Source: Tubulanus polymorphus (taxonomy: Eukaryota > Animalia > Nemertea). From it: 64,000 bases of DNA. Shown here piece by piece: positions 1-64,000 of this stretch (the stretch's first letter is position 1; each line of letters opens with the position of its first letter). The notes below the pieces were generated by a model. That model did not search any database. It had not been told where the DNA came from and worked only from the letters and a program-made list of their open reading frames with translations. A program made the position numbers and the translations under genes. The stretch spans positions 16,871,653-16,935,652 of the forward strand of contig NC_134028.1 of assembly GCF_964204645.1 (NCBI RefSeq), given 5' to 3'.

Positions 1-939
1 CGGTAATCAGGTGAACCGTAAAAGCGTTCAGTGCCTGTTTTACTTATCGTCACGTAAAAGTATCGCATTTCAATGCATATTCATTGCAACACAGTGATTT
101 TGTATGTACATTTGTACTACGATGAGTTTGTATGTATTTTATCGATCGGCTGCAGACACGCACGCACAGCAACAGTAGTAACGTATATAGGTCTACTTAC
201 TGTTGCTGCGTGTGTGTGGCGAACGCTTTCGGATATTATACACTACTTGGTGATGATTTTTAGTGAGCATTCATCGGCGCATTTTTACTGCAATAATTCA
301 GGGCTCGACCCGTAATGCATGAGATGCTGAATGTCATCAAATGAGGATGTACCACATTGGAACTAGCCATTACCTTCCAAAATATAATAGTCGTTCATGG
401 GTTCGAGATCGCTCTAAGTGCTCGGAAAACGTATTTAATTTCTAGAATTTTCTTGGGGGAGGACCCCCAAACCCCCCGAAATAGCTTCGCGCCTTCGGCG
501 CTCGCTAGTGCTGACGGCTAGGCCGTCAGCTGGTTCGCGTATGTCACTCAAGAAAAATAACCCGCGGATTATACAGGTCGGCGTTCTCATCTCCGGAGTT
601 TAGTCCTTCTAAAATCAATTTTATTTCATATTATTATTTCATATTTATCAGTGTTGCCTGCAATAAATTTACCTAAGAGTCTTGAACTCAACAACAAAGT
701 GATGACACCCGGCACCAGTCATTACTTCAATTATCTGCTTCGAGCGTCATCGCTAAATTAGTTATTTTTGGTCGTTTTTTGACATTTCTAGTAACCTTTA
801 GCGTTCGACGTGAGGTTTTATCGAATTCAACACATTGTCAGGATATCATACTCAAAGGATTATGCGTGCCGTTGCATTGTAAGTAAAATATTGCTAACTA
901 AAAACTTGAAGCGAGAGATTTTTATTGCAAATGAACTAG

Positions 940-1100
940 AACATGGCAGATTTAGGTTCCAATTTCCGGTTCTGACTAGCGCCATCAAACGAGTAATTCA
1001 AAAACTTGAATTTGTCGATATCCCGTATTGCCGCGATGATTGCTGATTAGATTTGATGATGTTGTTCACCGAAATCAGCAGATTTTACACATCCATGAAG
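940..1100 (+). pseudogene. Possible decayed hAT transposase C-terminal (dimerization) fragment
   Basis: FPVLTSAIKRVIQKLEFV followed by DDC*LDLMMLFTE loosely resembles the hAT motif PVSTASCERSFSKLK...DDRLSDLMLL; stops and frameshifts present. Confidence 0.25.
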
Positions 1101-1663
1101 TGTTCAAGGAAAACCTTACAGATGCATCAATCAGGTGGCGCCTATACATGACAAAGATAACATTCTGCGCCCGAGCTATTAAGATCCGTGGATCTCTTGT
1201 TGCATTCAAGAGTGAATATTTTCGCTGGATGCTGAAGTCAGTGTTTACATAATGAAGTGTCAAAACCAATTTACAAGTTGAAAGATTATATTTAGACAGT
1301 GTTTCACGCAAAACAACAACACTGGACTCATGAGATTATTCCAGATGACTAAAAATAATACATCTACAGACTCTGAAGAGTTTATAGGTGTACGAAATCA
1401 ATCGGATTGAATTTGCCACATGACATGATTATTCCCAAAATGAAACTGAAAACTCAAGAAAGGATTTAGTAAAAATGATTAAAGTTGGTTTGCTATATCC
1501 TTTAATGAATGGTCGGTTGATGGAATATTATTCACTTCTGAATGCAGTAGTCGCTTGACATCAATTACTCATAAGGCTGAGTGATAGAAACAACAGGGAT
1601 CCAGATATGTTAGTGTGACAACTCTTTGATGCACAGTGGTCATAATTACTGGGATAGACTCAA

Positions 1664-1951
1664 CCCTTTCAGTGCTGACTAATCAAAACCCTATAGTGCT
1701 GGAGATAATTTGAAAATTTTGAAAAATTCCACCCTAGTGTGTTGCATAACGGGGATACCACTATAGTGCATATACACCGCGGCGCGGTATATTGTTAGTT
1801 ACTAATATTTCACTATGTTTGACAAGTGCTGCCATCTTTCAATAGAGATAAAAACTAATTACTAATTACATCAATACACCGTAGTGCGGTGTACTAGCAA
1901 AATTCATCACCGATTCATACACTGCACTGCAGTATAGACGCACTGAAAGGG
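1664..1951. mobile_element. piggyBac-type MITE
   Basis: TIR CCCTTTCAGTGC (1664) / GCACTGAAAGGG (ends 1951), flanked by TCAA and TTAA (degenerate TTAA TSD); non-coding interior. Confidence 0.65.
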
Positions 1952-3102
1952 TTAAGGGGGAGTAATCACTATATGGTTACTTAACAGAAACATTCCGTTC
2001 TCGACATTTCTCCGGGCAACAAATGGTAAACAAGTAGATAGTAAGAACGGAGAGATATATGACTAGTTATTACAATTGATTAAGTAAATAAAGCTTATGG
2101 AATCAATGAACGATGAAACGAAATTCGCCGTCATTCCCATAATTTAGTTTCGTTACGTTCACAAGCTTCCAGTTAATTTTACGTTTTTGGCCGTCGTGTA
2201 CAAGTACAACGTCTCCTGATCGAATCTCGCTTGTCGTGCTATTTTTACGCGCGGGCAGATGACGTTCACGTAGCGCGATAACGTTTTTGTTGGCTCAACG
2301 ACACCGTAAATCGAAGAGTTCCATCACTGTGTGCGCGTTTCTGGAGGTTTTTTGGGTTTTATGAAATGTAGGCGGAAGGCGAGGTTGGCGATGATTCAGA
2401 GGGCATTAAATGGAGTATCACAAACAATTTTTAAACATTTTCTTGCCAATTATTAAACGCTCCAAACCCAAGCCTGCTGTGCAACGGTATGGGGAATGAT
2501 CTTGAATTTTGATATCTGGAAATATAGCTAGGTGCTGGCTACACTGGTTACGGTATATAGTGATAAAGAGAATCATGCATGCTATTTTAGCCTGCTGGCT
2601 ATAGTGCGTATGAATGCAAATGAAAGTTTTTTTCTTGATAATGTAATTTAACCCTTTCAGTACTTAATATACCGACCCATTGTACTGAGCTTTGAAATAG
2701 AGAAATTTTGGTGATTTTACTACGATCCCTGGGATAATGATACCATGTAAGTGTTATGAAAAAGGTACTGTACCCACAGAGGGAAACGTTGTGGCCTTAC
2801 ATTTCGGTGATAAAAAATTAATTTTTATCCTAATAATGTGCGTCACGTGACCTAATTAGCGTAATTTATATAGTTTTACAGAAAAATCTCAAATGAAATT
2901 CAGATTTCCTACCAAATACTAAACAAAGCCGGCTTTTCAATTCTGCATTATGTTCTGATTATTATCTGAGAATTTAATGGTAAAATTCCCATGGATAAAA
3001 AAATTATGGCTGTTTTAGTGAAGCAAGGTAGTCAGCACAATAAGAGAAATACATTAAATAATATCGATCCACTGAATATATTTCGAAACAACTTTGTACT
3101 AA

Positions 3103-4308
3103 CAGGGCTGCCAACCCTCCCGAATTATTCGGAATCCTCCCGATTTGCGTGAAGAAATTCCGACGATACGATCGGGTATACAAAATTCCGACTTTTTTTT
3201 TCTTTTTCGGCGATGTCCGATTTTCCACCCGCCAGCGCGTTGTAACACAATAAAATGATTTGGTAGAACAGAATTGAATAGGTGGGGAATTTATATGCAC
3301 GCCCGCGGTGGATGAGTGCGTGGCTATATACTGTGTACGTGGGTCAGGCGATAAACAGCGCTTACTAGCGCGCGCGTGCGTGCGTGTGTGTGTATGAGAG
3401 TAGCTGTGTTATTGATTTTACCTACGCATGGCGTACGATTATTTCGTAGTAGGAGAGCAGCTTTTTAATTTGTTTCAAGAATAAAAATAAAGTTCATTCG
3501 TTTTAAAATACGTTGTTTTCAATCATTTTTGTGACAATATTATGACATGTGGCAAAATGTGATTGTTATTGTCAAATTGCTCCGCATCGTTTCGGAGAAG
3601 AATCAGTTTACTGCGGTAATTAGCTCGTTTTCGCAGCGCGATTAGCATTCGAAGATCCGGGTTAGATTTCAACGTGTGGACTCTTTGAAATGTTTCGGTA
3701 AGCAATTGCTTTGCTAGTTTGAACCTTAATGTTGTCACTCTTGTGTTAGTTTGATTTAAAAAGATAATTTAAGATGCTTTTGAGCAGTGCATCTCAAAGT
3801 AAACTTCTAGTTCGCATATTTGGCAGATGGCAGCACCATCGAGTAGCATGTAGATTTAGAGACTTTTTACTGTTTGTATCTTTCAGTTCTGTACGTGGAG
3901 TCTCTCTTGGACAGTATCGTGGAATTGATGCTGGAAATGGATATATTCGCATGACAGCTGTATAGTGTTATGTAATTCGTTTGACAATTTATGCCAGTTT
4001 TATGTTCTTATTTTTTAGTCTACTGTATATTTTTGATAAACACTGTTGATTTTTATCTTTCATAAAATAATAAAGAAAAAATACATTCTGTAGAATTTGC
4101 TGATTTTTTATTTTGCTAATAATTCCATATTTTCATATCCAGCTTTCATATATTACACGTGAAAGGTATTCCTAATTGAAAGCAAAATATTCCTACTTGG
4201 AAAAGTCACAATTTCTTCGGTTTCGATATATTCCTATTGAAACCTTCAATATTCCTAATTAATCTGCCATTCATCCCTAAATGGAATTTTGAAAGGTTGG
4301 CAGCCCTG
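3103..4308. mobile_element. Non-autonomous hAT-like DNA transposon
   Basis: 14-bp TIR CAGGGCTGCCAACC / GGTTGGCAGCCCTG; interior minus-strand fragment (3523-3738) weakly like a hAT C-terminus; no clean 8-bp TSD seen. Confidence 0.6.
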
Positions 4309-5136
4309 TACAAAGTAGCTGAAGTAATAAGAAGGGTTTGCGATAGATAGGCGCATGGGTATTATGAAAATGTGAGTCCCCAGTGACTGTCAACTGCATA
4401 GTGAAGCTGTGGTACAAAAGTCACCGAAGACCGTGTCCCACTTAATGAAAGGGATAATTTATCGTGAATAATCATTGATTAACTATTATGGCAGAAAATT
4501 AGCAGTGTGTGTGTGTGTTTTCTGTTGTAGAATTTGTTATAAACCAAAACATTGTTGATGAATATCTCTGGTAACCTGAAATACCAAATGCTAATTTTAT
4601 GCAAAGACCATAAATGTATATTTTTGGCCTATTTGACTACAAAATAATTCTTTCTGCAATAAACCCAGTTGCGTCGGTAGGCATTGCGTTGCTTGTCCAA
4701 ACTCGTTTGGTGAGTTCAGCTCGGCCAGGTCAATACTTTTTCAGTACTCACTTACTATCTTGAGTGATTGGTGATACATTTTGATTTTTTTTTTTTGAAA
4801 AAAAAACTTTCATATCGTGAAAAATATTTTAATATTGGAGAAAATAGTGTTTTCGAAAAAGAATTTTTTCCCTACCTACCTACCTACATGTTCCCTTCCT
4901 AATTCTTGGCAATACAATAAACAAATGTATATTTTTGGCCTATTCGACTACAAAATAATTCTTTGAAAATTCTTTGAAAAAGAAGATTTTGGCAAATGAG
5001 CTCCAGCCTTTCAAGGTGAACCACTTTGCCCATAAGGATTTATTTCTATATTTGTTGACCAGGGGAATTGATTTGCCAAGCATTCCACCAAATTAATGGT
5101 GTACCTAGTCCTTAGTTGTATAATCTTTATTTACAG

Positions 5137-5349
5137 CATTGCCATTGCCTCCGGAAGATATAAATGCTATGGGTCTACCACCACCCCCATCAATGATGGG
5201 GAATAATTTCTTCAATCTGGGTGGACCTAGAATGATGCCCCCTGGAATGTTAGGAACGACCACAGCCACACAAGCGGCAATGGGAGCTGGAGCACCACAA
5301 CGTATGCCTCCTCCATATCAATTTATGAGTCATGGACCTCCGCCACCAG
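5137..5349 (+). CDS. RBM22: Penultimate exon of RBM22-like pre-mRNA splicing factor (Pro-rich tail)
   Basis: tttatttacag acceptor and G|gtaagt donor; ALPLPP...NNFFNL resembles the RBM22 ALPPPP...ANYFNL segment; phase 1 matches the next exon. Confidence 0.75.
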
Positions 5350-6237
5350 GTAAGTGATGCAGCTGCAATTATTATGCATGAACTAGATAACCCATCTCCT
5401 GAAAATTTTAATGAAAAGCCCAAAAAAGGTGAAAAGCCCTCATGGAATCCCTTTAGCTTATTGCTAAAATACTCCTACAAATCTCACTGGCCCTAATCTT
5501 CATTTTTTACTTTGAAGTTGTCACTTGTCTCCGTGCACTTGTTGATTTTTTGGATTTTAAAATTGCATCGTGGAAATGATAAGCAAATTCATGGCTTATC
5601 TCTCAATCAAATTGAAATCTTAAAAATGGCATGAGAATGTTCCTTCAGATCGTATAGCTGGAATATGGACCACCACATGTGAAACGTTCTTCTTTTCACA
5701 TCGTCTTTATTTACCCCTTTCCATATACCGCTATCAAGAAATGTACTGACTGACTATGAATTATGAGATTTTCCAATCATTCCCTAATTGGACATATAGT
5801 TATTGTCGAATCATGAATGCTTTCTTCGGGGGTTATTGGAATTGATGCCTTGTGGAAATGTAGCCATTCTACCCCTGGGATGGACTGTCATCACACTTTG
5901 GGAATCCAACTGCATATTTTATCGGTGCTGTACTCGTCTAAAATGTATAGAACCAGGATCTGACTGAAGCCTAGCTGCATTCATCAATGATTTGTTTATC
6001 TGGGTAACAATAAAACTTATTCTAGCGAAGTCAGATGGGGTTTATATGACTGCAGTGAAATAAAATTATTCCTGTGGAGTATTAGCCACAATGAGAAAAA
6101 AATACTTATTTGATCAAATTATACATGTAACATTGGTTTTACTATCGTAAAAAACATGCGTTATTTGAACACATGTTTTATACGACTACAGTAAAACCCA
6201 CTTAATCTGTATGAAGTGTGAATTTTGTATGTTGCAG

Positions 6238-6446
6238 GATTACGTCTACCACCACCACCACCTGGTATGATGCCTATGAGACCTCCACCAAGACCTCCTC
6301 TTTTTGGCCCTAGTACAACATCGCAGATACATTACCCTTCTCAAGACCCGACACGTATGGGAGCAGTAGCTCCACCTGGAACATTGGCTACTCCACAGAA
6401 TCTTGAACCAGCATCGACTCTTCAACAAACACCAACTCCTTCTTAA
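6238..6446 (+). CDS. RBM22: Terminal coding exon of RBM22-like gene
   Basis: gttgcag acceptor; IHYPSQDPTRMGA matches the conserved RBM22 C-terminal motif IHYPSQDPQRMGA; stop TAA; AATAAA near 6515 and 7151. Confidence 0.85.
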
Positions 6447-8111
6447 TGAATCAATGACCAAGCAGCAACTTCTAAATTCATGCTGTAAAACTGCATTGAA
6501 TTGCATTTGTGAAAAATAAATTATGAATTACCAACTCAAATGTTCATGAGAGTGTTATTGGTATTGGATCATTGGTTTTATTCTCTCGATTATTTGCTGT
6601 AGGCGATTTAAAAGAGGATAGTGACACTTCAGTAATACATGTAAACTGATCACCCAGAAATGAGGAAATTATCATACAAAAAAAAACATAAGCAAAATAT
6701 TTCAGAAGGAGTTCAATATGTGCATGAGTTACCCGTATATTGCAATGCATAATTGTATATCCACATAGGTTCTATGTAGCTGTCAATTTTGTGTCTGTAC
6801 CCTACCCCCTCAGACAATCAACGTAGGTCTTGCCAATGACTTCAGGATCAGTTCATGTTAGGATGGGGATAGCCTGTCGGTAACATGTGTAAGGTTGCAT
6901 CTTTTGGATGTTGAATGTCTAGCATTTCACCACTAGGTCAGGATGGCGAATGTCTGTCTAACATATTGCAATTGAAATGATTATCTGTCTGTGTGGTGTT
7001 AAAATTTTATGATTTTGTTTATTCAGGTTGGGCTTTTCAGCAGCGCACACCAACCTTGGTTGAGTATGCGTGACCATTCTTGATATTGGTATTCATGCGT
7101 GCTATGACGATAATTCCATTCATTTCTTGTTGACACCATGAAGATTTTACAATAAAACATTTACTTTTGCATTTTGAAAATTCTTTTAATTTTCATTTAC
7201 TTTCATTTGGTGCTTGCATTTGCGGCCATTTGAAAAGCACTCATTGTATGATCATTTATAATCTTCCTATTTATCTTGTAAACCGCATGTTTTTTTTAAA
7301 CCGCATTTCTGCGAAATAGATTCTGGATTGAATTGACTGGTTCCCTGTCTTTAGCAAGCCAGGCGCTACAGTATGGTGGCATCAGACTATCAAATGATCA
7401 AAGTAGATTGTCATTTGAAGGATATGCAACTTATTCTTGCTTTATGTATTTATAACATGTATATTGGGATGGATTTACGATTTGGGTGGCTGACAAGAAA
7501 TCAAGTCCAGTGAGCAGTGCAGCGACAAAGTCCGGGTGGGGGAGCTCGAGATGTTTAGAAAATTTTGAAAAATCCTCAGGAAAGTGGTGAAATTATGACA
7601 GCTTGCTGAGTAGTGTCAGTTCAGGTGGAATTGTTGATAATTTCAATGAGATAACCCGCACGATTGATTTGAGGAAACTTAGCTTTACTAGTGCCGAGTA
7701 TTGGATATATTGGTTTCTTATTTTGCTATGTAATTTTAATGGAAATAGCAGGATTTAACAGTTATCCCTCAAGCCCATCCACCCTGACACTTTATTTGTA
7801 TGCTGCACAAAAGTTATAGTGGGATTCGAACACAATAGCTTATGGTAAACGAGACAAACAAGTCCTTAGAATTCTATTAATCACAGATGTAGAAAAGGGC
7901 ACATTTTACAAGACGAGGCAGATAATTTCAGAGTAAAAGGGCATTCATTCGTCCATCAATACTGAATAAACAAGAAAGGGCACTTTTAGTCCTTTTTAAT
8001 CAATCCCAAAAGTAGGAAGGTGCATATTTTACAGGACGAGGCAGATATTTTTCAAGAAGATTCACCATTCTTCAGGATTTAGTCATTATTGCCTTGAAAC
8101 TACATCTTGAT

Positions 8112-8259
8112 GCAGTAAATTTCTTGGAAAGCACAATTTGCATCAGGACTTCATTAATTATAGTCTACCTCGGATGAAACGTAGCAGTAAATTTCTTGGA
8201 AAGCACAATTAGCATCAGGACTTCATTAATTACAGTTTACCTCGGATGTAACGTAGCAG
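8112..8259. repeat. 72-bp tandem duplication
   Basis: Two near-identical copies of gcagtaaatttcttggaaagcacaatt...cctcggatgwaacgta. Confidence 0.85.
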
Positions 8260-8667
8260 TTGGGACCAGATAATTTATATGATATAACTGAAATGCGGTA
8301 TACGTGTAAACCGTAGAACCTTTATTATATTTGAATGTCATTTAAAACCAAGGGATATTCATGCATGCTTGTGTGCATAAAAATACTTCAATGTGTTTAA
8401 TAATCAGAGAAGAAATAAGTGGCTTTAAATTCCATTCATGTTTCATGGCCTTTGTATGCGAATGCATCTGCTTATCATAGATCTAAAGTCCATGGCTATA
8501 TCTAAATGATCCCATATTAATGAATAATTATTTCTGCCCGTGTAATTGCTTTTTTGTTTACTCGATTATAAAGGAGCATTAGTCTCTTTTTTGCTAATAT
8601 TTTGTGAAAAAATATAACACTAACATAGATTAAAGTATACTAGAAATAGTACAGTTGCAGTTGCAAA

Positions 8668-10120
8668 ACCCACGTTATGGTGGTAACCTGATACCTGCAT
8701 TACGGTGGTATCCTGATGCCCACGTAAGAGCAGTAGCTCGATACCCGTATTAGGGCAGTAGCCTGGTACCCGCATTAGGGCAGTAACCTGATGCCCACGT
8801 TACGGTGAAAGCCTGATGCGCATATTAAAGCAGAAGCTTGATACCCACATTAGGGCAGTTGCCTGATATCCGCGTTACGGAAGTAGCCTGATACCCGCGT
8901 TACGGAAATAGCCAGATATCTGCATGAGTAGTAAGAGCATAAGAGCTGTAGCTTGATACCCGGGTTACGGTGGTAGCCTGATGCCCACGTTAAAACAGTA
9001 GCTCGATACCCGTATTAGGGCAGTAGCCTGATATCTGCTTTACGGTGGTAGCCTAATGCCCGCGTTAAAGCTGTAGCCCAATACCCGCATTAGGGCAGTA
9101 GCCTGATACCCGCGTTAGTACCCGCGTTGAAGCAGTAGCCTGATACCCGCGCTAGTACCGGCCTTAAAGCAGTAGCCGGATACCTGCATTAGTATCCGCG
9201 TAAGAGCAATAGCCTGATACCTGCATTAGTACCCGCGTAAGAGAAATAGCTAGATACCCGCATTATGATGGTAGCCTGATCCCGCGTTAGGGCAGTAGCC
9301 TGATACCCGCGCTATTACCCGGTTAAGGTGGTAGCCTAATGCCCACGTTAAAGCTGTAGCTCGATACCGGCATTAGGGCAGTAGCCTGATACCTGCTTTA
9401 CGGTGGTAGCCTAATGCCCACATTTAAGCTGTAGCTCAATACCCGCATTAGGGCAGTAGCCTGATACCCGCGCTAGTACCCGCGTTACGGTGGTCGCCTG
9501 ATGCCAACATAAAAGCAGTAACTTGATACCCGCATTAGGGCAGTGACTTGATACCCGTGTTACGGCAGTAGCCTGATACCTGCATTAGTACCCGCGTAAG
9601 AGCATTAGCTTGATACCCGTGTTACGATGGTAGCCTGATACCCGCATTAGGGCAGTAGCCTGATACCCGCGTTACGGTGGTAGCCTAATGCCTGCGTCAA
9701 AGCAGAAGCTTGATACCCCATAAGGGCAGTAACCTGATATCCGCATTAGGGCAGTAGCCTGATACCCGCGTTACGGTAGTAGCCTAATGCCCACGTTAAA
9801 GCTGTAGCTCGATACCCGCATTAGGGCAGTAGCCTTATGCCCACGTTAAAGCAGTAGCTTGGTACCCGCATTAGGGCAGTAGCCTGATACCCGCGTTACG
9901 GCGGTAGCCTAATGCCCATGTTAAAGCTGTAGCTCGATACCCGCGTTAGGGCAGTTGCCTGATACCTGCGTTAGAGGAGTAGCTGTTACCCTCATAATGA
10001 CAGTAGTTTAATACCCGGGTTAGTACCCGCGTAAGAGCAGTAGCCTGATACCCGCATTACGGTAGTAGCCTGGAACCCGCATTAGGACAGTAGCCCGATA
10101 CCTGCGTTAAAGCAGAAGCG
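8668..10120. repeat. 25-bp minisatellite (consensus GATACCCGCATTAGGGCAGTAGCCT), roughly 55 units
   Basis: Visible tandem array with alternating variants and occasional ~13-bp AGTACCCGCG inserts. Confidence 0.95.
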
Positions 10121-11179
10121 TTAAAGAAAGTTATATTCTTGATAATGATATGGATTATCGGTTGTCGATGGTATTGTTTTATTTGACTGGGAATCAACTT
10201 TATAAGCTTATCTTTATTTGTAGATTTTGCTGTTCTCACGATGCTGATCTACGGATTTTTGTTGGTCATGCTTAATAAGACAAGGCAGACGGCCCTTGCA
10301 AAACGGTTGAAGTATTTACCGATTACCGTATACTGTTGATATCATCAAGTGAGAGTGAACCGACTGAATTCATGGTTTTTACCATACAACCAGTGTAGCA
10401 GATAGCCACATCTTAAAGTTGAAGCATTTCTGAACTGTACCATGAATCACATTGGAGGAATAAACGATGACTATAGCACCTAAATAAAAAGTTTTATATC
10501 TTACCAAAAGTCTATTATGCAAGCATAGCCAGCGCTAACAGTCAGAAGCAAAAATACATCACCACCCAAATATTTTTAAGATTTTAGTGTGTGAGATAGA
10601 TGCAATTTTCAAACAGTTGAGTGAGACCATATGATATTGACCATTTAGAATCATCTATGCCTTTTTGGCATAGAATCGCACAAAATATTTACAACAAAAT
10701 TCCATTATTATATGCCCTTGTTATAAAGCTGAGCAGTTGGATCAAAAATTTCCCTCTGGAGCAAAATGGTGCCCTATTCAGAGCAATTCAATGGACAATT
10801 AAGTGCCCTTTTTCAAAGGTCTGGGCCAGCCCTTCAAAAATCCTGGATACGAAAGTTGCTCCTTTTGAGTAAGTATGCCACATGATTGGATAATTTCAAT
10901 GGCATTTCAAAACCTTGGCTATTGCTCGTCCCGCAGGTGCGACCTCCTGGTTCCAAGCCTGTTGGCATTGATAGTATGTTGTGTGATAATATTCAGCTGT
11001 CATTGAATCTTATGTTACAGTGAGTTGTATGGAGATGAATCTGAGTGGTGAAGTCTTTCTAACACTCATGTACCTGGAAGTTGTTTGAATGATAGGTTGT
11101 TGTTGATAGCAGAATTTGAAAACTGTATGGGACCAGTTTGTGAATTATGGTATGTATCTAGGAGATTCAACTCAAAAAC

Positions 11180-11540
11180 TAGGGGTCTAGGGACACCATG
11201 CCCACTTGGGAAATGGTTTGAAATGCTCAACAATCTAACTATTTCAATATTCAACGCCCATACTGAAACCAATGACCTTGAAACCACAAACATAGTGAAC
11301 ATGTGTCATGAACTACAACAATTGATTGTAGTAACAAAATATGCCAACATGATATGGAAATACAGCGTTTCTAACGCCACTTGAAAGTACAGTAGACTCC
11401 GCCTTAACCAGTACAGTTAGGACCTTCATCATGGTCATTGTTTTCTTTAAATGTTCACCTAGGGGCATTGAATATTGAAATTGTCAGATTGTTCAGTATT
11501 TCAAAACACAGGCCAAGTAGACAGGGGTGCCCTAGGGATT
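11180..11540. repeat. Dispersed repeat related to the ~154-bp unit array at 42570-43200, with an inverted partial copy
   Basis: Shares gggacaccatgccc.cttgggaa..gttt.aaatgctcaacaa and atgaccttgaaac..cacaa.catag with 42577-43200; 11430-11540 is an inverted partial copy. Confidence 0.7.
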
Positions 11541-13849
11541 AGGCTGGTATTTCTGACTTGCTACTAGTGTTAAAACAGTGTTTTTCAGATCACCATCAAG
11601 TTGGGTAATGGATGTTTTATGGAGTTAATATAGTTATCTTTTAGTGTTATGGAGTTACAGTTAAGAATAATGGAGTTATCACAGCGGAGGTCATCCTCGC
11701 TTGCCAGGGTTTGATTGTCTCCCGCCAAAGCGCAACACAAACCCTTACCACAAACCCTTCATTGGTCTATTGTAATGCCTTGTATACGGATATGTTCTTC
11801 CATATATACTGGTTAAAAATGAAATGACCCAGTATGTGATATAAATGTTCAATCAAAAAGTAGAAATTGAATCAATAATTCAGTATGGTAGGCCTATTGT
11901 TACAACATCAAACACTCAAATTCAATCCTTTGTTAAATTGGTAGCCAGTGTAGATGAGCAAGTATCGTGGTCCCTGATTTTAGTTATGGTAATAATTCAA
12001 GCCACGCGATATTGAACTGTTCAACAAGTTGGAGTTTGTCTAAAGATGAATGAGTTTGAAATGGAGTGGACTTCAGATATTACTGTTTGCATGTCTATGT
12101 CTATTACTTAATCTTTTTACTAATCTCTACGGTTGGTTTTAGATTGTATCTCTCCGCGGCAGAGGTAATCACGGATATCGGACTGCAAAAAAATTCCAAA
12201 GCTCAGCTTTGTTAATTCCTGGAAAAGCTCGCCTCGGATATTTCAATAATGATTAAACATTAATTTTCCCAACGAAATACCTAAACATCCAATGTACTAT
12301 CGTTGCTTTTTCTAGCTATTTGTACTGTTTGCCGCAAAAAGATTGCATCCTCTATTACAGGAATTAAGGATACAACTCTGGGACCAGTTAGATTAAATTA
12401 ACCATTATACAATATGATACATGACCAAATACACTGTTAATATGAAAAAGATCCACTATGTACACATTTCAAATCTCAAACCAAGTTTTATCATTAGAAA
12501 ATTACGACACAACGTTCGATCTCTCACTAGAGATCATCTTTTTGAATTTGTACACAGTGGGTTTTCGTATCGTATTATCGTATTATCAATTCTCCGCATT
12601 TGAGTGTGACTTTTCTACAAATACAAAGTTATTTTAGCAATGAAGTTTTAATTGTCATTTTAAATGATAACTATCCACTGGTAAATAAACTTACTAACTT
12701 TTGGCAACTGACCTTAGATCATGGAATGGGCTCAGGTGGCCTGCTGATCCACTCTTTATTAATACTACTAAAGAAATATACAGTATAAGAAGTAAAAAGT
12801 ATATTAAAGTACTATTTATCTTTATATCGCAATAAGTTGTGTACGTATGATTGAAAAACGATATTCTATGGAGTCTCATGTTACGTACTTATGATTATTG
12901 TGTATAAGATCAATAATTACCAACCTTCCACGGATACGAAGCTGCCTAAGTTCCTACATCCTACCATAATTTTCTCTAAACTCTCAGCATTATTTCAAGG
13001 TCGGTCTTAGAAAATATATGAAGGACGTGTTCGCAGGTTAACGAGGCCAAAAATCTTCCTCAAAATTTCAAATTTTTACAAGCAAAGATAATATACTTCA
13101 TGCTTTTGGTGCAGAAATAATGCATGTCCATAAATTGCAAATTGTGTTTTCAAAGTAAACGATTCGAATGTGGAATCGTTTCGAATTCAGGGTTCTCCCA
13201 TTGACTCTCCGGTATTTTACAATTGCTTCAATAACATAAGTCGCACTTTTGTTGTGATACAGCTTTCTCTATTGGTCAGCGTTGTGATCACTCAAAATTA
13301 CCCATAAGTTTGAACTCTCACTGAACTACTACATCCCTTATAACAAATATATATTTCATATTAGGCGATTAACTTTGATCTGTGGTCAGTGGACAGCAGC
13401 TACGAAACATTTAAAACTACTACATTATCTTCCATCTATTCATTATTCATATATATGATATGATATGATATCTTCTTTAATGTACAGTTTAAACGTCTTG
13501 AACGCAAAAGTTTGACAAGTTTCGCATAATGGTAACAACGATACGCCCGTTCACGCGACTGAAATGTGCACGTTACAGGCTCAAATGCGCACGTTACAAT
13601 TACAAATCGAAACGTTGTTCGTTCAAAACCCCACGTGAAAATGTTTTGCATTTAGTGGGAAATTTCAAAGTTAGCTCGCTTCCTACGATAAAAATCAGAC
13701 AAGACTTTTTAAGCGACAAATTTAACAAGAGTAGTACTAACGAAGGATTCAGGCAATACCCCGTGTTATTTCTAAAAACATATAACCGGTAGACAGTACT
13801 GGTGTAGCTTGTACAGGTGAAAGAGTTGTTATATTTACGTTCAGGCCGA

Positions 13850-14410
13850 ATGAAATTATTTGATACGAGACACGACTAAGTTGTTTCCGAAACAGATAAA
13901 TATAGCTATGTGGTCAGTATTGGTCAAGATTTGGTCAGTTGAATAGTTGTTAGATGAAAGCCCACACCATTTCTAATTATTTGACACCAAACACGACTGT
14001 GTTGCTTCTAGAATAGACAAATTACTTTAAGGTCAGTATTGGTCAAAAATTGGTCAGTTAGATAGTTGTTAGATCATAGCCCGCACCGTATCTAGTAGCT
14101 GGACGCCCAAACACCATTTTATTGCTTTACTAAACATATAAATTACTTATGGTGGGTTCTAGTTAGTGGTAACTGGTCAGTACTGGTCAAGCATTGGTCA
14201 GTTAAACAATTTTTAGTTTAATGTCCACATCATATCTAGTTATTTGACACCAAACAACTTAATTGTTTGCAAAACAGATAATTTACTATATAGCCAGTAC
14301 TGGTCATGCATTGGTTAGACCAAGGTCCACGCCACGAGTTATTTGATACTAAACATGATTGTGATGTTTCCAAAAATTTATCTGTTCGGCAATTTGTGGT
14401 CAGCCCTGGT
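13850..14410. repeat. Degenerate ~115-140-bp tandem repeat rich in TGGTCAGT motifs
   Basis: Recurrent ggtcagtattggtcaa...ttggtcagtt...tagttgttagat...atttgacaccaaaca. Confidence 0.7.
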
Positions 14411-14757
14411 TCGATAGTTAATGGAAATGAAGATCGGTGTTAACCAATAGTCCTTAGTCTGAATAAAATGTATGTGGTATTATATGGGTGCTATGGTGCT
14501 GTACACCGAAATGTAACTTTTTATTTTCACTACTACCGTAATTGACTATGATGTTTTTCAAGTGGTCTTAAGTACCGCTAATAGCCGAAAGTCGTTGATT
14601 TATCTGAAATTTACATACAGCGCCACCCGTTGGTAGTAAAACTAACCCGAGCAATACGGGTGTTAAATAGATACGCTAGCCAACCGGCATTCTCATAATG
14701 TGTTTTTTTATCTCCAGCATCCAGTTGCGCAGTCATAGCTTTGAAATGTAACGCAGA

Positions 14758-15022
14758 CAGGGGCGGATGCAGGGCCCTATCTCGAGGGGGTTCCGAATTG
14801 TATAAGGGCACTCACACTCTAATGGGCAGGGCACTTACTATGCCAAACCGCGGCAAAGGGGCACTTAACATCGAAGTGGTTTTCAGGGGCAGTTACTACG
14901 CCAAATCATGCCAAAACGAGGGAACTTTTACCTCAAATCCATTGATTAAAGGGGCATCTCCTTCTCCAAGGGGCGCAGACAAAGCTCGACGATATTCCAG
15001 GACCCCCCTTAATCCGCCCCTG
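14758..15022. mobile_element. hAT-like MITE
   Basis: TIR CAGGGGCGGAT / ATCCGCCCCTG, interior AGGGGCACT motifs; no clean TSD. Confidence 0.6.
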
Positions 15023-15358
15023 GCAGACTAAGCCTTGCGTTGTTTGCAGCGAGCCTATTAAGTGCTACTTTTTGGGAGAAGCTTGTAAGTACATGGTACC
15101 TTGAGATTTGTGCTTGCTTTTCACAAAAGTGCTACTGTTTGACTTGAAAGCCATCTGAAAATTGTTTGTCACAGTTTTTGGTGATATATACCGGTAATAT
15201 ACTAATTGTTGATTAATCAAAAACCAAGTACAGATCACTTTTCGACGATTAAAACGTCCTTGTGAGTGAATGGCGCTTGTTTCTCATCATTACTGCCCAT
15301 ATGATCAGAAATGAACTTTTGATATGATGTATCTCTACAGGCCATTGTTTCATCGGTC

Positions 15359-15858
15359 AGTAATAGGGAATAAGTTGTTTCATACCAAAGGTCGAAGGGT
15401 CGAGCTCATGAAAAATAAAAAATAAATTCTCGCAAACTCTAATTTATTTTTTTTTTTTACTCACTCGCCCCTTCAACCTTTGATATGAAACAACTTATTC
15501 CCTATTACTCTTAAAATATTCATATATATGAATAAAATATAAATGAATAACTTCTAAAATCAATTTTAATAAAAAATTTAGTATTAAAATGGAAGCAAAT
15601 AAGTACTACTGTCCAACATGTAATATCAATATAGATAAATCCCAAAAAGCAAGACACAATAAAACTAAAACACATTTAGAGAATAAATTGAAATTAGAAT
15701 ATGAAGATGATATATTAGAAACTAAATTAGATGAATTAAAGAATGAAAAAGAAACATACAAATGTGATACATGTAATCAATCATTCAGTGATAAAAGATA
15801 TTATAATGAACATTTAAAATCTAAAAGTCATATTAGAAATATGAATAATGATATTTTA
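15359..15858 (+). repeat. Left terminal inverted repeat, beginning with a 151-nt fold-back (15359-15509)
   Basis: 15404-15858 is the near-perfect reverse complement of 33254-33711; AGTAATAGGGAATAAGTTGTTTCATA pairs with TATGAAACAACTTATTCCCTATTACT. Confidence 0.95.
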
Positions 15859-15876
15859 AGGAATGAAAAAGGATGA
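15589..15876 (+). CDS. TIR-borne copy of the polB N-terminus (two C2H2-type zinc fingers)
   Basis: First 90 aa identical to ORF 32594..33523; CPTC..H..H and CDTC..H..H motifs. Confidence 0.8.
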   Translation: MEANKYYCPTCNINIDKSQKARHNKTKTHLENKLKLEYEDDILETKLDELKNEKETYKCDTCNQSFSDKRYYNEHLKSKSHIRNMNNDILRNEKG

Positions 15877-15943
15877 CGTTAGTCGAAGAAATGGAAGAGG
15901 ATTCTAAAATGTTAATCAATTTTAATAAAAATATATATTATAA

Positions 15944-16738
15944 ATGGAGGAACAATCACAAGCTATAAATATATAAACAATAATGGTGTAATAAATATAT
16001 GCTATAAGAAATGTAATAAGTGTGAATTGAATAAATCATTAACAACATAAAAGAACTAAAGATGGTAAAAGTTGTTATTGCAAAACTTGTAATAAACTAT
16101 ATAATAAACAATATCGAGCAAATAATCCAGAAAAATATAAAGAAAAAGATAAACAATGGAGAGAAAATAATCCAGAAAAGTGGAAAGTTTATAATAAACA
16201 ATGGAGAGAAAATCACCCAGAATATATGAGAGAATGGAGAGAGAATCACCCAGAATATATGAGAGAATGGAGGGAAAATAATAGAGAGAATATTAACAAT
16301 TATCAAAATGAAAAATATCAAACAGATCTAAATTTTAAAATGAAAAAATGTTTGATAAATAGATTAACACAATTATTCAGTAAAGACAGTCACTCATACA
16401 CACTATCTAATTTACTAGATTGTTCGGATGAATTCTTCAAATCATGGATAATATTTCAATTCGATGATAAAATGAATATAAATAATTATGGCAATTATTT
16501 TCATATTGATCATGTGTTGCCTATTTCTAAATTTGACATGAATGATGAATATGATAAAAAGTTAATTTGGAATTGGAAGAATTTTAGACCTTTAGAAAAG
16601 AAGGAAAATAAAATTAAATTTAATAAACTAGATTTACAGTTATATTTGGATCAATTAGATAAAGCAAAGAAATTCATTGAATTATGGAACAATGATCCAA
16701 ATAATGAACAATATGTTGAATCTTTATTGAGTGGTTGA
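15944..16738 (+). pseudogene. HNH-type endonuclease, copy 1 (frameshifted at its 5' end)
   Basis: HIDHVLPISKF...NWKNFRPLEKKENKIKFNK motif; N-terminal CNKC; EWRENHPEYMR-type repeats; paralog of 28917..29765. Confidence 0.75.
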
Positions 16739-16962
16739 AGAATAATAGAATTTAAATAAAATATTATAAAAATACATACCTTCAACTATCTATTATTTCT
16801 ATTTTAATTTTTAATATTTTCTTTTCAAAAAAGAATACTTTATATCACAAATAAAAAATACTAAAAAAACGATAACTAATACTAAAATTCTTTAGCTTTA
16901 ACTAGCTAGTATCATTTGAAGAATACTTATAATATTTTTCTTATTAAATTTCTCTAATATAA

Positions 16963-17577
16963 ATGTCAAAGAAATCTAATAAGAATAGTATTGATATTGA
17001 AAAAACATTAGATGATTTGGGAATTAGTGATAATAAGGATATTCCGGCCAAAATTGAAAATAATATTCAAGTTAATTGTAATATAGATTATGAATACTAT
17101 TTATATTGTAAGCATCATCTAGAACTATTGATTGCCGGTGGAAAAACTAAGGAGTTTTTAAATAGAATCATTACTTTTCAAGAATTAGATGTTATGAAAC
17201 CAGATAAAGTAATAAAATATTTTAAGATTTTTGAAGAAGGAAGATTAGCTAGAATAAATGATTCTATTTCAGATGGCATTGTCAAATGTTATTCTAAGTT
17301 ATGTAACCAGTTAATACCAATTGATGATGAAAATAAATTATATAGTGATTTGAAAAATGACTACTTAGTTATGACTGAATTACAAAAATGGGTTGGTTAT
17401 GCTTCATTTCAATTAGGATCGGTTATGACATTAATTTCTACTGGTGTCATAACATTTTCGAACATCAAACCTATGGAATATAAATCAGGTAAGAACGAAA
17501 CAGATGACGCTGTACTACAACCAAACGTCGAAACAGAAAATGAATCAGAACAAAAATTAACTAAAATAAATGAGTGA
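16963..17577 (+). CDS. Maverick-associated hypothetical protein
   Basis: Intact 204-aa ORF with TAAATG start inside the viral gene block. Confidence 0.7.
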   Translation: MSKKSNKNSIDIEKTLDDLGISDNKDIPAKIENNIQVNCNIDYEYYLYCKHHLELLIAGGKTKEFLNRIITFQELDVMKPDKVIKYFKIFEEGRLARINDSISDGIVKCYSKLCNQLIPIDDENKLYSDLKNDYLVMTELQKWVGYASFQLGSVMTLISTGVITFSNIKPMEYKSGKNETDDAVLQPNVETENESEQKLTKINE

Positions 17578-17908
17578 TGGAGTTAAGAAAAAGCCTAGAT
17601 CTGAAAAACAAATTAAATGGGCAAGAGAATTAGGTAAAAGATCTTCAGAATTAAAAAAAGCTAAGAAAAAGAAATTAACTGATATAAATGAATCACCTGA
17701 TATTGATTCAAATAATAATCCATCTAATTCTTCTAATGCTGGAAGTAATTATAAATTATATATTACAATTGGATTAGTAACAGTTATTATATTGTCCGGT
17801 GTAATATATAAATCAAAATTCAAATCTGATGATAAAGATGATTCCAATGACAATAAACCTATCATACCAGAAAATAAGTCAAATCAAGTCATTGAAACTA
17901 AATCTTAA
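17570..17908 (+). CDS. Small basic protein with one predicted transmembrane helix
   Basis: Lys-rich N-terminus; hydrophobic LYITIGLVTVIILSGVIY; overlaps the upstream stop. Confidence 0.7.
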   Translation: MSDGVKKKPRSEKQIKWARELGKRSSELKKAKKKKLTDINESPDIDSNNNPSNSSNAGSNYKLYITIGLVTVIILSGVIYKSKFKSDDKDDSNDNKPIIPENKSNQVIETKS

Positions 17909-17933
17909 ATTATTATTAATGGATTAAAATAAG

Positions 17934-19024
17934 ATGAAAAAAGAACAATATTTAAGAGATTTATATTATAACCCAGAAAGTGAAGTATCATATTCTAACG
18001 TTTCAGAATTATGGGGTAAAATTAAATCTGATAAAGAAAATGGTAATATAAAATATAGTGAATTAAGATCATGGTTACAAAATCAACCAACATATCAAAT
18101 TCACAAGAAAATGGATAAAACTTATTTAACAAGAAAAGTTATGGTTTCATATATCGATCAACAATGGCAAGCAGATTTAATTGACATGAAGAACTTAGAA
18201 GAACACAACAAAGGATATTTCTGGATATTAAATGTTATAGACATATTCAGTAGATACGCATGGTCAATTCCAATCAAAAATAAAACTGGAATAGAAGTGA
18301 CAAATGCTTTTAAATCTATATTTAAAGAAGCTATTCCAGATAAGATACAATTTGATGAAGGTAAGGAATTCTATAACAAACATTTTTAAAAACTATTATC
18401 TGATAACGATGTAGAATATTTTTCAACACACTCAGATAAAAAAGCATCTATTATAGAAAGATTTAATAAAACATTGAAAACTAGAATGTGGAAATATTTT
18501 ACTGCTAATGAAATATATAAATATATCGATGAGTCTATAAATATATTAGATGATTTAGTGAAAGGTTATAATAATTCTAAACATAGTTCTATAAATATGA
18601 AACCAATACAAGCTAGAAAAGAAGATAATTCAGAAATAGTTTGGAATAATTTGTATGGTGTGTTTGTTACACATGATTTTGGAGAACCTAAATTTAAAAT
18701 TGCACATCTAAATATAGAAATACCTTTTATAAAGGTTATACCCCAAATTTTACTGAAGAAATATTTAAAATTAAAAAGATAATATTAACTAAACCATTTG
18801 TTTATAAATTAGAAGATCTAAAAGATGAAGAAATATTAGGTTATTTCTATGAACAAGAATTATCACTTGTACCAAATCCAGATGAAATAGAATACAAAAT
18901 AGAAAAAGTATTGAAAACAAAAACTCTAAAAGGAAAAAAGTATTCTTTAGTGAAATATAAAGGGTATGATGATAAATTTAATGAATGGATTTTATCTAGT
19001 AAAATTAAAAGAATAAATGAATAA
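17934..19024 (+). pseudogene. Retroviral-like (rve) integrase with C-terminal chromodomain
   Basis: WQADLIDM, VIDIFSRYAW, QFDEGKEF, IIERFNKTLKTRMW motifs; IEKVLK...LVKYKGYDDKFNEWI chromodomain; in-frame TAA at 18387-18389 and frameshift near 18700. Confidence 0.95.
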
Positions 19025-19627
19025 AGATTTATTTATATTTGGACCGCATAATATGTTAGTTACTGGAGTAACCAACTGTGGTAAAACACATTTCATATTA
19101 GACTTGTTAGAAACTATTTATAAGAATCATTTTGATAATATAATATTATTCTGTCCTACTTATGAAATGAATAAAACATATAATAGAGATATAGTTAAGA
19201 TGAAAAAGTTTATTATATTAGACCCTAAAACAGTAAAAGAAAATTTAGATAATTGTATAAAATAGCAATTGATACTTATAAAGAATCAAATACATTATTC
19301 ATTATAGATGATTGCGCAAATTTACATGATTCAAAAGTGAGAGAAAGTGAGTTATGTCATCTAGCTTTCTCTGGAAGACATTTCGGGATAACAACATGGG
19401 TTTTAAATCAAAAATATTATTCAATTGTTAAAGACTTTAGGGAGAATATAAGATTTCTAGTTTTATTTTATAACAAAGATAAAAAATCTATGCAACAATC
19501 ATTGGAAGAAAATCAAATTATACCAACTGAATAACATGATGAATATATGAATAAATTAAAGAATAATAAAGGTTCAAAATTATTACTGAGACTACAATTT
19601 CCCTATGAATATAAGTTTATAAAATAA
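19017..19627 (+). pseudogene. A32/FtsK-HerA-family DNA packaging ATPase
   Basis: Walker A GVTNCGKT, Walker B LFIIDD, SGRHFGITTWVLNQ; frameshift near 19260 and premature TAA at 19532-19534. Confidence 0.92.
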
Positions 19628-19993
19628 CTATTTGTATATCTATGTATTAGATACCCTATTAGATACCCTAATACCTGATACCCCCATTAGATACCCTAAT
19701 ACCTGATACCCTATTAGATACCTTAAATACTTAAAACCCCCTTTTTTGAAATAAATATTATTTATACAATTTTCAACCAATTTATTTTTATTTTTTCAAC
19801 AAATATATGAATAAGTTTGAAAATAATAAAGGTTATTTATTATTACTGAGGTTTCAATTTCCATATGAATATAAGTTTATAAAATAAGATATTTTATGTA
19901 TTAGATTGTATTAGATATGTATTAGATACCTTAAATACCTTAAATACTTAAAACCCCCTTTTTATGTACTATTATTTTATACAATTTTCAACC
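19542..19993. repeat. Diverged tandem duplication of the ATPase 3' end plus intergenic DNA with ATTAGATACCYT repeats
   Basis: 19542-19778 resembles 19802-19993; lies at the convergence of the two gene blocks. Confidence 0.85.
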
Positions 19994-20000
19994 TTTATTA

Positions 20001-20888
20001 TTATTTGATTGTTAGATAATTAATTTCTGAATCACTTTCATCATCACTCTCCAATTCATTATCAGGCCCTAACAATTTATTCAAATTCTCTACCGAATTT
20101 TCTTCTTCAAATTCTCTATTATTTTTATACTTATTTTTCACCTTTTTTACCGAATCATCAATAGTTGTTTCATTGTTATGCTTATTCATCCAATCAAATT
20201 TATCATTATTTTCTACTTTATGTTTCATAGAATCTTTATTAGTGTTTGCTCCTAATATTTCATTTACAGTGTTTGATCCTAATATTTCATTAGCATCGGT
20301 TAAATCTAATTCATCTTTATTAGGTGTTGCTAATAAAAAATCTTCATATAATTCTTTACCATTTACTTTTTTATTTGAAACAAATTTTGTAACATATCTA
20401 AATGGGTGTTCTATAAATTCTTTTAAACCAACACGATCTATTACATTATTTATATGTACCCTTGTATTCATATGTTTATTCCAATTTGATGGAGCGTTTG
20501 AAAATTCACCTTTACAATAATCACAATAATTTCTATTTTCACTAACATTTAATATTATTGCATTATTAGATGTAGAAGGTATAACATTATTAGATGTAGA
20601 AGGTATTACATTATTAGATGTAGTAGGTATTACATTATTAGATGTAGTAGGTATTACATTATTAGATGTAGTAGGTATTACATTATTAGATGTAGTAGGT
20701 ATTACATTACTTAAATTATCAACAACACTACTTTTATTATTATCGATTTCTATAAGTTTAGTTTTATAAATTTTGAAAATAGGATCAAATATCAAAGCTA
20801 TATTACAAGGTATAACATAATACAAACCATCATTATTTTCATGTGTATCGATGTATGGAATATGTTTATATACTTTACCTCCTTCCAT
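20001..20888 (-). CDS. Hypothetical protein with 8-aa repeats (NNVIPTTS, ~6 copies) and a C2H2 zinc finger
   Basis: Intact 295-aa ORF; 24-bp repeat ~20561-20710; CDYC...HMNTRVH; acidic tail. Confidence 0.75.
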   Translation of the reverse strand: MEGGKVYKHIPYIDTHENNDGLYYVIPCNIALIFDPIFKIYKTKLIEIDNNKSSVVDNLSNVIPTTSNNVIPTTSNNVIPTTSNNVIPTTSNNVIPSTSNNVIPSTSNNAIILNVSENRNYCDYCKGEFSNAPSNWNKHMNTRVHINNVIDRVGLKEFIEHPFRYVTKFVSNKKVNGKELYEDFLLATPNKDELDLTDANEILGSNTVNEILGANTNKDSMKHKVENNDKFDWMNKHNNETTIDDSVKKVKNKYKNNREFEEENSVENLNKLLGPDNELESDDESDSEINYLTIK

Positions 20889-20920
20889 TTATTATATATA
20901 TTTTTATTAAAGTTAAAATT

Positions 20921-22168
20921 TTAATACATAACACTATCTAATTGAGAATTTACAATATTTAATTGCGCGTCAGATATAATATAAATGTGCATTTTAAAAT
21001 TTTTGATTCCTTTATTCTTTGTCATGAATAATTGTATTCAATCTTTAGTGTTTTGTAATTTTTTTCCAGAACCATGTAATGAATTATCCTCTGTTGTTCT
21101 AAAATCTAACCATAATGCATATTTATTGCCGGTATAATAATCAATTTGATTAATGTTACAATTTTCAGATGATTTCACTTTTTCATTCATAAAATGTTTT
21201 CTAATTTCTGGCCATTGATCAATCATTCTCATTCCTTGACAAAATATTTTATTTGCTATTCCTTCGATAGTTATTTCTACTTTTGTTATTTCAGGATTAT
21301 AATAATTATCAACATTTATTGCACCATTAGTATATGTTGCAATGGTAAAAAATATTAATATACCTTTAATAGATCTTCTTGGGAAGTTAATATTCTCATT
21401 AATAATTTCATCATTTGCATTAATAGTTACGGTTTTAAATTTATCAATATAATCATATAATAATGAAAATCCTTGATTGTATTTAGTTTGAATTATACTT
21501 GAAATATTTTCATCAGTAACTGTATCATATTCTAAACATATATTCGATAATTTATAACTTATATCTTTATTAACGCTAGATATTACAATTTCATTTACAG
21601 GAGCAAATGTTATCTCAAATATAATGTCTTCTTGAATTGCGTATTTATATAAAGGTGCATTGTTATTTATCAATTCAAAGTCTAATGGAATTTTATATTT
21701 GCTTCCATATATACTTTTTATCAATTTATCTACAGCATTAGTTAATATTGCGCTATTAGCTTCTGATCTTTATTTGTTTTGGTTTTCTGATTGGATTCCT
21801 TGAAATATCATATTATTTCTATTTTCTTTAGTTAACCATAAATCTTTATAATGCATAAATAAATTATAATCATCTAATGAGAAAACTGTTTCTGGACCAA
21901 TCTTTATTGTTAGTTTTTTAATCAAATACCTCCCAACATTATCGACAACATAATTATTATTATTACCGATTACTTTTATATCGGCTGATGAATAAATACT
22001 ATTTGGAACATAAAAAGTATTTTGTGTTAATCTAGGAATTCTAACATATAAAGTTTCATCGGGATTAATATTTGAAGGATTATGTGTAATTATATGATGT
22101 GATCTTTCTGCTTAAATAGCATTAGATATTCTAGAAATCTTAGAAGGACTTATATAACTCCCACTCAT
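20921..22168 (-). pseudogene. Major capsid protein (predicted double jelly-roll)
   Basis: MSGSYISP...ITHNPSNINPDETLYVRIP...YGSKYKIPLDFE...NICLEYDTV...KYALWLDFRTTEDNSLHGSG...ISDAQLNI resembles invertebrate Maverick MCPs; stops near 22112 and 21038, frameshift near 21770. Confidence 0.8.
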
Positions 22169-22192
22169 TTATTTAACAAAAAAATTATTTAT

Positions 22193-24845
22193 TTATTTTT
22201 TATTATTTTTTTCTTGATATCTTTCTGATATCATATTCACTAACCCAAAAATAATAGCACTTACAACTGTAATTAAAAATAAAATAATATGTTCAGCAGC
22301 AAAGTTAATAATGTATCCTGCAGATTTCAATATAAAACCAACAATGGATGCAATAACTCCTGGCAATGCTGCAGCAGATTTCTTTGATAGTTCCCATAAA
22401 TATTTTGCTAATTTCTTTAAACCATCCTTAACTTTATCTTGTATTGAATTATTATCTGGGGGTTTATCTGGTTTATTGGGAGTAGGAGTAGATTTCAAAG
22501 CATTTGATATTGCTAAACCTATTGTTGTAAATACCATAGTTACAGCTGTTAGAATTGAAAGAATTGTTATTCCTTCAAACTTAAATAATAATTTTATTCT
22601 ATCTTTCAATGATATTTTAGAATTTGGTTTTATTAGATATCTTCTAAAAACATCTTTTAATCTATCAATATTATAATCATATGATTTTAATAATAATTTA
22701 ATTTCTTCTTTTTGTAATTCTATGTTATATTCAAAATCATCTTTTTCTTTTTCTAAATATGCATTTCTTTTTCTAAATTCATTTTCATCAATTGCTTTAC
22801 GATCAAGATCAGACTTTAGTTGTTCTATTTCTTCATTTTTATCAGTTAATTCTTTTTCTAAAGTTCTAATTTTAAAATCTCTTATACTTTTATCATGCAT
22901 AATTTTATCAGATGCAAGTCTTATACTAATAATTTCTCTTATTGCTTTATTAGAAAATATATCTAAATCTTCTAATTGTTGATCTGTTGCATCAAGTAAT
23001 CCCTTCGGTAAAAGTTTTTCAGTTTGAACTTCTCTTGAATTAGGTCTACTAGTTTTGGAAGTTATATTCTGTTCAGAAGTTGTTTCTGGTTCTAAATAAT
23101 TATCGATTGTTTCAAAAAATTTATTGATTCTTTGTTTAAATACTCTTTCATTTTTTGACGCCTTATAAAACGTTACCATTATGAAACCTAAACAATGTTA
23201 ACCATTCAGCGTCATTTTACAAACGACAGCCGTAAATCGATGTGCAAAACGTCACAGGTCTATGTGTACACAAACAAGCTATCTGGCAAAATATTATTGA
23301 CATAGATGTAGAATGGCTTCCTGTGATTATATAATGACCTATATTTGAACGTCGAAATGTTATATTGCATTGAATATCATTAGAAGACGTATTGTAATAG
23401 TAAAGGATGTATGATTATATCAGAAGCGGCAGGCATAAATAGAAATGATAAGTAAATCGGATTATTCGGTTAAATGGCGGATGTATACTCGATTTGGAAG
23501 TCTGATATAAAAGTCAGACCCTGACGTGGGCATGCCGGTGGAATGACGAAGCTATCTACGATGTGTGTAGGGCCGGCGTGAATTTCATCAGCGGCTAAAA
23601 GCGGTCAATATGAAAATGTGTAAACATATAATTTCAATATTCAAACGTTTTAGAAAATATGTTTGATATTAGGAGTATGCAGGTTTCGTGAGATTAGCAA
23701 TTTATAATAGCATAGCTATCCATATACGGCTCCGCGTCCTCTGATGGCATGTGTATTAGGTGACAATTCAATTCAATTCTTTATTGATCCTTATTACATT
23801 GAAATTTCGGGATAAAATTCCCAAATTCAATAAATACAAATTTTAAAATAAATTAATACAACATACATGACACACGGGTAATTCATACAGAACAACATAA
23901 GCATGTTATTTTAAATGACAATGTCTACTTCAACCCACCCAGACTCAAGACTCTAGGATATCGAGTGACAGCCAAACCCGTGGCCCGGGCCGGCTGGCTA
24001 GCCACACGATATGCTCGAAGTCATGATGAAGCAGACATCAGAAGAGCTCGTTCTTCAACCATGGAGGCAATGAAGTTGCAGACCAGCTTAGAGGCATAAG
24101 TAAATGAAGTCGGTCGCAAGTTCGCGATCAATTATTGAGAATTTTCAATAAAAAAATTTAAACCACTACTAGAGTCGAAGACCCGCTGTATCATCTACCC
24201 AATCGCCAAATCTCATCATTCCCCAAATTTCTTAAAACTTCGATTTCAAATTTGCAATTCCACATTAGCTTAGCCCAGAAATTATACAATTTTTTCGCAG
24301 GCGTCAAATAATTTTCTAAAATTAATTTTCTTGTTAATAATTTCTTCTTGTGTTACATCTTCTGGTTCATTACTATTTCTTATTCTCTTAATTCTATCTG
24401 GTTTTAAATTAAGCAAAGTTGATTCTGCTAATATTTTGTTTTGTTTTTTATGAGAGATATCAATATAATAATCATCTTTCAAACGATAATAATATTCACC
24501 ATCTAAAAACTTTAAGTCTTGTACTAAAAGTCTGGCGCCTCTGGCATTTATATTATATCCAGATTTTTCAAATATAGGTTTAAAATTATAGATATATTCA
24601 TTATATTCTAAATTTTTCTTTTCTAAACCTTGATTTTCATTTTCAGGATTTATTTTCGATCTAGTTCTTCTATCAAATTCATCTGTTGATTGGCCTTTAG
24701 AACCACTATCTGCTAAATTAGAATTATATGCTGATTCATTACCATCATCAATATTAGTTTCTGCATCATCATAATCATCATCAATATATCCCTCATTATT
24801 ATTTCCCATGTCATCCAATGGAATATCTTCTCCACCTTCTGCCAT
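22193..24845 (-). pseudogene. Coiled-coil membrane protein split by a transposon insertion
   Basis: Removing 23156-24305 joins ...FRKLF to KNERVFKQ... in frame; acidic MAEGG N-terminus, coiled coil, C-terminal hydrophobic helices. Confidence 0.8.
23156..24305. mobile_element. 1.15-kb non-autonomous DNA transposon nested in the virus
   Basis: GC content higher than flanks; imperfect TIR GACGCCTnnnAAAA at both ends; inserted at TTT|AAA; no ORF. Confidence 0.8.
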
Positions 24846-24861
24846 TTACATTATAAAAAAA

Positions 24862-26248
24862 TTAAAATTTAAAATATAATATTCCTCCGATTACAATTCC
24901 TATACAAGTTATAGCTAATTTAGCATTTTCATGGGATTTATTATCATCATTTAGTTTAATTATATCATGTTGAATATTATCAGTTCTAATATTTTCTGAT
25001 GTATTGTAATCTTTTATTTTAGAATCATTATTTAATTTAATATTCTTAGTTTTAGTTTCTGTTGATTGAATATGTTTTTTATTTTTTTCACCTTCCATTA
25101 ATTTTGGAGCAGTAATTATCTTTATTTATATCATTCAATCCAAATGAATTATTTATTGTTGCAGTTTTAATTAGATTATTATAACCAATTATATTTCCCA
25201 TCTTTAATACTAAATCATTAGAAATAATAAATAGATTAGGGCCTACACAATAATTTAATCTAATATGTGATTTATCTAAATAATTTTGATATCTTACAAT
25301 GTTTTCTGGAATCGATCTATTTTTATCATTATGAATAGAATCTTCAAATAATACTTTGAATTGTTTCTGTGTATCAAATGATGTATTTAAATTTCCAATT
25401 ATTGGGGATCTTGTTTCAACTTGCGCGCCTAAAATACATATCAAATAAGTTCTAATAGATTGATATATTCTTTGTATACCTGATTTTGTAAAACCTTCAT
25501 TATTTTCTAAAATGAAATAAACCCAACCATTATTGTTTTCTTGTTTTAAATTATCATAAAATGTCGGTAATTTATTGAAATTTAATGTTTCTAAATCCTT
25601 AGTTTCTATTTTACCATAACCTAATTTATTACTATAGATATTATACAAACTATAAGATGGTATGGGAAGTGCACAATATTCTGCAATCTTTTTAGGGCAA
25701 AGAAGTGATCTTATTGTTCCAATTTTTGTTCTAAAATCAGAATTATTTATATCTATATTAAATTCATTAAAAATTTTATAAAACTTTGATAAATTAATAT
25801 TATTATCTAATTCTTTAAAATACCTAGATCCTGGTAAAGTGCACTCTAATTCATTTAATATATTTCTGATTTGAAAGTATGTATGAAATCTAAATAAACT
25901 TTGAATTAATTTATATTTAAAATTATTCAAATGATCATTCCAACTAATTCCACATCCTGTTGTTGCACAATAAACAGCAAAATTTAATTGGTTCTGCCAA
26001 TACTTCATATTAGATTTTAATAACCATTGTTTTTCATCTTTCAATTTTTTAAAATCAATTAAATATACATGAAATATATTTTCCATCTTTGCATTAAAAT
26101 TATTAGTTTCAGTAACATAAATTTCTAAATTAGTTAATGAATCTAAAACTTCATTTCTATATGTGATATCTTTATTAAAATCTATTGCTGGAATATTATA
26201 TTTAATTGATTTTATATATTGGAAAGCTTTTGGAAAACTATCTTCCAT
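24862..26248 (-). pseudogene. Conserved Maverick-associated protein with C-terminal TM helix (probably one frameshifted gene)
   Basis: YWQNQLNFAVYCATTGCGISW motif; ORFs 25088..26248 and 24862..25098 overlap by 11 nt in different frames; ends AITCIGIVIGGILYF. Confidence 0.7.
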
Positions 26249-26366
26249 TTATATAATTAAAAAATTAATAATTAACTAATTATTTTAATAATTTATCTTG
26301 TTCTTCAACTGTTATATGGCCATTTAAACTTATTATATAATCTAGTGTATTTTTTAATTTATTAAT

Positions 26367-26699
26367 TTATTTTATATTAGTTATAATTTTTTCTTTATTA
26401 CTTTTTATATTTAATTTTGAACTTATACCGGTTAATACACTTGATGATAATCCTAACACACCAATTGATATAGCTAAAGGTGTTAATGGACTGAATATTG
26501 CTAGAAATGTTATTACAGAACTAATTGTAACCGAACCACTAATAATAAGATAATATATAATTTTACTTTTTAAATATTTTTTCTTTTTTATCTTTAAGTC
26601 ATTTTCAAATTCTAATATTTGTTTTTCTAAATATATTTTTAATTTAGTTTTATTTATATCATGAGGAATAATATCAATATTATCAACTTTATCTTCCAT
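26367..26699 (-). CDS. Small two-TM membrane protein (probably truncated by a premature stop)
   Basis: Two hydrophobic segments; frame continues past the TAA toward ~26270. Confidence 0.65.
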   Translation of the reverse strand: MEDKVDNIDIIPHDINKTKLKIYLEKQILEFENDLKIKKKKYLKSKIIYYLIISGSVTISSVITFLAIFSPLTPLAISIGVLGLSSSVLTGISSKLNIKSNKEKIITNIK

Positions 26700-26719
26700 T
26701 TATTTAGCAAAAAAAATTA

Positions 26720-27142
26720 CTAATTAGTAAATCTATACGCTACAAATATAACAATAACAGTTCCACCTAAAATCCAAATGATTTCATATTTCTGTTGTTC
26801 TTTACTTGGGGTATAATAATCTGATAATTTAGGTTTGTATAGATGTAATTTTTCTTTATTGGTTAATGCGTTATATAAACTCATTGCATCATCAACTGAT
26901 TGAAAATCTCTGCGTGAAATCTTCTGATCATATAATTCCTTGTTAATATAATCCATATAGTTTTGTTTCTTTTCTCTGTATTCTTCTGCTGCTTTATTGT
27001 ATTTCTCTAATGCTAAGTTATGTCTTTTTTGTTCTGTTAATGATCCATTTTTATCAATATGCTTAAATAAATATCCACCACCAGTAAATACTAAAGCGTA
27101 AACAATTGCCGATCCTATAATAGTTATAATTGCAGAAGCCAT
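26720..27142 (-). CDS. Maverick-associated membrane protein
   Basis: Hydrophobic N- and C-termini; EQKRHNLALEKY coiled segment; TAAATAAATG start context. Confidence 0.75.
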   Translation of the reverse strand: MASAIITIIGSAIVYALVFTGGGYLFKHIDKNGSLTEQKRHNLALEKYNKAAEEYREKKQNYMDYINKELYDQKISRRDFQSVDDAMSLYNALTNKEKLHLYKPKLSDYYTPSKEQQKYEIIWILGGTVIVIFVAYRFTN

Positions 27143-27166
27143 TTATTTAGCAAAAAAATTATGCAT

Positions 27167-27388
27167 TTATATGGGAGGAATATATTTTTGTTTTTCTAAA
27201 TAATCAATAGTTAAATTAGATAAAGTAATTGCTAATGTTAATTTTAAGATATCATTTATATCAAATCTATCAAAATTAACACTTCCCATTTTAAATACTT
27301 TTTTTAATACCATTGAATAACCAACAGTTCCAACTGATAGAAATGCTCCATTATATAATCCAGTTATTATCCACTTATTATCACTCAT
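27167..27388 (-). CDS. Small hydrophobic viral protein
   Basis: Intact 73-aa ORF, tightly packed in the gene block. Confidence 0.7.
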   Translation of the reverse strand: MSDNKWIITGLYNGAFLSVGTVGYSMVLKKVFKMGSVNFDRFDINDILKLTLAITLSNLTIDYLEKQKYIPPI

Positions 27389-27404
27389 ATATTTATCAAA
27401 AAAA

Positions 27405-27745
27405 TTACTATCTTCAAAATATTTAGTTAACTTATTTATGATTAATTCAACATTTATTTCATTACTAGTTTCATTTGTATATATTTCAATTATTATTTTT
27501 TTAATATCATCGATGATAAAATCTTCATCTAATTCATAAAATCTTAAAGATTCTCAAATTAAATTAGTAATCTTTTCTACATTTAAATTTTCTTTATCTA
27601 TTGTTGTTTCATACTCAAATGTTGTTTCATTAGAAAATGCAATATTTTTGATATGTGTAATTACATCATTAACGTTAAATTTCATTTCTTTCTCATGTTT
27701 AAAATCAAACCCAAAACATATTCTCGGTCCAACAGTTATATTCAT
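27405..27745 (-). pseudogene. Hypothetical protein, interrupted
   Basis: TAAATG start; coding-like sequence continues past TGA at 27554. Confidence 0.5.
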
Positions 27746-27761
27746 TTATATAATGAAAAAA

Positions 27762-28516
27762 TTACTCTTTACATCTTATAACTAATTCATAAATTACAGG
27801 AAAGTTATTCAAATCAATTAAGTATCCATTATGATTTCTTACTTCTAATCTAAAATTATTAAATTTAGGAATGCAAGGTTTAAAATCACATTCTGTTAAA
27901 TTATAATTTATTTGAGTTCCAAATTGTTTAACATTTTTAGCGGTAAAATATTTAGTATACTAGAACTACAAATTGTTTCTTTAGTTGCTTCGAAAGTTTT
28001 TGTAGGATTGATTAAATTGCAATAAATATAAAAGTGCGTAAAAGGTATTATATTTGAGATGCCTTCTGCGTTTCCAGTAACTGTAAGCGGTTTAATTCCT
28101 AACATTTTAGCCAGTGGTTTGTTTACCATAAATTTATGTTGTTCATTAGATATCTTTATTCTTATTTTATTAGTACTATCAATTTTATTAAATTTAATTT
28201 CAAATACAGAAGTGCCCCCAATTTTCAACCGAGCTCTTCTATTAATTTCCTGCGCTAATGATTCTAAATTATATAATCCTGGTTTTAAAAATATATGAAA
28301 CCATTTATCTTTATTTCTCATATAAATCATAAACCCTCTATGTTCAAAAGTTTTATCCGATATATTATAAAAAGAATTACATAAACTTATATTTACTAAT
28401 TTAAAATCAACAAAATTCTTGAATTCTCTATCTAATTGTACTAGTAAATTATGTGATTTATAATTTGTAAGTTTTCTTGAATCAACAAATATTCTGTATT
28501 CTTTTAATTCTACCAT
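27762..28516 (-). pseudogene. Minor capsid (penton-like) protein
   Basis: LKPGLYNLESL, FYIYCNLI, SSILNILPL, and after a frameshift near 27935 FRLEVRNHNGYLIDLNNFPVIYELVIR, typical of Polinton mCP. Confidence 0.75.
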
Positions 28517-28533
28517 TTATTTTACATATTTTC

Positions 28534-28887
28534 TTATTCGAAATCTATTTCATGGTGCCCCTTTTCATTCTTACCTTTGTATACGAAATAGAAATCTCCA
28601 GAACATAATTCTTCTAAATCTTCACTTGATAATCTATGAAATCTATCTGGTAAATATGTTCTGAATTTATGTGTATTTCCTTTTAATCCTTCATATTCTA
28701 AGTGTATAACTAATTTATCTCCATATTTGTTAGTAACTCTATCAATATTTGTAATTAGATATTTCTTATGGATTATTAATTCTTTTAACTTCTTAAATTT
28801 ATAATCTACTGATTTGACATTAGTAGTATCTTTTATTCTATCTAGAAATAATTTGTTGTTCTCACTGTGCGTTTGTTTACTCTCCAT
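28534..28887 (-). CDS. Polinton-associated small protein (possible OB-fold ssDNA-binding protein)
   Basis: FKKLKEL...TNKYGDKLVIHL...TYLPDRF...FVYKG pattern; sits downstream of polB; function is inference. Confidence 0.55.
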   Translation of the reverse strand: MESKQTHSENNKLFLDRIKDTTNVKSVDYKFKKLKELIIHKKYLITNIDRVTNKYGDKLVIHLEYEGLKGNTHKFRTYLPDRFHRLSSEDLEELCSGDFYFVYKGKNEKGHHEIDFE

Positions 28888-28916
28888 TTATAATACATAT
28901 TTTTATTAAAATTTGA

Positions 28917-29765
28917 TTAACGCGTTAGAATTCTTTTCCTTATCTCGTTCTCTTTTGTTTCTTCTCTTTTAAATTTTAAGTATTCATCTAAATTGCAACC
29001 ATAAGCAACTGTATGAATTCCATCATCTAAAATATATCTTTTATCATCAAATGGGTTTAGACTTATCTTTTCAATTTCTTCAACATATTGTTCATTATTT
29101 GGTTCATTGTTCCATAATTCAATGAATTTCGTTGCTTTATCTAATTGATCCAAATATAACTGAAAATCTAGTTTATTAGATTTGATTTGATTTTCTTTCT
29201 TTTCAAGAAGTCTTAGATTCTTCCAATTCCAAATTAATTTCTGATTGTGTTCATCATTCATGTTAAATTTAGATATCGGTAACACATGATCAATATGAAA
29301 GTATTCACCATAGTTTTTTTCATTCATTTTATCGTTGAATTGATATACAATCCACGATTTGAGAAATTCATCTGAACAACCCAATAAATTAGATAGTGTA
29401 ACTGAATGCGCTTCTTTACTGAATAATTGTGATAATCTATTACCTAGACATTGTTTCATTTTAAAATTAAAATCTGTTTGATATCTTTCTTTATGATATT
29501 TATTTTGATACGCTTTAACGCGTTCTGGATTATTTCCCTTCCATTGCTTAATTTTATCGTTGCGTGCTTCAATATTATCTCTATAATATTGTTGATTATT
29601 CTGATTATAACAGCTTTTACAATTATGGCGTAAACCATCTTTACCAATCTTACGTTTATAATAATCTGTAAATGGCTTACTTATTTTACATTTGCAACAT
29701 GTTTTATGATATATATTTATAACACTATTTGTAATATTGATAGTTTGTGATTGTTCCGGCTCCAT
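28917..29765 (-). CDS. HNH-type endonuclease, copy 2, fused in frame to a duplicate polB C-terminal tail
   Basis: CCKC...CKSC zinc motif; HIDHVLP...NLRLLEKKENQIKSNK; tail EEIEKISLNPFDDKRYILDDGIHTVAYG equals the polB end. Confidence 0.85.
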   Translation of the reverse strand: MEPEQSQTINITNSVINIYHKTCCKCKISKPFTDYYKRKIGKDGLRHNCKSCYNQNNQQYYRDNIEARNDKIKQWKGNNPERVKAYQNKYHKERYQTDFNFKMKQCLGNRLSQLFSKEAHSVTLSNLLGCSDEFLKSWIVYQFNDKMNEKNYGEYFHIDHVLPISKFNMNDEHNQKLIWNWKNLRLLEKKENQIKSNKLDFQLYLDQLDKATKFIELWNNEPNNEQYVEEIEKISLNPFDDKRYILDDGIHTVAYGCNLDEYLKFKREETKENEIRKRILTR

Positions 29766-29794
29766 TTATAATACATATTTTTATTAAAACTGAA

Positions 29795-32700
29795 TTAACA
29801 CGTTATAATCCTGTTCATTATTTCCTTTTCTTTCTCTTCTTCCCTTTTAAATTTTAAGTATTCATCTAAATTGCAACCATACGCGACTGTGTGTATACCA
29901 TCATCTAATATATATCGTTTATCATCAATGGATTCAAACTTGTCTTCTCTATTTCTTCAATAAACATTTCGTGGTACTCAGCTCTTAAACATCTCATCTT
30001 ATGTTTTCTAACTTCTTCATTGAATATACAATTGATGTAATCTTTGAAATGAATATTCTTTTCTACTACACTTTTGGTTATTCCTTTTAACTTTTTAGCT
30101 TCATGTTCTTTAGTTTTTTTATGAATACATTTTAGATCTAATACCGATGAATTCAATCATTTCTTCACCACCTTATCCATCTTTGAATTTACCGGGAACT
30201 TTTTTATTATCATTGCTAAACAATTCATGATCTTTAGGATAATTACTGAAATCAAAATGATGTCTTAATGTTTTTAAATCATCAGTTATGTTATCAGTTT
30301 TTATCTTTAATATGTAACTGTCGGTATCAAAATATAATATTTCTTTATGTTTTTCTCCAAAAAGTGGTTGTAATACATTATAATAGAATTCATACATTAG
30401 TAATTTTGATAATTCTAAAACTGAAGCGCCAACATAGATTGGTTTATTAAATTTCATTGATGTTCTTCTCATTTTAACTGCGGCTAAATTTTCATCAAAT
30501 ATTTTGTTACCTATAAATTTAGGATATGTTTGTAAATGTCTAATTCTTTTACCATTACTAACTAACTCAATATCATTTCTATTTCTAATATTTTCACAAG
30601 TCTTACCATAGAATGCATTATTCATTAACTTGAAGAAATCTTTCTCAAAATCAGTTTTAGTATCAGTTCTCTGTTTGGTGTTAAAATCTATATATTTTTC
30701 TAACCATTTAGATTGACTAAATGAAATATATCTATGTACTTTTTTTAGAACCATTCCTTGTTTTAGATAAAACTTTAACATTCTATAATGTACTACATAA
30801 TTATATTTATCTTCTTGAGTTACCATTAACTTTTCTGTATGAATATGATTTTCGGGTTTGATTCTTTTTTGGTAATTTGATAATTCTTCATGTGTCACAG
30901 TTTTATGTTCGGGACAGTAAGCTAGATTTCTAGATTTAAATTTTTTATCTTCAGGATATTCTAAATCTACAACAAAGAAGTAACCAGTATCTGAATCATC
31001 TGCAATATCTAGAATTCTTTTCTTCCAATCAAATTTATCTACATTTTCATGCGGTAAAACTTCACTTATTTCAAATACTCCATAAGGTTGTGGTTCCATC
31101 ATTGCCCAACCATACAAATTATTTGCATCTATATATAATAACTTATATCTAGGGTTATCATTTACATTGAAATATCTATCACCTAATACACCAGAAACTC
31201 CTCCTCTTATAGATTTTTCAAATAATAATAATTGATCTATATCTGTTAACAAATCCATTTTTATATCTGTAAATTTTAATCCACAATCCCATGTTAAACC
31301 TGGACTTGAATAACAATGACATGGATCAATATTAAAATATTTTAGGTTTACATCTCTAAACCTTTCAAATATATCGGTCAATAATAATACATCTGATTTT
31401 AAATATATATCTACTAATTGCCCATGATTTTCTACTTTGAAATGATTCCAAATATTCAATGTTCTATTATATACTTCATCTTTAACATATTCATTTTTTA
31501 ATTCATCATAAAATTGTTCTTTTGATAATTCAGTTATGTTAAAATCATTATGATTTTTATAGAAAGAATATGGAATTGCTCCTTTATATCTCATTAATTG
31601 GAAATCATCATTATTTGGGTAGTGTTGTTTTAATATTTTTAATTCATCATCAACTAATGATTTTGATAAGTTATCTAATGAACTATTTAAAAATCTATAT
31701 GAATCTATAAATCTTAAACACCCAAATTGGAATGATATATAATTCTCAGATGTTTTAGCTAACATTCTAAATTTATAAGTTGGTATTTTATCTTTTGATC
31801 TATTTGAATTTAATATTTCTATTTCATTATTAATTTCTTCTATTTTATGGCATAACTGTTTGATGAATAAATGTGCATCATATCCTGATAGATTATGAAA
31901 TATAACTGGTACAAAGTTAATTTTCTTAGCTTGTAAGTTACAATTCTCATGCGCTGCGCCTCTAAACTTTCCATTCAAATGATCATGGTCTCTTACTTTT
32001 TTATCTTTATAATTAAATATCATTTCACAATAATAATATTTATCTGCAAACTCAAATGCTTCTTTATCTTCTTCTGTCATTATAATTTCTATATTTGTAT
32101 TCAATAATTTACTAAATCTGATTTCATATTCAATTAATAAGTCACAAAAATGATTGATAACATTTTCATTTCTATAATGATAATATTCACTTTTAATTAG
32201 TTCTGGATAATCAGATTTTATATATAACCCGAAAGCAGCAGCTGATTGATGAATCTTTTTAATAGTATTTGTTTTTGGTGGTTCTTCAGAATAATCATTT
32301 TCAATAGAATTTAATTTCTTTCTCTTATAATATATTTCTTTTCTATCTTGATCAGTTAATTCTTTATTTAATGATTCAAAATCTCCATATATAACAAATG
32401 GAACTTTATTTTTGTAATCATATTTTTTGAATTCTAATATTTTATCCTTTTCATTTGGTAAAACTAATTTACAATAATCATGATTTTCACATAATTGTTT
32501 ATGATTTAATAATGCACTTTCAGTTCTGAATTTATGTAAACATTTTCTACATAGGTATATTTTATTATCAAAATCATTTTCTGATTTGAAAAATTAATCG
32601 ATTCTTTTAATCCACATATAATGATTCCCATAATATAGTATATCTATAACACCATTTGAATCATAATCTTTTGATGCTTCAATATCTGGTTCTTTATAAT

Positions 32701-33523
32701 ATGATACATTATTTTCATCAATTGGTTTTGATTTAGTTAACTTATTATATTTTGTGTTATAAACGTGTAAAGTCATAAATATTATTTCATCAAATATTAA
32801 ACCAGATCCTTCAAAATATTTATCTTCTATTTTAGTTTTTACTTCATTATAACATTTATCTAATTTATCATCTATATGTTGTTTAGATATAATATGTTGT
32901 GAATGAGAATTTATATTATATATTGGTTTATCTTCAGATTTTCTAAAGTTTACTTTAACTGATATACTAATTTTAGGATATTCAACATCAGTTATTTTTA
33001 TTATTTCTTTCATATTTTCTGAATGTTTTTTATTTTCTTCTAATGTTTTTCCTTTATGAAATTTAAACTCAATAGCTGCTGGACCAATATCACTTTTAAA
33101 TGCTTCGGTTATCTCTATATCTTTTTTATTATCTAATGAATTAATATAATTTCTTACATCTTCCATGTATGGTCTTTTATTGTTTAATTTATTTTTTATG
33201 CTTTTAATTGTCTTCTGTTTCGTATCGTTATCATTATCAAAATAATCCTCACCTAAAATATCATTATTCATATTTCTAATATGGCTTTTAGATTTTAAAT
33301 GTTCATTATAATATCTTTTATCACTGAATGATTGATTACATGTATCACATTTGTATGTTTCTTTTTCATTCTTTAATTCATCTAATTTAGTTTCTAATAT
33401 ATCATCTTCATATTCTAATTTCAATTTATTCTCTAAATGTGTTTTAGTTTTATTGTGTCTTGCTTTTTGGGATTTATCTATATTGATATTACATGTTGGA
33501 CAGTAGTACTTATTTGCTTCCAT
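29795..33523 (-). pseudogene. polB: Protein-primed family B DNA polymerase with N-terminal zinc fingers and an endonuclease VII-like insert
   Basis: YGDFES, HNLSGYDAH, YLKSDV exonuclease motifs; DANNLYG, KLMNNAFYGK, YFDTDS polymerase motifs; VRDHDHLNGKFRGAAHENCN; several frameshifts (~32595, ~32105, ~30175, ~29930). Confidence 0.95.
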
Positions 33524-33711
33524 TTTAATACTAAATTTTTTATTAAAATTGATTTTAGAAGTTATTCATTTATATTTTATTCATATATATATGAATATTT
33601 TAAGAGTAATAGGGAATAAGTTGTTTCATATCAAAGGTTGAAGTGGCGAGTGAGTAAAAAATAAAAAATAAATTCGAGTTTGCGAGAATTTATTTTTTAT
33701 TTTTTATGAGC
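33254..33711 (-). repeat. Right terminal inverted repeat, lacking the outermost ~45 bp
   Basis: Reverse complement of 15404-15858; similarity stops at ...ttttatgagc 33711. Confidence 0.92.
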
Positions 33712-35051
33712 GATTTTTTGGGCCTGTCCCCGTAATCCCTTTGGGTCTTTAACCCTTTCACACCTAAAATTTTTTATTAAAAAAAAATATTAAATTTCCG
33801 TTAAATCATCATCAAGCTAACCATAACACCCCCGGCAGCTATAGAAATGAACAGATTACATATTCTATTGCAGTTTACAAAATTACTCGGCCAATTTAAA
33901 AGGAAAGATGGTATCATTATCTTAGCCTTAGAGATCCTTAGACCAACGAAATGATTAATGATGAACTAGTTAATTTTGGGCTTGGGTAATCTAAATAAAA
34001 TGCCGCTGACACATAATGCAAGATTGCTGAGAATTCACAAATTGTTAGTAGAGGCTAAATTTGTCACGTAAGAAAAATCATATCGTGACGTTGGCATACA
34101 ATGGTGCGCGCCGATTGGCCGTTCCGTCACGCAAATGCTTTAAAGGTGCGGCCGGAACTGCATCCGACAATCTGCATCCCAATTGTATCTCATTTTGGAG
34201 TTGTGTCATGCAGATATATGTAGCCTATATACTTTAGTGTTACCCTTTTATCCTGATGCTGTTTCATTGTTTGAGGCCATATTTTATACGGAAATATTAT
34301 TTTGCAATTAAATGGAGTGATAATTATATAGATCGTAACTTTTCTGCTTTCTTTTTCTTCTATTTCGTTTTTCATTGGTCATCGTTCGTATCAAAGCTTG
34401 CTCAATTCGAATCGGTCTATCCCAGCTTGAAGCCAAAATAGATGCTGGTTCAGTCGGATTAATTTGTTTTTTCACCCATTTTAAGAAAATTTGACTATAT
34501 CGAACGTGCAGGTATCTGGATCCAGGAAATCTGGGTAGCCTCTATTTTTGTGACGGTACCGAATTGGCTGCAACGTGATTCCATTGCAGTTTTGATTCAT
34601 TCATCGCTGATTTTGTAATACAGTCTGGAACAATTCTAGAGGCCAAATGCTCACAGTACTAACAGTGCTCACAGTTGATACTTTTTACTGATTCAAGGGG
34701 ACCACAGACTTGTCAGTTTAAAACCAGTAACCATGGGTAGTGTATAAACATATAATGATTAAACATTATTTTTTCCAACAAATTTACAAAATTTTACTGT
34801 GTGCAATGGAGAAATGCAACAATTATTGTGAGTACATTATTGCCTTTCATTTTTCGTTAAATTTTAACATCTGGATAAGTGCAAAAAGTGCAAATATTGA
34901 AGTAATGCTCTCTAATAATATGATTTGTTGATAGGATCATGTATCCGTAGTCGCGATAGCTTTAAATTAGATAAAAGTGGCAGAAATCCCTTAAAATAAG
35001 TGCAATATCATCAATATCAATATAATATCGATATCATCGAGCCAGATTCAT

Positions 35052-38000
35052 CTTACGAAAATGGTACACGTGTAATTGTAAATGAAAATACACGTGTAAA
35101 ATTGGCCCAATTTCTTTAAAATGAGTGGACAGCAGCATGCATGCACCCAACAGTATTAGGTTTTCCGACTAATCAGCGTATGGCAGCAGCTGTTGTATCA
35201 TCCAATAGTGAGTAGGCATCCTAAAATGAGAAGAATTTACAATGCTTACGCTATAATCTTTACTAAAACCATTCCGACGCTCATATAATATATAATGTAA
35301 ATACCTGATTTTCATCACGCTGTCGTTGTTGAGAAATCAGTGGAGAATTGAAGGCTCTCTCGCGCTAACATCGTTTTCCAACAATCCCCCAGTGGACACA
35401 TTTTTAAGCCAAAAAAACAGGAATTCCAATTTTATAGTGTCTGTCCTTGGATCAATTCTTATTGGTGTAGACCCTATAAAGTTTGAAAAAAAATGGTCAA
35501 GAATTGATTGCACTAACGTCGTTTTTGCCCCCAGTCGAAACTCCGACAGCGACCTAATTTCATGTCCAGCATACAAGTTTAATGGCGATGATGGGCGCAC
35601 AACAAAATCTAAATGACCCTGCAGTTTTTAGATTGGATGCATAAACACCAAAGACACTCCGTTTTTATCCCTCACAATTGAAATGATCATTTACAATTTT
35701 TTCACTGGACATTCAATCATTTAAGGCCTACTAATACTATGCTAACTAATTCAAATTCAATTCAATGCTAGGTCATGTTGCTTTTCATTCCAATAAACAT
35801 ATTCTTTTAGTGACCTATAAACCTTTACTTTACTACATAACAATAATCATACCTGAACAATCCACAACGCGTCCTTTATACGCGGGATAATAATAAATGG
35901 CCTTCGACTTTTTTGTTCTTCCACTTCCATTCCATTCCAATCCATTCTAATGAATCTAATTCAATGATCCATTCAATGATCCACTATGTGTTTGACCTCA
36001 AACAAAGAAGCAGTGTCACTTTCGGCCCAGTTGTCAATGATCCCCTTTTATGGACTGATTGTCATCCATTATTGCGTTTTGCAATCATTATGAGAATAGA
36101 ATAGATCGTGAAAACGTGTTGCTTAACAATGGCAATATGGCTGCCACCGCGCAGGGGTGCTTGGGAGTTTAATTGAAATAAATTATTTAATTATTAATAA
36201 GTTTTATGTCTGCATTTTAGTTCTATTAGAATTAAAAAATAATCGTGTTAAGTGATATTTAATTAGCAAAAATTACTTATACTAAGGGTTATTATGAAGC
36301 TAAGGCAAAATCAATTAAGTAAATTGAAAATAACGATTCAGTGAAGAAATGACGATCATTTTAATATACGCTGTATTATAAAAATACACAAAAAGGTGCA
36401 TGAATAAGGCCTCTAACTATTTAATTCAACATTTAGATGAGATTATTTTGTCTAGGTTGTTTTTCTGTTCATGAAAACCATTTATCTAGAGCTCGTCAGT
36501 TCGTCAGTGAGGTTTTCATTTTGGTAGTGTTCCAAAATGGAAGACAAATAGGCCTAACACAAAGATGCGCTTTTTAGTGGAAAATTACCCGTAAATATCG
36601 ATATACACCAACCGAATTCGTCTTTTGTAAGCATGGAGTTTGAAAAAGAAATTGCAAGTAAAAAGGCCAGTTAAAATACGCGAGTAGGCCTACATGTTAA
36701 ACATTTGAAGGTAAGATCATTTTAAATGTATAGGTCAATTGCATAGGTCAATTGTTTAGTTTAATGTTAATGTTGTTAGTTAATCTTTTAATCCAGGTCC
36801 GATCTGGTATGTTATGCATGAGGTTTACTGTTCATCGCAACAATAGGCTACAAAATCGCTAGCTGGAAATCAACCTACGTCGTATAGGCCTACTGTAGCC
36901 TTAAGTTCTGTTCTATTTGGGAATAATTTAATCTCAAATTACTTTTTGTCTTGTAGATGGTAATATGTTGCTAAATGATGGACATTTCGATTTTTCAAGA
37001 AGTGGATTTTGAGAATCTGGAAGATTTAAGAATTGAAAATGGCCACAATCCACCAATAATGCAGACAATGGTTATGACAACTTAAGTTAGTAATACAGTG
37101 CCTTATGACTAAAAATGCAATCTTAATTGCCAATCTACTCATCCGATATGAACTTGACCAATCACAAAAATGTTTAATCTGTTTTGCAGCCACAGCTCAT
37201 TGATGGAAATAGATGATCCTCTCCACACAAATGCTGAGGTGAACCATCGTGGGGCTGTTACTACTATTATGGCGTTCTCCCTCAAAGCTGGATCCACATC
37301 AACTGTTTTGACTGGATTGTTGGATCAGTTGAATTTACTGTTACTGAGAAGCGGTTCTACGCAGTTCTAATTAGCCTATTTTCAAAAGATTTTCTCTATG
37401 TCCGGAGGTGAACAAATATTACTGCCCTGTATATAAGACATTATTCAAAAAACTGCAGGTATGATACAAATGTTCATTATGTGATATACAGTATGATAAG
37501 GCAACATTAGAGGAAAAAGGACATTTTTTTGTGTACATGCCCATTAATGAACAACTGAAAAGACTCCTCGGCTAAGAAGAGCTAGCTAGCAACATTAATG
37601 AATGGGCCTACAAGGAAAGCAGAACACTTCGAGCTGGTGACAGCAATATATTCAACATTTTTCATAAATAACATTGTAATTCGGGGCTTGGGCAGTCCCC
37701 TAAGCCTCTAGTTATCTTGATAATAAATGAAAAATATCCAAAATTTTTTGTTCAGATCATGATTTTTGTGAAACAGTTTTTGGATTTATTCAAGGGGCAA
37801 CAAAGACATGTGCTTCATTCATACAGGATCCAATCTAGTCAATACAGGACAAACAACATGACTTTTTTGACACGGCATCCTGGAAAAAACTACTAAATGA
37901 GGATCAAACAATTAAAAAGACAGGAGATTCATTCAAATCCTCGAACATTACATGCACAATCTTACTTTTTATAAAATCATGTGAAGCTAAATGATGTAAT

Positions 38001-38244
38001 TACAAATTTTATTGCAGTTTACAAAAGTGACCAATTATGAGAAACAAGGTACATGTATAATTTTTTAGCCTAGTACATGCATCCAGATTGCACGTGTATT
38101 TCAGAAGCCACATATGAATTTACACGTGTTTTTAAAATACACGTCCTAAGTTACACGTGTATTTCAAAATACACGTCAAAAGTACACGTGTAATTTCATA
38201 TTACACGTGTATTTAGCTAAATACACGTGTACCATTTTCATAAG
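35052..38244 (+). mobile_element. Decayed CACTA/EnSpm-like DNA transposon
   Basis: TIR CTTAYGAAAATGGTACACGTGTA at both ends; clustered subterminal TACACGTG repeats (38090-38230); fragment 37170-37370 (AVTTIMAFSLK...LLDQLNLLL) weakly like an animal CACTA transposase N-terminus. Confidence 0.6.
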
Positions 38245-38467
38245 GGGGCCTTCGTTATGCGACCGGTTGACGATTTTGTTATACAAATATGCTGTTTCAT
38301 GTATTCTTCATTTTGATGAAAAAGGTATGGCTGATTTATTAATGGATAGACAAATAAATGAATTTAGACTCGGATATTGCGAAATAAGTCGACGCTTTCG
38401 TAACAAATATATACTCCACACTAATCTGATACAGTATTAGTGGGTCATGTTTTTATACGAAACTGAT

Positions 38468-38538
38468 CCACACACGCACGCGCACGCGCCCGCACACGCA
38501 CACGCACACGCACACACACACACACACATACACACACA
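38468..38538. repeat. (CA)n/(CACG)n microsatellite
   Basis: Direct inspection. Confidence 0.9.
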
Positions 38539-41519
38539 GTCCCTCGAATATTGGGTTTTCAATGTGCTATAGCCCATTGCATGCCATTCCACATGATAGA
38601 TAGAACGACCATTTGAGACCTGGGACTCAAGCACCAGCAGAGAATTCGGGGCACGACAGTCCTTATTGGGTCTTGTATAAACTTAAATAGCATACCGGTA
38701 TATCGGGTACCCGGTATATGATTTCGAGACCAACAGAACGGTGTGTTTCCTTTGTAATAGTCATCTCCATACACCCCCGATACACCACCAGCCTCGTACC
38801 CTCCGATACACCACGGGCCTCGCAAACAGCCGACGCTTTTCAAAAATACCGAACGCGAACGCCTAGCTACTCGATCAGGGACGTGCCACCTGCGACCGTA
38901 AAGCGACATGCCGCACCAATAATTGAATAACCCAAGACGCCATAATAAATGTTATTCTGCATTTAAGGGGGGGGGGGGAGTATCTAATTAGTCCGAATTG
39001 CAAACAGCAGCATTTTGTTCTGAGGCACAAATACGGTGATATTAAAGCAGTTGTGATTTTCTGTGTACGGGCCATTTGCAACAAGAACAAGTTTGAGTTT
39101 GGTCATATATGAGCTGTCCAATTTAAGTTGTTGTAAGCATAGCCCTTTGACAGTGAAATGCCACAATAATAACCACTGAGATAGTCTTAGCTAAAGGATT
39201 GCTTAATAGTTGTCGAATAAACACTATAATCCGTGTATACTGTAGATAAATGAAGAAATCCCACACTTCAAATTTAAAATTATACGATCAAATTTATTAC
39301 TATGAAACCACAGCCATCATCAGGTGGAATGACCAGAAAAACAAGTGTTTACGGTAGGCGGCCGCACTGAACCAGGCAGGTTTTTTCATGAAAGTTGCCC
39401 AGTAAACGGATTCAAACAAATCTAAATCTTCGATCCAATTGAACCATTTGTTTTCGATTTTGATGAAGTTTTGACTCAATAGTATCAATCGTATACCCGG
39501 TACCTAAGATGACATTTTCATAACCAGGCGGATCTAGGAAATTTGGAAGAAAAGAAAATGTATTTTTTAAAAAATTAGCTCTTATGGCCTCTAGAAAATT
39601 GGTCAAAGTGGTCAAAATTAGCTCTTATGGCCTCTAGAATTCATCTAAGATGTGAATATTTAATCACCAATCCCCGATGTCGGCTGTGTATCCTGATATT
39701 ACTGTACGGTACATAATTTTATATATATTCATATGGTAGACTTTACTTACCTATTGGGACCTATATGGTTTCATACTAAAAATTATATATTCCATAGATT
39801 TAACAGACTTATTGGGTGCCTCAAACTGCGGAAACATTATGTACAGGTCTATTGGGTCATCACCTTATGAGTCCCAAGTTTGAACTGCTTATTCAAATTA
39901 GTAAATTAAACATTATTTCGAGTCAAAGTTTAATTGTAGTGACGACCCAGAAGTGGTTCTAATCTCTTAAGAATTACAGTGATGGAGCTGTCGTCATAAT
40001 GACGATCACCTAATCGGATTTTACAATCTTAAAATTTCGTCTTGTACGTTTTCTGTAGCGCAGGTGATCAAGTCTTAGGATCAACTTCATTGTAACAAAT
40101 GATTTCAAATATCAGGAGCCCAATGCGTTTAATGATTCAATTAAATGGTATCTTGCTGATTGGATGAAAGTGGGGTAAATCATTTTATTGTGATTTTATT
40201 CTTTTTGAATTGGTCATTGGTGGTCAATGGTCAATTTATGAATCTTCAATAGCGAATCTTTTCTAGTTTCACACCAAACGCGGTATATCGTTCTCATCTT
40301 CGTGAAATTGTAATTCGTCAGTAGTGGTCAGTGTTGGTCAGCTTATGAATTTGCAATGATGAATCCTTGGTAGTTTGTAAACAAACATGGCTTGAGAAAT
40401 TTCCGATATTCGAAGTCTGAATCGTTCAGACTCGGGGATCATATCTCAATTGGTCAGTTTCTGACCATCTCGGTGTCAGCATTGTGGTCGATAGCTTATA
40501 TGAAACATTTGTAGATAACCAACGAAGGGGCCCAAAAGCACAAGCCAATTTCCAGTGATGTGATCCAAAAAATGCCCTACTGAAAAAAGCAGTCTCTCAA
40601 TTGGACGAAACCAAATCGCACAGGAATATTAATTTAGAAATTGTCGACTAGTAGCCACAGCGGTGGTTTTTTCTACGTAGTCTCTCATTTCATATCATAA
40701 GATTTCCCCCGTTTCAAACTGTCGAGTTTATGAGTCAATATTAAACAGACATATTGGGGCCCTCAGTAATAACTAATATATTTCTTTTGATATTTGTACC
40801 TATCTGTTTGGTCCATCAAACAGTTGGTTTTCTGTAGTAACTAATATATATCACATGATACATGATTGTACCGATCTATTGGGTCAAATATGGTCTTATA
40901 TCAAACTTATACATTCCGAATGTACCCATATGGAAGACTTTAATAGACCATTCAAAGTGGTTTCCTGTGAAATAATTGTTATATTTTCTGTTATCACGGT
41001 ACTGCATTGGCATAATCCAAGAGAATGGAAGGGATGTATGGATTCATGTAATATGGCATATTCAAGTGCCGCTGCATATCCACATGGAAACGATTGGCAA
41101 TGTGAGGATGTTCCTGCACTGTTCCTTCCTTTGAATTCACCAAATTACTAAATCAACTCAGCATAGTCATCAATATACATGTAGTTTATCCCTCAAAATC
41201 GAGCAGTGCTTGCGCATACACGTAGGCTAAGCTAGGCTAATTCCACTATGTCTTGTATTATCGAAACCTATATCAACCCCATCTGACAAAGTTTAAATCA
41301 AACTTTGTCAGAAGGGGTTGAGAATTGAATAGGTTTCAATTGTTTACATTGGCTAATCTGGATCAGTTCAATTTTGATCTCATGTTTGTCTGTACATCAA
41401 TGTATGTTAGGAAATTATCCAAGTTTAGCGCAGTCTTATGTGTATACGGTTCCTAGAAAAATCAAATCGATATTTGGGTAAAGCCTGTGAATCTAACACA
41501 AACACTTGGATTATACATC

Positions 41520-41717
41520 ATTATAAGTTTATTTGGAATCTTTCTCTTTTTAATAATGTTATTCACTCGTTCTAATCTGAAGTAGAGTTCTCTTTGTCAG
41601 CATTTTAGTGGCTTCGTCCAAAAGTTCACGATAAGCCATTCTGTTGGAACGAATGCAAGATCGTATGGAATATTTTTTCTTCTTCCGATGACCAGCGCCT
41701 TCGTGTTTTCATTCTGC
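41520..41717 (-). pseudogene. Decayed duplicate of the Myb/SANT-like terminal exon
   Basis: tttcttttaatag acceptor; RRRWSSEEEKIF...RELLDEATKMLTKRTLLQIR..VNNIIKKRKI parallels exon 46645-46859; frameshifted. Confidence 0.8.
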
Positions 41718-42569
41718 CTATTAAAAGAAAGAAAATTCATTTATTTCTATATTTGGTTTAGGCTAAAAAAGTGATACTTTGTTTCTCCGCAGCAGCCAGG
41801 AAATTGTGTAAATTCCAATAAAATTTATAATCAGTTCATTTCTATAGCTGCTGGGTCTGTAATTGTATGGCTGGTAGTGATAAAAAAAATAATGTACAGG
41901 GTAGATAGGCGGCAGGGTAAATTAACTTTAAGCTAGGCAGAGTGGAGAAACAATGTATCATTTTTTCCCTTAATTGACCAATTTGAATACATGACCTGTC
42001 AAACCATGTAAAACATACATGTACAGTCAGAGTGGCACTACTTGTTCAGGTACTTGAGCTATTTAAATTAACCTTTTTGAAAGTAAGCTACCTTGGTAGG
42101 GATATCAAAATTGTGACATTGAAACTCGGGAAGTGCACTATTTTTATATTGAACATCACCTCAGCCTGGCAGCATATCAAAAAAGGTATGACCTTTAAAT
42201 GTTATATATTCTTTATGATATACTAGTAACACTAAACTGCTTTCAAAAGTTATTACAGTTAATTTCAACCATTGATATTTAGCACTGCTTGGTGGCCATG
42301 ATGAATATGCATCCCTGTAAAACTTGATGTACATGTTAATTGGGACATAATCTGCAACTTTGCACTACATCATAATATTGAATTTCGACCAGAGAATAAT
42401 CTGAAGAATATGCATTGGTTATGTTTTAAATTACAATTGCTCATATGTGACCTTGAAACTCAGGACGGCCATCTTGCATCTGATTGACCCAATATTTCTC
42501 TCATGCTGATGCACCCTTCTGGTATACAATCTGATAGATCAAAATTTCCCTTGAAAACTTCAAAAATAA

Positions 42570-43200
42570 GCAAACAAGGGGTCCAGGGACACCATGCCCT
42601 CTTGGGAAGTAGTTTCAAATGCTCAACAACAACCCTGAATCTAACATGACCCTGAAACTCTCTGCAATCAATTAGAATATGTCAACAGCTACGATTTTGT
42701 AATTGATTGTGATAACAAAATATGCCTCGTTACCAATTTAATATGGAAATACTAAGTTATTCAATGCCCCTGGCAACCACATGCAAAACCCAATGACCTT
42801 GAAACTCACCACAATCATAGAACATGTCACGAACTACAACTTTGCAATTGATCATGGTAACAAAATATGCCTAGATACCAATCTAATAAGGAAATACTAT
42901 GTAATTCTACTATTCAACGCCCCCTGGTGACCATATAGAATAACTCATGTCCTTAAAACTCACCACATACATAGATGATGTCATGAGCTACAACTTCACA
43001 ATTGATTGTGGTTACAAAATATGCATAGGTACAAACATAATATAGAAATGCTAAGTTGTTGTATTATTTAACGCCCCCTGGTGGCCATATACAAAATCCG
43101 ATGACCTTGAAGCTTACCAAAATCATAGAACACGTTATGAGCTACAACTTTCCAATAGATTGTGGGAAAACAATATGTTTAGGTATCAATATAGTGTCGA
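42570..43200. repeat. ~154-bp tandem repeat, about 4 units
   Basis: atgaccttgaaactc-like motif recurs near 42646, 42793, 42947 and 43101. Confidence 0.8.
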
Positions 43201-43239
43201 AATTTGAAAATGTTGATAATTAATGGATAGGAGCACCCT

Positions 43240-45460
43240 TAATACGACCAGTCAAACTGCGCAGTTTTAATTAACCATCGTTTTTATATCCATTTTACAC
43301 TGTATTGAAGGATTGCCAAAAAGTTTTCATTTTCGCATGTTAACATGAGAAAAAATAAGCCATTTTTGAAATTCTAACAATATACGTCCTGAGTTTCCAT
43401 GCCTACGAACCATTGATTTGTGATGATTTGATTATAATTTCAAATGGTAGGCACGGAAACATATTGTTAAAATTGATTTACAGTCAACCCCCTATATACA
43501 ACATCTGGTAATATGAAGATCAAATTCAGGTATGTGTTCAAAAGTTTTAAAGAAATATCCCAAAAAATCGACTTTCGGTCTTAAGTCCCTAGTGGGCTAA
43601 AAAGGTATGAAATAACTAAACAGATTTACCGTCGGTTGCGCAAAGTTGACTCATATCTACCATAAGACTCTCTCTATGTGATTCAACTGCGGATTGATTG
43701 GAATCTTTCACACGACTCGTATTGATCTCGGTGGTCCATCTTCCTATGAAAATTGAAAATATCGACATGCATTAGCAATTGAGTAGTTGTTGAAATTGAG
43801 ACCAAAATTGACATTTTTGGGTACGAAAAAAGGTAACAGGACAGCCATCTTGCATCCGATTGACCCAAAATTTCCCTCATGCTGATGCACCCTTCTGGTA
43901 ATCTGATAGATCAAGGTAATTGATCAGTGTCTTCAAAATTCCCTTGAAAACTTCAAAAATGACTAGGAAAGTGCTGATTTCAGAGTAGAAAAATGGCCAC
44001 CAGTCAACCATGTTGATTCTGACCAAGCTCAGTTTTTGGGAAGAAGATGTATCTAGGGTAGATACATGTATATAAATATATTAAATCAATTACATTAATA
44101 TATTTCTACAAATGATATAGGGCCTATTACATTTTATAGATTGTACCTATCTATTGGGTCCATCAAACAGCTGGTTTCCTGTGTAATAACTAATACATTC
44201 CACATGATAGATTGTACCGACCTATTGGGCCCTTTGTCTTATCGTACATAATAATCCATATGACAGATTTACCAGACCAATCTAACTGTGGGTTTCCTGT
44301 GTTATAACAATACATTCTATCATGGATTTCCCTCAATTCGGGGATTCCTATGTAATGAATAATATACATTCAGTATGATAGACTTTATCAAACATAATGG
44401 GTCCTTCAAGGTGATTAGTTAGTACTTGGTGAAATACTGAACAATCTGGAAATGTCAAGAATCACCATTACCATAGGGCTTTTCATGCACTGGCACAACA
44501 TGCAATTGTTTGTGGTAACAACGTCATATGTCTAGGTACTAATATACTGTAGTACCATATTCTTCGGCTAATTTGCGCCACCGGTGAACATAAACAATAC
44601 CTAGAAACTCACCACAATCTTAGGGCAATTCATGTTAGAGCAAGTCATGAGGCCAAAATATTTACTGCGAATGAGAGAAATTGAGATAAATGATCGAAGC
44701 ATTCTCAATATTTCCCATGAAAACTAGAAAAACAATGTCTAAAAGTGCTGATTTCAAATTGTATCAGAATAACTGGATTCTGTCAAGCTTGGGACAAGTG
44801 ACACAAAGCGGATGCGATAACCCACTTTTAAGTCCATTCTTTTATGTGACATAGATATTTTTGGATATTTCGCTTAATGTTTTGAACACATACGTCTAAT
44901 TGGTTTTAATACGACCAGTGAAACTGTGCAGTTTTAATAAACCATCGTTTTTATATCCATTTTACACTGTATTGAAGGATTGCCAAAAAGTTTTCATTTT
45001 CGCATGTTGAAATGAGAAAAAATAAGCCATTTTTGAAATTCTAACAATATGCATCCTTAGTTTCCATGCCTACGAACTATTGATTTTTGATGATTTGATT
45101 ATAATTTCAAATGGTAGGCACGGAAACATATTGTTAAAATTGATTTACAGTCAACCCCCAATATACCAGTTTCACTGGCAGTATAGAGATCAAATTCAGG
45201 TACAAAAGATTTAGAGAAATATCCCAAATAATCGACTTTCCGTCTAAAGTCCCTAGTGGGCTAAAAAGGTATGAAATAACTTAACTGATTTACCGTCGGT
45301 TGCGGAAAGTTGACTCATATCTACCATAAGACTCTCTCTATGTGATTCAACTGCGGATTGATTGGAATCTTTCACACCAATTGTATCGAACTCGGTGGCC
45401 CATCTTCCTGTGAAAATTAGAAATATGAACATGCATAAGCAATTGAGTAGTGGTTGAAAT
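43240..45460. repeat. ~550-bp direct repeat pair (43240-43800 and 44905-45460)
   Basis: Near-identical text from taatacgaccagt through gactctctctatgtgattcaactgcggattg. Confidence 0.9.
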
Positions 45461-46644
45461 CATATGGTCAGAGGCTTTGCCATATGTCATGTATTGAATA
45501 AACGTCCATGGGTTTTCATAGTTAATATCTCCTAATACGAATCAGTTAAAATCGGATATCATGCTTGTCTAAGCTTACCGTACGCGAATTTTTGTTAGAC
45601 AGGTTGAGGCCATTTAAAAAAATGAAACAGTCTTTCTCATCACCATGCGCGTCAAAAAAAAAATCAGCGACGGAAATCGGATGACAGTCCATCAATGAGT
45701 ATTAACTTACATATTTCATATGAAAGACAGTACCGACCTTTTGGGTCCACCAAACTGTGTTTCCTGAGTAGTAACCAATCGGGTCCAATATGGTTACGTA
45801 TAAAAGTCATATATTCCATGATGCCGACGTTCGGTATAAAATGGCAATCATCTGTCAGACATGGCAGTATCTCTGAACCCATGGTGCAGTCAAGAGCTCC
45901 AGCAGTTGAAAATGGTATTTCCCTATTATCAAGGTCAGTTTTAACCGATTCAAACTCTACTTTTTTTCGAGGATATGCGTGGACATGCAATATATTCATT
46001 CCTATAGTTTAAATTTCGAGCATAACTTAGCGATTTACTTCAAAATTCTCCATTCTGCATTCTTCAAAATTTCAAATCTTTGAATAACAAGGTTGCAGGA
46101 GTTATCCAGAAAAACAGTGCATCATACACAGCACAGTTACAGGATACCTAGTCATTAACCTATAAAAACAAAACAGTTGCTGCTCTCTAGTGCATAATTT
46201 TTGGGGGAAAGAAAACTTTTTTCCTATCAATTGCAATGAACTGAAAAATTCATAATCAGTAATATTATCTAAATTTCATCAAAATCGAACAAAAATTCGC
46301 TAAATTAATACAACAGATTTTTTGGTAAAATCTTTATAACTGGAGCAATTTTGATTGAATACAAAAACACCTACAGAATCAGCATAATGTGATTGAGAAA
46401 GGTACTATGTTGAAAATGGTGTTAAAGAAATATGAAAAAAGTTTTCTCAACTTTGATACCGTCTGAAACTAGTGTCAGCCAGATGTGTTCCTGTACATAT
46501 TATAAACAAACGACGACAAGCTGAGTCGCTGGTGGGATGTGACCCACTGAAAATCTCACCACCGGATTTCAGATGCCTCTGAACGTCAGGTTTTAAGCCA
46601 ATGAATCTTACACAAATACTTGGATCATCCATCATCGTACACAT

Positions 46645-46859
46645 TTATTTTGAAATCTTTCTTTTTTTAATCATGTTACTGACGCGTGTTCTGATCTGTA
46701 AGAGAGTTCGTGTTTTCAGAACCTGCGTTGCTTTATCTAGAAGTTCGCGGTTCGGCATTTTATTGCAACGGATGCAACTATGAAAAATCTGTTGAAATGT
46801 GTCATCTTCTTCTGCCGACCATCGCCTTTTAGTACCGGTACCCTTAGATTTCGTTTTGC
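46645..46859 (-). CDS. Terminal exon, Myb/SANT-like domain of the SET-recombinase gene
   Basis: tttcttttaacag acceptor, phase 1; KRRWSAEEDDTFQQIF...KMPNRELL...RTLLQIRTRVSNMIKKRKISK*. Confidence 0.75.
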
Positions 46860-47576
46860 CTGTTAAAAGAAATAAAATTCATCCATTTTAATATTTTTTT
46901 TTGTATTTCAACAAAAAATTATTTTGTATTTAAACATAAATGAACATATGTTTAATTTCTGAAATCAAACAAATACCTAATTGTGATGGAATTTTTTAAG
47001 TTGTTTTTTTTTCATGGAATTTAAAATATTAAGCTATATCAATACTAAGATATTAAGCTACTCATGCAGCTGTGCACTCGGGCTAGTGTGTCAGGGTTTT
47101 GATAACGCGGCAATGTCGATGTCATCAAGTTTGAATCCCTGCCAAGGAGGATGAGTATGTGGTTCTAGCTAAATTTCATGTAAAAGGGCATATGATAATT
47201 TCAATAATACAACTATTCAATGGTCTTTGGTGGACATTCTAAGACAGTAACTAGGGGAATGTAGCTGGTGAATTATTCATTTAATCACGTCACACTCGAC
47301 AACATTGATAGAACATGTCACAGGCATATTTTTTTGCAATTTATGGTGTTATGATTTAAATTACGATTGCTCATATTTCAATATTCAGTGCTGGCTGAGA
47401 AACAAACGAAGAAATAGTAATTGTGGGTTTAAACGGGATCAATTTATATATTGATTTATTATCATTATTACTATTATCATTATTATTAATCTACCTTTTT
47501 ATTATTTATTCATGCGGTCTAACCAGGGATTGATTAACCGAAGTTAACTGAATATACAAATATGTATGTTACTTAC

Positions 47577-47624
47577 CAGTATCCACACATGTTGGACTTT
47601 TCGAAATGCATGGTTCATCTTCAA
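47577..47624 (-). pseudogene. 48-bp mini-exon copy with mutated acceptor (CAT)
   Basis: EDEPCISKSPTCVDT followed by G|gtaagt; flanks duplicate 50730-51060. Confidence 0.6.
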
Positions 47625-50600
47625 ATGAAAATAAATGAAAGAGATTGTAAGTGGGCTAAAATGGCATTAATTTATTTATTGATTTATCATTTATCCATTT
47701 TCTATCAATTCATTCATACGGTTTAACCATGAAACGATTAACCGAAGTTAACTGAATATACATATATGTAACTAACATGGTATTAGGTTTTGGATAACTA
47801 AATTATCCATCGGACCATTACACACACAAACCTATTAAGTCCCTTGAATATTGGCTTTTCTATGTTTTATATAGCCCATAGCATTTCATATGGTAGATAG
47901 AACAGAACACTTGAGAAACAAAAGTTCCACCAAATGCATGATGTAATTCCATATGACATATTGCACAGTTCTATTGGGTCTTACATAAAACTTATATATT
48001 CCATATGATAGATTTTAACAGATCAATCAAAAATGCTGTTTCCCTGTGTAATAACTAGTACATCCCAGGCTGTGTGTGCTTCCTGTGTAATAATGAATAT
48101 GCAATCAATATGATATACTTCTGCAGACTTATTGGGTTCCTGAGTGCGTGGGTATCCTGTATGATATCTAATACATTCCATATAGATAATTTGGACTTCA
48201 AAATGAGGTTTTGCTGTGTAATAACCAACATATTATAAATGGCAGATTTAAATCGATGTATAAAACTTTTTATATTGAATGAGTAACAACTTTTATACTG
48301 CATACCAAACTTTTGGGTCCATCAAACTGTAGGTTCCTTTGTAATAACTAATATATTCCACATGATGCATTGAACCAACTTTTTGGGTCCATCAAAGCGG
48401 GTGTTCCTATGAGTAATAACTACATATCGAATACATTTAATTCATCATAGATTGTATAGAACTGTTGGGTATATCAAACTGGGGAGTTCCTAATACTGTC
48501 ATGATCATACAGCCACCAATTTATTATTACCTTGATAACCAGTGAACGATTTACTGAACGCAAGTGAATATTTATATATTTCTCAACTTACATCTCTATG
48601 CAGTATACATAGTAAAACACCCCCGATATTCCACCACATATTTATGGTTTCTGCTGCTTTCGCAGAAACCCTCTTGTAATATTTCAGTTGATTATTATTA
48701 TTATAAATGGTCCACTTTCCAGCCAAAAATTTTTCATAAACTGTAACTCCTCTCAGATTCTACTACCAACAGCTTATAAACGTAATTTTAAATTCTGTCA
48801 GAAATATAACTCAGCGCCTGACCATTTCGAATTTGCGTATAGTAATCTATTATGAATTAATCCCGCATAATTACCGGGTCTAAACAGCGACAAGAATAAC
48901 GCAAAGAATCGTCATCCATTGATAAAAGTGCACCCCGAAAAGCCTAAAATTTACTGCCTTGAGCTTCAAAGTCAACCGTAAATCCGGATCCGTCATTTCC
49001 CACGAACGATAACTACAGCCGGTGCGTAATAAGTGTCTTATGAATGAAACATGGCGGATGGTTGAAATCATTTTCGGCTTAAATTTATCGCGAGTTTTAG
49101 GACCTTATAATGAATTTCACGAAACCATGATCCTTAAAATGAGTCAATTGGTTAATTCTATTTGTAAATCAATTTACGTTGGCTACATTTCCGGAAGATT
49201 TCTGACTCGATTCAACGTAATATGGACAGAAATGGTAGGAATTTCATACGGAATTTCAATTCCGCGTTCACTCAACGACTCAGATCGATGACAACGACAG
49301 CAGATTTTACGTAATTTAAGGTGAGAATCCGTTAACCAGGGAATGTTTTACATGATCTCTTTATAATATTAGTAGATATGGTAGCAAATGAGTACTTGGT
49401 GAAGCAATGATCATTGTTGGTTAGCTACTTTACCTAGCTTTTTCTTTACACCTAGAATAGGCCCTAAATCAAAATGTAGTGAATAGAGACAGTGGAAAGC
49501 CTAAGTTGTTAGTAAGGGGCTGGTTTACACTTATGTGTATGACTATTTATTTCGATTTCTTTCCAGCTATTAATCGTGGAATGAACTGGTCACTACGGTC
49601 TTCAATTCCGTTGCCGACTCTTGCAGCTGGTGGAAATAAATTTAAACCACAGTGTGCAAGTGTACGTTCCAAATCAAGCTTTTTCATCATTGTCGTAACT
49701 TAAGCGCAATTGTCTCAGATGCTGTAAGTACTTGACGTTTTATGTAATTGATATTTTTTCAGTTGCCATGTTTACAATATTTGGATATGTAATCAGTTAT
49801 ACTTTCTTTCACTCCTCAATGATATTATATAACCGAGTAATTATTAGATTTCATTGCTTAATTACAGGTGGAAAGAGGTCAGATGGCATGAAAATCGACT
49901 GTGGCTGACTTATGGGTGCGATTAGATCAGGCGTTGATGTTTCAAAAGGTGTTGCCAAAAAGCTTGTATCATCAGGGGGTAGACAAATATCCGAAAATAA
50001 ATAAAAACTTCACCTCGTTGATCATCAGTTGATTTTGCTGTAATTTTTTTCGCCTGGATAAATCAACACGTCATTCAGTTCAAAATATGTGTTCAGCAGA
50101 ATTTCTTTCAATAAAATTACAATTTAATTGACTTATTTTTATGTATTCAAGATTGAAATTGAATGGATCTTAAAACCAGAGAAAGCATTCTTCAGAAAAT
50201 CCTAGACTCATAATCAAATTCTGTGAAGTCAAGGTCTTTTGCTTGAATCAAGCCGAGGGCTCAGATGGCTAAAATTCAATTCCTCAATGCCCTATAATGC
50301 AGAGTACGATAAAGTTTACACACTGAAAAACGTTGGGCTGTGTAAGTGTAATTTGGACGTTCAAGTTGATACAACTGCCGGCACCGGGGAACCATATCTT
50401 CGGCATCCTCAAAGCCATTTTGATTAGAATTGGTACATCAGTACTTTTTACATGGTAGCCCTTTAGGATCCACATAATCCAGCATATTGTTGACCCAGGT
50501 TGGGCTTCTTGGAAATAGTCCTATGTTACGGACGGATTTGAGTAATTTCTATGAAATCATTTTTACGCTTCCCATTGCAACATACGAACCAGTTAGGCAG

Positions 50601-50653
50601 AAACCCGTTATCGCTGCTATGCAGCTATATTTTTGTATATAGTTGTAACTTAC

Positions 50654-51114
50654 CAGTATCTATACACGTTTGACTTTCTGAACCGTTTGTTTCATTTTCA
50701 ACTGAAAAATGATTGGAAGAAATTGTAGGTGGGCTGAAACGGGATCAATTTATATATTGATTTATAATAATTATTATCATTATCATTATTATCTATTTAT
50801 CTTTTATCATTCATTCATGCTGTTTAACCGGGGATTGATTAACCAAAGTAAACTGAATATACAAATATGTATCTAAATATGTATGTAACTTACCAATATC
50901 CACACGTGTTAAACTTTTTGAAATGCATGGTTCATCTTCAACTGAAAATAAATAAAATGAATCGTAGGGAGGCTAAAACCACATCAATTTATTTACTAAT
51001 TTATCCATTTTCTATAAATTCATTCATACGGTTTAAGTTAACTGAACATACATATAAGTAACTCACCAGTATCCAAACAGATTTCCAGACTTGAACTGCA
51101 TGGTTCATCTTCAA
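50654..51114 (-). CDS. Three tandem 48-bp phase-1 mini-exons (50654-50701, 50894-50941, 51067-51114)
   Basis: ttttcag|TTGAARATGAA...GATAYTG|gtaagt; peptides ENETNGSESQTCIDT, EDEPCISKSLTRVDI, EDEPCSSSLEICLDT; the last has a CAA acceptor. Confidence 0.65.
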
Positions 51115-51358
51115 TTGAAAATAAATGAAAGAAACTGTAGTATGAACCCTAAACGCTCAATTCAAGACGAAAATAGACAAGAGGCCCATGGGCCTTGAAG
51201 CATTGGTAGATTATACTGCGGTATTAAGTGGTTATAATGTTTTACATCTGCCGGCAAATCTTCTATAACGATGTTGATTGGGAGGACCACAGACTTAAAG
51301 GTCTATTTGTCTAGTACGATTTTATCCCTGAAAATGAATCTATTTTCTGCCGATCAAT

Positions 51359-51447
51359 TTAGCCGGTAGGACTCGAACCCACTTGTAACTCAGCATTGAT
51401 AGTGGATTCAATAGCATCACGCCTTATCTCACTGAGCTACCGAGGCC
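51359..51447 (-). mobile_element. tRNA-derived SINE head
   Basis: Minus strand GGTAGCTCAGTGAG (A box) and GGTTCGAGTCC (B box); no valid cloverleaf seen. Confidence 0.65.
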
Positions 51448-51923
51448 GCTCAATTCAATTCCAAAAAAACTACAGCAGCGGCAAATAACCATCGCTATAT
51501 TGCAATTTACGACAAACAACGCGTAAATTCAATCACTGTTGTTTAACGCATGGAAAAGATGATAAAAGGTATTTTTTCCCGGCGCGCATTACAAAGCGAA
51601 TCTCTACCGAGTGCGTAAGAAAGTGCTACCGCCTTATTAGTGTGCAGCAGGCGGATAGGGCGCCCTAAAAAGAAAACTTATATTAGAATATAGCCGAATA
51701 CCGTTAGATGTTTCGTGTCATCATGAAATGGTTTTAACTTTAGTAAAGGCGTTCCCGCACGATCACATACGGGTTTCAGTCTCGAGTAGGCTGCCGTTCC
51801 ACTGCTCTAGAAATACGTATTCTGACGCTGAGAATTAAGCGTAAAGTTAACCATAGTTAACAAACTAAAATTGGTCAATAAACAAAATTTTCAGTTTTGC
51901 GAAGCGACTAATCGCATCAATAC

Positions 51924-52203
51924 CTGTGAAACAGTAGCAATGTATTTTCGGAGAGAGGTTGAACATATCCTTTCTGGATAACTTATATTTGGACACGAAG
52001 TCACGATTTCTTTCAGTTCTGTATTTCCAGTGAAGGGAGTGATCGCATTTGGCCGCGCAAACACATATGCGTTAGCTTTCAGGATCCCGACAGTATCTCT
52101 CTTAGCATTCAAAATATCTATAGCAGACTTCGCCTCTGGTGGCAATAAAATGAAACTTTCAACATTTTTCCTTGATTTACCAGCGCATACCACCATATCC
52201 ATT
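51924..52203 (-). CDS. Tyrosine-recombinase catalytic-domain exon
   Basis: 80-bp GT-AG intron 52204-52283; MVVCAGKSRK...YVFARP...ICSTSLRKYIATVSQ|gtattg (K and HxxR-equivalent motifs). Confidence 0.75.
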
Positions 52204-52283
52204 CTAGTGAGCAAAAAAAACAATTATATGAAGTAAAGGTCATCATATTGGCTAAACATATAATCAACCTAAATAGCTCATAC

Positions 52284-55200
52284 CTTTTGGCTAGTAAAAT
52301 GTCCATTGGTTTTAAAGATGACTTCATTTCATCATTCATTATTTGATGCCATTTTGGACGATTCAGATATTCACACAGTTTTAAATCTTTCACTTCCGCT
52401 CTTCGCCTTTTATTAAATAATATCAGTCGAGACATAGTGACCTTTGCCAGATCCACCCAGGTTTTCTTATCCAGAGTGCTTAGTAAGAGTTTGGACTTCT
52501 CCCTCATTTTTTCAATCATGAAATCTCTTAGTAGCTTCAGATCATTTGTAACCGGAATCAACGGTACTTTTTTCATCTTTTCTTTGACGATTTTCTTGGT
52601 TCCGACAGAATTCACACGGAAGTTCCACTCTGATTCAAAAAGAAGCTTAAATGCTTTGGCTTTTTCACATTGGTTATTTCCATCTTCTAATCTCAAATAC
52701 ATGCCAATTTTAATCAAAATTACATGGCTCAAAATATTTCCGATATAGCTACACAGCGAAAATGCTTGTTTTTCTTTCGAAAATGCCAATGACTTAGTGG
52801 TTTTAACAACTAGGTCAAATTTTGCCGGATCAATCAGTTTATTTAACGTAATGTTGGCTTCATGTTTACATGCTTCTTGGACTAACCGAGCCAATGTGCG
52901 TGCACAAGCACTTACCCGATGCATGTCGTTTAATTTCCTATCATCTCTATCACCGAGCGATTCGACTCGTAGACTGGAATATCTCCTAATAAGTTCGTCA
53001 TTCATTACAATCTCCTTTATGCCATCGTCTCTCATACGCTCCAGCATTTGCGCTAGAAATTGGTCACTTTCATTATTATTTCCAAAGACTGAACTTAAGA
53101 GTAGTGACCTGCCTCTTCTTACGGCATTCGCTGATCTAGCTTCTTCAGTGCCATTATCTATATCTCTTTGAATAGATAAGTGTCTTAAGGCTGCTTCACA
53201 TCGCTTAACATGCAACCACAGTGTTGATTTATGTATAAACTTTTTACAGTATTCGCAGGTATTCATGTGGTGGTCCTTGACCTTTATCACGAGACGATCG
53301 ACGGGCGATAACAAGGTAACCATTTCCTGTTTCGAGCACTTCACAATTGTGGTTAAAATTACCCTCATTTGCAAGCATATTTAGCTGAAAAATCCGTTCT
53401 TTCGACTGCTTCGGCATTAATAGGATGCTGTATACTCTTGGTTGATCTTTGTGAGCAGCGAGTAAGTGGCGCGATATCTTACTCTTTATTCCTTTTTTAC
53501 AGAATACACAATAGCTAACTTTATCATATACCTGTTTCTTCCCAGGTTTTACTTTGTTTTTTTCAGAGATTGATACTTTAGCAGGGGAAGTAGGCTTGAC
53601 CTTAGCGCAAATACTATGCGATAGGTGATCCATTGATGGTTCTAGTGGGAATTTAGATACATCAAGAAAAGGAATAACATCAGATTCAGCATCTGAAATC
53701 GAACTGTCTTCCATATCTTCACTGTCATTGGAAAAGTCATCTACGTTAAAATCTGAGTCATTCTCATCTGAAGGCGAGGAATCCAAGTCGTTGTTATTAA
53801 AATCAATCTCATCAGTATCAATGGAGGGTTCTTCTGCAGGGAGTTGAATGGGTTCCACCACAAGACTTGCTTTGCAGGTGTCAACTGGGAAAGGAAGACA
53901 TGATTCTTTCGTACAACTGTTTTCACAGGCGTCAACTAAGGAAACTGGACAGGATTCTACCAAATGACTGTCATCGCAGGGCTCAACTGCAGGAAGGTGA
54001 CAGGATTCTAGCTTAAGCCGCTTTTTGGAGGGCTCAACTGTGGAAAGTTCACAGGATTCAACCAGACGACTGTGTTTGCAGGCCATAACTGCAGCAAGTT
54101 TACAAGAATCTACCATATGACCTTCTCCACAGGCGTCAACGGATCGAACTTGACAATATTCTACCATACGACTGTCTTTGCAGGCCGTATCTGCAGGCGA
54201 TTGACATGATTCTTCCATAGGACTGTCGTTGTAGTCTGCTACTGCGGGAAGGTGACAATAATCTACCATACGACTGTCTTTGCAGGCTGTAACTGCAGGC
54301 GATGGACACAATTCTACCATACGACTGTTTTTGCAGTCTGCTACTGCTGGAAGCTGATAATAATCTACCATACGACTGTCGTTGGAGGTGCAGTCAGCTA
54401 CTGCTGGAAGTTGACAAAATTCTACCATGCGACTGTCCTTGCAGGCCGTAACTGCAGGCGGTGGACATGATTCTTCCATACGACTGTTTTTGCAGTCCGC
54501 TACTGCTGGAAGCTGACAAAATTCTACCATAGGACTGTCTTTGCAGAGTGTAACTGCAGGCAATTGACACAATTCTACCATACAACTGTTTTTGCAGTCC
54601 GCTACTGCTGGAAGCTGACAATATTCTACCATAGGACTGTCTTTGCAGAGTGTAACTGCAGGCAATTGACATGATTCTTCCATACAACTGTCTTTGCAGT
54701 CTTCTACTGCTGGACGTTGACAAAATTCTTCCATGCAACAGTACTTGCAGGCCGTAACAGAAGAAAGTTGACAAGGATCTACCATACAACCTCCTTCGCA
54801 GGCGTCAACGGATGGAACTTGACAAGATTCTACCATACGACTGTCTTTGCAGGCTGTAACTGCAGCCGATGGACACAATTCTACCATACGACTGTTTTTG
54901 CCATCTGCTACTGCTGGACATTGATAAGGTTCTACCATACGACTGTCTTTATAGGCCGTAACTGCAGGCGATTGACACAATTCTACCACACGACTGTTTT
55001 GCCATCTGCTCCTGCTGGACGTTGATAAGGTTCTACCATACGACTGTCTTTATAGGCCGTAACTGCAGGCGATTGACACAATTCTACCTTAGAACTGTTT
55101 TTGCCATCTGCTACTGCTGGACGTTGATAAGGTTCTACAATTCGACTGTCTTTGCAATCTGTAACTGCAGGCGGTGGACACGATTCTTCCATAGGACATT

Positions 55201-58200
55201 TTTTGCATGCAGTGACTGCATGAAGCAGATATGATTCTTCCATACGACTGTTTTTGCAGTCTGCTACTGCTGGAAGCTGACAATATTCTACCATAGGGCT
55301 ATCTTTGCAGGGTGTAACTGCAGGCAATTGACACAATTCTACCATACAAGTGTTTTTGCAGGCTGTTACTGCTGGAAGCTGACAATATTCTACCATAGAA
55401 CTGTCTGTGCAGGCTGTTACTGCAGGCGGTTGACATGATTCTCCCATACGACTGTCTTTGGAGTCTTCTACTGCTGGACGTTGACAAATTTCTCCCACGC
55501 GACTGTCCTTGCAGGCCGTAACAGAAGAAAGTTGACAAGGATCTACCATTCGACCTTCTTCGCAGGCGTCAACAGATGGAACTTGACAAGATTCTACCAT
55601 ACAACTGTTTTTGCAGGCCGTAACTGCAGGCGATGGACACAATTCTACCATACGACTGTTTTTGCATGCAGTAATTGCAGGAAGCTGATATGATTCTTCC
55701 ATACGACTGTTTTTGCAGTCAGCTACTGCTGGAAGTTGACAATATTCTACCATACGACTGTCTTTGCAGGCTCTAACTGCAGGCCATGGACACAATTCTA
55801 CCATACGACTGTTTTTGCCATCTGCTACTGCTGGACATTGATAAGGTTCTACCATATGACTGTCTTTGCAGGCTGTAACTGCAGGCGATGGACACAATTC
55901 TACCATATGACTGTTTTTGCCATCTGCTACTGCTGGAAGCTGACAATATTCTACCATAGGACTGTCTTTGCAGGCTGTAACTGCAGGCAATTGACACAAT
56001 TCTAACATACAACTGTTTTTGCCATCTGCTACTGCTGGACGTTGATAAGGTTCTACCATACGACTGTCTTTGCAGGCTGTTACTGCAGGCGATGGACCCG
56101 ATTCTTCCATAGGACTGTTTTTGCATGCAGTAACTGCAGGAAGCTGATATGATTCTTCCATACGACTGTTTTTGCAGTTAGCTACTGCTGGAAGTTGACA
56201 AAATTCTACCATGCAACTGTCCTTGCAGGCCGTAACAGCAGGAAGTTGACAAGACTCTACCATACGACTGTTTTTGCCATCTGCTACTGCTTGACATTGA
56301 TAAGGTTCTACCATATGACTGTCTTTGCAGGCTGTAACTGCAGGCGATGGACACAATTCTACCATATGACTGTTTTTGCCATCTGCTACTGCTGGAAGCT
56401 GACAATATTCTACCATAGGACTGTCTTTGCAGGCTGTAACTGCAGGCAATTGACACAATTCTAACATACAACTGTTTTTGCCATCTGCTACTGCTGGACG
56501 TTGATAAGGTTCTACCATACGACTGTCTTTGCAGGCTGTTACTGCAGGCGATGGACACGATTCTTCCATAGGACTGTTTATGCATGCAGTAACTGCAGGA
56601 AGCTGATATGATTCTTCCATACGACTGTTTTTGCAGTTAGCTACTGCTGGAAGTTGACAAAATTCTACCATGCAACTGTCCTTGCAGGCCGTAACAGCAG
56701 GAAGTTGACAAGACTCTACCATACGACTGTTTTTGCCATCTGCTACTGCTTGACATTGATAAGGTTCTACCATACGACTGTCTTTGCAGGCTGTAACTGC
56801 AGGCAATGGACACAATTCTATCATACGACTGTTTTTGCCATCTGTTACTGCTGGACGTTGATAAGGTTCTACCATACGACTGTCTTTGCAGGCTGTTACT
56901 GCAGGCGATGGACACGATTCTTCCATACGACTGTTTTTACTGTCAGTAACTGCAGGAAGCTGATATGATTCTTCCATACGACTGTTTTTGCAGTCTGCTA
57001 CTGCTGTAAGCTGATAATATTCTACCAGAGGACTGTCTGTGCAGGCTGTTACTGCAGGCAATTGACACAATTCTACCATACAACTGTTTTTGCAGGCTGT
57101 TGCTGCTGGAAGCTGACAATATTCTAACATACGACTGTCTTTGCAGGCTGTAACTGCAGGCGATTGACATGATTCTTCCATACGACTGTCTTTGCAGTCA
57201 GCTACTGCTGGAAGTTGACAAAATTCTACCATACGACTGTTTTTGCACGCAGTAACTGCAGGAAGCTGATATGATTCTTCCATACCATTGTCTTTGCAGT
57301 CTTCTACTGCTGGAAGTTGACAAAATTCAACCATGTGAATGTCCTTGCTGGCATAAACGGATGGAAGTCGATAATATTCTACCATAGGACTGTCTTTGCA
57401 GGCTGTAACTGCAGGCATTTGACACAATTCTACCATACGACTGTCTTTGCAGGCTGTAACTGCATCCGGTGGACATGATTCTTCCATACGACTGTTTTTG
57501 CCATCTGCTACTGCTGGACGTTGATAAGGTTCTACCATACGACTGTCTTTGCTGGCTGTTACTGCAGGCGGTGGACACGATTCTTCCATAGGAATGTTTT
57601 TGCACGCAGTAACTGCAGGATGCTGATATGATTCTTCCATACGACTGTTTTTGCAGTCAGCTACTGCTGGAAGTTGACAAAATTCAACCATGCGACTGTC
57701 TTTGCAGGCCGTAACAGCAGGAAATGGACAAGACTCTACCATACGACTGTTTTTGCCATCTGCTACTGCTGGACATTGATAAGGTTCTACCATACGACTG
57801 TTTTTGCAGGCCGTAACTGCAAGCGATTGACATGATTCTTCCATACGACTGTCGTTGCAGTCTGCTATTGCTCGAAGCTGACAATATTCTACCATACGAC
57901 TGGCTTTGCAGGCCGTAACTGCAGGCGATGGACATGATTCTACCATACAACTGTTTTTGTCACCTGCTACTGCTGGACATTGATAAGGTTCTACCATACA
58001 ACTGTCTTTGCAGACTGGTACTGCAGGCGGTGGATTAGGTTCTTCCGTAGGACTGTTTTTGCACGCAGAAACTGCAGGAAGCAGATATGATTCTTCCAAA
58101 CGACTGTTTTTGCAGTCAGCTACTGCTGGAAGTTGACAAAATTCGACCATGCGACTGTCTTTGCAGGCCGTAACAGCAGGAAGTTGACAAGAATCTACCA

Positions 58201-59971
58201 AACGACCTTCTCCACAGGCGTCAACGGAGGGAACTTGACAAGAATCTACCATATGACTGTCTTTGCAGGCGGTAACTGCAGGCGATTGACATGATTCTAC
58301 CATACGACTGTTTTTGCAGTCTGCTACTGCTGGACGTTGATAAGGTTCTACCATACAACTGTGTTTGCAGACTGGTACTGCAGGCGATGGATCAGATTCT
58401 TCCATAGGACTGTTTTTGCAGTCTGCTACTGCTGGAAGCTGACAATAATCTACCATACGACTGTTTTTGCACGCAGTAACTGCAGGAAGAAAATATGATT
58501 CTTCCATACGACTGTTTTTGCAGTCTGCTACTGCTGGAAGCTGACAATATTCTACCATAGGACTGTCTGTGCAGGTTGTAACTGCAGGCGATGGACACAA
58601 TTCTACCATACGACTGTTTTTGCCATCTGCTACTGCTGGACGTTGATAAGGTTCTACCATATGACTGTCTTTGCAGGCTCTTACTGCAGGCGGTGGATGG
58701 GATTCTTTCATAGGACTGTTTTTGCAGTCAGCTTCTGCTGGAAGTTGACAAAATTCGACCATGCGACTGTCTTTGCAGGCCGTAACAGCAGGAAGTTGAC
58801 AAGAATCTACCAAACGACCTTCTCCACAGGCGTCAATGGACGGAACTTGACCAGAATCTACCATATGACTGTCTTTGCAGGCCCTAACTGCAGGCGATTG
58901 ACATGATTCTTCCATACGACTGTTTTTGCAGTCAGCTACTGCTGGAAGTTGACAATATTCGACCATACGGCTGTCTCTGCAGGCTGTAACTGCAGGCGGT
59001 TGACATGATTCTTCAATAGTATCGTCTTTGAAGGCCATAACCGCACGAAGATGACAAGATTCTACCATACGACCTTCTCCACATGCGTTAACAGAAAGAA
59101 TGTGAGAAGATTCAATCAGACTGTTTTTGCAGGTCTCAGCCAAAACATCGGGGAGTTCGCAGGGTTTTTCCATACAAGTACTTTTGCAGTCAGCTACTGC
59201 TGGAAACTGACAATATTCAACCATAGGACTGTCTGTGCAGGCTGTTACTGCAGGCGGTTGACATGATTCTTCCATACGACTGTCTTTGCAGTCTGCTACT
59301 GCTGGAAGCTGACAATATTCTACCATAGGACTGTCTGTGCAGTCTGTTACTGCAGGCGGTTGACATGATTCTTCCATACGACTGTTTTTGCAGTCTGCTA
59401 CTGCTGGAAGCTGACAATATTCTACCATAGGACTGTCTGTGCAGGCTGTTACTGCAGGCGGTTGACATGATTCTTCCATACGACTGTCTGTGCAGTCTGT
59501 TACTGCAGGCGGTTGACATGATTCTTCAATAGTATCGTCTTTGAAGGCCATAACCGCACGAAGATGACAAGATTCTACCATACGACCTTCTCCACATGCG
59601 TTAACAGAAAGAATGTGAGAAGATTCAATCAGACTGTTTTTGCAGGTCTCAGCCAAAACATCGGGGAGTTCGCAGGGTTTTTCCATACAAGTACTTTTGC
59701 AGTCTGCTCCTGCTGGGTGTTGACAAGATTCTACCATACCACTTACTCCACAGGCGCGAACTGACAGAAGTTGACAGGATTCAACTCTTAAACCGTTTTT
59801 GCAGGCTTCAACAGCGGGAAGATAAGAGGATTCAACCATATGACCTTCTCTCCAGGCGTCGACGGACGGACTGTTTTTACAGGCCGTAACTGCAGAATCT
59901 TGGCGGGATTGTACTGTATCATTCTCTCTGGAGGGCTGAACCGAGGAACAAACTCTTGGTGGTCCCTCTAC
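52284..59971 (-). pseudogene. 7.7-kb exon: Cys-rich 17-aa repeats, acidic linker, zinc fingers, tyrosine-recombinase N-terminal part; two frameshifts
   Basis: Acceptor ttgatag|GTAGAG in frame with ORF 54983..59839; CVFC..ISRHLLAAH, GNFNHN, CEYC..HVKRC, LILFNKRRRAEV; frame changes near 54990 and 53258. Confidence 0.8.
53850..59900 (-). repeat. 51-bp coding tandem repeat (MVEYCQLPAVTACKDSR), roughly 115 units
   Basis: Visible array; higher-order periods of 459 bp (55736/56195/56654) and 513 bp (59051/59564). Confidence 0.95.
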
Positions 59972-61777
59972 CTATCAATATTACAGATATCAAAATGCAT
60001 AAGAAATCGGGTAGTAGTTTAAGTGTACGTACGTACATGGCAGTGAATAAATAATTAAAAGGTTATAGTAAGCAATTATATGGATTTCCCAAGTTCCCAG
60101 GGGGTCCACGGGCCTCGAGTTTGTATAATTCATTAACACAAGGAAGGAGGCGTAGACCTTGGTTTCCTGAAACTGTGAAACTCCTTCAATGTATTGTTAT
60201 ACGGTCCTGCAAGCAGCTGTCAATTTGCTGACTGAAAACCCCCTCAGACAATCACTGTTCGGACTTCGAAATCCGGGTGAACACATTTTTTGCAAATGGT
60301 GAATGGATGATCTTGTTTTGGGAAAATGCATACAGGCGGCAGGTTGATAGCTTCATTAGTTTCTAGTTCTCACATCTGATGCTGCAACTAATATGGTAAA
60401 CTCGATATGATAAATAGTCTATTATAAACCAGACTGTTCCTTGTAAAATCGTTATATATTTCTATATGAAACTGATTTACAGACATGTTGGGTCTTTCAA
60501 ATTAAGTATTTAGATATCTATATGTTCCGCATACATAATTACCATAGTAAATATAGGCCTATACAGTCAAACCCTGTAAGGACGATTCGGGTTTTAACAA
60601 AACCTTAGAGATACGATGAAGTACATAAGGCCCCAAGAGGCAAAATGTCAACATTCGCTTTTCATAAACGATGCAATCTGTGGGTTACATTCGTCAAAGA
60701 ATACACTCCTGGCACAATTGTGTTTTACACAGTACAATTGTGTTTTATAAGTACCGTAACAGTACTACCGAAGACAGGGAGATGGCAAGAACGAATACCT
60801 CAGATCAATATTTTGCATTTGTCATGGAATGTGGAATAAAATTAATTTGAATTTAGTGTAATTTTTTCCAATAAAATAAAACTCAATTTGATTATTTTTG
60901 TTCAATAATATAAAAATTGACTTGGATTTTATATTTTTTGCCGTAGGTTGAATTTGCAATTCGAGCACATAGAAAATTTGTATAACAAGTTTCCACTGTA
61001 TTGGAAGCATCAAACTCATATGCACTACATGAGAGATCAATACTCAATTGGACCGCAATATTGGTAGTCAATGATGTTTAATAGCCCAGTATTTTCCATA
61101 TCAGAGATAGAAATAACCATGGGAATTTGAAAAAAAAGCCCTTTTGGGTCCCTCAAACTGCGGATTTCCCTATGTTCAACAACTAATACATTCCCTATGC
61201 CTTTTTTTAATAGCTTGGTTTACGGGATAGACCAATTAAAATATTCTTTTGGCGGAGGAAATAAAAAAAAAATTCCCTCAGTGAGATAAAATCACTTTTT
61301 GAAGGAAGAGGGAACTGTCGATAGGGCAATATACCTATGTCCAAACACAAATGATTCTTGGAAAGTTCTAATTTTGCACACTGTGATAGAAAAAGAAGCT
61401 TGTTCCACAGACGGGAATAAAAATTTTATTTGACTTTTCTTCAAATTTAGGGAGCCAAGCTATTAAAAAAAGGCATTATTATAGATTGTGCAGATTTATT
61501 GGGTCCCTAAGACTGAGACTAATAAATACATATTGGGCCCCTGGACTGTAGGAATCAAATACTTTAGATCAATCCTCCGAACACAATGCACAATTTATCC
61601 TGAATTAAATTAAAACTCTACAATACAAACTAGATCACGTAACTGGGTTGATTGTGAAGGTGTGTGGTGCGTGTTTGTGAACGTGATCTTTTGACAAACC
61701 TTCAGTTCAAATTAGTAAGTGAGGCTGTAAAGGCTAAAACATTTGTCACAAAATAGTTGAAAAGATGTGTTTTTTAC

Positions 61778-61821
61778 CTTGCTATAACTTCTTTTCACAG
61801 AACCACGAAGACTTTGTCTTC
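61778..61821 (-). CDS. 44-bp linker exon (GRQSLRGSVKRSYSK)
   Basis: tttttag acceptor, AAG|gtaaaa donor; phase 1 to 0 exactly bridges the SET exon and the giant exon. Confidence 0.7.
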
Positions 61822-61826
61822 CTAAA

Positions 61827-61892
61827 AACAAACAAACAAACAAACAAACAAACAAACAAACAAACAAACAAACAAACAAACAAATAAACAAA
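61827..61892. repeat. (AAAC)n microsatellite
   Basis: Direct inspection; forms the T-rich tract before the minus-strand acceptor. Confidence 0.95.
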
Positions 61893-62239
61893 TGCGTGTA
61901 TCAATGAAGTATATACCAGGGCCTGTTTGTGTAGCCCTAGTTAATGAACCAAGATCATGAGGCACCAGTGAAGTATTTTTTACACATGTCACCTTGTTAG
62001 CAAAAGTTCTGGTAATACTTCTGAATGTTTTCTTTTACCTATTGGCCAAGATTAATAGTACAGCCATGATTTGTCTTTAAATTGTTGCCTTTGTGGATTT
62101 TTGATATTGAGATATAAAACAAGACAAGTTTTAAGTATGGCAATTCTGTATGTTGGCTGCATGAGACATATCAATCTGAGGTTGCACTGACACATGCCCA
62201 TTAGAGAATAAACATTTACTCGTCAGACATTATACATAC

Positions 62240-62445
62240 CACAGGAACTACTTTTTCGCCAAAGTAGATTTGGCGCGTTATAGTTGTATCTTATCTCATC
62301 ACCGATGTTGATGTCACCTTTAGCCATTATTGCAAGACAAATGGTCTGCTTGTGTTCGACAGCAACTACCTTCGAATTTTCTGTCTCACGAGGCCAGGCG
62401 TCGTTGACAAACTTCCCCAAACTATTGATATTCGTGGCATCAATA
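62240..62445 (-). CDS. SET domain C-terminal half (SETD8/KMT5A-like)
   Basis: ttctttctcctag acceptor; IDATNINSLGKFVNDA...AKGDINIGDEIRYNY...LLWR matches SET motifs DAT..GRxxNH and GEELxYDY; G|gtatgt donor. Confidence 0.85.
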
Positions 62446-64000
62446 CTAGGAGAAAGAACTAATTTCGTTTAAGATATGTGGGGAAATTGTCAATTAAATA
62501 ATTTACTTGACATAACTATAGGGCCAAAAATGTCATACAAAACAAGAAAAAATATTTATTCCGGGGTATATTGGTCAATGATTCTAAGGTTGGTAAGCTT
62601 TTGTTATGATAAAACAAATAATACACGATGCTACGAACCTCTTAATAAATCGCTCATGGGCAAACTGGTTTACCTTCGAAACCGTAGCTTGTTTGGCAAT
62701 GGCATTACCTGTAAAAACTATTTTGATTTCTTGAGTTCAAAGTTCTATTTTGTATTTAGGGTTTCTGCTTCTTTCGCACTTGTACGCTTTCCAGTGCGAT
62801 ATGAACCAGTTAGGCAGAAACCCGTTATCACTGCTTTGCAGCTAGGCCTATATTTTATTTTATCTTTTTCAAAGAGTAATTTTGTAGTCAAATAAGGCCA
62901 AAAACATACATACATTTTTTTAAGCCCAACGCACACGGCAAAACATTTGTTTCGCCGAAACAGAAAACACGTTTTTCGTAAAACGCTTTGCCCGCAAACG
63001 ATAAAACGTTCAACGCACATGTGACGAAAAACGTTTTCGACTACACAAAACGTTTTTCGCAAATCAAGCAGTGCTTGAATCGTGAAAAACGATTTTTGCT
63101 CGCGAAAATCGTTTTTCAGTTTGGCGTTTTGTGCTTTGCCTCCCCCGCACATGGCATAACAAAAAACATCGAAAACGTTTTCGGTGCCGTGTGCGTTGGG
63201 CTTTACAGTCCATGTCCAAAATTTGGTAGGGTACAGGTAGGTAGGGAAACTATTTTATACTTTGAGAAAAATATTTTTCACGACAAATAAAAATATGTGA
63301 AAAATATTTAGATTAAAAATTCATATGATATCACCAATCAGAGGACGGCTGAATATTGAAATTTTTGGCAGCCTCTTCCAATGTAGGGCCGGAGAAGTTA
63401 CTGGTACCGCAAAATATCAGTGTATGTAAGTGGATCGTTTTAAACCCCGGATTTTACCTCTTAAATATTGAGCTCTACTTATACACCGAGAAAAACAATA
63501 GTTTGCTGCTTAGTATTAGGTCTCAAGAAATTACAATTTATTACAAATGGTACCAAATTTAAAACACAGTGCTCATCTTTAGCTAAAACAGTTTAAATGA
63601 TTATTCATGATAAATTATCATTACTTTATAAAAAAAATAACTTATATTTAAACACCACTCTAAACAATGCACGTGCGGTAGCAAGCAGCTTACAGTATCG
63701 CTATGTAAGTGTGTACACTGTCCGAGCTTGTGTGTGTGTAACACTAACAGTCTACTTATTGATTATAACTCCCACGCTTGAAGTGAATGTGAACATTTGC
63801 TCACACTTTTATGGTCAATGAAAACAAACTATGGGTATTAAATGAAACAATACCTATGGCGTATAAAAATATATTCTTACAAAAATATATTAGAAGTGTC
63901 TTTAAAATTGTATTCTGTCCAATGACGGATGGATGATGGAGAAAAAGTAAACAGGCAATGGCCTGCTGAGGTGTAAGTACCACATTAGGCTAAAACAAGC

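Follow-up and report, generated by a model that had tools for sequence, protein, structure and literature searches.

Why does the DNA polymerase gene (polB) of a virus-like transposon end twice, with a nuclease gene placed between the two ends? This question is raised by a locus in a 64,000-nt stretch of Tubulanus polymorphus DNA (contig NC_134028.1, hereafter the window). A first-pass annotation had interpreted the arrangement as the trace of a nuclease from outside, which invaded polB and repaired it with a tail of its own. Our analysis retained most of the observations behind this interpretation and altered the origin of the nuclease.

The locus is part of an AT-rich Polinton of about 18 kb, which is bounded by inverted repeats at 15404-15858 (left, plus strand) and 33254-33711 (right, minus strand). 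The left repeat includes a duplicate of ~90 codons from the start of polB. The element carries the gene set of a Polinton/Maverick, namely a protein-primed polB, an rve integrase, an A32-type ATPase and a capsid gene (Pfam DNA_pol_B_2, rve and Pox_A32; the capsid match is weak, Capsid_N E 0.0011), in addition to the terminal inverted repeats. The polB gene (29795-33523, minus strand; DNA_pol_B_2 E 6.6e-16) was traced with tblastn and blastn, using as reference the intact polB of a related Polinton, which is represented by the metagenome loci L001 and L002. The window copy of polB is broken: its frame is interrupted by stop codons near 32594 and 30173 and shifted near 30114-30124 and again near 29929, and ~300 nt are deleted near 32671. 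On the minus strand of the window, polB with its in-line end (tail A) and stop is followed by a 28-nt motif, the nuclease open reading frame HNH1 including the second polB end (tail B), a stop, the motif again and ORF117 (28534-28887, minus strand), whose L002 homolog (65% identity) is located upstream of polB. ORF117 is unbroken, as are ORF204 and ORF112, which together with the rve integrase occupy 16963-19024 on the plus strand in the order that follows the HNH gene in L001. The inner 337 nt of the inverted repeats differ at 1 site between the left and the right arm. Dating the element by these repeats was discarded as unsafe, with 1 difference in the inner 337 nt against 14 mismatches over 490 aligned nt.

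The direct repeats of ~200 bp reported by the first-pass annotation are real. Tail A (29761-29964, minus strand) contains the in-line polB 3'-end, the stop at 29795-29797 and the 28-nt upstream motif, and tail B (28883-29087, minus strand) contains a second polB 3'-end, a stop and the upstream motif of ORF117. The two align with a score of 307, compared to a maximum of 76 in 200 shuffles, and are identical at 28 of 36 and 160 of 194 nt in two main ungapped blocks. Tail, stop and motif were correctly described for both copies, but tail A of the window copy does not encode a single-frame peptide owing to the frameshift near 29929. It had also been noted that many of the differences look synonymous, and the counts bear this out: the 40 conserved codons contain 13 silent changes and a single replacement, a split that departs from neutrality (binomial P 2e-9). 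The sole replacement, at 29942, is located at a position where 157 of 157 reads differ from the window copy. In the last 13 codons 4 silent and 7 replacement changes were counted, and 2 of these 7 replacements likewise fall on differences between reads and window, at 28922 (369 of 374 reads) and 28939 (383 of 385).

The silent divergence between tails A and B (12 of 39 codons) equals that of the polB body between the window and L002 (ratio 1.05), and the tails have therefore long been separated. Since they are diverged at silent sites and yet conserved in protein sequence, whereas a passenger tail would accumulate replacements fast, both tails probably functioned as polB ends, each in its own lineage, until recently. 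Tail A is likely the imported copy and tail B the displaced resident one. The rate of silent change in the tail region exceeds that of the polB body 1.4-1.7-fold when amino-acid type is allowed for (P 0.006-0.06 in four non-independent tests). Tails A and B have residues in common that are absent from L001. Polarising the tails with L001/L002 was given up, as the L001 outgroup matches A at 9, B at 11 and neither at 5 of the 25 A/B differences. Base composition was also rejected as proof of a foreign tail A (G+C at third positions 9 of 40 versus 4 of 40, P 0.22), and in L002 the value is raised in this region too.

The HNH1 open reading frame (28917-29765, minus strand) encodes 282 amino acids and, as the first-pass annotation stated, lies between the repeats and reads in frame into the downstream tail. 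Residues 1-229 comprise a zinc finger and an HNH nuclease, and the last 53 codons are tail B. Profile searches matched PHROG 1035 endonuclease VII (E 6.7e-14) and PHROG 2255 HNH (E 6.7e-07), and no match to Pfam and no solved structure related by sequence were found. The protein possesses the DH...N...N core of beta-beta-alpha-metal nucleases with CxxC zinc pairs, and in an alignment of 67 sequences, 66 of them homologs, it retains 12 of 13 family-conserved positions and differs at position 186. Its structural model (pLDDT 84.7) is confident over the nuclease part and drops below 50 at tail residues 238-257. Fold comparisons were weak: the best Foldseek matches were HNH domains of Cas9 (E 0.014-0.04), and in VIA Hpy99I (Z 4.8, rmsd 3.2, 45 aligned residues) and PacI (Z 4.3, rmsd 3.5, 86 aligned residues) ranked behind an unrelated structure with Z 6.2; absence of a structure from these lists carries no weight. 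With an open reading frame and an upstream signal of its own, next to a conserved gene and outside introns, HNH1 has the layout of a free-standing homing endonuclease. At the HNH1 site neither an intron nor another structured RNA was detected apart from weak miRNA matches on the terminal hairpin, and no group I intron matched within the element. That HNH1 is intact amid broken core genes had been considered noteworthy. At ~1 lesion per kb, however, a lesion-free stretch of 849 nt is expected with P 0.43-0.44, and intactness was dropped as a sign of selection, with ORF117, ORF204 and ORF112 being unbroken as well.

A second HNH copy, overlooked in the first-pass annotation, is located in the left arm. 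This paralog, HNH2 (15944-16738, plus strand), is broken near its 5'-end, lacks the polB tail and has a native C-terminus; its core is identical to HNH1 at 360 of 423 nt (dN 0.10, dS 0.56 between the two genes). It is preceded by the shared upstream motif and a remnant of the polB tail end (15885-15946, plus strand), recognized as a local match in 5000 shuffles (P 0.0004 versus tail B, P 0.0058 versus tail A). The left arm hence has the ancestral order polB-HNH with an internally deleted polB, of which the first 90 codons and the tail-end remnant are left ahead of HNH2. Comparison of the three sequences HNH2, HNH1/tail B and polB/tail A locates the junction between HNH1 and tail B at 29079-29087 (minus strand). 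HNH1 follows the HNH2 sequence to 29079 and then continues as tail B, and here the polB tail and the native end of HNH have 5 identical nt (7 of 9) in common. Because HNH2 and P0001, the HNH protein of L001, both end in a short native C-terminus, HNH1 must have lost ~4 codons and joined tail B at this 5-nt microhomology.

A metagenome scan for relatives of the HNH gene yielded at least 8 loci. L001 and L002 represent one related Polinton, which is ~77% identical to the window over polB and HNH. The order is ORF117 homolog, intact polB and HNH in L002, and polB, HNH, ORF204, ORF112 and integrase in L001; a second polB tail is absent from both, and the HNH gene directly follows the intact polB. 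Relatives carrying the nuclease at this position without a duplicated tail had been named in advance as speaking against the invasion of polB, and this is in part what L001 and L002 display. Together with the left arm, they contradict the arrival of a nuclease from outside. Gene order identifies the HNH gene as a resident of the Polinton family, not an outside invader, and suggests that it moved together with its native neighbour. In a tree of 27 rows, 20 of them the top homologs, HNH1 and HNH2 are sisters relative to L001 (support 99/94), which places the probable donor in a sister lineage inside the Polinton family and not in the L001 lineage. The relatives also provided hints to exchange of short segments. 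L001 and L002 differ from each other at 22 positions, of which 15 are concentrated in 52 nt of polB, this patch being about equally far from the window as the two are from each other, and in L001 ~45 nt are common to a polB loop and the HNH end. More distant relatives with ~32% identity to HNH1 (L003-L005) are located within capsid genes of giant viruses, in group I introns, where the Rfam model Intron_gpI overlaps the end of the HNH open reading frame. None of 125 HNH homologs carries the tail, nor do the 3 proteins returned by a search for longer ones, and among 27 polB loci for which the downstream sequence extends over 1.1 kb or more, none has a second tail (L009 and L012 being one place). 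The viral_contigs contained neither an HNH relative nor a match to a degenerate tail pattern.

Sequencing reads of the same species provided information on the frequency of the arrangement. Run X5 derives from another sample and study than runs X1-X4; ~12% of it was read, and reads below 85% likeness were uncounted. Depth was 477-783 over polB, ~520 over the HNH core common to HNH1 and HNH2 and 440 over tail B, but only 32 over the 5'-part of HNH1 (29510-29710), with similarly low values in X1-X3. Furthermore, 67 reads with 35 different start places join 29073 to 29951 and thus lead from polB straight into a B-like tail; at 150 nt in length they do not reach the sequence beyond it. At the right-arm site, the cassette of tail A and HNH1 thus occurs in some alleles and is missing from cognate ones, whose tail may resemble the displaced tail B, with L001 divided between the two tails. 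The cassette looks like a rare allele. With the caveat that depth does not equal copy number, the values are most simply explained if each element has about one HNH gene, located in the left arm, and a few percent of the copies carry the right-arm cassette. That an intron-free nuclease lies between a replacement and a displaced polB tail, as had been proposed, is thus supported by the truncated HNH1, its fusion at a microhomology and the reads connecting polB to a B-like tail.

The explanation that we favor, at close to an even chance, is that tail A, the promoter-like motif and HNH1 are a patch acquired from a sister lineage by one-sided break repair, which was likely started by the nuclease. 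The donor would have been a sister Polinton lineage with HNH directly after polB, and the recipient an element in which polB was followed by ORF117. A break near the 3'-end of the recipient polB, likely made by the HNH protein as the putative cutter, would have allowed the upstream break end to pair with the homologous polB of the donor and to copy through tail A and HNH. As donor and recipient presumably shared homology only upstream and none past HNH, the end would have rejoined the recipient tail by microhomology beyond HNH. This would have resulted in a polB with a foreign tail, the old tail becoming a passenger on HNH, probably in a single and recent event without a sweep through the family. 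In favor of a nuclease trigger, the whole nuclease moved and nothing beyond it, the family includes the intron-borne relatives L003-L005, nearly all conserved positions are kept and the tail region displays the silent excess. Several observations speak against this explanation: the cassette is rare and without a second case among the homologs and polB loci searched, the outgroup leaves A and B unpolarised, recipients seem to carry an HNH already to judge from the depth of the HNH core, and the family swaps short patches anyway.

A close rival, which we consider quite plausible though short of an even chance, explains the patch without action of the nuclease. During replication, a template switch or an illegitimate recombination event would have transferred it either from a sister lineage or from a left arm that was complete at the time, with HNH as a passenger and no homing. 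A rare allele known from a single case fits such an accident, as do the short foreign patches in the polB of L001/L002, the piece shared by polB and HNH in L001, the origin of the left arm itself by rearrangement of polB, and the chance-level intactness of HNH1. It accounts less readily for a downstream junction within five codons of the HNH end, by which the whole nuclease was kept, for the silent change in the tail region, which is raised if only modestly, and for the intron-borne relatives of the HNH family.

Two further explanations were considered. An old local duplication in one element, with tail B conserved as a functional C-terminus of HNH and the HNH-free copies arising as pop-outs between the repeats, would explain the in-frame fusion of HNH1 to tail B, the residues common to A and B but absent from L001, and, via pop-out, the reads that skip HNH. 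We regard it as improbable: the tail-less HNH2 and P0001 show that the tail is dispensable, the model is of low confidence at residues 238-257, and the lack of amino-acid drift at a silent divergence near 0.8 fits a working polB end and not a repurposed one. Still less probable is a misassembly in which two divergent copies of the multi-copy element were joined. The many and diverse copies of the family would favor such an error, as would the lack of a piece bridging both junctions among the 24 listed (10,442 more exist). Against it, HNH1 joins tail B in frame and at a microhomology. In addition, contigs matching the 5'-part of HNH1 were obtained from X1 (231 nt, 2 differences) and X3 (254 nt, 4 differences), and of 28,387 reads from a different sample and study, 682 match the stretch at 99% or more.

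Duplicated gene ends flanking an endonuclease are known from fungal mitochondria, where gene hybrids with mobile open reading frames (mORFs) have been described for atp6 of Allomyces macrogynus and for atp6, atp9, cox2 and nad3 of Glomus sp. (PMC3630166). In these hybrids, the inserted C-terminus continues the gene and is followed by the endonuclease gene and then by the displaced native C-terminus; according to the same source, cleavage-driven mobility was shown (PMC3630166). C-terminal duplications were also reported for cob and atp6 (PMC6279837). The window locus resembles such hybrids in that a C-terminal duplication flanks an endonuclease gene without intron or intein (PMC3630166, PMC6279837, PMC7487136) and in that the tail copies have diverged in DNA but hardly in protein (PMC3630166). 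In contrast to the fungal cases as described in these sources, it is located in a Polinton and not in a mitochondrion, and its nuclease is an HNH protein, a resident gene of the family, which is fused to the displaced tail. The cassette may thus work like a fungal mORF hybrid without being a member of this group. A second parallel is found in phage T4, where homing involves one-sided illegitimate double-strand-break repair with microhomology junctions (PMC2988022). As with the intronless homing of the T4 Seg and Mob endonucleases, a free-standing nuclease lies beside a conserved replication gene, and a microhomology junction is found where only one flank is homologous (PMC2988022). The polB-HNH order of L001/L002 also fits the phage pattern of free-standing homing (PMC2988022). 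The duplicated gene end of the window, in contrast, has no counterpart described for T4 in the available text of PMC2988022. Homing endonucleases are expected to be over-inherited and to protect themselves through changes at their target; at the window locus the allele is rare, and silent change in its tail region exceeds the body rate.

In Polinton-like viruses and virophages, HNH and GIY-YIG endonucleases have been reported, some of them putative homing endonucleases that lie close to replication genes or are fused to them, and homing was proposed to drive replicase turnover (PMC12220804, PMC11296320, bioRxiv 10.64898/2026.10.13.758929). In contrast to the window, none of these endonucleases is described as flanked by two polB 3'-ends in the available portions of these sources. 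An HNH domain inside pPolB2 (bioRxiv 10.1101/2023.08.22.554363) is a separate feature from the free-standing HNH gene of the window. The intron-borne HNH genes of giant viruses (L003-L005) belong to the same protein family as HNH1, whereas the window lacks a group I intron. The literature on endonucleases, recombination and gene conversion in Polintons/Mavericks, as far as available, mentions no duplicated polB end. The duplicated-tail layout is known from fungal mitochondria but seems to be rare here.

What the locus represents is a rare recombinant allele, from which a region of ~160 nt emerges as a candidate nuclease target; it is not a demonstrated homing element. It is unlikely, in our estimation, that Polintons possess true homing cassettes, in which the HNH protein cuts the polB 3'-ends of rivals, rebuilds them with a silently recoded, cut-resistant tail and spreads between lineages within one host genome. 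If they did, a trick of fungal mitochondria would operate in a nuclear virus-like element and would have been caught here as a young allele, and homing would drive the patchy exchange of polB ends observed in relatives. If the nuclease did not cut at the candidate target, the locus would still clearly document that Polinton lineages recombine, and would be of modest interest. No locus preserving both alleles was found in the available literature on homing-driven replicase swapping. The Polinton family studied here offers the donor-type order polB-HNH, the HNH-free order polB-ORF117, and a recombinant with a junction defined at the base level.

The two metagenome loci that represent one related Polinton, L001 and L002, both carrying the HNH nuclease gene directly behind an intact polB and without a duplicated tail, are near-identical, with only 22 differences over 5 kb. 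Of these, 15 are packed into a 52-nt stretch that surrounds the DTD motif of polB (L001:3489-3540). This stretch is interpreted as a foreign conversion patch, and it is an alternative candidate target for HNH. The polB tail contains 3 further differences between the loci. Within L001, about 45 nt are common to a variable loop of polB (1490-1545) and the 3'-end of HNH (4760-4816), in frame in both. This piece is absent from the genes of the window.

In 168 reads of X5, a run from the same species as the window, the 5' region of polB (33410) is joined directly to the 3'-end of HNH (29130-29138; both in window coordinates). These reads likely derive either from left arms lacking most of HNH or from right arms with an internal deletion. 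The left end of the element forms an imperfect terminal hairpin (15359-15509); the right end reaches only to about 33711 and lacks the corresponding outer portion. A 28-nt motif immediately 5' of four start codons in the element (15944, 20888, 28887, and 29765) is likely a promoter common to these four genes.

The polB of the window contains an internal endonuclease VII-like motif (31931-32041, residues 185-221 of ORF 30176-32593; Pfam E 0.02), which resembles the HNH domain described inside pPolB2 (bioRxiv 10.1101/2023.08.22.554363). In a further locus (L017:722-6283, viral_contigs), polB is fused to a primase-associated domain: the protein continues for about 490 residues, reaching a region that matches PriCT_2 (E 0.00016). 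Polinton-type polB was also encoded at 30 loci in bacterial MAG records (L018-L047), which are likely host or viral DNA misbinned into these MAGs. Elsewhere in the window, a 51-bp satellite array of more than 100 copies with raised G+C extends from 53790 to about 60000.

Follow-up and report, generated by a model that had tools for sequence, protein, structure and literature searches.

The closest described systems are DNA transposons that encode a tyrosine recombinase. CryptonV elements (Kapitonov and Jurka 2012, Repbase Reports 12:2034) have been described from cnidarians, and some of their families are microsatellite-specific (PMC8869645); CryptonV is also used as a class name (PMC5753468, PMC4455052). 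According to the sections consulted, CryptonA, F, I, and S elements encode a recombinase without a reverse transcriptase, contain introns, and have no long terminal inverted repeats (PMC3212892; Glomhoppers, PMC13465315), and CryptonF has a C-terminal DNA-binding domain (PMC3212892). In addition, recombinases targeting telomere repeats and 28S have been described in endogenous nimaviruses (Kawato et al. 2023, PMC10871703).

The family studied here resembles CryptonV as a likely tyrosine-recombinase DNA transposon with apparent microsatellite insertion, as in two related loci (L074 and L077) with (GTAA)n ends, and it appears to share with CryptonA, F, I, and S the features listed above, including the lack of long terminal inverted repeats in a third locus (L046). 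However, the excerpts describing CryptonV, compared by description only, mention no SET, zinc-finger, or helix-turn-helix domain, and relative to the sections on CryptonA, F, I, and S the family has an N-terminal SET domain, a spacer, zinc fingers, a replaced HxxR His, and microsatellite ends. The nimavirus recombinases differ in residing on large viral genomes, with no SET domain in the excerpt consulted, and homology to them is a lead from description rather than from compared sequences. The Pfam domains DUF3504, GCR1_C, and DUF3435 were absent from five window ORFs and 42 homologues, and one Atlas feature match to NDC10_II lay at the 0.90 floor. The class is probably that of microsatellite-targeting tyrosine-recombinase DNA transposons, with CryptonV of Repbase or a sister group as the putative placement. 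No description of a SET-recombinase transposon was found in the literature searched, the coverage of which excluded Repbase Reports and subscription journals. The surprise is limited, because the copy analyzed is broken and the element class probably has a Repbase name already.

The window, a stretch of 64,000 nucleotides from Tubulanus polymorphus, contains at 41520..62445 what is likely a broken copy, without its catalytic exon, of a probable tyrosine-recombinase DNA transposon. The spliced gene of this transposon codes for a SET domain like that of SETD8, a spacer of repeats, two zinc fingers (predicted), the recombinase, and a helix-turn-helix domain of three helices. The earlier note had taken the locus for the central gene of a large, poorly characterised mobile element of animals, a reading supported by the recombinase fold, the SETD8-like SET domain, the cross-phylum fusion, the signs of multiple copies, and the element ends. 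The intact giant spliced gene that it proposed for these coordinates was not upheld: the architecture is real, and the gene has two frameshifts, lacks the catalytic exon, and owes its size mostly to one expanded minisatellite. The following features were identified.

62240..62445, minus strand: 206-nt exon, phase 2 to 1, for the C-terminal half of a SET domain resembling SETD8/KMT5A (Pfam SET E=0.003; family profile 47.8 bits)
61778..61821, minus strand: predicted linker exon (44 nt; AG/GT ends, phase continuity)
52284..59971, minus strand: large exon encoding the repeat spacer, an acidic segment, both zinc fingers, a helical core-binding domain, and the first Arg of the catalytic set (7,688 nt; two frameshifts)
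53948..59586, minus strand: spacer repeat with a 17-aa Cys-containing unit (TRF; 51-nt unit x ~110)
54997..55000, minus strand: first frameshift, one base short in an A-run (frame break; lesion or assembly error)
53254..53258, minus strand: second frameshift, with five bases missing from the stretch that separates the zinc fingers (about 53255; particular to the window copy or the assembly)
53190..53520 (approximate), minus strand: two predicted zinc fingers, C2H2 and C2HC type (Cys/His columns invariant or nearly so)
51924..52203, minus strand: 280-nt recombinase exon containing the lysine of GK and, within STSLRK, the second arginine (phase 0 at its end; 63% identical to P0003, 54% to P0072)
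48676..51849, no strand: mostly high-copy inserts, lacking what remains of the intron as well as the exon(s) for the catalytic His/Tyr (depth about 370-650 vs 22-30 on exons)
50654..51114, minus strand: three 48-nt mini-exons (51114-51067, 50941-50894, 50701-50654), the first without an AG acceptor
47838..47988, minus strand: diverged copy of the candidate right-end sequence, located in the last intron and perhaps marking the end of an older nested element (nhmmer E=1.6e-7; 75% identity)
47577..47624, minus strand: fourth 48-nt mini-exon (non-AG acceptor)
46645..46859, minus strand: intact last exon with a three-helix helix-turn-helix (Myb/homeodomain-like) and the stop codon (family profile E=6.5e-11)
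41520..41717, minus strand: second copy of the last exon, frameshifted (69% nucleotide identity to the intact exon; several indels)
38539..42517, minus strand: block of higher copy number that contains the broken last exon and probably represents a non-autonomous relative or a tandem 3' end (X5 depth of 77-395 per bin across 39000-42492; depth 460-550 in X1 contigs)
38469..38538, no strand: GT-rich microsatellite (minus strand) adjoining the candidate right end (analogy with L046, L074, L077, and L078)

The exon chain and its lesions are directly visible in the window. As previously proposed, GT-AG ends and matching phases characterise four exons (SET, linker, large, and recombinase), but the large exon is not open; its phase had looked consistent because its two frameshifts cancel, and translation as written stops at 54983. 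The Cys-rich repeats that had been noted are present as the 17-aa spacer unit, with 62 in-register units without a stop against a null mean of 19.7, a null that ignores the units' shared ancestry. A Pfam DAHP-synthase match on the repeat had no passing stretch and was treated as a repeat artefact. The zinc fingers gave weak PDB matches only (E 0.03-0.7), and the last 324 aa of the exon were 48% identical to P0003. The RRRAEV motif, formerly placed in the recombinase exon, lies at 52408-52391, within the large exon. No other long ORFs besides those of this gene were found in 38.5-64 kb; a tRNA search was negative, and Rfam gave nothing meaningful in 38-64 kb (one match, E=0.09, within the repeat).

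The assignment as a tyrosine recombinase held at the level of fold with the proxy P0072, to which the large exon and the recombinase exon were 43% and 54% identical, respectively. The model of this close homologue (mean pLDDT 81.5) is predicted to adopt the lambda-integrase/Cre fold, with core-binding and catalytic domains as in XerH/Cre. Its best Foldseek match was XerH (E=8e-4; by VIA, Z=12.8, rmsd 6.1, 276 aligned), and rows 1-36 of the best 50 in VIA were all recombinases or integrases. Atlas structure matches included Phage_integrase clusters (TM 0.49-0.58) and a 482-member cluster that was 99% SET (TM 0.64). A PDB sequence search with the recombinase profile returned no recombinase; all across the family, other residues (S/N/K/R) stand in place of the HxxR His, and its assignment as a recombinase family is by motif and fold.

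In this copy, R, K, and the second R of the catalytic set are present and the His/Tyr exon is absent. The catalytic GH..H...Y segment was not found in the window by six-frame tblastn (best E 0.18) or with a 27-sequence profile (best E 1.3), and it was found in all 12 related loci whose sequence continues for 3.1 kb or more beyond the preceding exon. What had been described as a phase gap is one or more missing catalytic exons. Two candidate remnants, at 49668-49603 and 47144-47112 (E 0.35 and 0.18), were rejected because the 27-sequence profile fails to recover them. Thirty-three X5 reads and contigs of X1 and X2 leave the window at 51850-51851, and their continuation is absent from the window. 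Among 184 family proteins, 29 keep the R/K/R/H/Y motifs, and many others end at the intron.

The SET half-domain at 62445-62240 was recovered at the scores listed above, and a profile search of the window did not recover the N-terminal half (best E 9), the exons of which lie outside it. The best-identity SET match was to P0205, a SET-recombinase protein (51%). By itself, the window half gave no SET match in a PDB sequence search and matched element SETs. The SETD8 likeness also held in the family: P0034 is nearest KMT5A in a comparison with solved structures (E=7e-22 vs 5e-12 for the next family), and the EY, YF, LGRL.N, and YDYG positions of SETD8/KMT5A align with the family SET. In contrast to SETD8/KMT5A, an H4K20 monomethyltransferase, the element SET usually appears to have Asp for the His after Asn and is fused to a recombinase, and any methylation by it is putative. 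The replacement of NH by ND is indeed present in the window, but judged from sequence it appears family-wide rather than a sign of decay, since ND occurs in six of the eight SET-recombinase proteins with the motif printed and in 3/3 loci; P0033 has NH.

At the other end of the gene, four 48-nt mini-exons precede the last exon, two with AG acceptors and two with AA or AT. The intact last exon lies at 46859-46645, and position 41520, taken before as the gene end, belongs to the broken second copy. The last-exon domain noted as Myb/SANT-like is present as three helices (model pLDDT 85), of either Myb or homeodomain type, with weak matches to both. Pfam Myb reached E=0.02 in the window and was weak in 4/9 members, a profile search came nearest to TBF1, Trf1, and c-Myb (all E>=0.04), and Foldseek matches favoured homeodomain-like folds, none at E<=0.001. 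The window exon by itself gave no relevant PDB sequence match.

Read data from the same species support a multi-copy status. The X5 depth was 22-30 on the exons versus 2-6 at 47483-48480, a ratio that suggests several near-identical copies. Variant pieces in reads and contigs were roughly 88-93% related to the window, with 13 of 23 listed changes synonymous; for the near-identical copies only 4 of 10 were. In addition, 288 extra contig letters run beyond 53940. One X4 contig was spliced from 52284 to 52203, removing the 80-nt intron, and another continues from 51924 as I-L-D-M-A, like oyster ILDMT; the evidence for splicing consists of these two single contigs, at depth 10.6 and 5.7 and from a sequencing run of undocumented type. 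Because spliced contigs extend into the catalytic exon that the window lacks, another copy is probably expressed. The species probably has a small, young copy family, at least one member of which is spliced with the catalytic exon.

Microsatellite-adjoining ends were directly observed in related loci. Beyond the last exon, L074 and L077 remain alike for ~5 kb, with 90% identity in the final 150 nt, and both end at (GTAA)n; these paralogues have a common end and differing flanks, as interspersed copies would. L078 ends at (GT)n. L046, the one complete unit, spans 5.8 kb with (GT)n on both sides and ends without an inverted repeat, and it had no SET match. A microsatellite end was present in three of the eight loci with a last-exon match, plus L046, while three others have <=1.5 kb downstream and two show no clear end; all four loci are outside the window's own clade. 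By analogy, the left limit of the 38539..42517 block (38539) is a candidate right end of the element, flagged by a motif chosen after looking.

The family comprises 1,840 clusters (50% identity) at E<=0.001. The SET-recombinase fusion recurs across phyla: single proteins of hydrozoans, corals, echinoderms, and fish combine SET, zinc fingers, and recombinase. Pfam SET was detected in 7 of 16 long homologues and the SET C-half in 13 of 186 recombinase-core proteins, six of them also with the last domain; many of these proteins are single-exon fragments. Intron positions were conserved in 38/43 and 23/32 loci. In a quick version of the tree (P0031 dropped; rows of P0012 and P0140 poorly filled), L074 and L077 were sister to coral SET-recombinase proteins (97 SH-aLRT), and SET and microsatellite labels showed no clustering beyond shuffles, unlabelled rows often being fragments. 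Among IMG/VR contigs, 7 and 30 stretches matched the pattern and none was confirmed as a relative; a viral fold search returned generic integrases and VLF-1 only.

We consider it improbable that the element is intact and expressed and that the frameshifts and missing exon are assembly errors (indels plus a mis-join at a high-copy repeat). The first shift does involve a single base of an A-run, 36 of 41 X5 raw reads and contigs of X1, X2, and X4 have five additional letters at the second, and most reads exit the window at 51850, where the high-copy repeat starts. However, a five-base loss is not typical of homopolymer error, two of the four mini-exon acceptors are also non-canonical, and the catalytic exon is missing from all 64 kb. 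Some of the X5 reads carry the window alleles at 52244, 52674, and 53092, which fits a window that represents one of several copies. It seems more improbable still, to a degree that leaves it little weight, that the SET exon is part of an adjacent gene or of a different transposon and is not spliced to the recombinase. The SET-linker-large exon junctions are predicted only, and similar SET halves occur with zf-DBF or Ulp1 protease (PF07535 or PF02902 in 17/43 matches); nevertheless, the GT-AG path is phase-compatible and the phase-2 acceptor of the SET exon is at the same position in 3/3 related loci checked. Moreover, SET and core share one frame in L038 (SET C-half and core in 1,483 stop-free codons), P0019, P0059, and P0215, the first two in the window's clade, and the intron contains two occurrences, at 61505 and 61150, of a motif associated with the element.

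Domestication, in which a recombinase element would have given rise to a single-copy chromatin gene of the host as CryptonA did to ZMYM or KCTD1, is likewise very unlikely. Conserved intron positions, splicing, and the open spacer would fit such a gene, and loss of the catalytic exon parallels the catalytic loss of DUF3504 genes in the section consulted (PMC3212892). Yet exon depth is several times that of the neighbouring stretch, truncated or rearranged relatives occur in the same species, paralogues end at microsatellites, the spliced form retains the catalytic exon, and the R/K/R/H/Y motifs persist in part of the family. The frameshift at 55000 would also end translation ahead of every DNA-binding domain.

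For the broken transposon copy that we favour, Crypton and integrase biology suggests how intact copies might move: they would bind repeated subterminal motifs, leave their site in circular form by phosphotyrosine strand exchange, and insert anew, without needing terminal inverted repeats, into a microsatellite that contains GT. The SET domain was probably taken from a host SETD8 together with its intron; it may methylate H4K20 or another lysine near the element, keeping the element or target accessible, and the repeat spacer could act as a length-tolerant tether. More speculatively, it is possible, if rather doubtful, that recombinase transposons targeting microsatellites acquired SETD8 early in an animal-wide group and have retained it as an active domain of their transposase. 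The integrating enzyme would then also place a histone mark on copies of the element or on its target sites, and its telobox-like C-terminal domain would recognise the simple-repeat target. Such a fusion of transposase and chromatin writer would be a direct, testable route for a transposon to set its own chromatin state, and animal repeat-specific recombinases are of interest as site-specific integration enzymes.

Genes of the family are annotated as uncharacterised proteins, because the Pfam copy searched has no model for it. Additionally, some database 'KMT5A-like' gene models may be element-borne SET exons.

Four minus-strand exons (62445-62240, 61821-61778, 59971-52284, and 52203-51924) with AG/GT ends and compatible phases were identified in the window. 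The giant spliced gene proposed in an earlier note held in its four-exon architecture and consistent phases, but not as an intact reading frame. The large exon (59971-52284) is frameshifted twice, first within the A-run 55000-54997 and then near 53255, and the catalytic exon carrying the GH..H...Y motif is absent. The two frameshifts cancel each other. The GH..H...Y exon was expected downstream of 51924; this segment was not detected in the window by tblastn or with a 27-sequence profile. Twelve related loci extend 3.1 kb or more downstream, and all of them have it. A 51-nt unit in about 110 copies makes up the bulk of the large exon, and 62 in-register units were stop-free in the coding frame, against a mean of 19.7 under a simple null that ignores the common ancestry of the units. 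The last exon occurs twice, as an intact version (46859-46645) and as a frameshifted copy that ends at 41520; the gene end previously placed at 41520 belongs to the latter. The AG acceptor was missing in two of the four mini-exons. The architecture of the window locus is real and this copy is broken; it would be unable to act alone and would need a partner in trans.

The half-domain of SET noticed at 62445-62240 was confirmed, with a weak match in Pfam (E=0.003) and a strong match (47.8 bits) to a profile built from related SET halves. The recombinase fold was likewise corroborated by structure prediction and structure search on the homologous protein P0072, a proxy with 43% and 54% identity to the two window recombinase exons. 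Its model (mean pLDDT of 81.5) resembled XerH, XerA, Cre, and the Tn1549 integrase (best E=8e-4; Z=12.8, rmsd 6.1, 276 aligned). The Atlas agreed with the recombinase fold, and a 482-member SET cluster there has the same fold. The histidine of HxxR is substituted across the family. The SET domain of the homologue P0034 was nearest to KMT5A, and ND in place of NH is family-wide. Some SET domains that lack the NH histidine are active, PRDM9 being an example, and thus ND decides SET activity neither way. The last exon, described earlier as Myb/SANT-like, was modelled as three helices, with weak sequence matches to Myb and telomere-binding proteins and weak structural matches to homeodomains.

In searches with the 324 aa preceding the 80-nt intron, 27 of 7,173 candidates were long homologues, and 1,840 clusters (50% identity) were matched. 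Sixteen proteins were obtained in a second search seeded with the brittle-star protein P0027, seven of which (from echinoderms, corals, and a fish) carried Pfam SET. The C-terminal half of SET was found in 13 of 186 recombinase-core proteins, six of them also with the last domain, a ratio that is not a frequency because many of the other proteins are single-exon gene calls. In the related locus L038, one open frame runs through the half-domain of SET, the spacer, and the core, and the window SET was most similar (51% identity) to a hydrozoan SET-recombinase. Introns were shared before (I/V/L/Y)DA (3/3 loci checked), after the recombinase core (38/43 loci), and after the second recombinase exon (23/32 loci). 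In a quick tree, the clade that includes the window (SH-aLRT 100) comprised 23 rows, among them oyster proteins and five rows bearing SET, and SET-bearing rows also appeared in three further branches. The spacers of the homologues are unrelated tandem repeats, indicating that only the presence of a spacer is conserved. Additionally, a recombinase core in locus L002 (1844-4418) is preceded by an exon for the last domain, and SET-recombinase units are repeated in protein P0139, which suggests head-to-tail tandem insertion. Element-type SETD8-like halves were also paired with zf-DBF (PF07535) or Ulp1 protease (PF02902) in P0186-P0225; these proteins may represent longer N-termini of the same family or other SET-bearing transposons.

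Element ends were sought in 80 loci retained from 153 confirmed metagenome stretches. Loci L074 and L077 are alike for about 5 kb beyond the last exon and share an end point in (GTAA)n, after which their flanks differ. The unit in locus L046 spans 5.8 kb between two (GT)n tracts, with no terminal inverted repeat found, and L078 ends at (GT)n. Microsatellite ends were thus seen in three of eight loci with a last-exon match, plus L046, the remainder being short or unclear; the density of tracts of at least 20 nt across these loci is 0.08 per kb. In the window, GACCCAAWAR, a motif chosen after looking, occurs 10 times (0.59 expected), always on the minus strand and within 38663-61505. The series stops directly before a GT-rich tract (38538-38469). 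Position 38539 is thus a candidate for the right end, either of the element itself or of a non-autonomous relative in tandem.

Raw-read depth in run X5 was 22-30 on the recombinase exons, 2-6 on a neighbouring intronic stretch, and about 370-650 over most of 48.5-52 kb. We infer several near-identical copies in the species, the low depth being taken as single copy with no genome size as reference. At the second frameshift site, five extra letters were present in 36 of 41 X5 reads and in contigs of runs X1, X2, and X4; 33 X5 reads and X1/X2 contigs depart from the window at 51850-51851 into sequence not found in it. GT-AG joints not seen in X5, X1, or X2 occur in run X4, a run of unrecorded type, each in one contig. 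The first is the 80-nt intron; the second is a frame-shifting 286-nt GT-AG skip within the large exon (52630-52915), which would remove the catalytic domain and might give an isoform with a regulatory or repressor role. The third is a loose end at 51924 that continues as I-L-D-M-A, with which the missing exon begins. Short pieces related at roughly 88-93% to 51869-52123 pass into different sequence, in one case resembling the spacer repeat, as internally deleted derivatives would. Among the matches listed (40 of 71), 13 of 23 changes in these pieces were synonymous, compared with 4 of 10 among near-identical copies. Within the high-copy insert, 51370-51450 resembles a SINE head, tRNA-like by eye, with no call from ARAGORN or Rfam.

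CryptonV elements are described, in the part of PMC8869645 consulted, as recombinase transposons from cnidarians, some of which insert in microsatellites. In the tree, L074 and L077, both with microsatellite ends, form the sister group of coral SET-recombinases; therefore, judged by description, the family probably is, or overlaps with, CryptonV. Nimavirus recombinases, with a C2H2 domain and repeat targeting in the accessible text of PMC10871703, may also be related, again judging from their description. Pfam signatures of CryptonA, CryptonF, and Starships were not found in window ORFs or homologues. The SET fusion was undescribed in the portions of the literature searched, including PMC13465315, PMC5753468, PMC6681497, PMC10288648, PMC9004415, PMC8502044, PMC13465017, PMC4455052, and bioRxiv 2024.03.05.582530. 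Following the Crypton model as excerpted from PMC3212892, the element would be excised as a circle and reintegrated through strand exchange at a short repeat. The SET domain, by its predicted activity, would methylate lysines near the element, and the last domain may read the target. We hold the active chromatin-writing reading to be rather unlikely.

Other features were identified in the window as follows.
8683-10109: minisatellite with a 25-bp unit and higher-order periods of 50/75/100 bp
15522-33590: Polinton/Maverick-type element of low GC, 18 kb, with identical 337-nt inverted repeats
16282-16720 and 29079-29517: inverted duplication of 439 nt (84%) inside the Polinton-like block
42646-43193, 43239-43796, and 44906-45460: 154-bp tandem array, very deeply covered by reads (about 7,000), and two copies (91% identity) of a 560-bp element

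The element at 15522-33590 contained ORFs for protein-primed PolB (E=7e-16) and rve integrase, with several ORFs broken by stops, and appears to be nested within a palindromic MITE (15447-15529 / 33585-33667). An AT-rich motif of about 30 nt is repeated upstream of several ORFs in this block, ending near the ATG.
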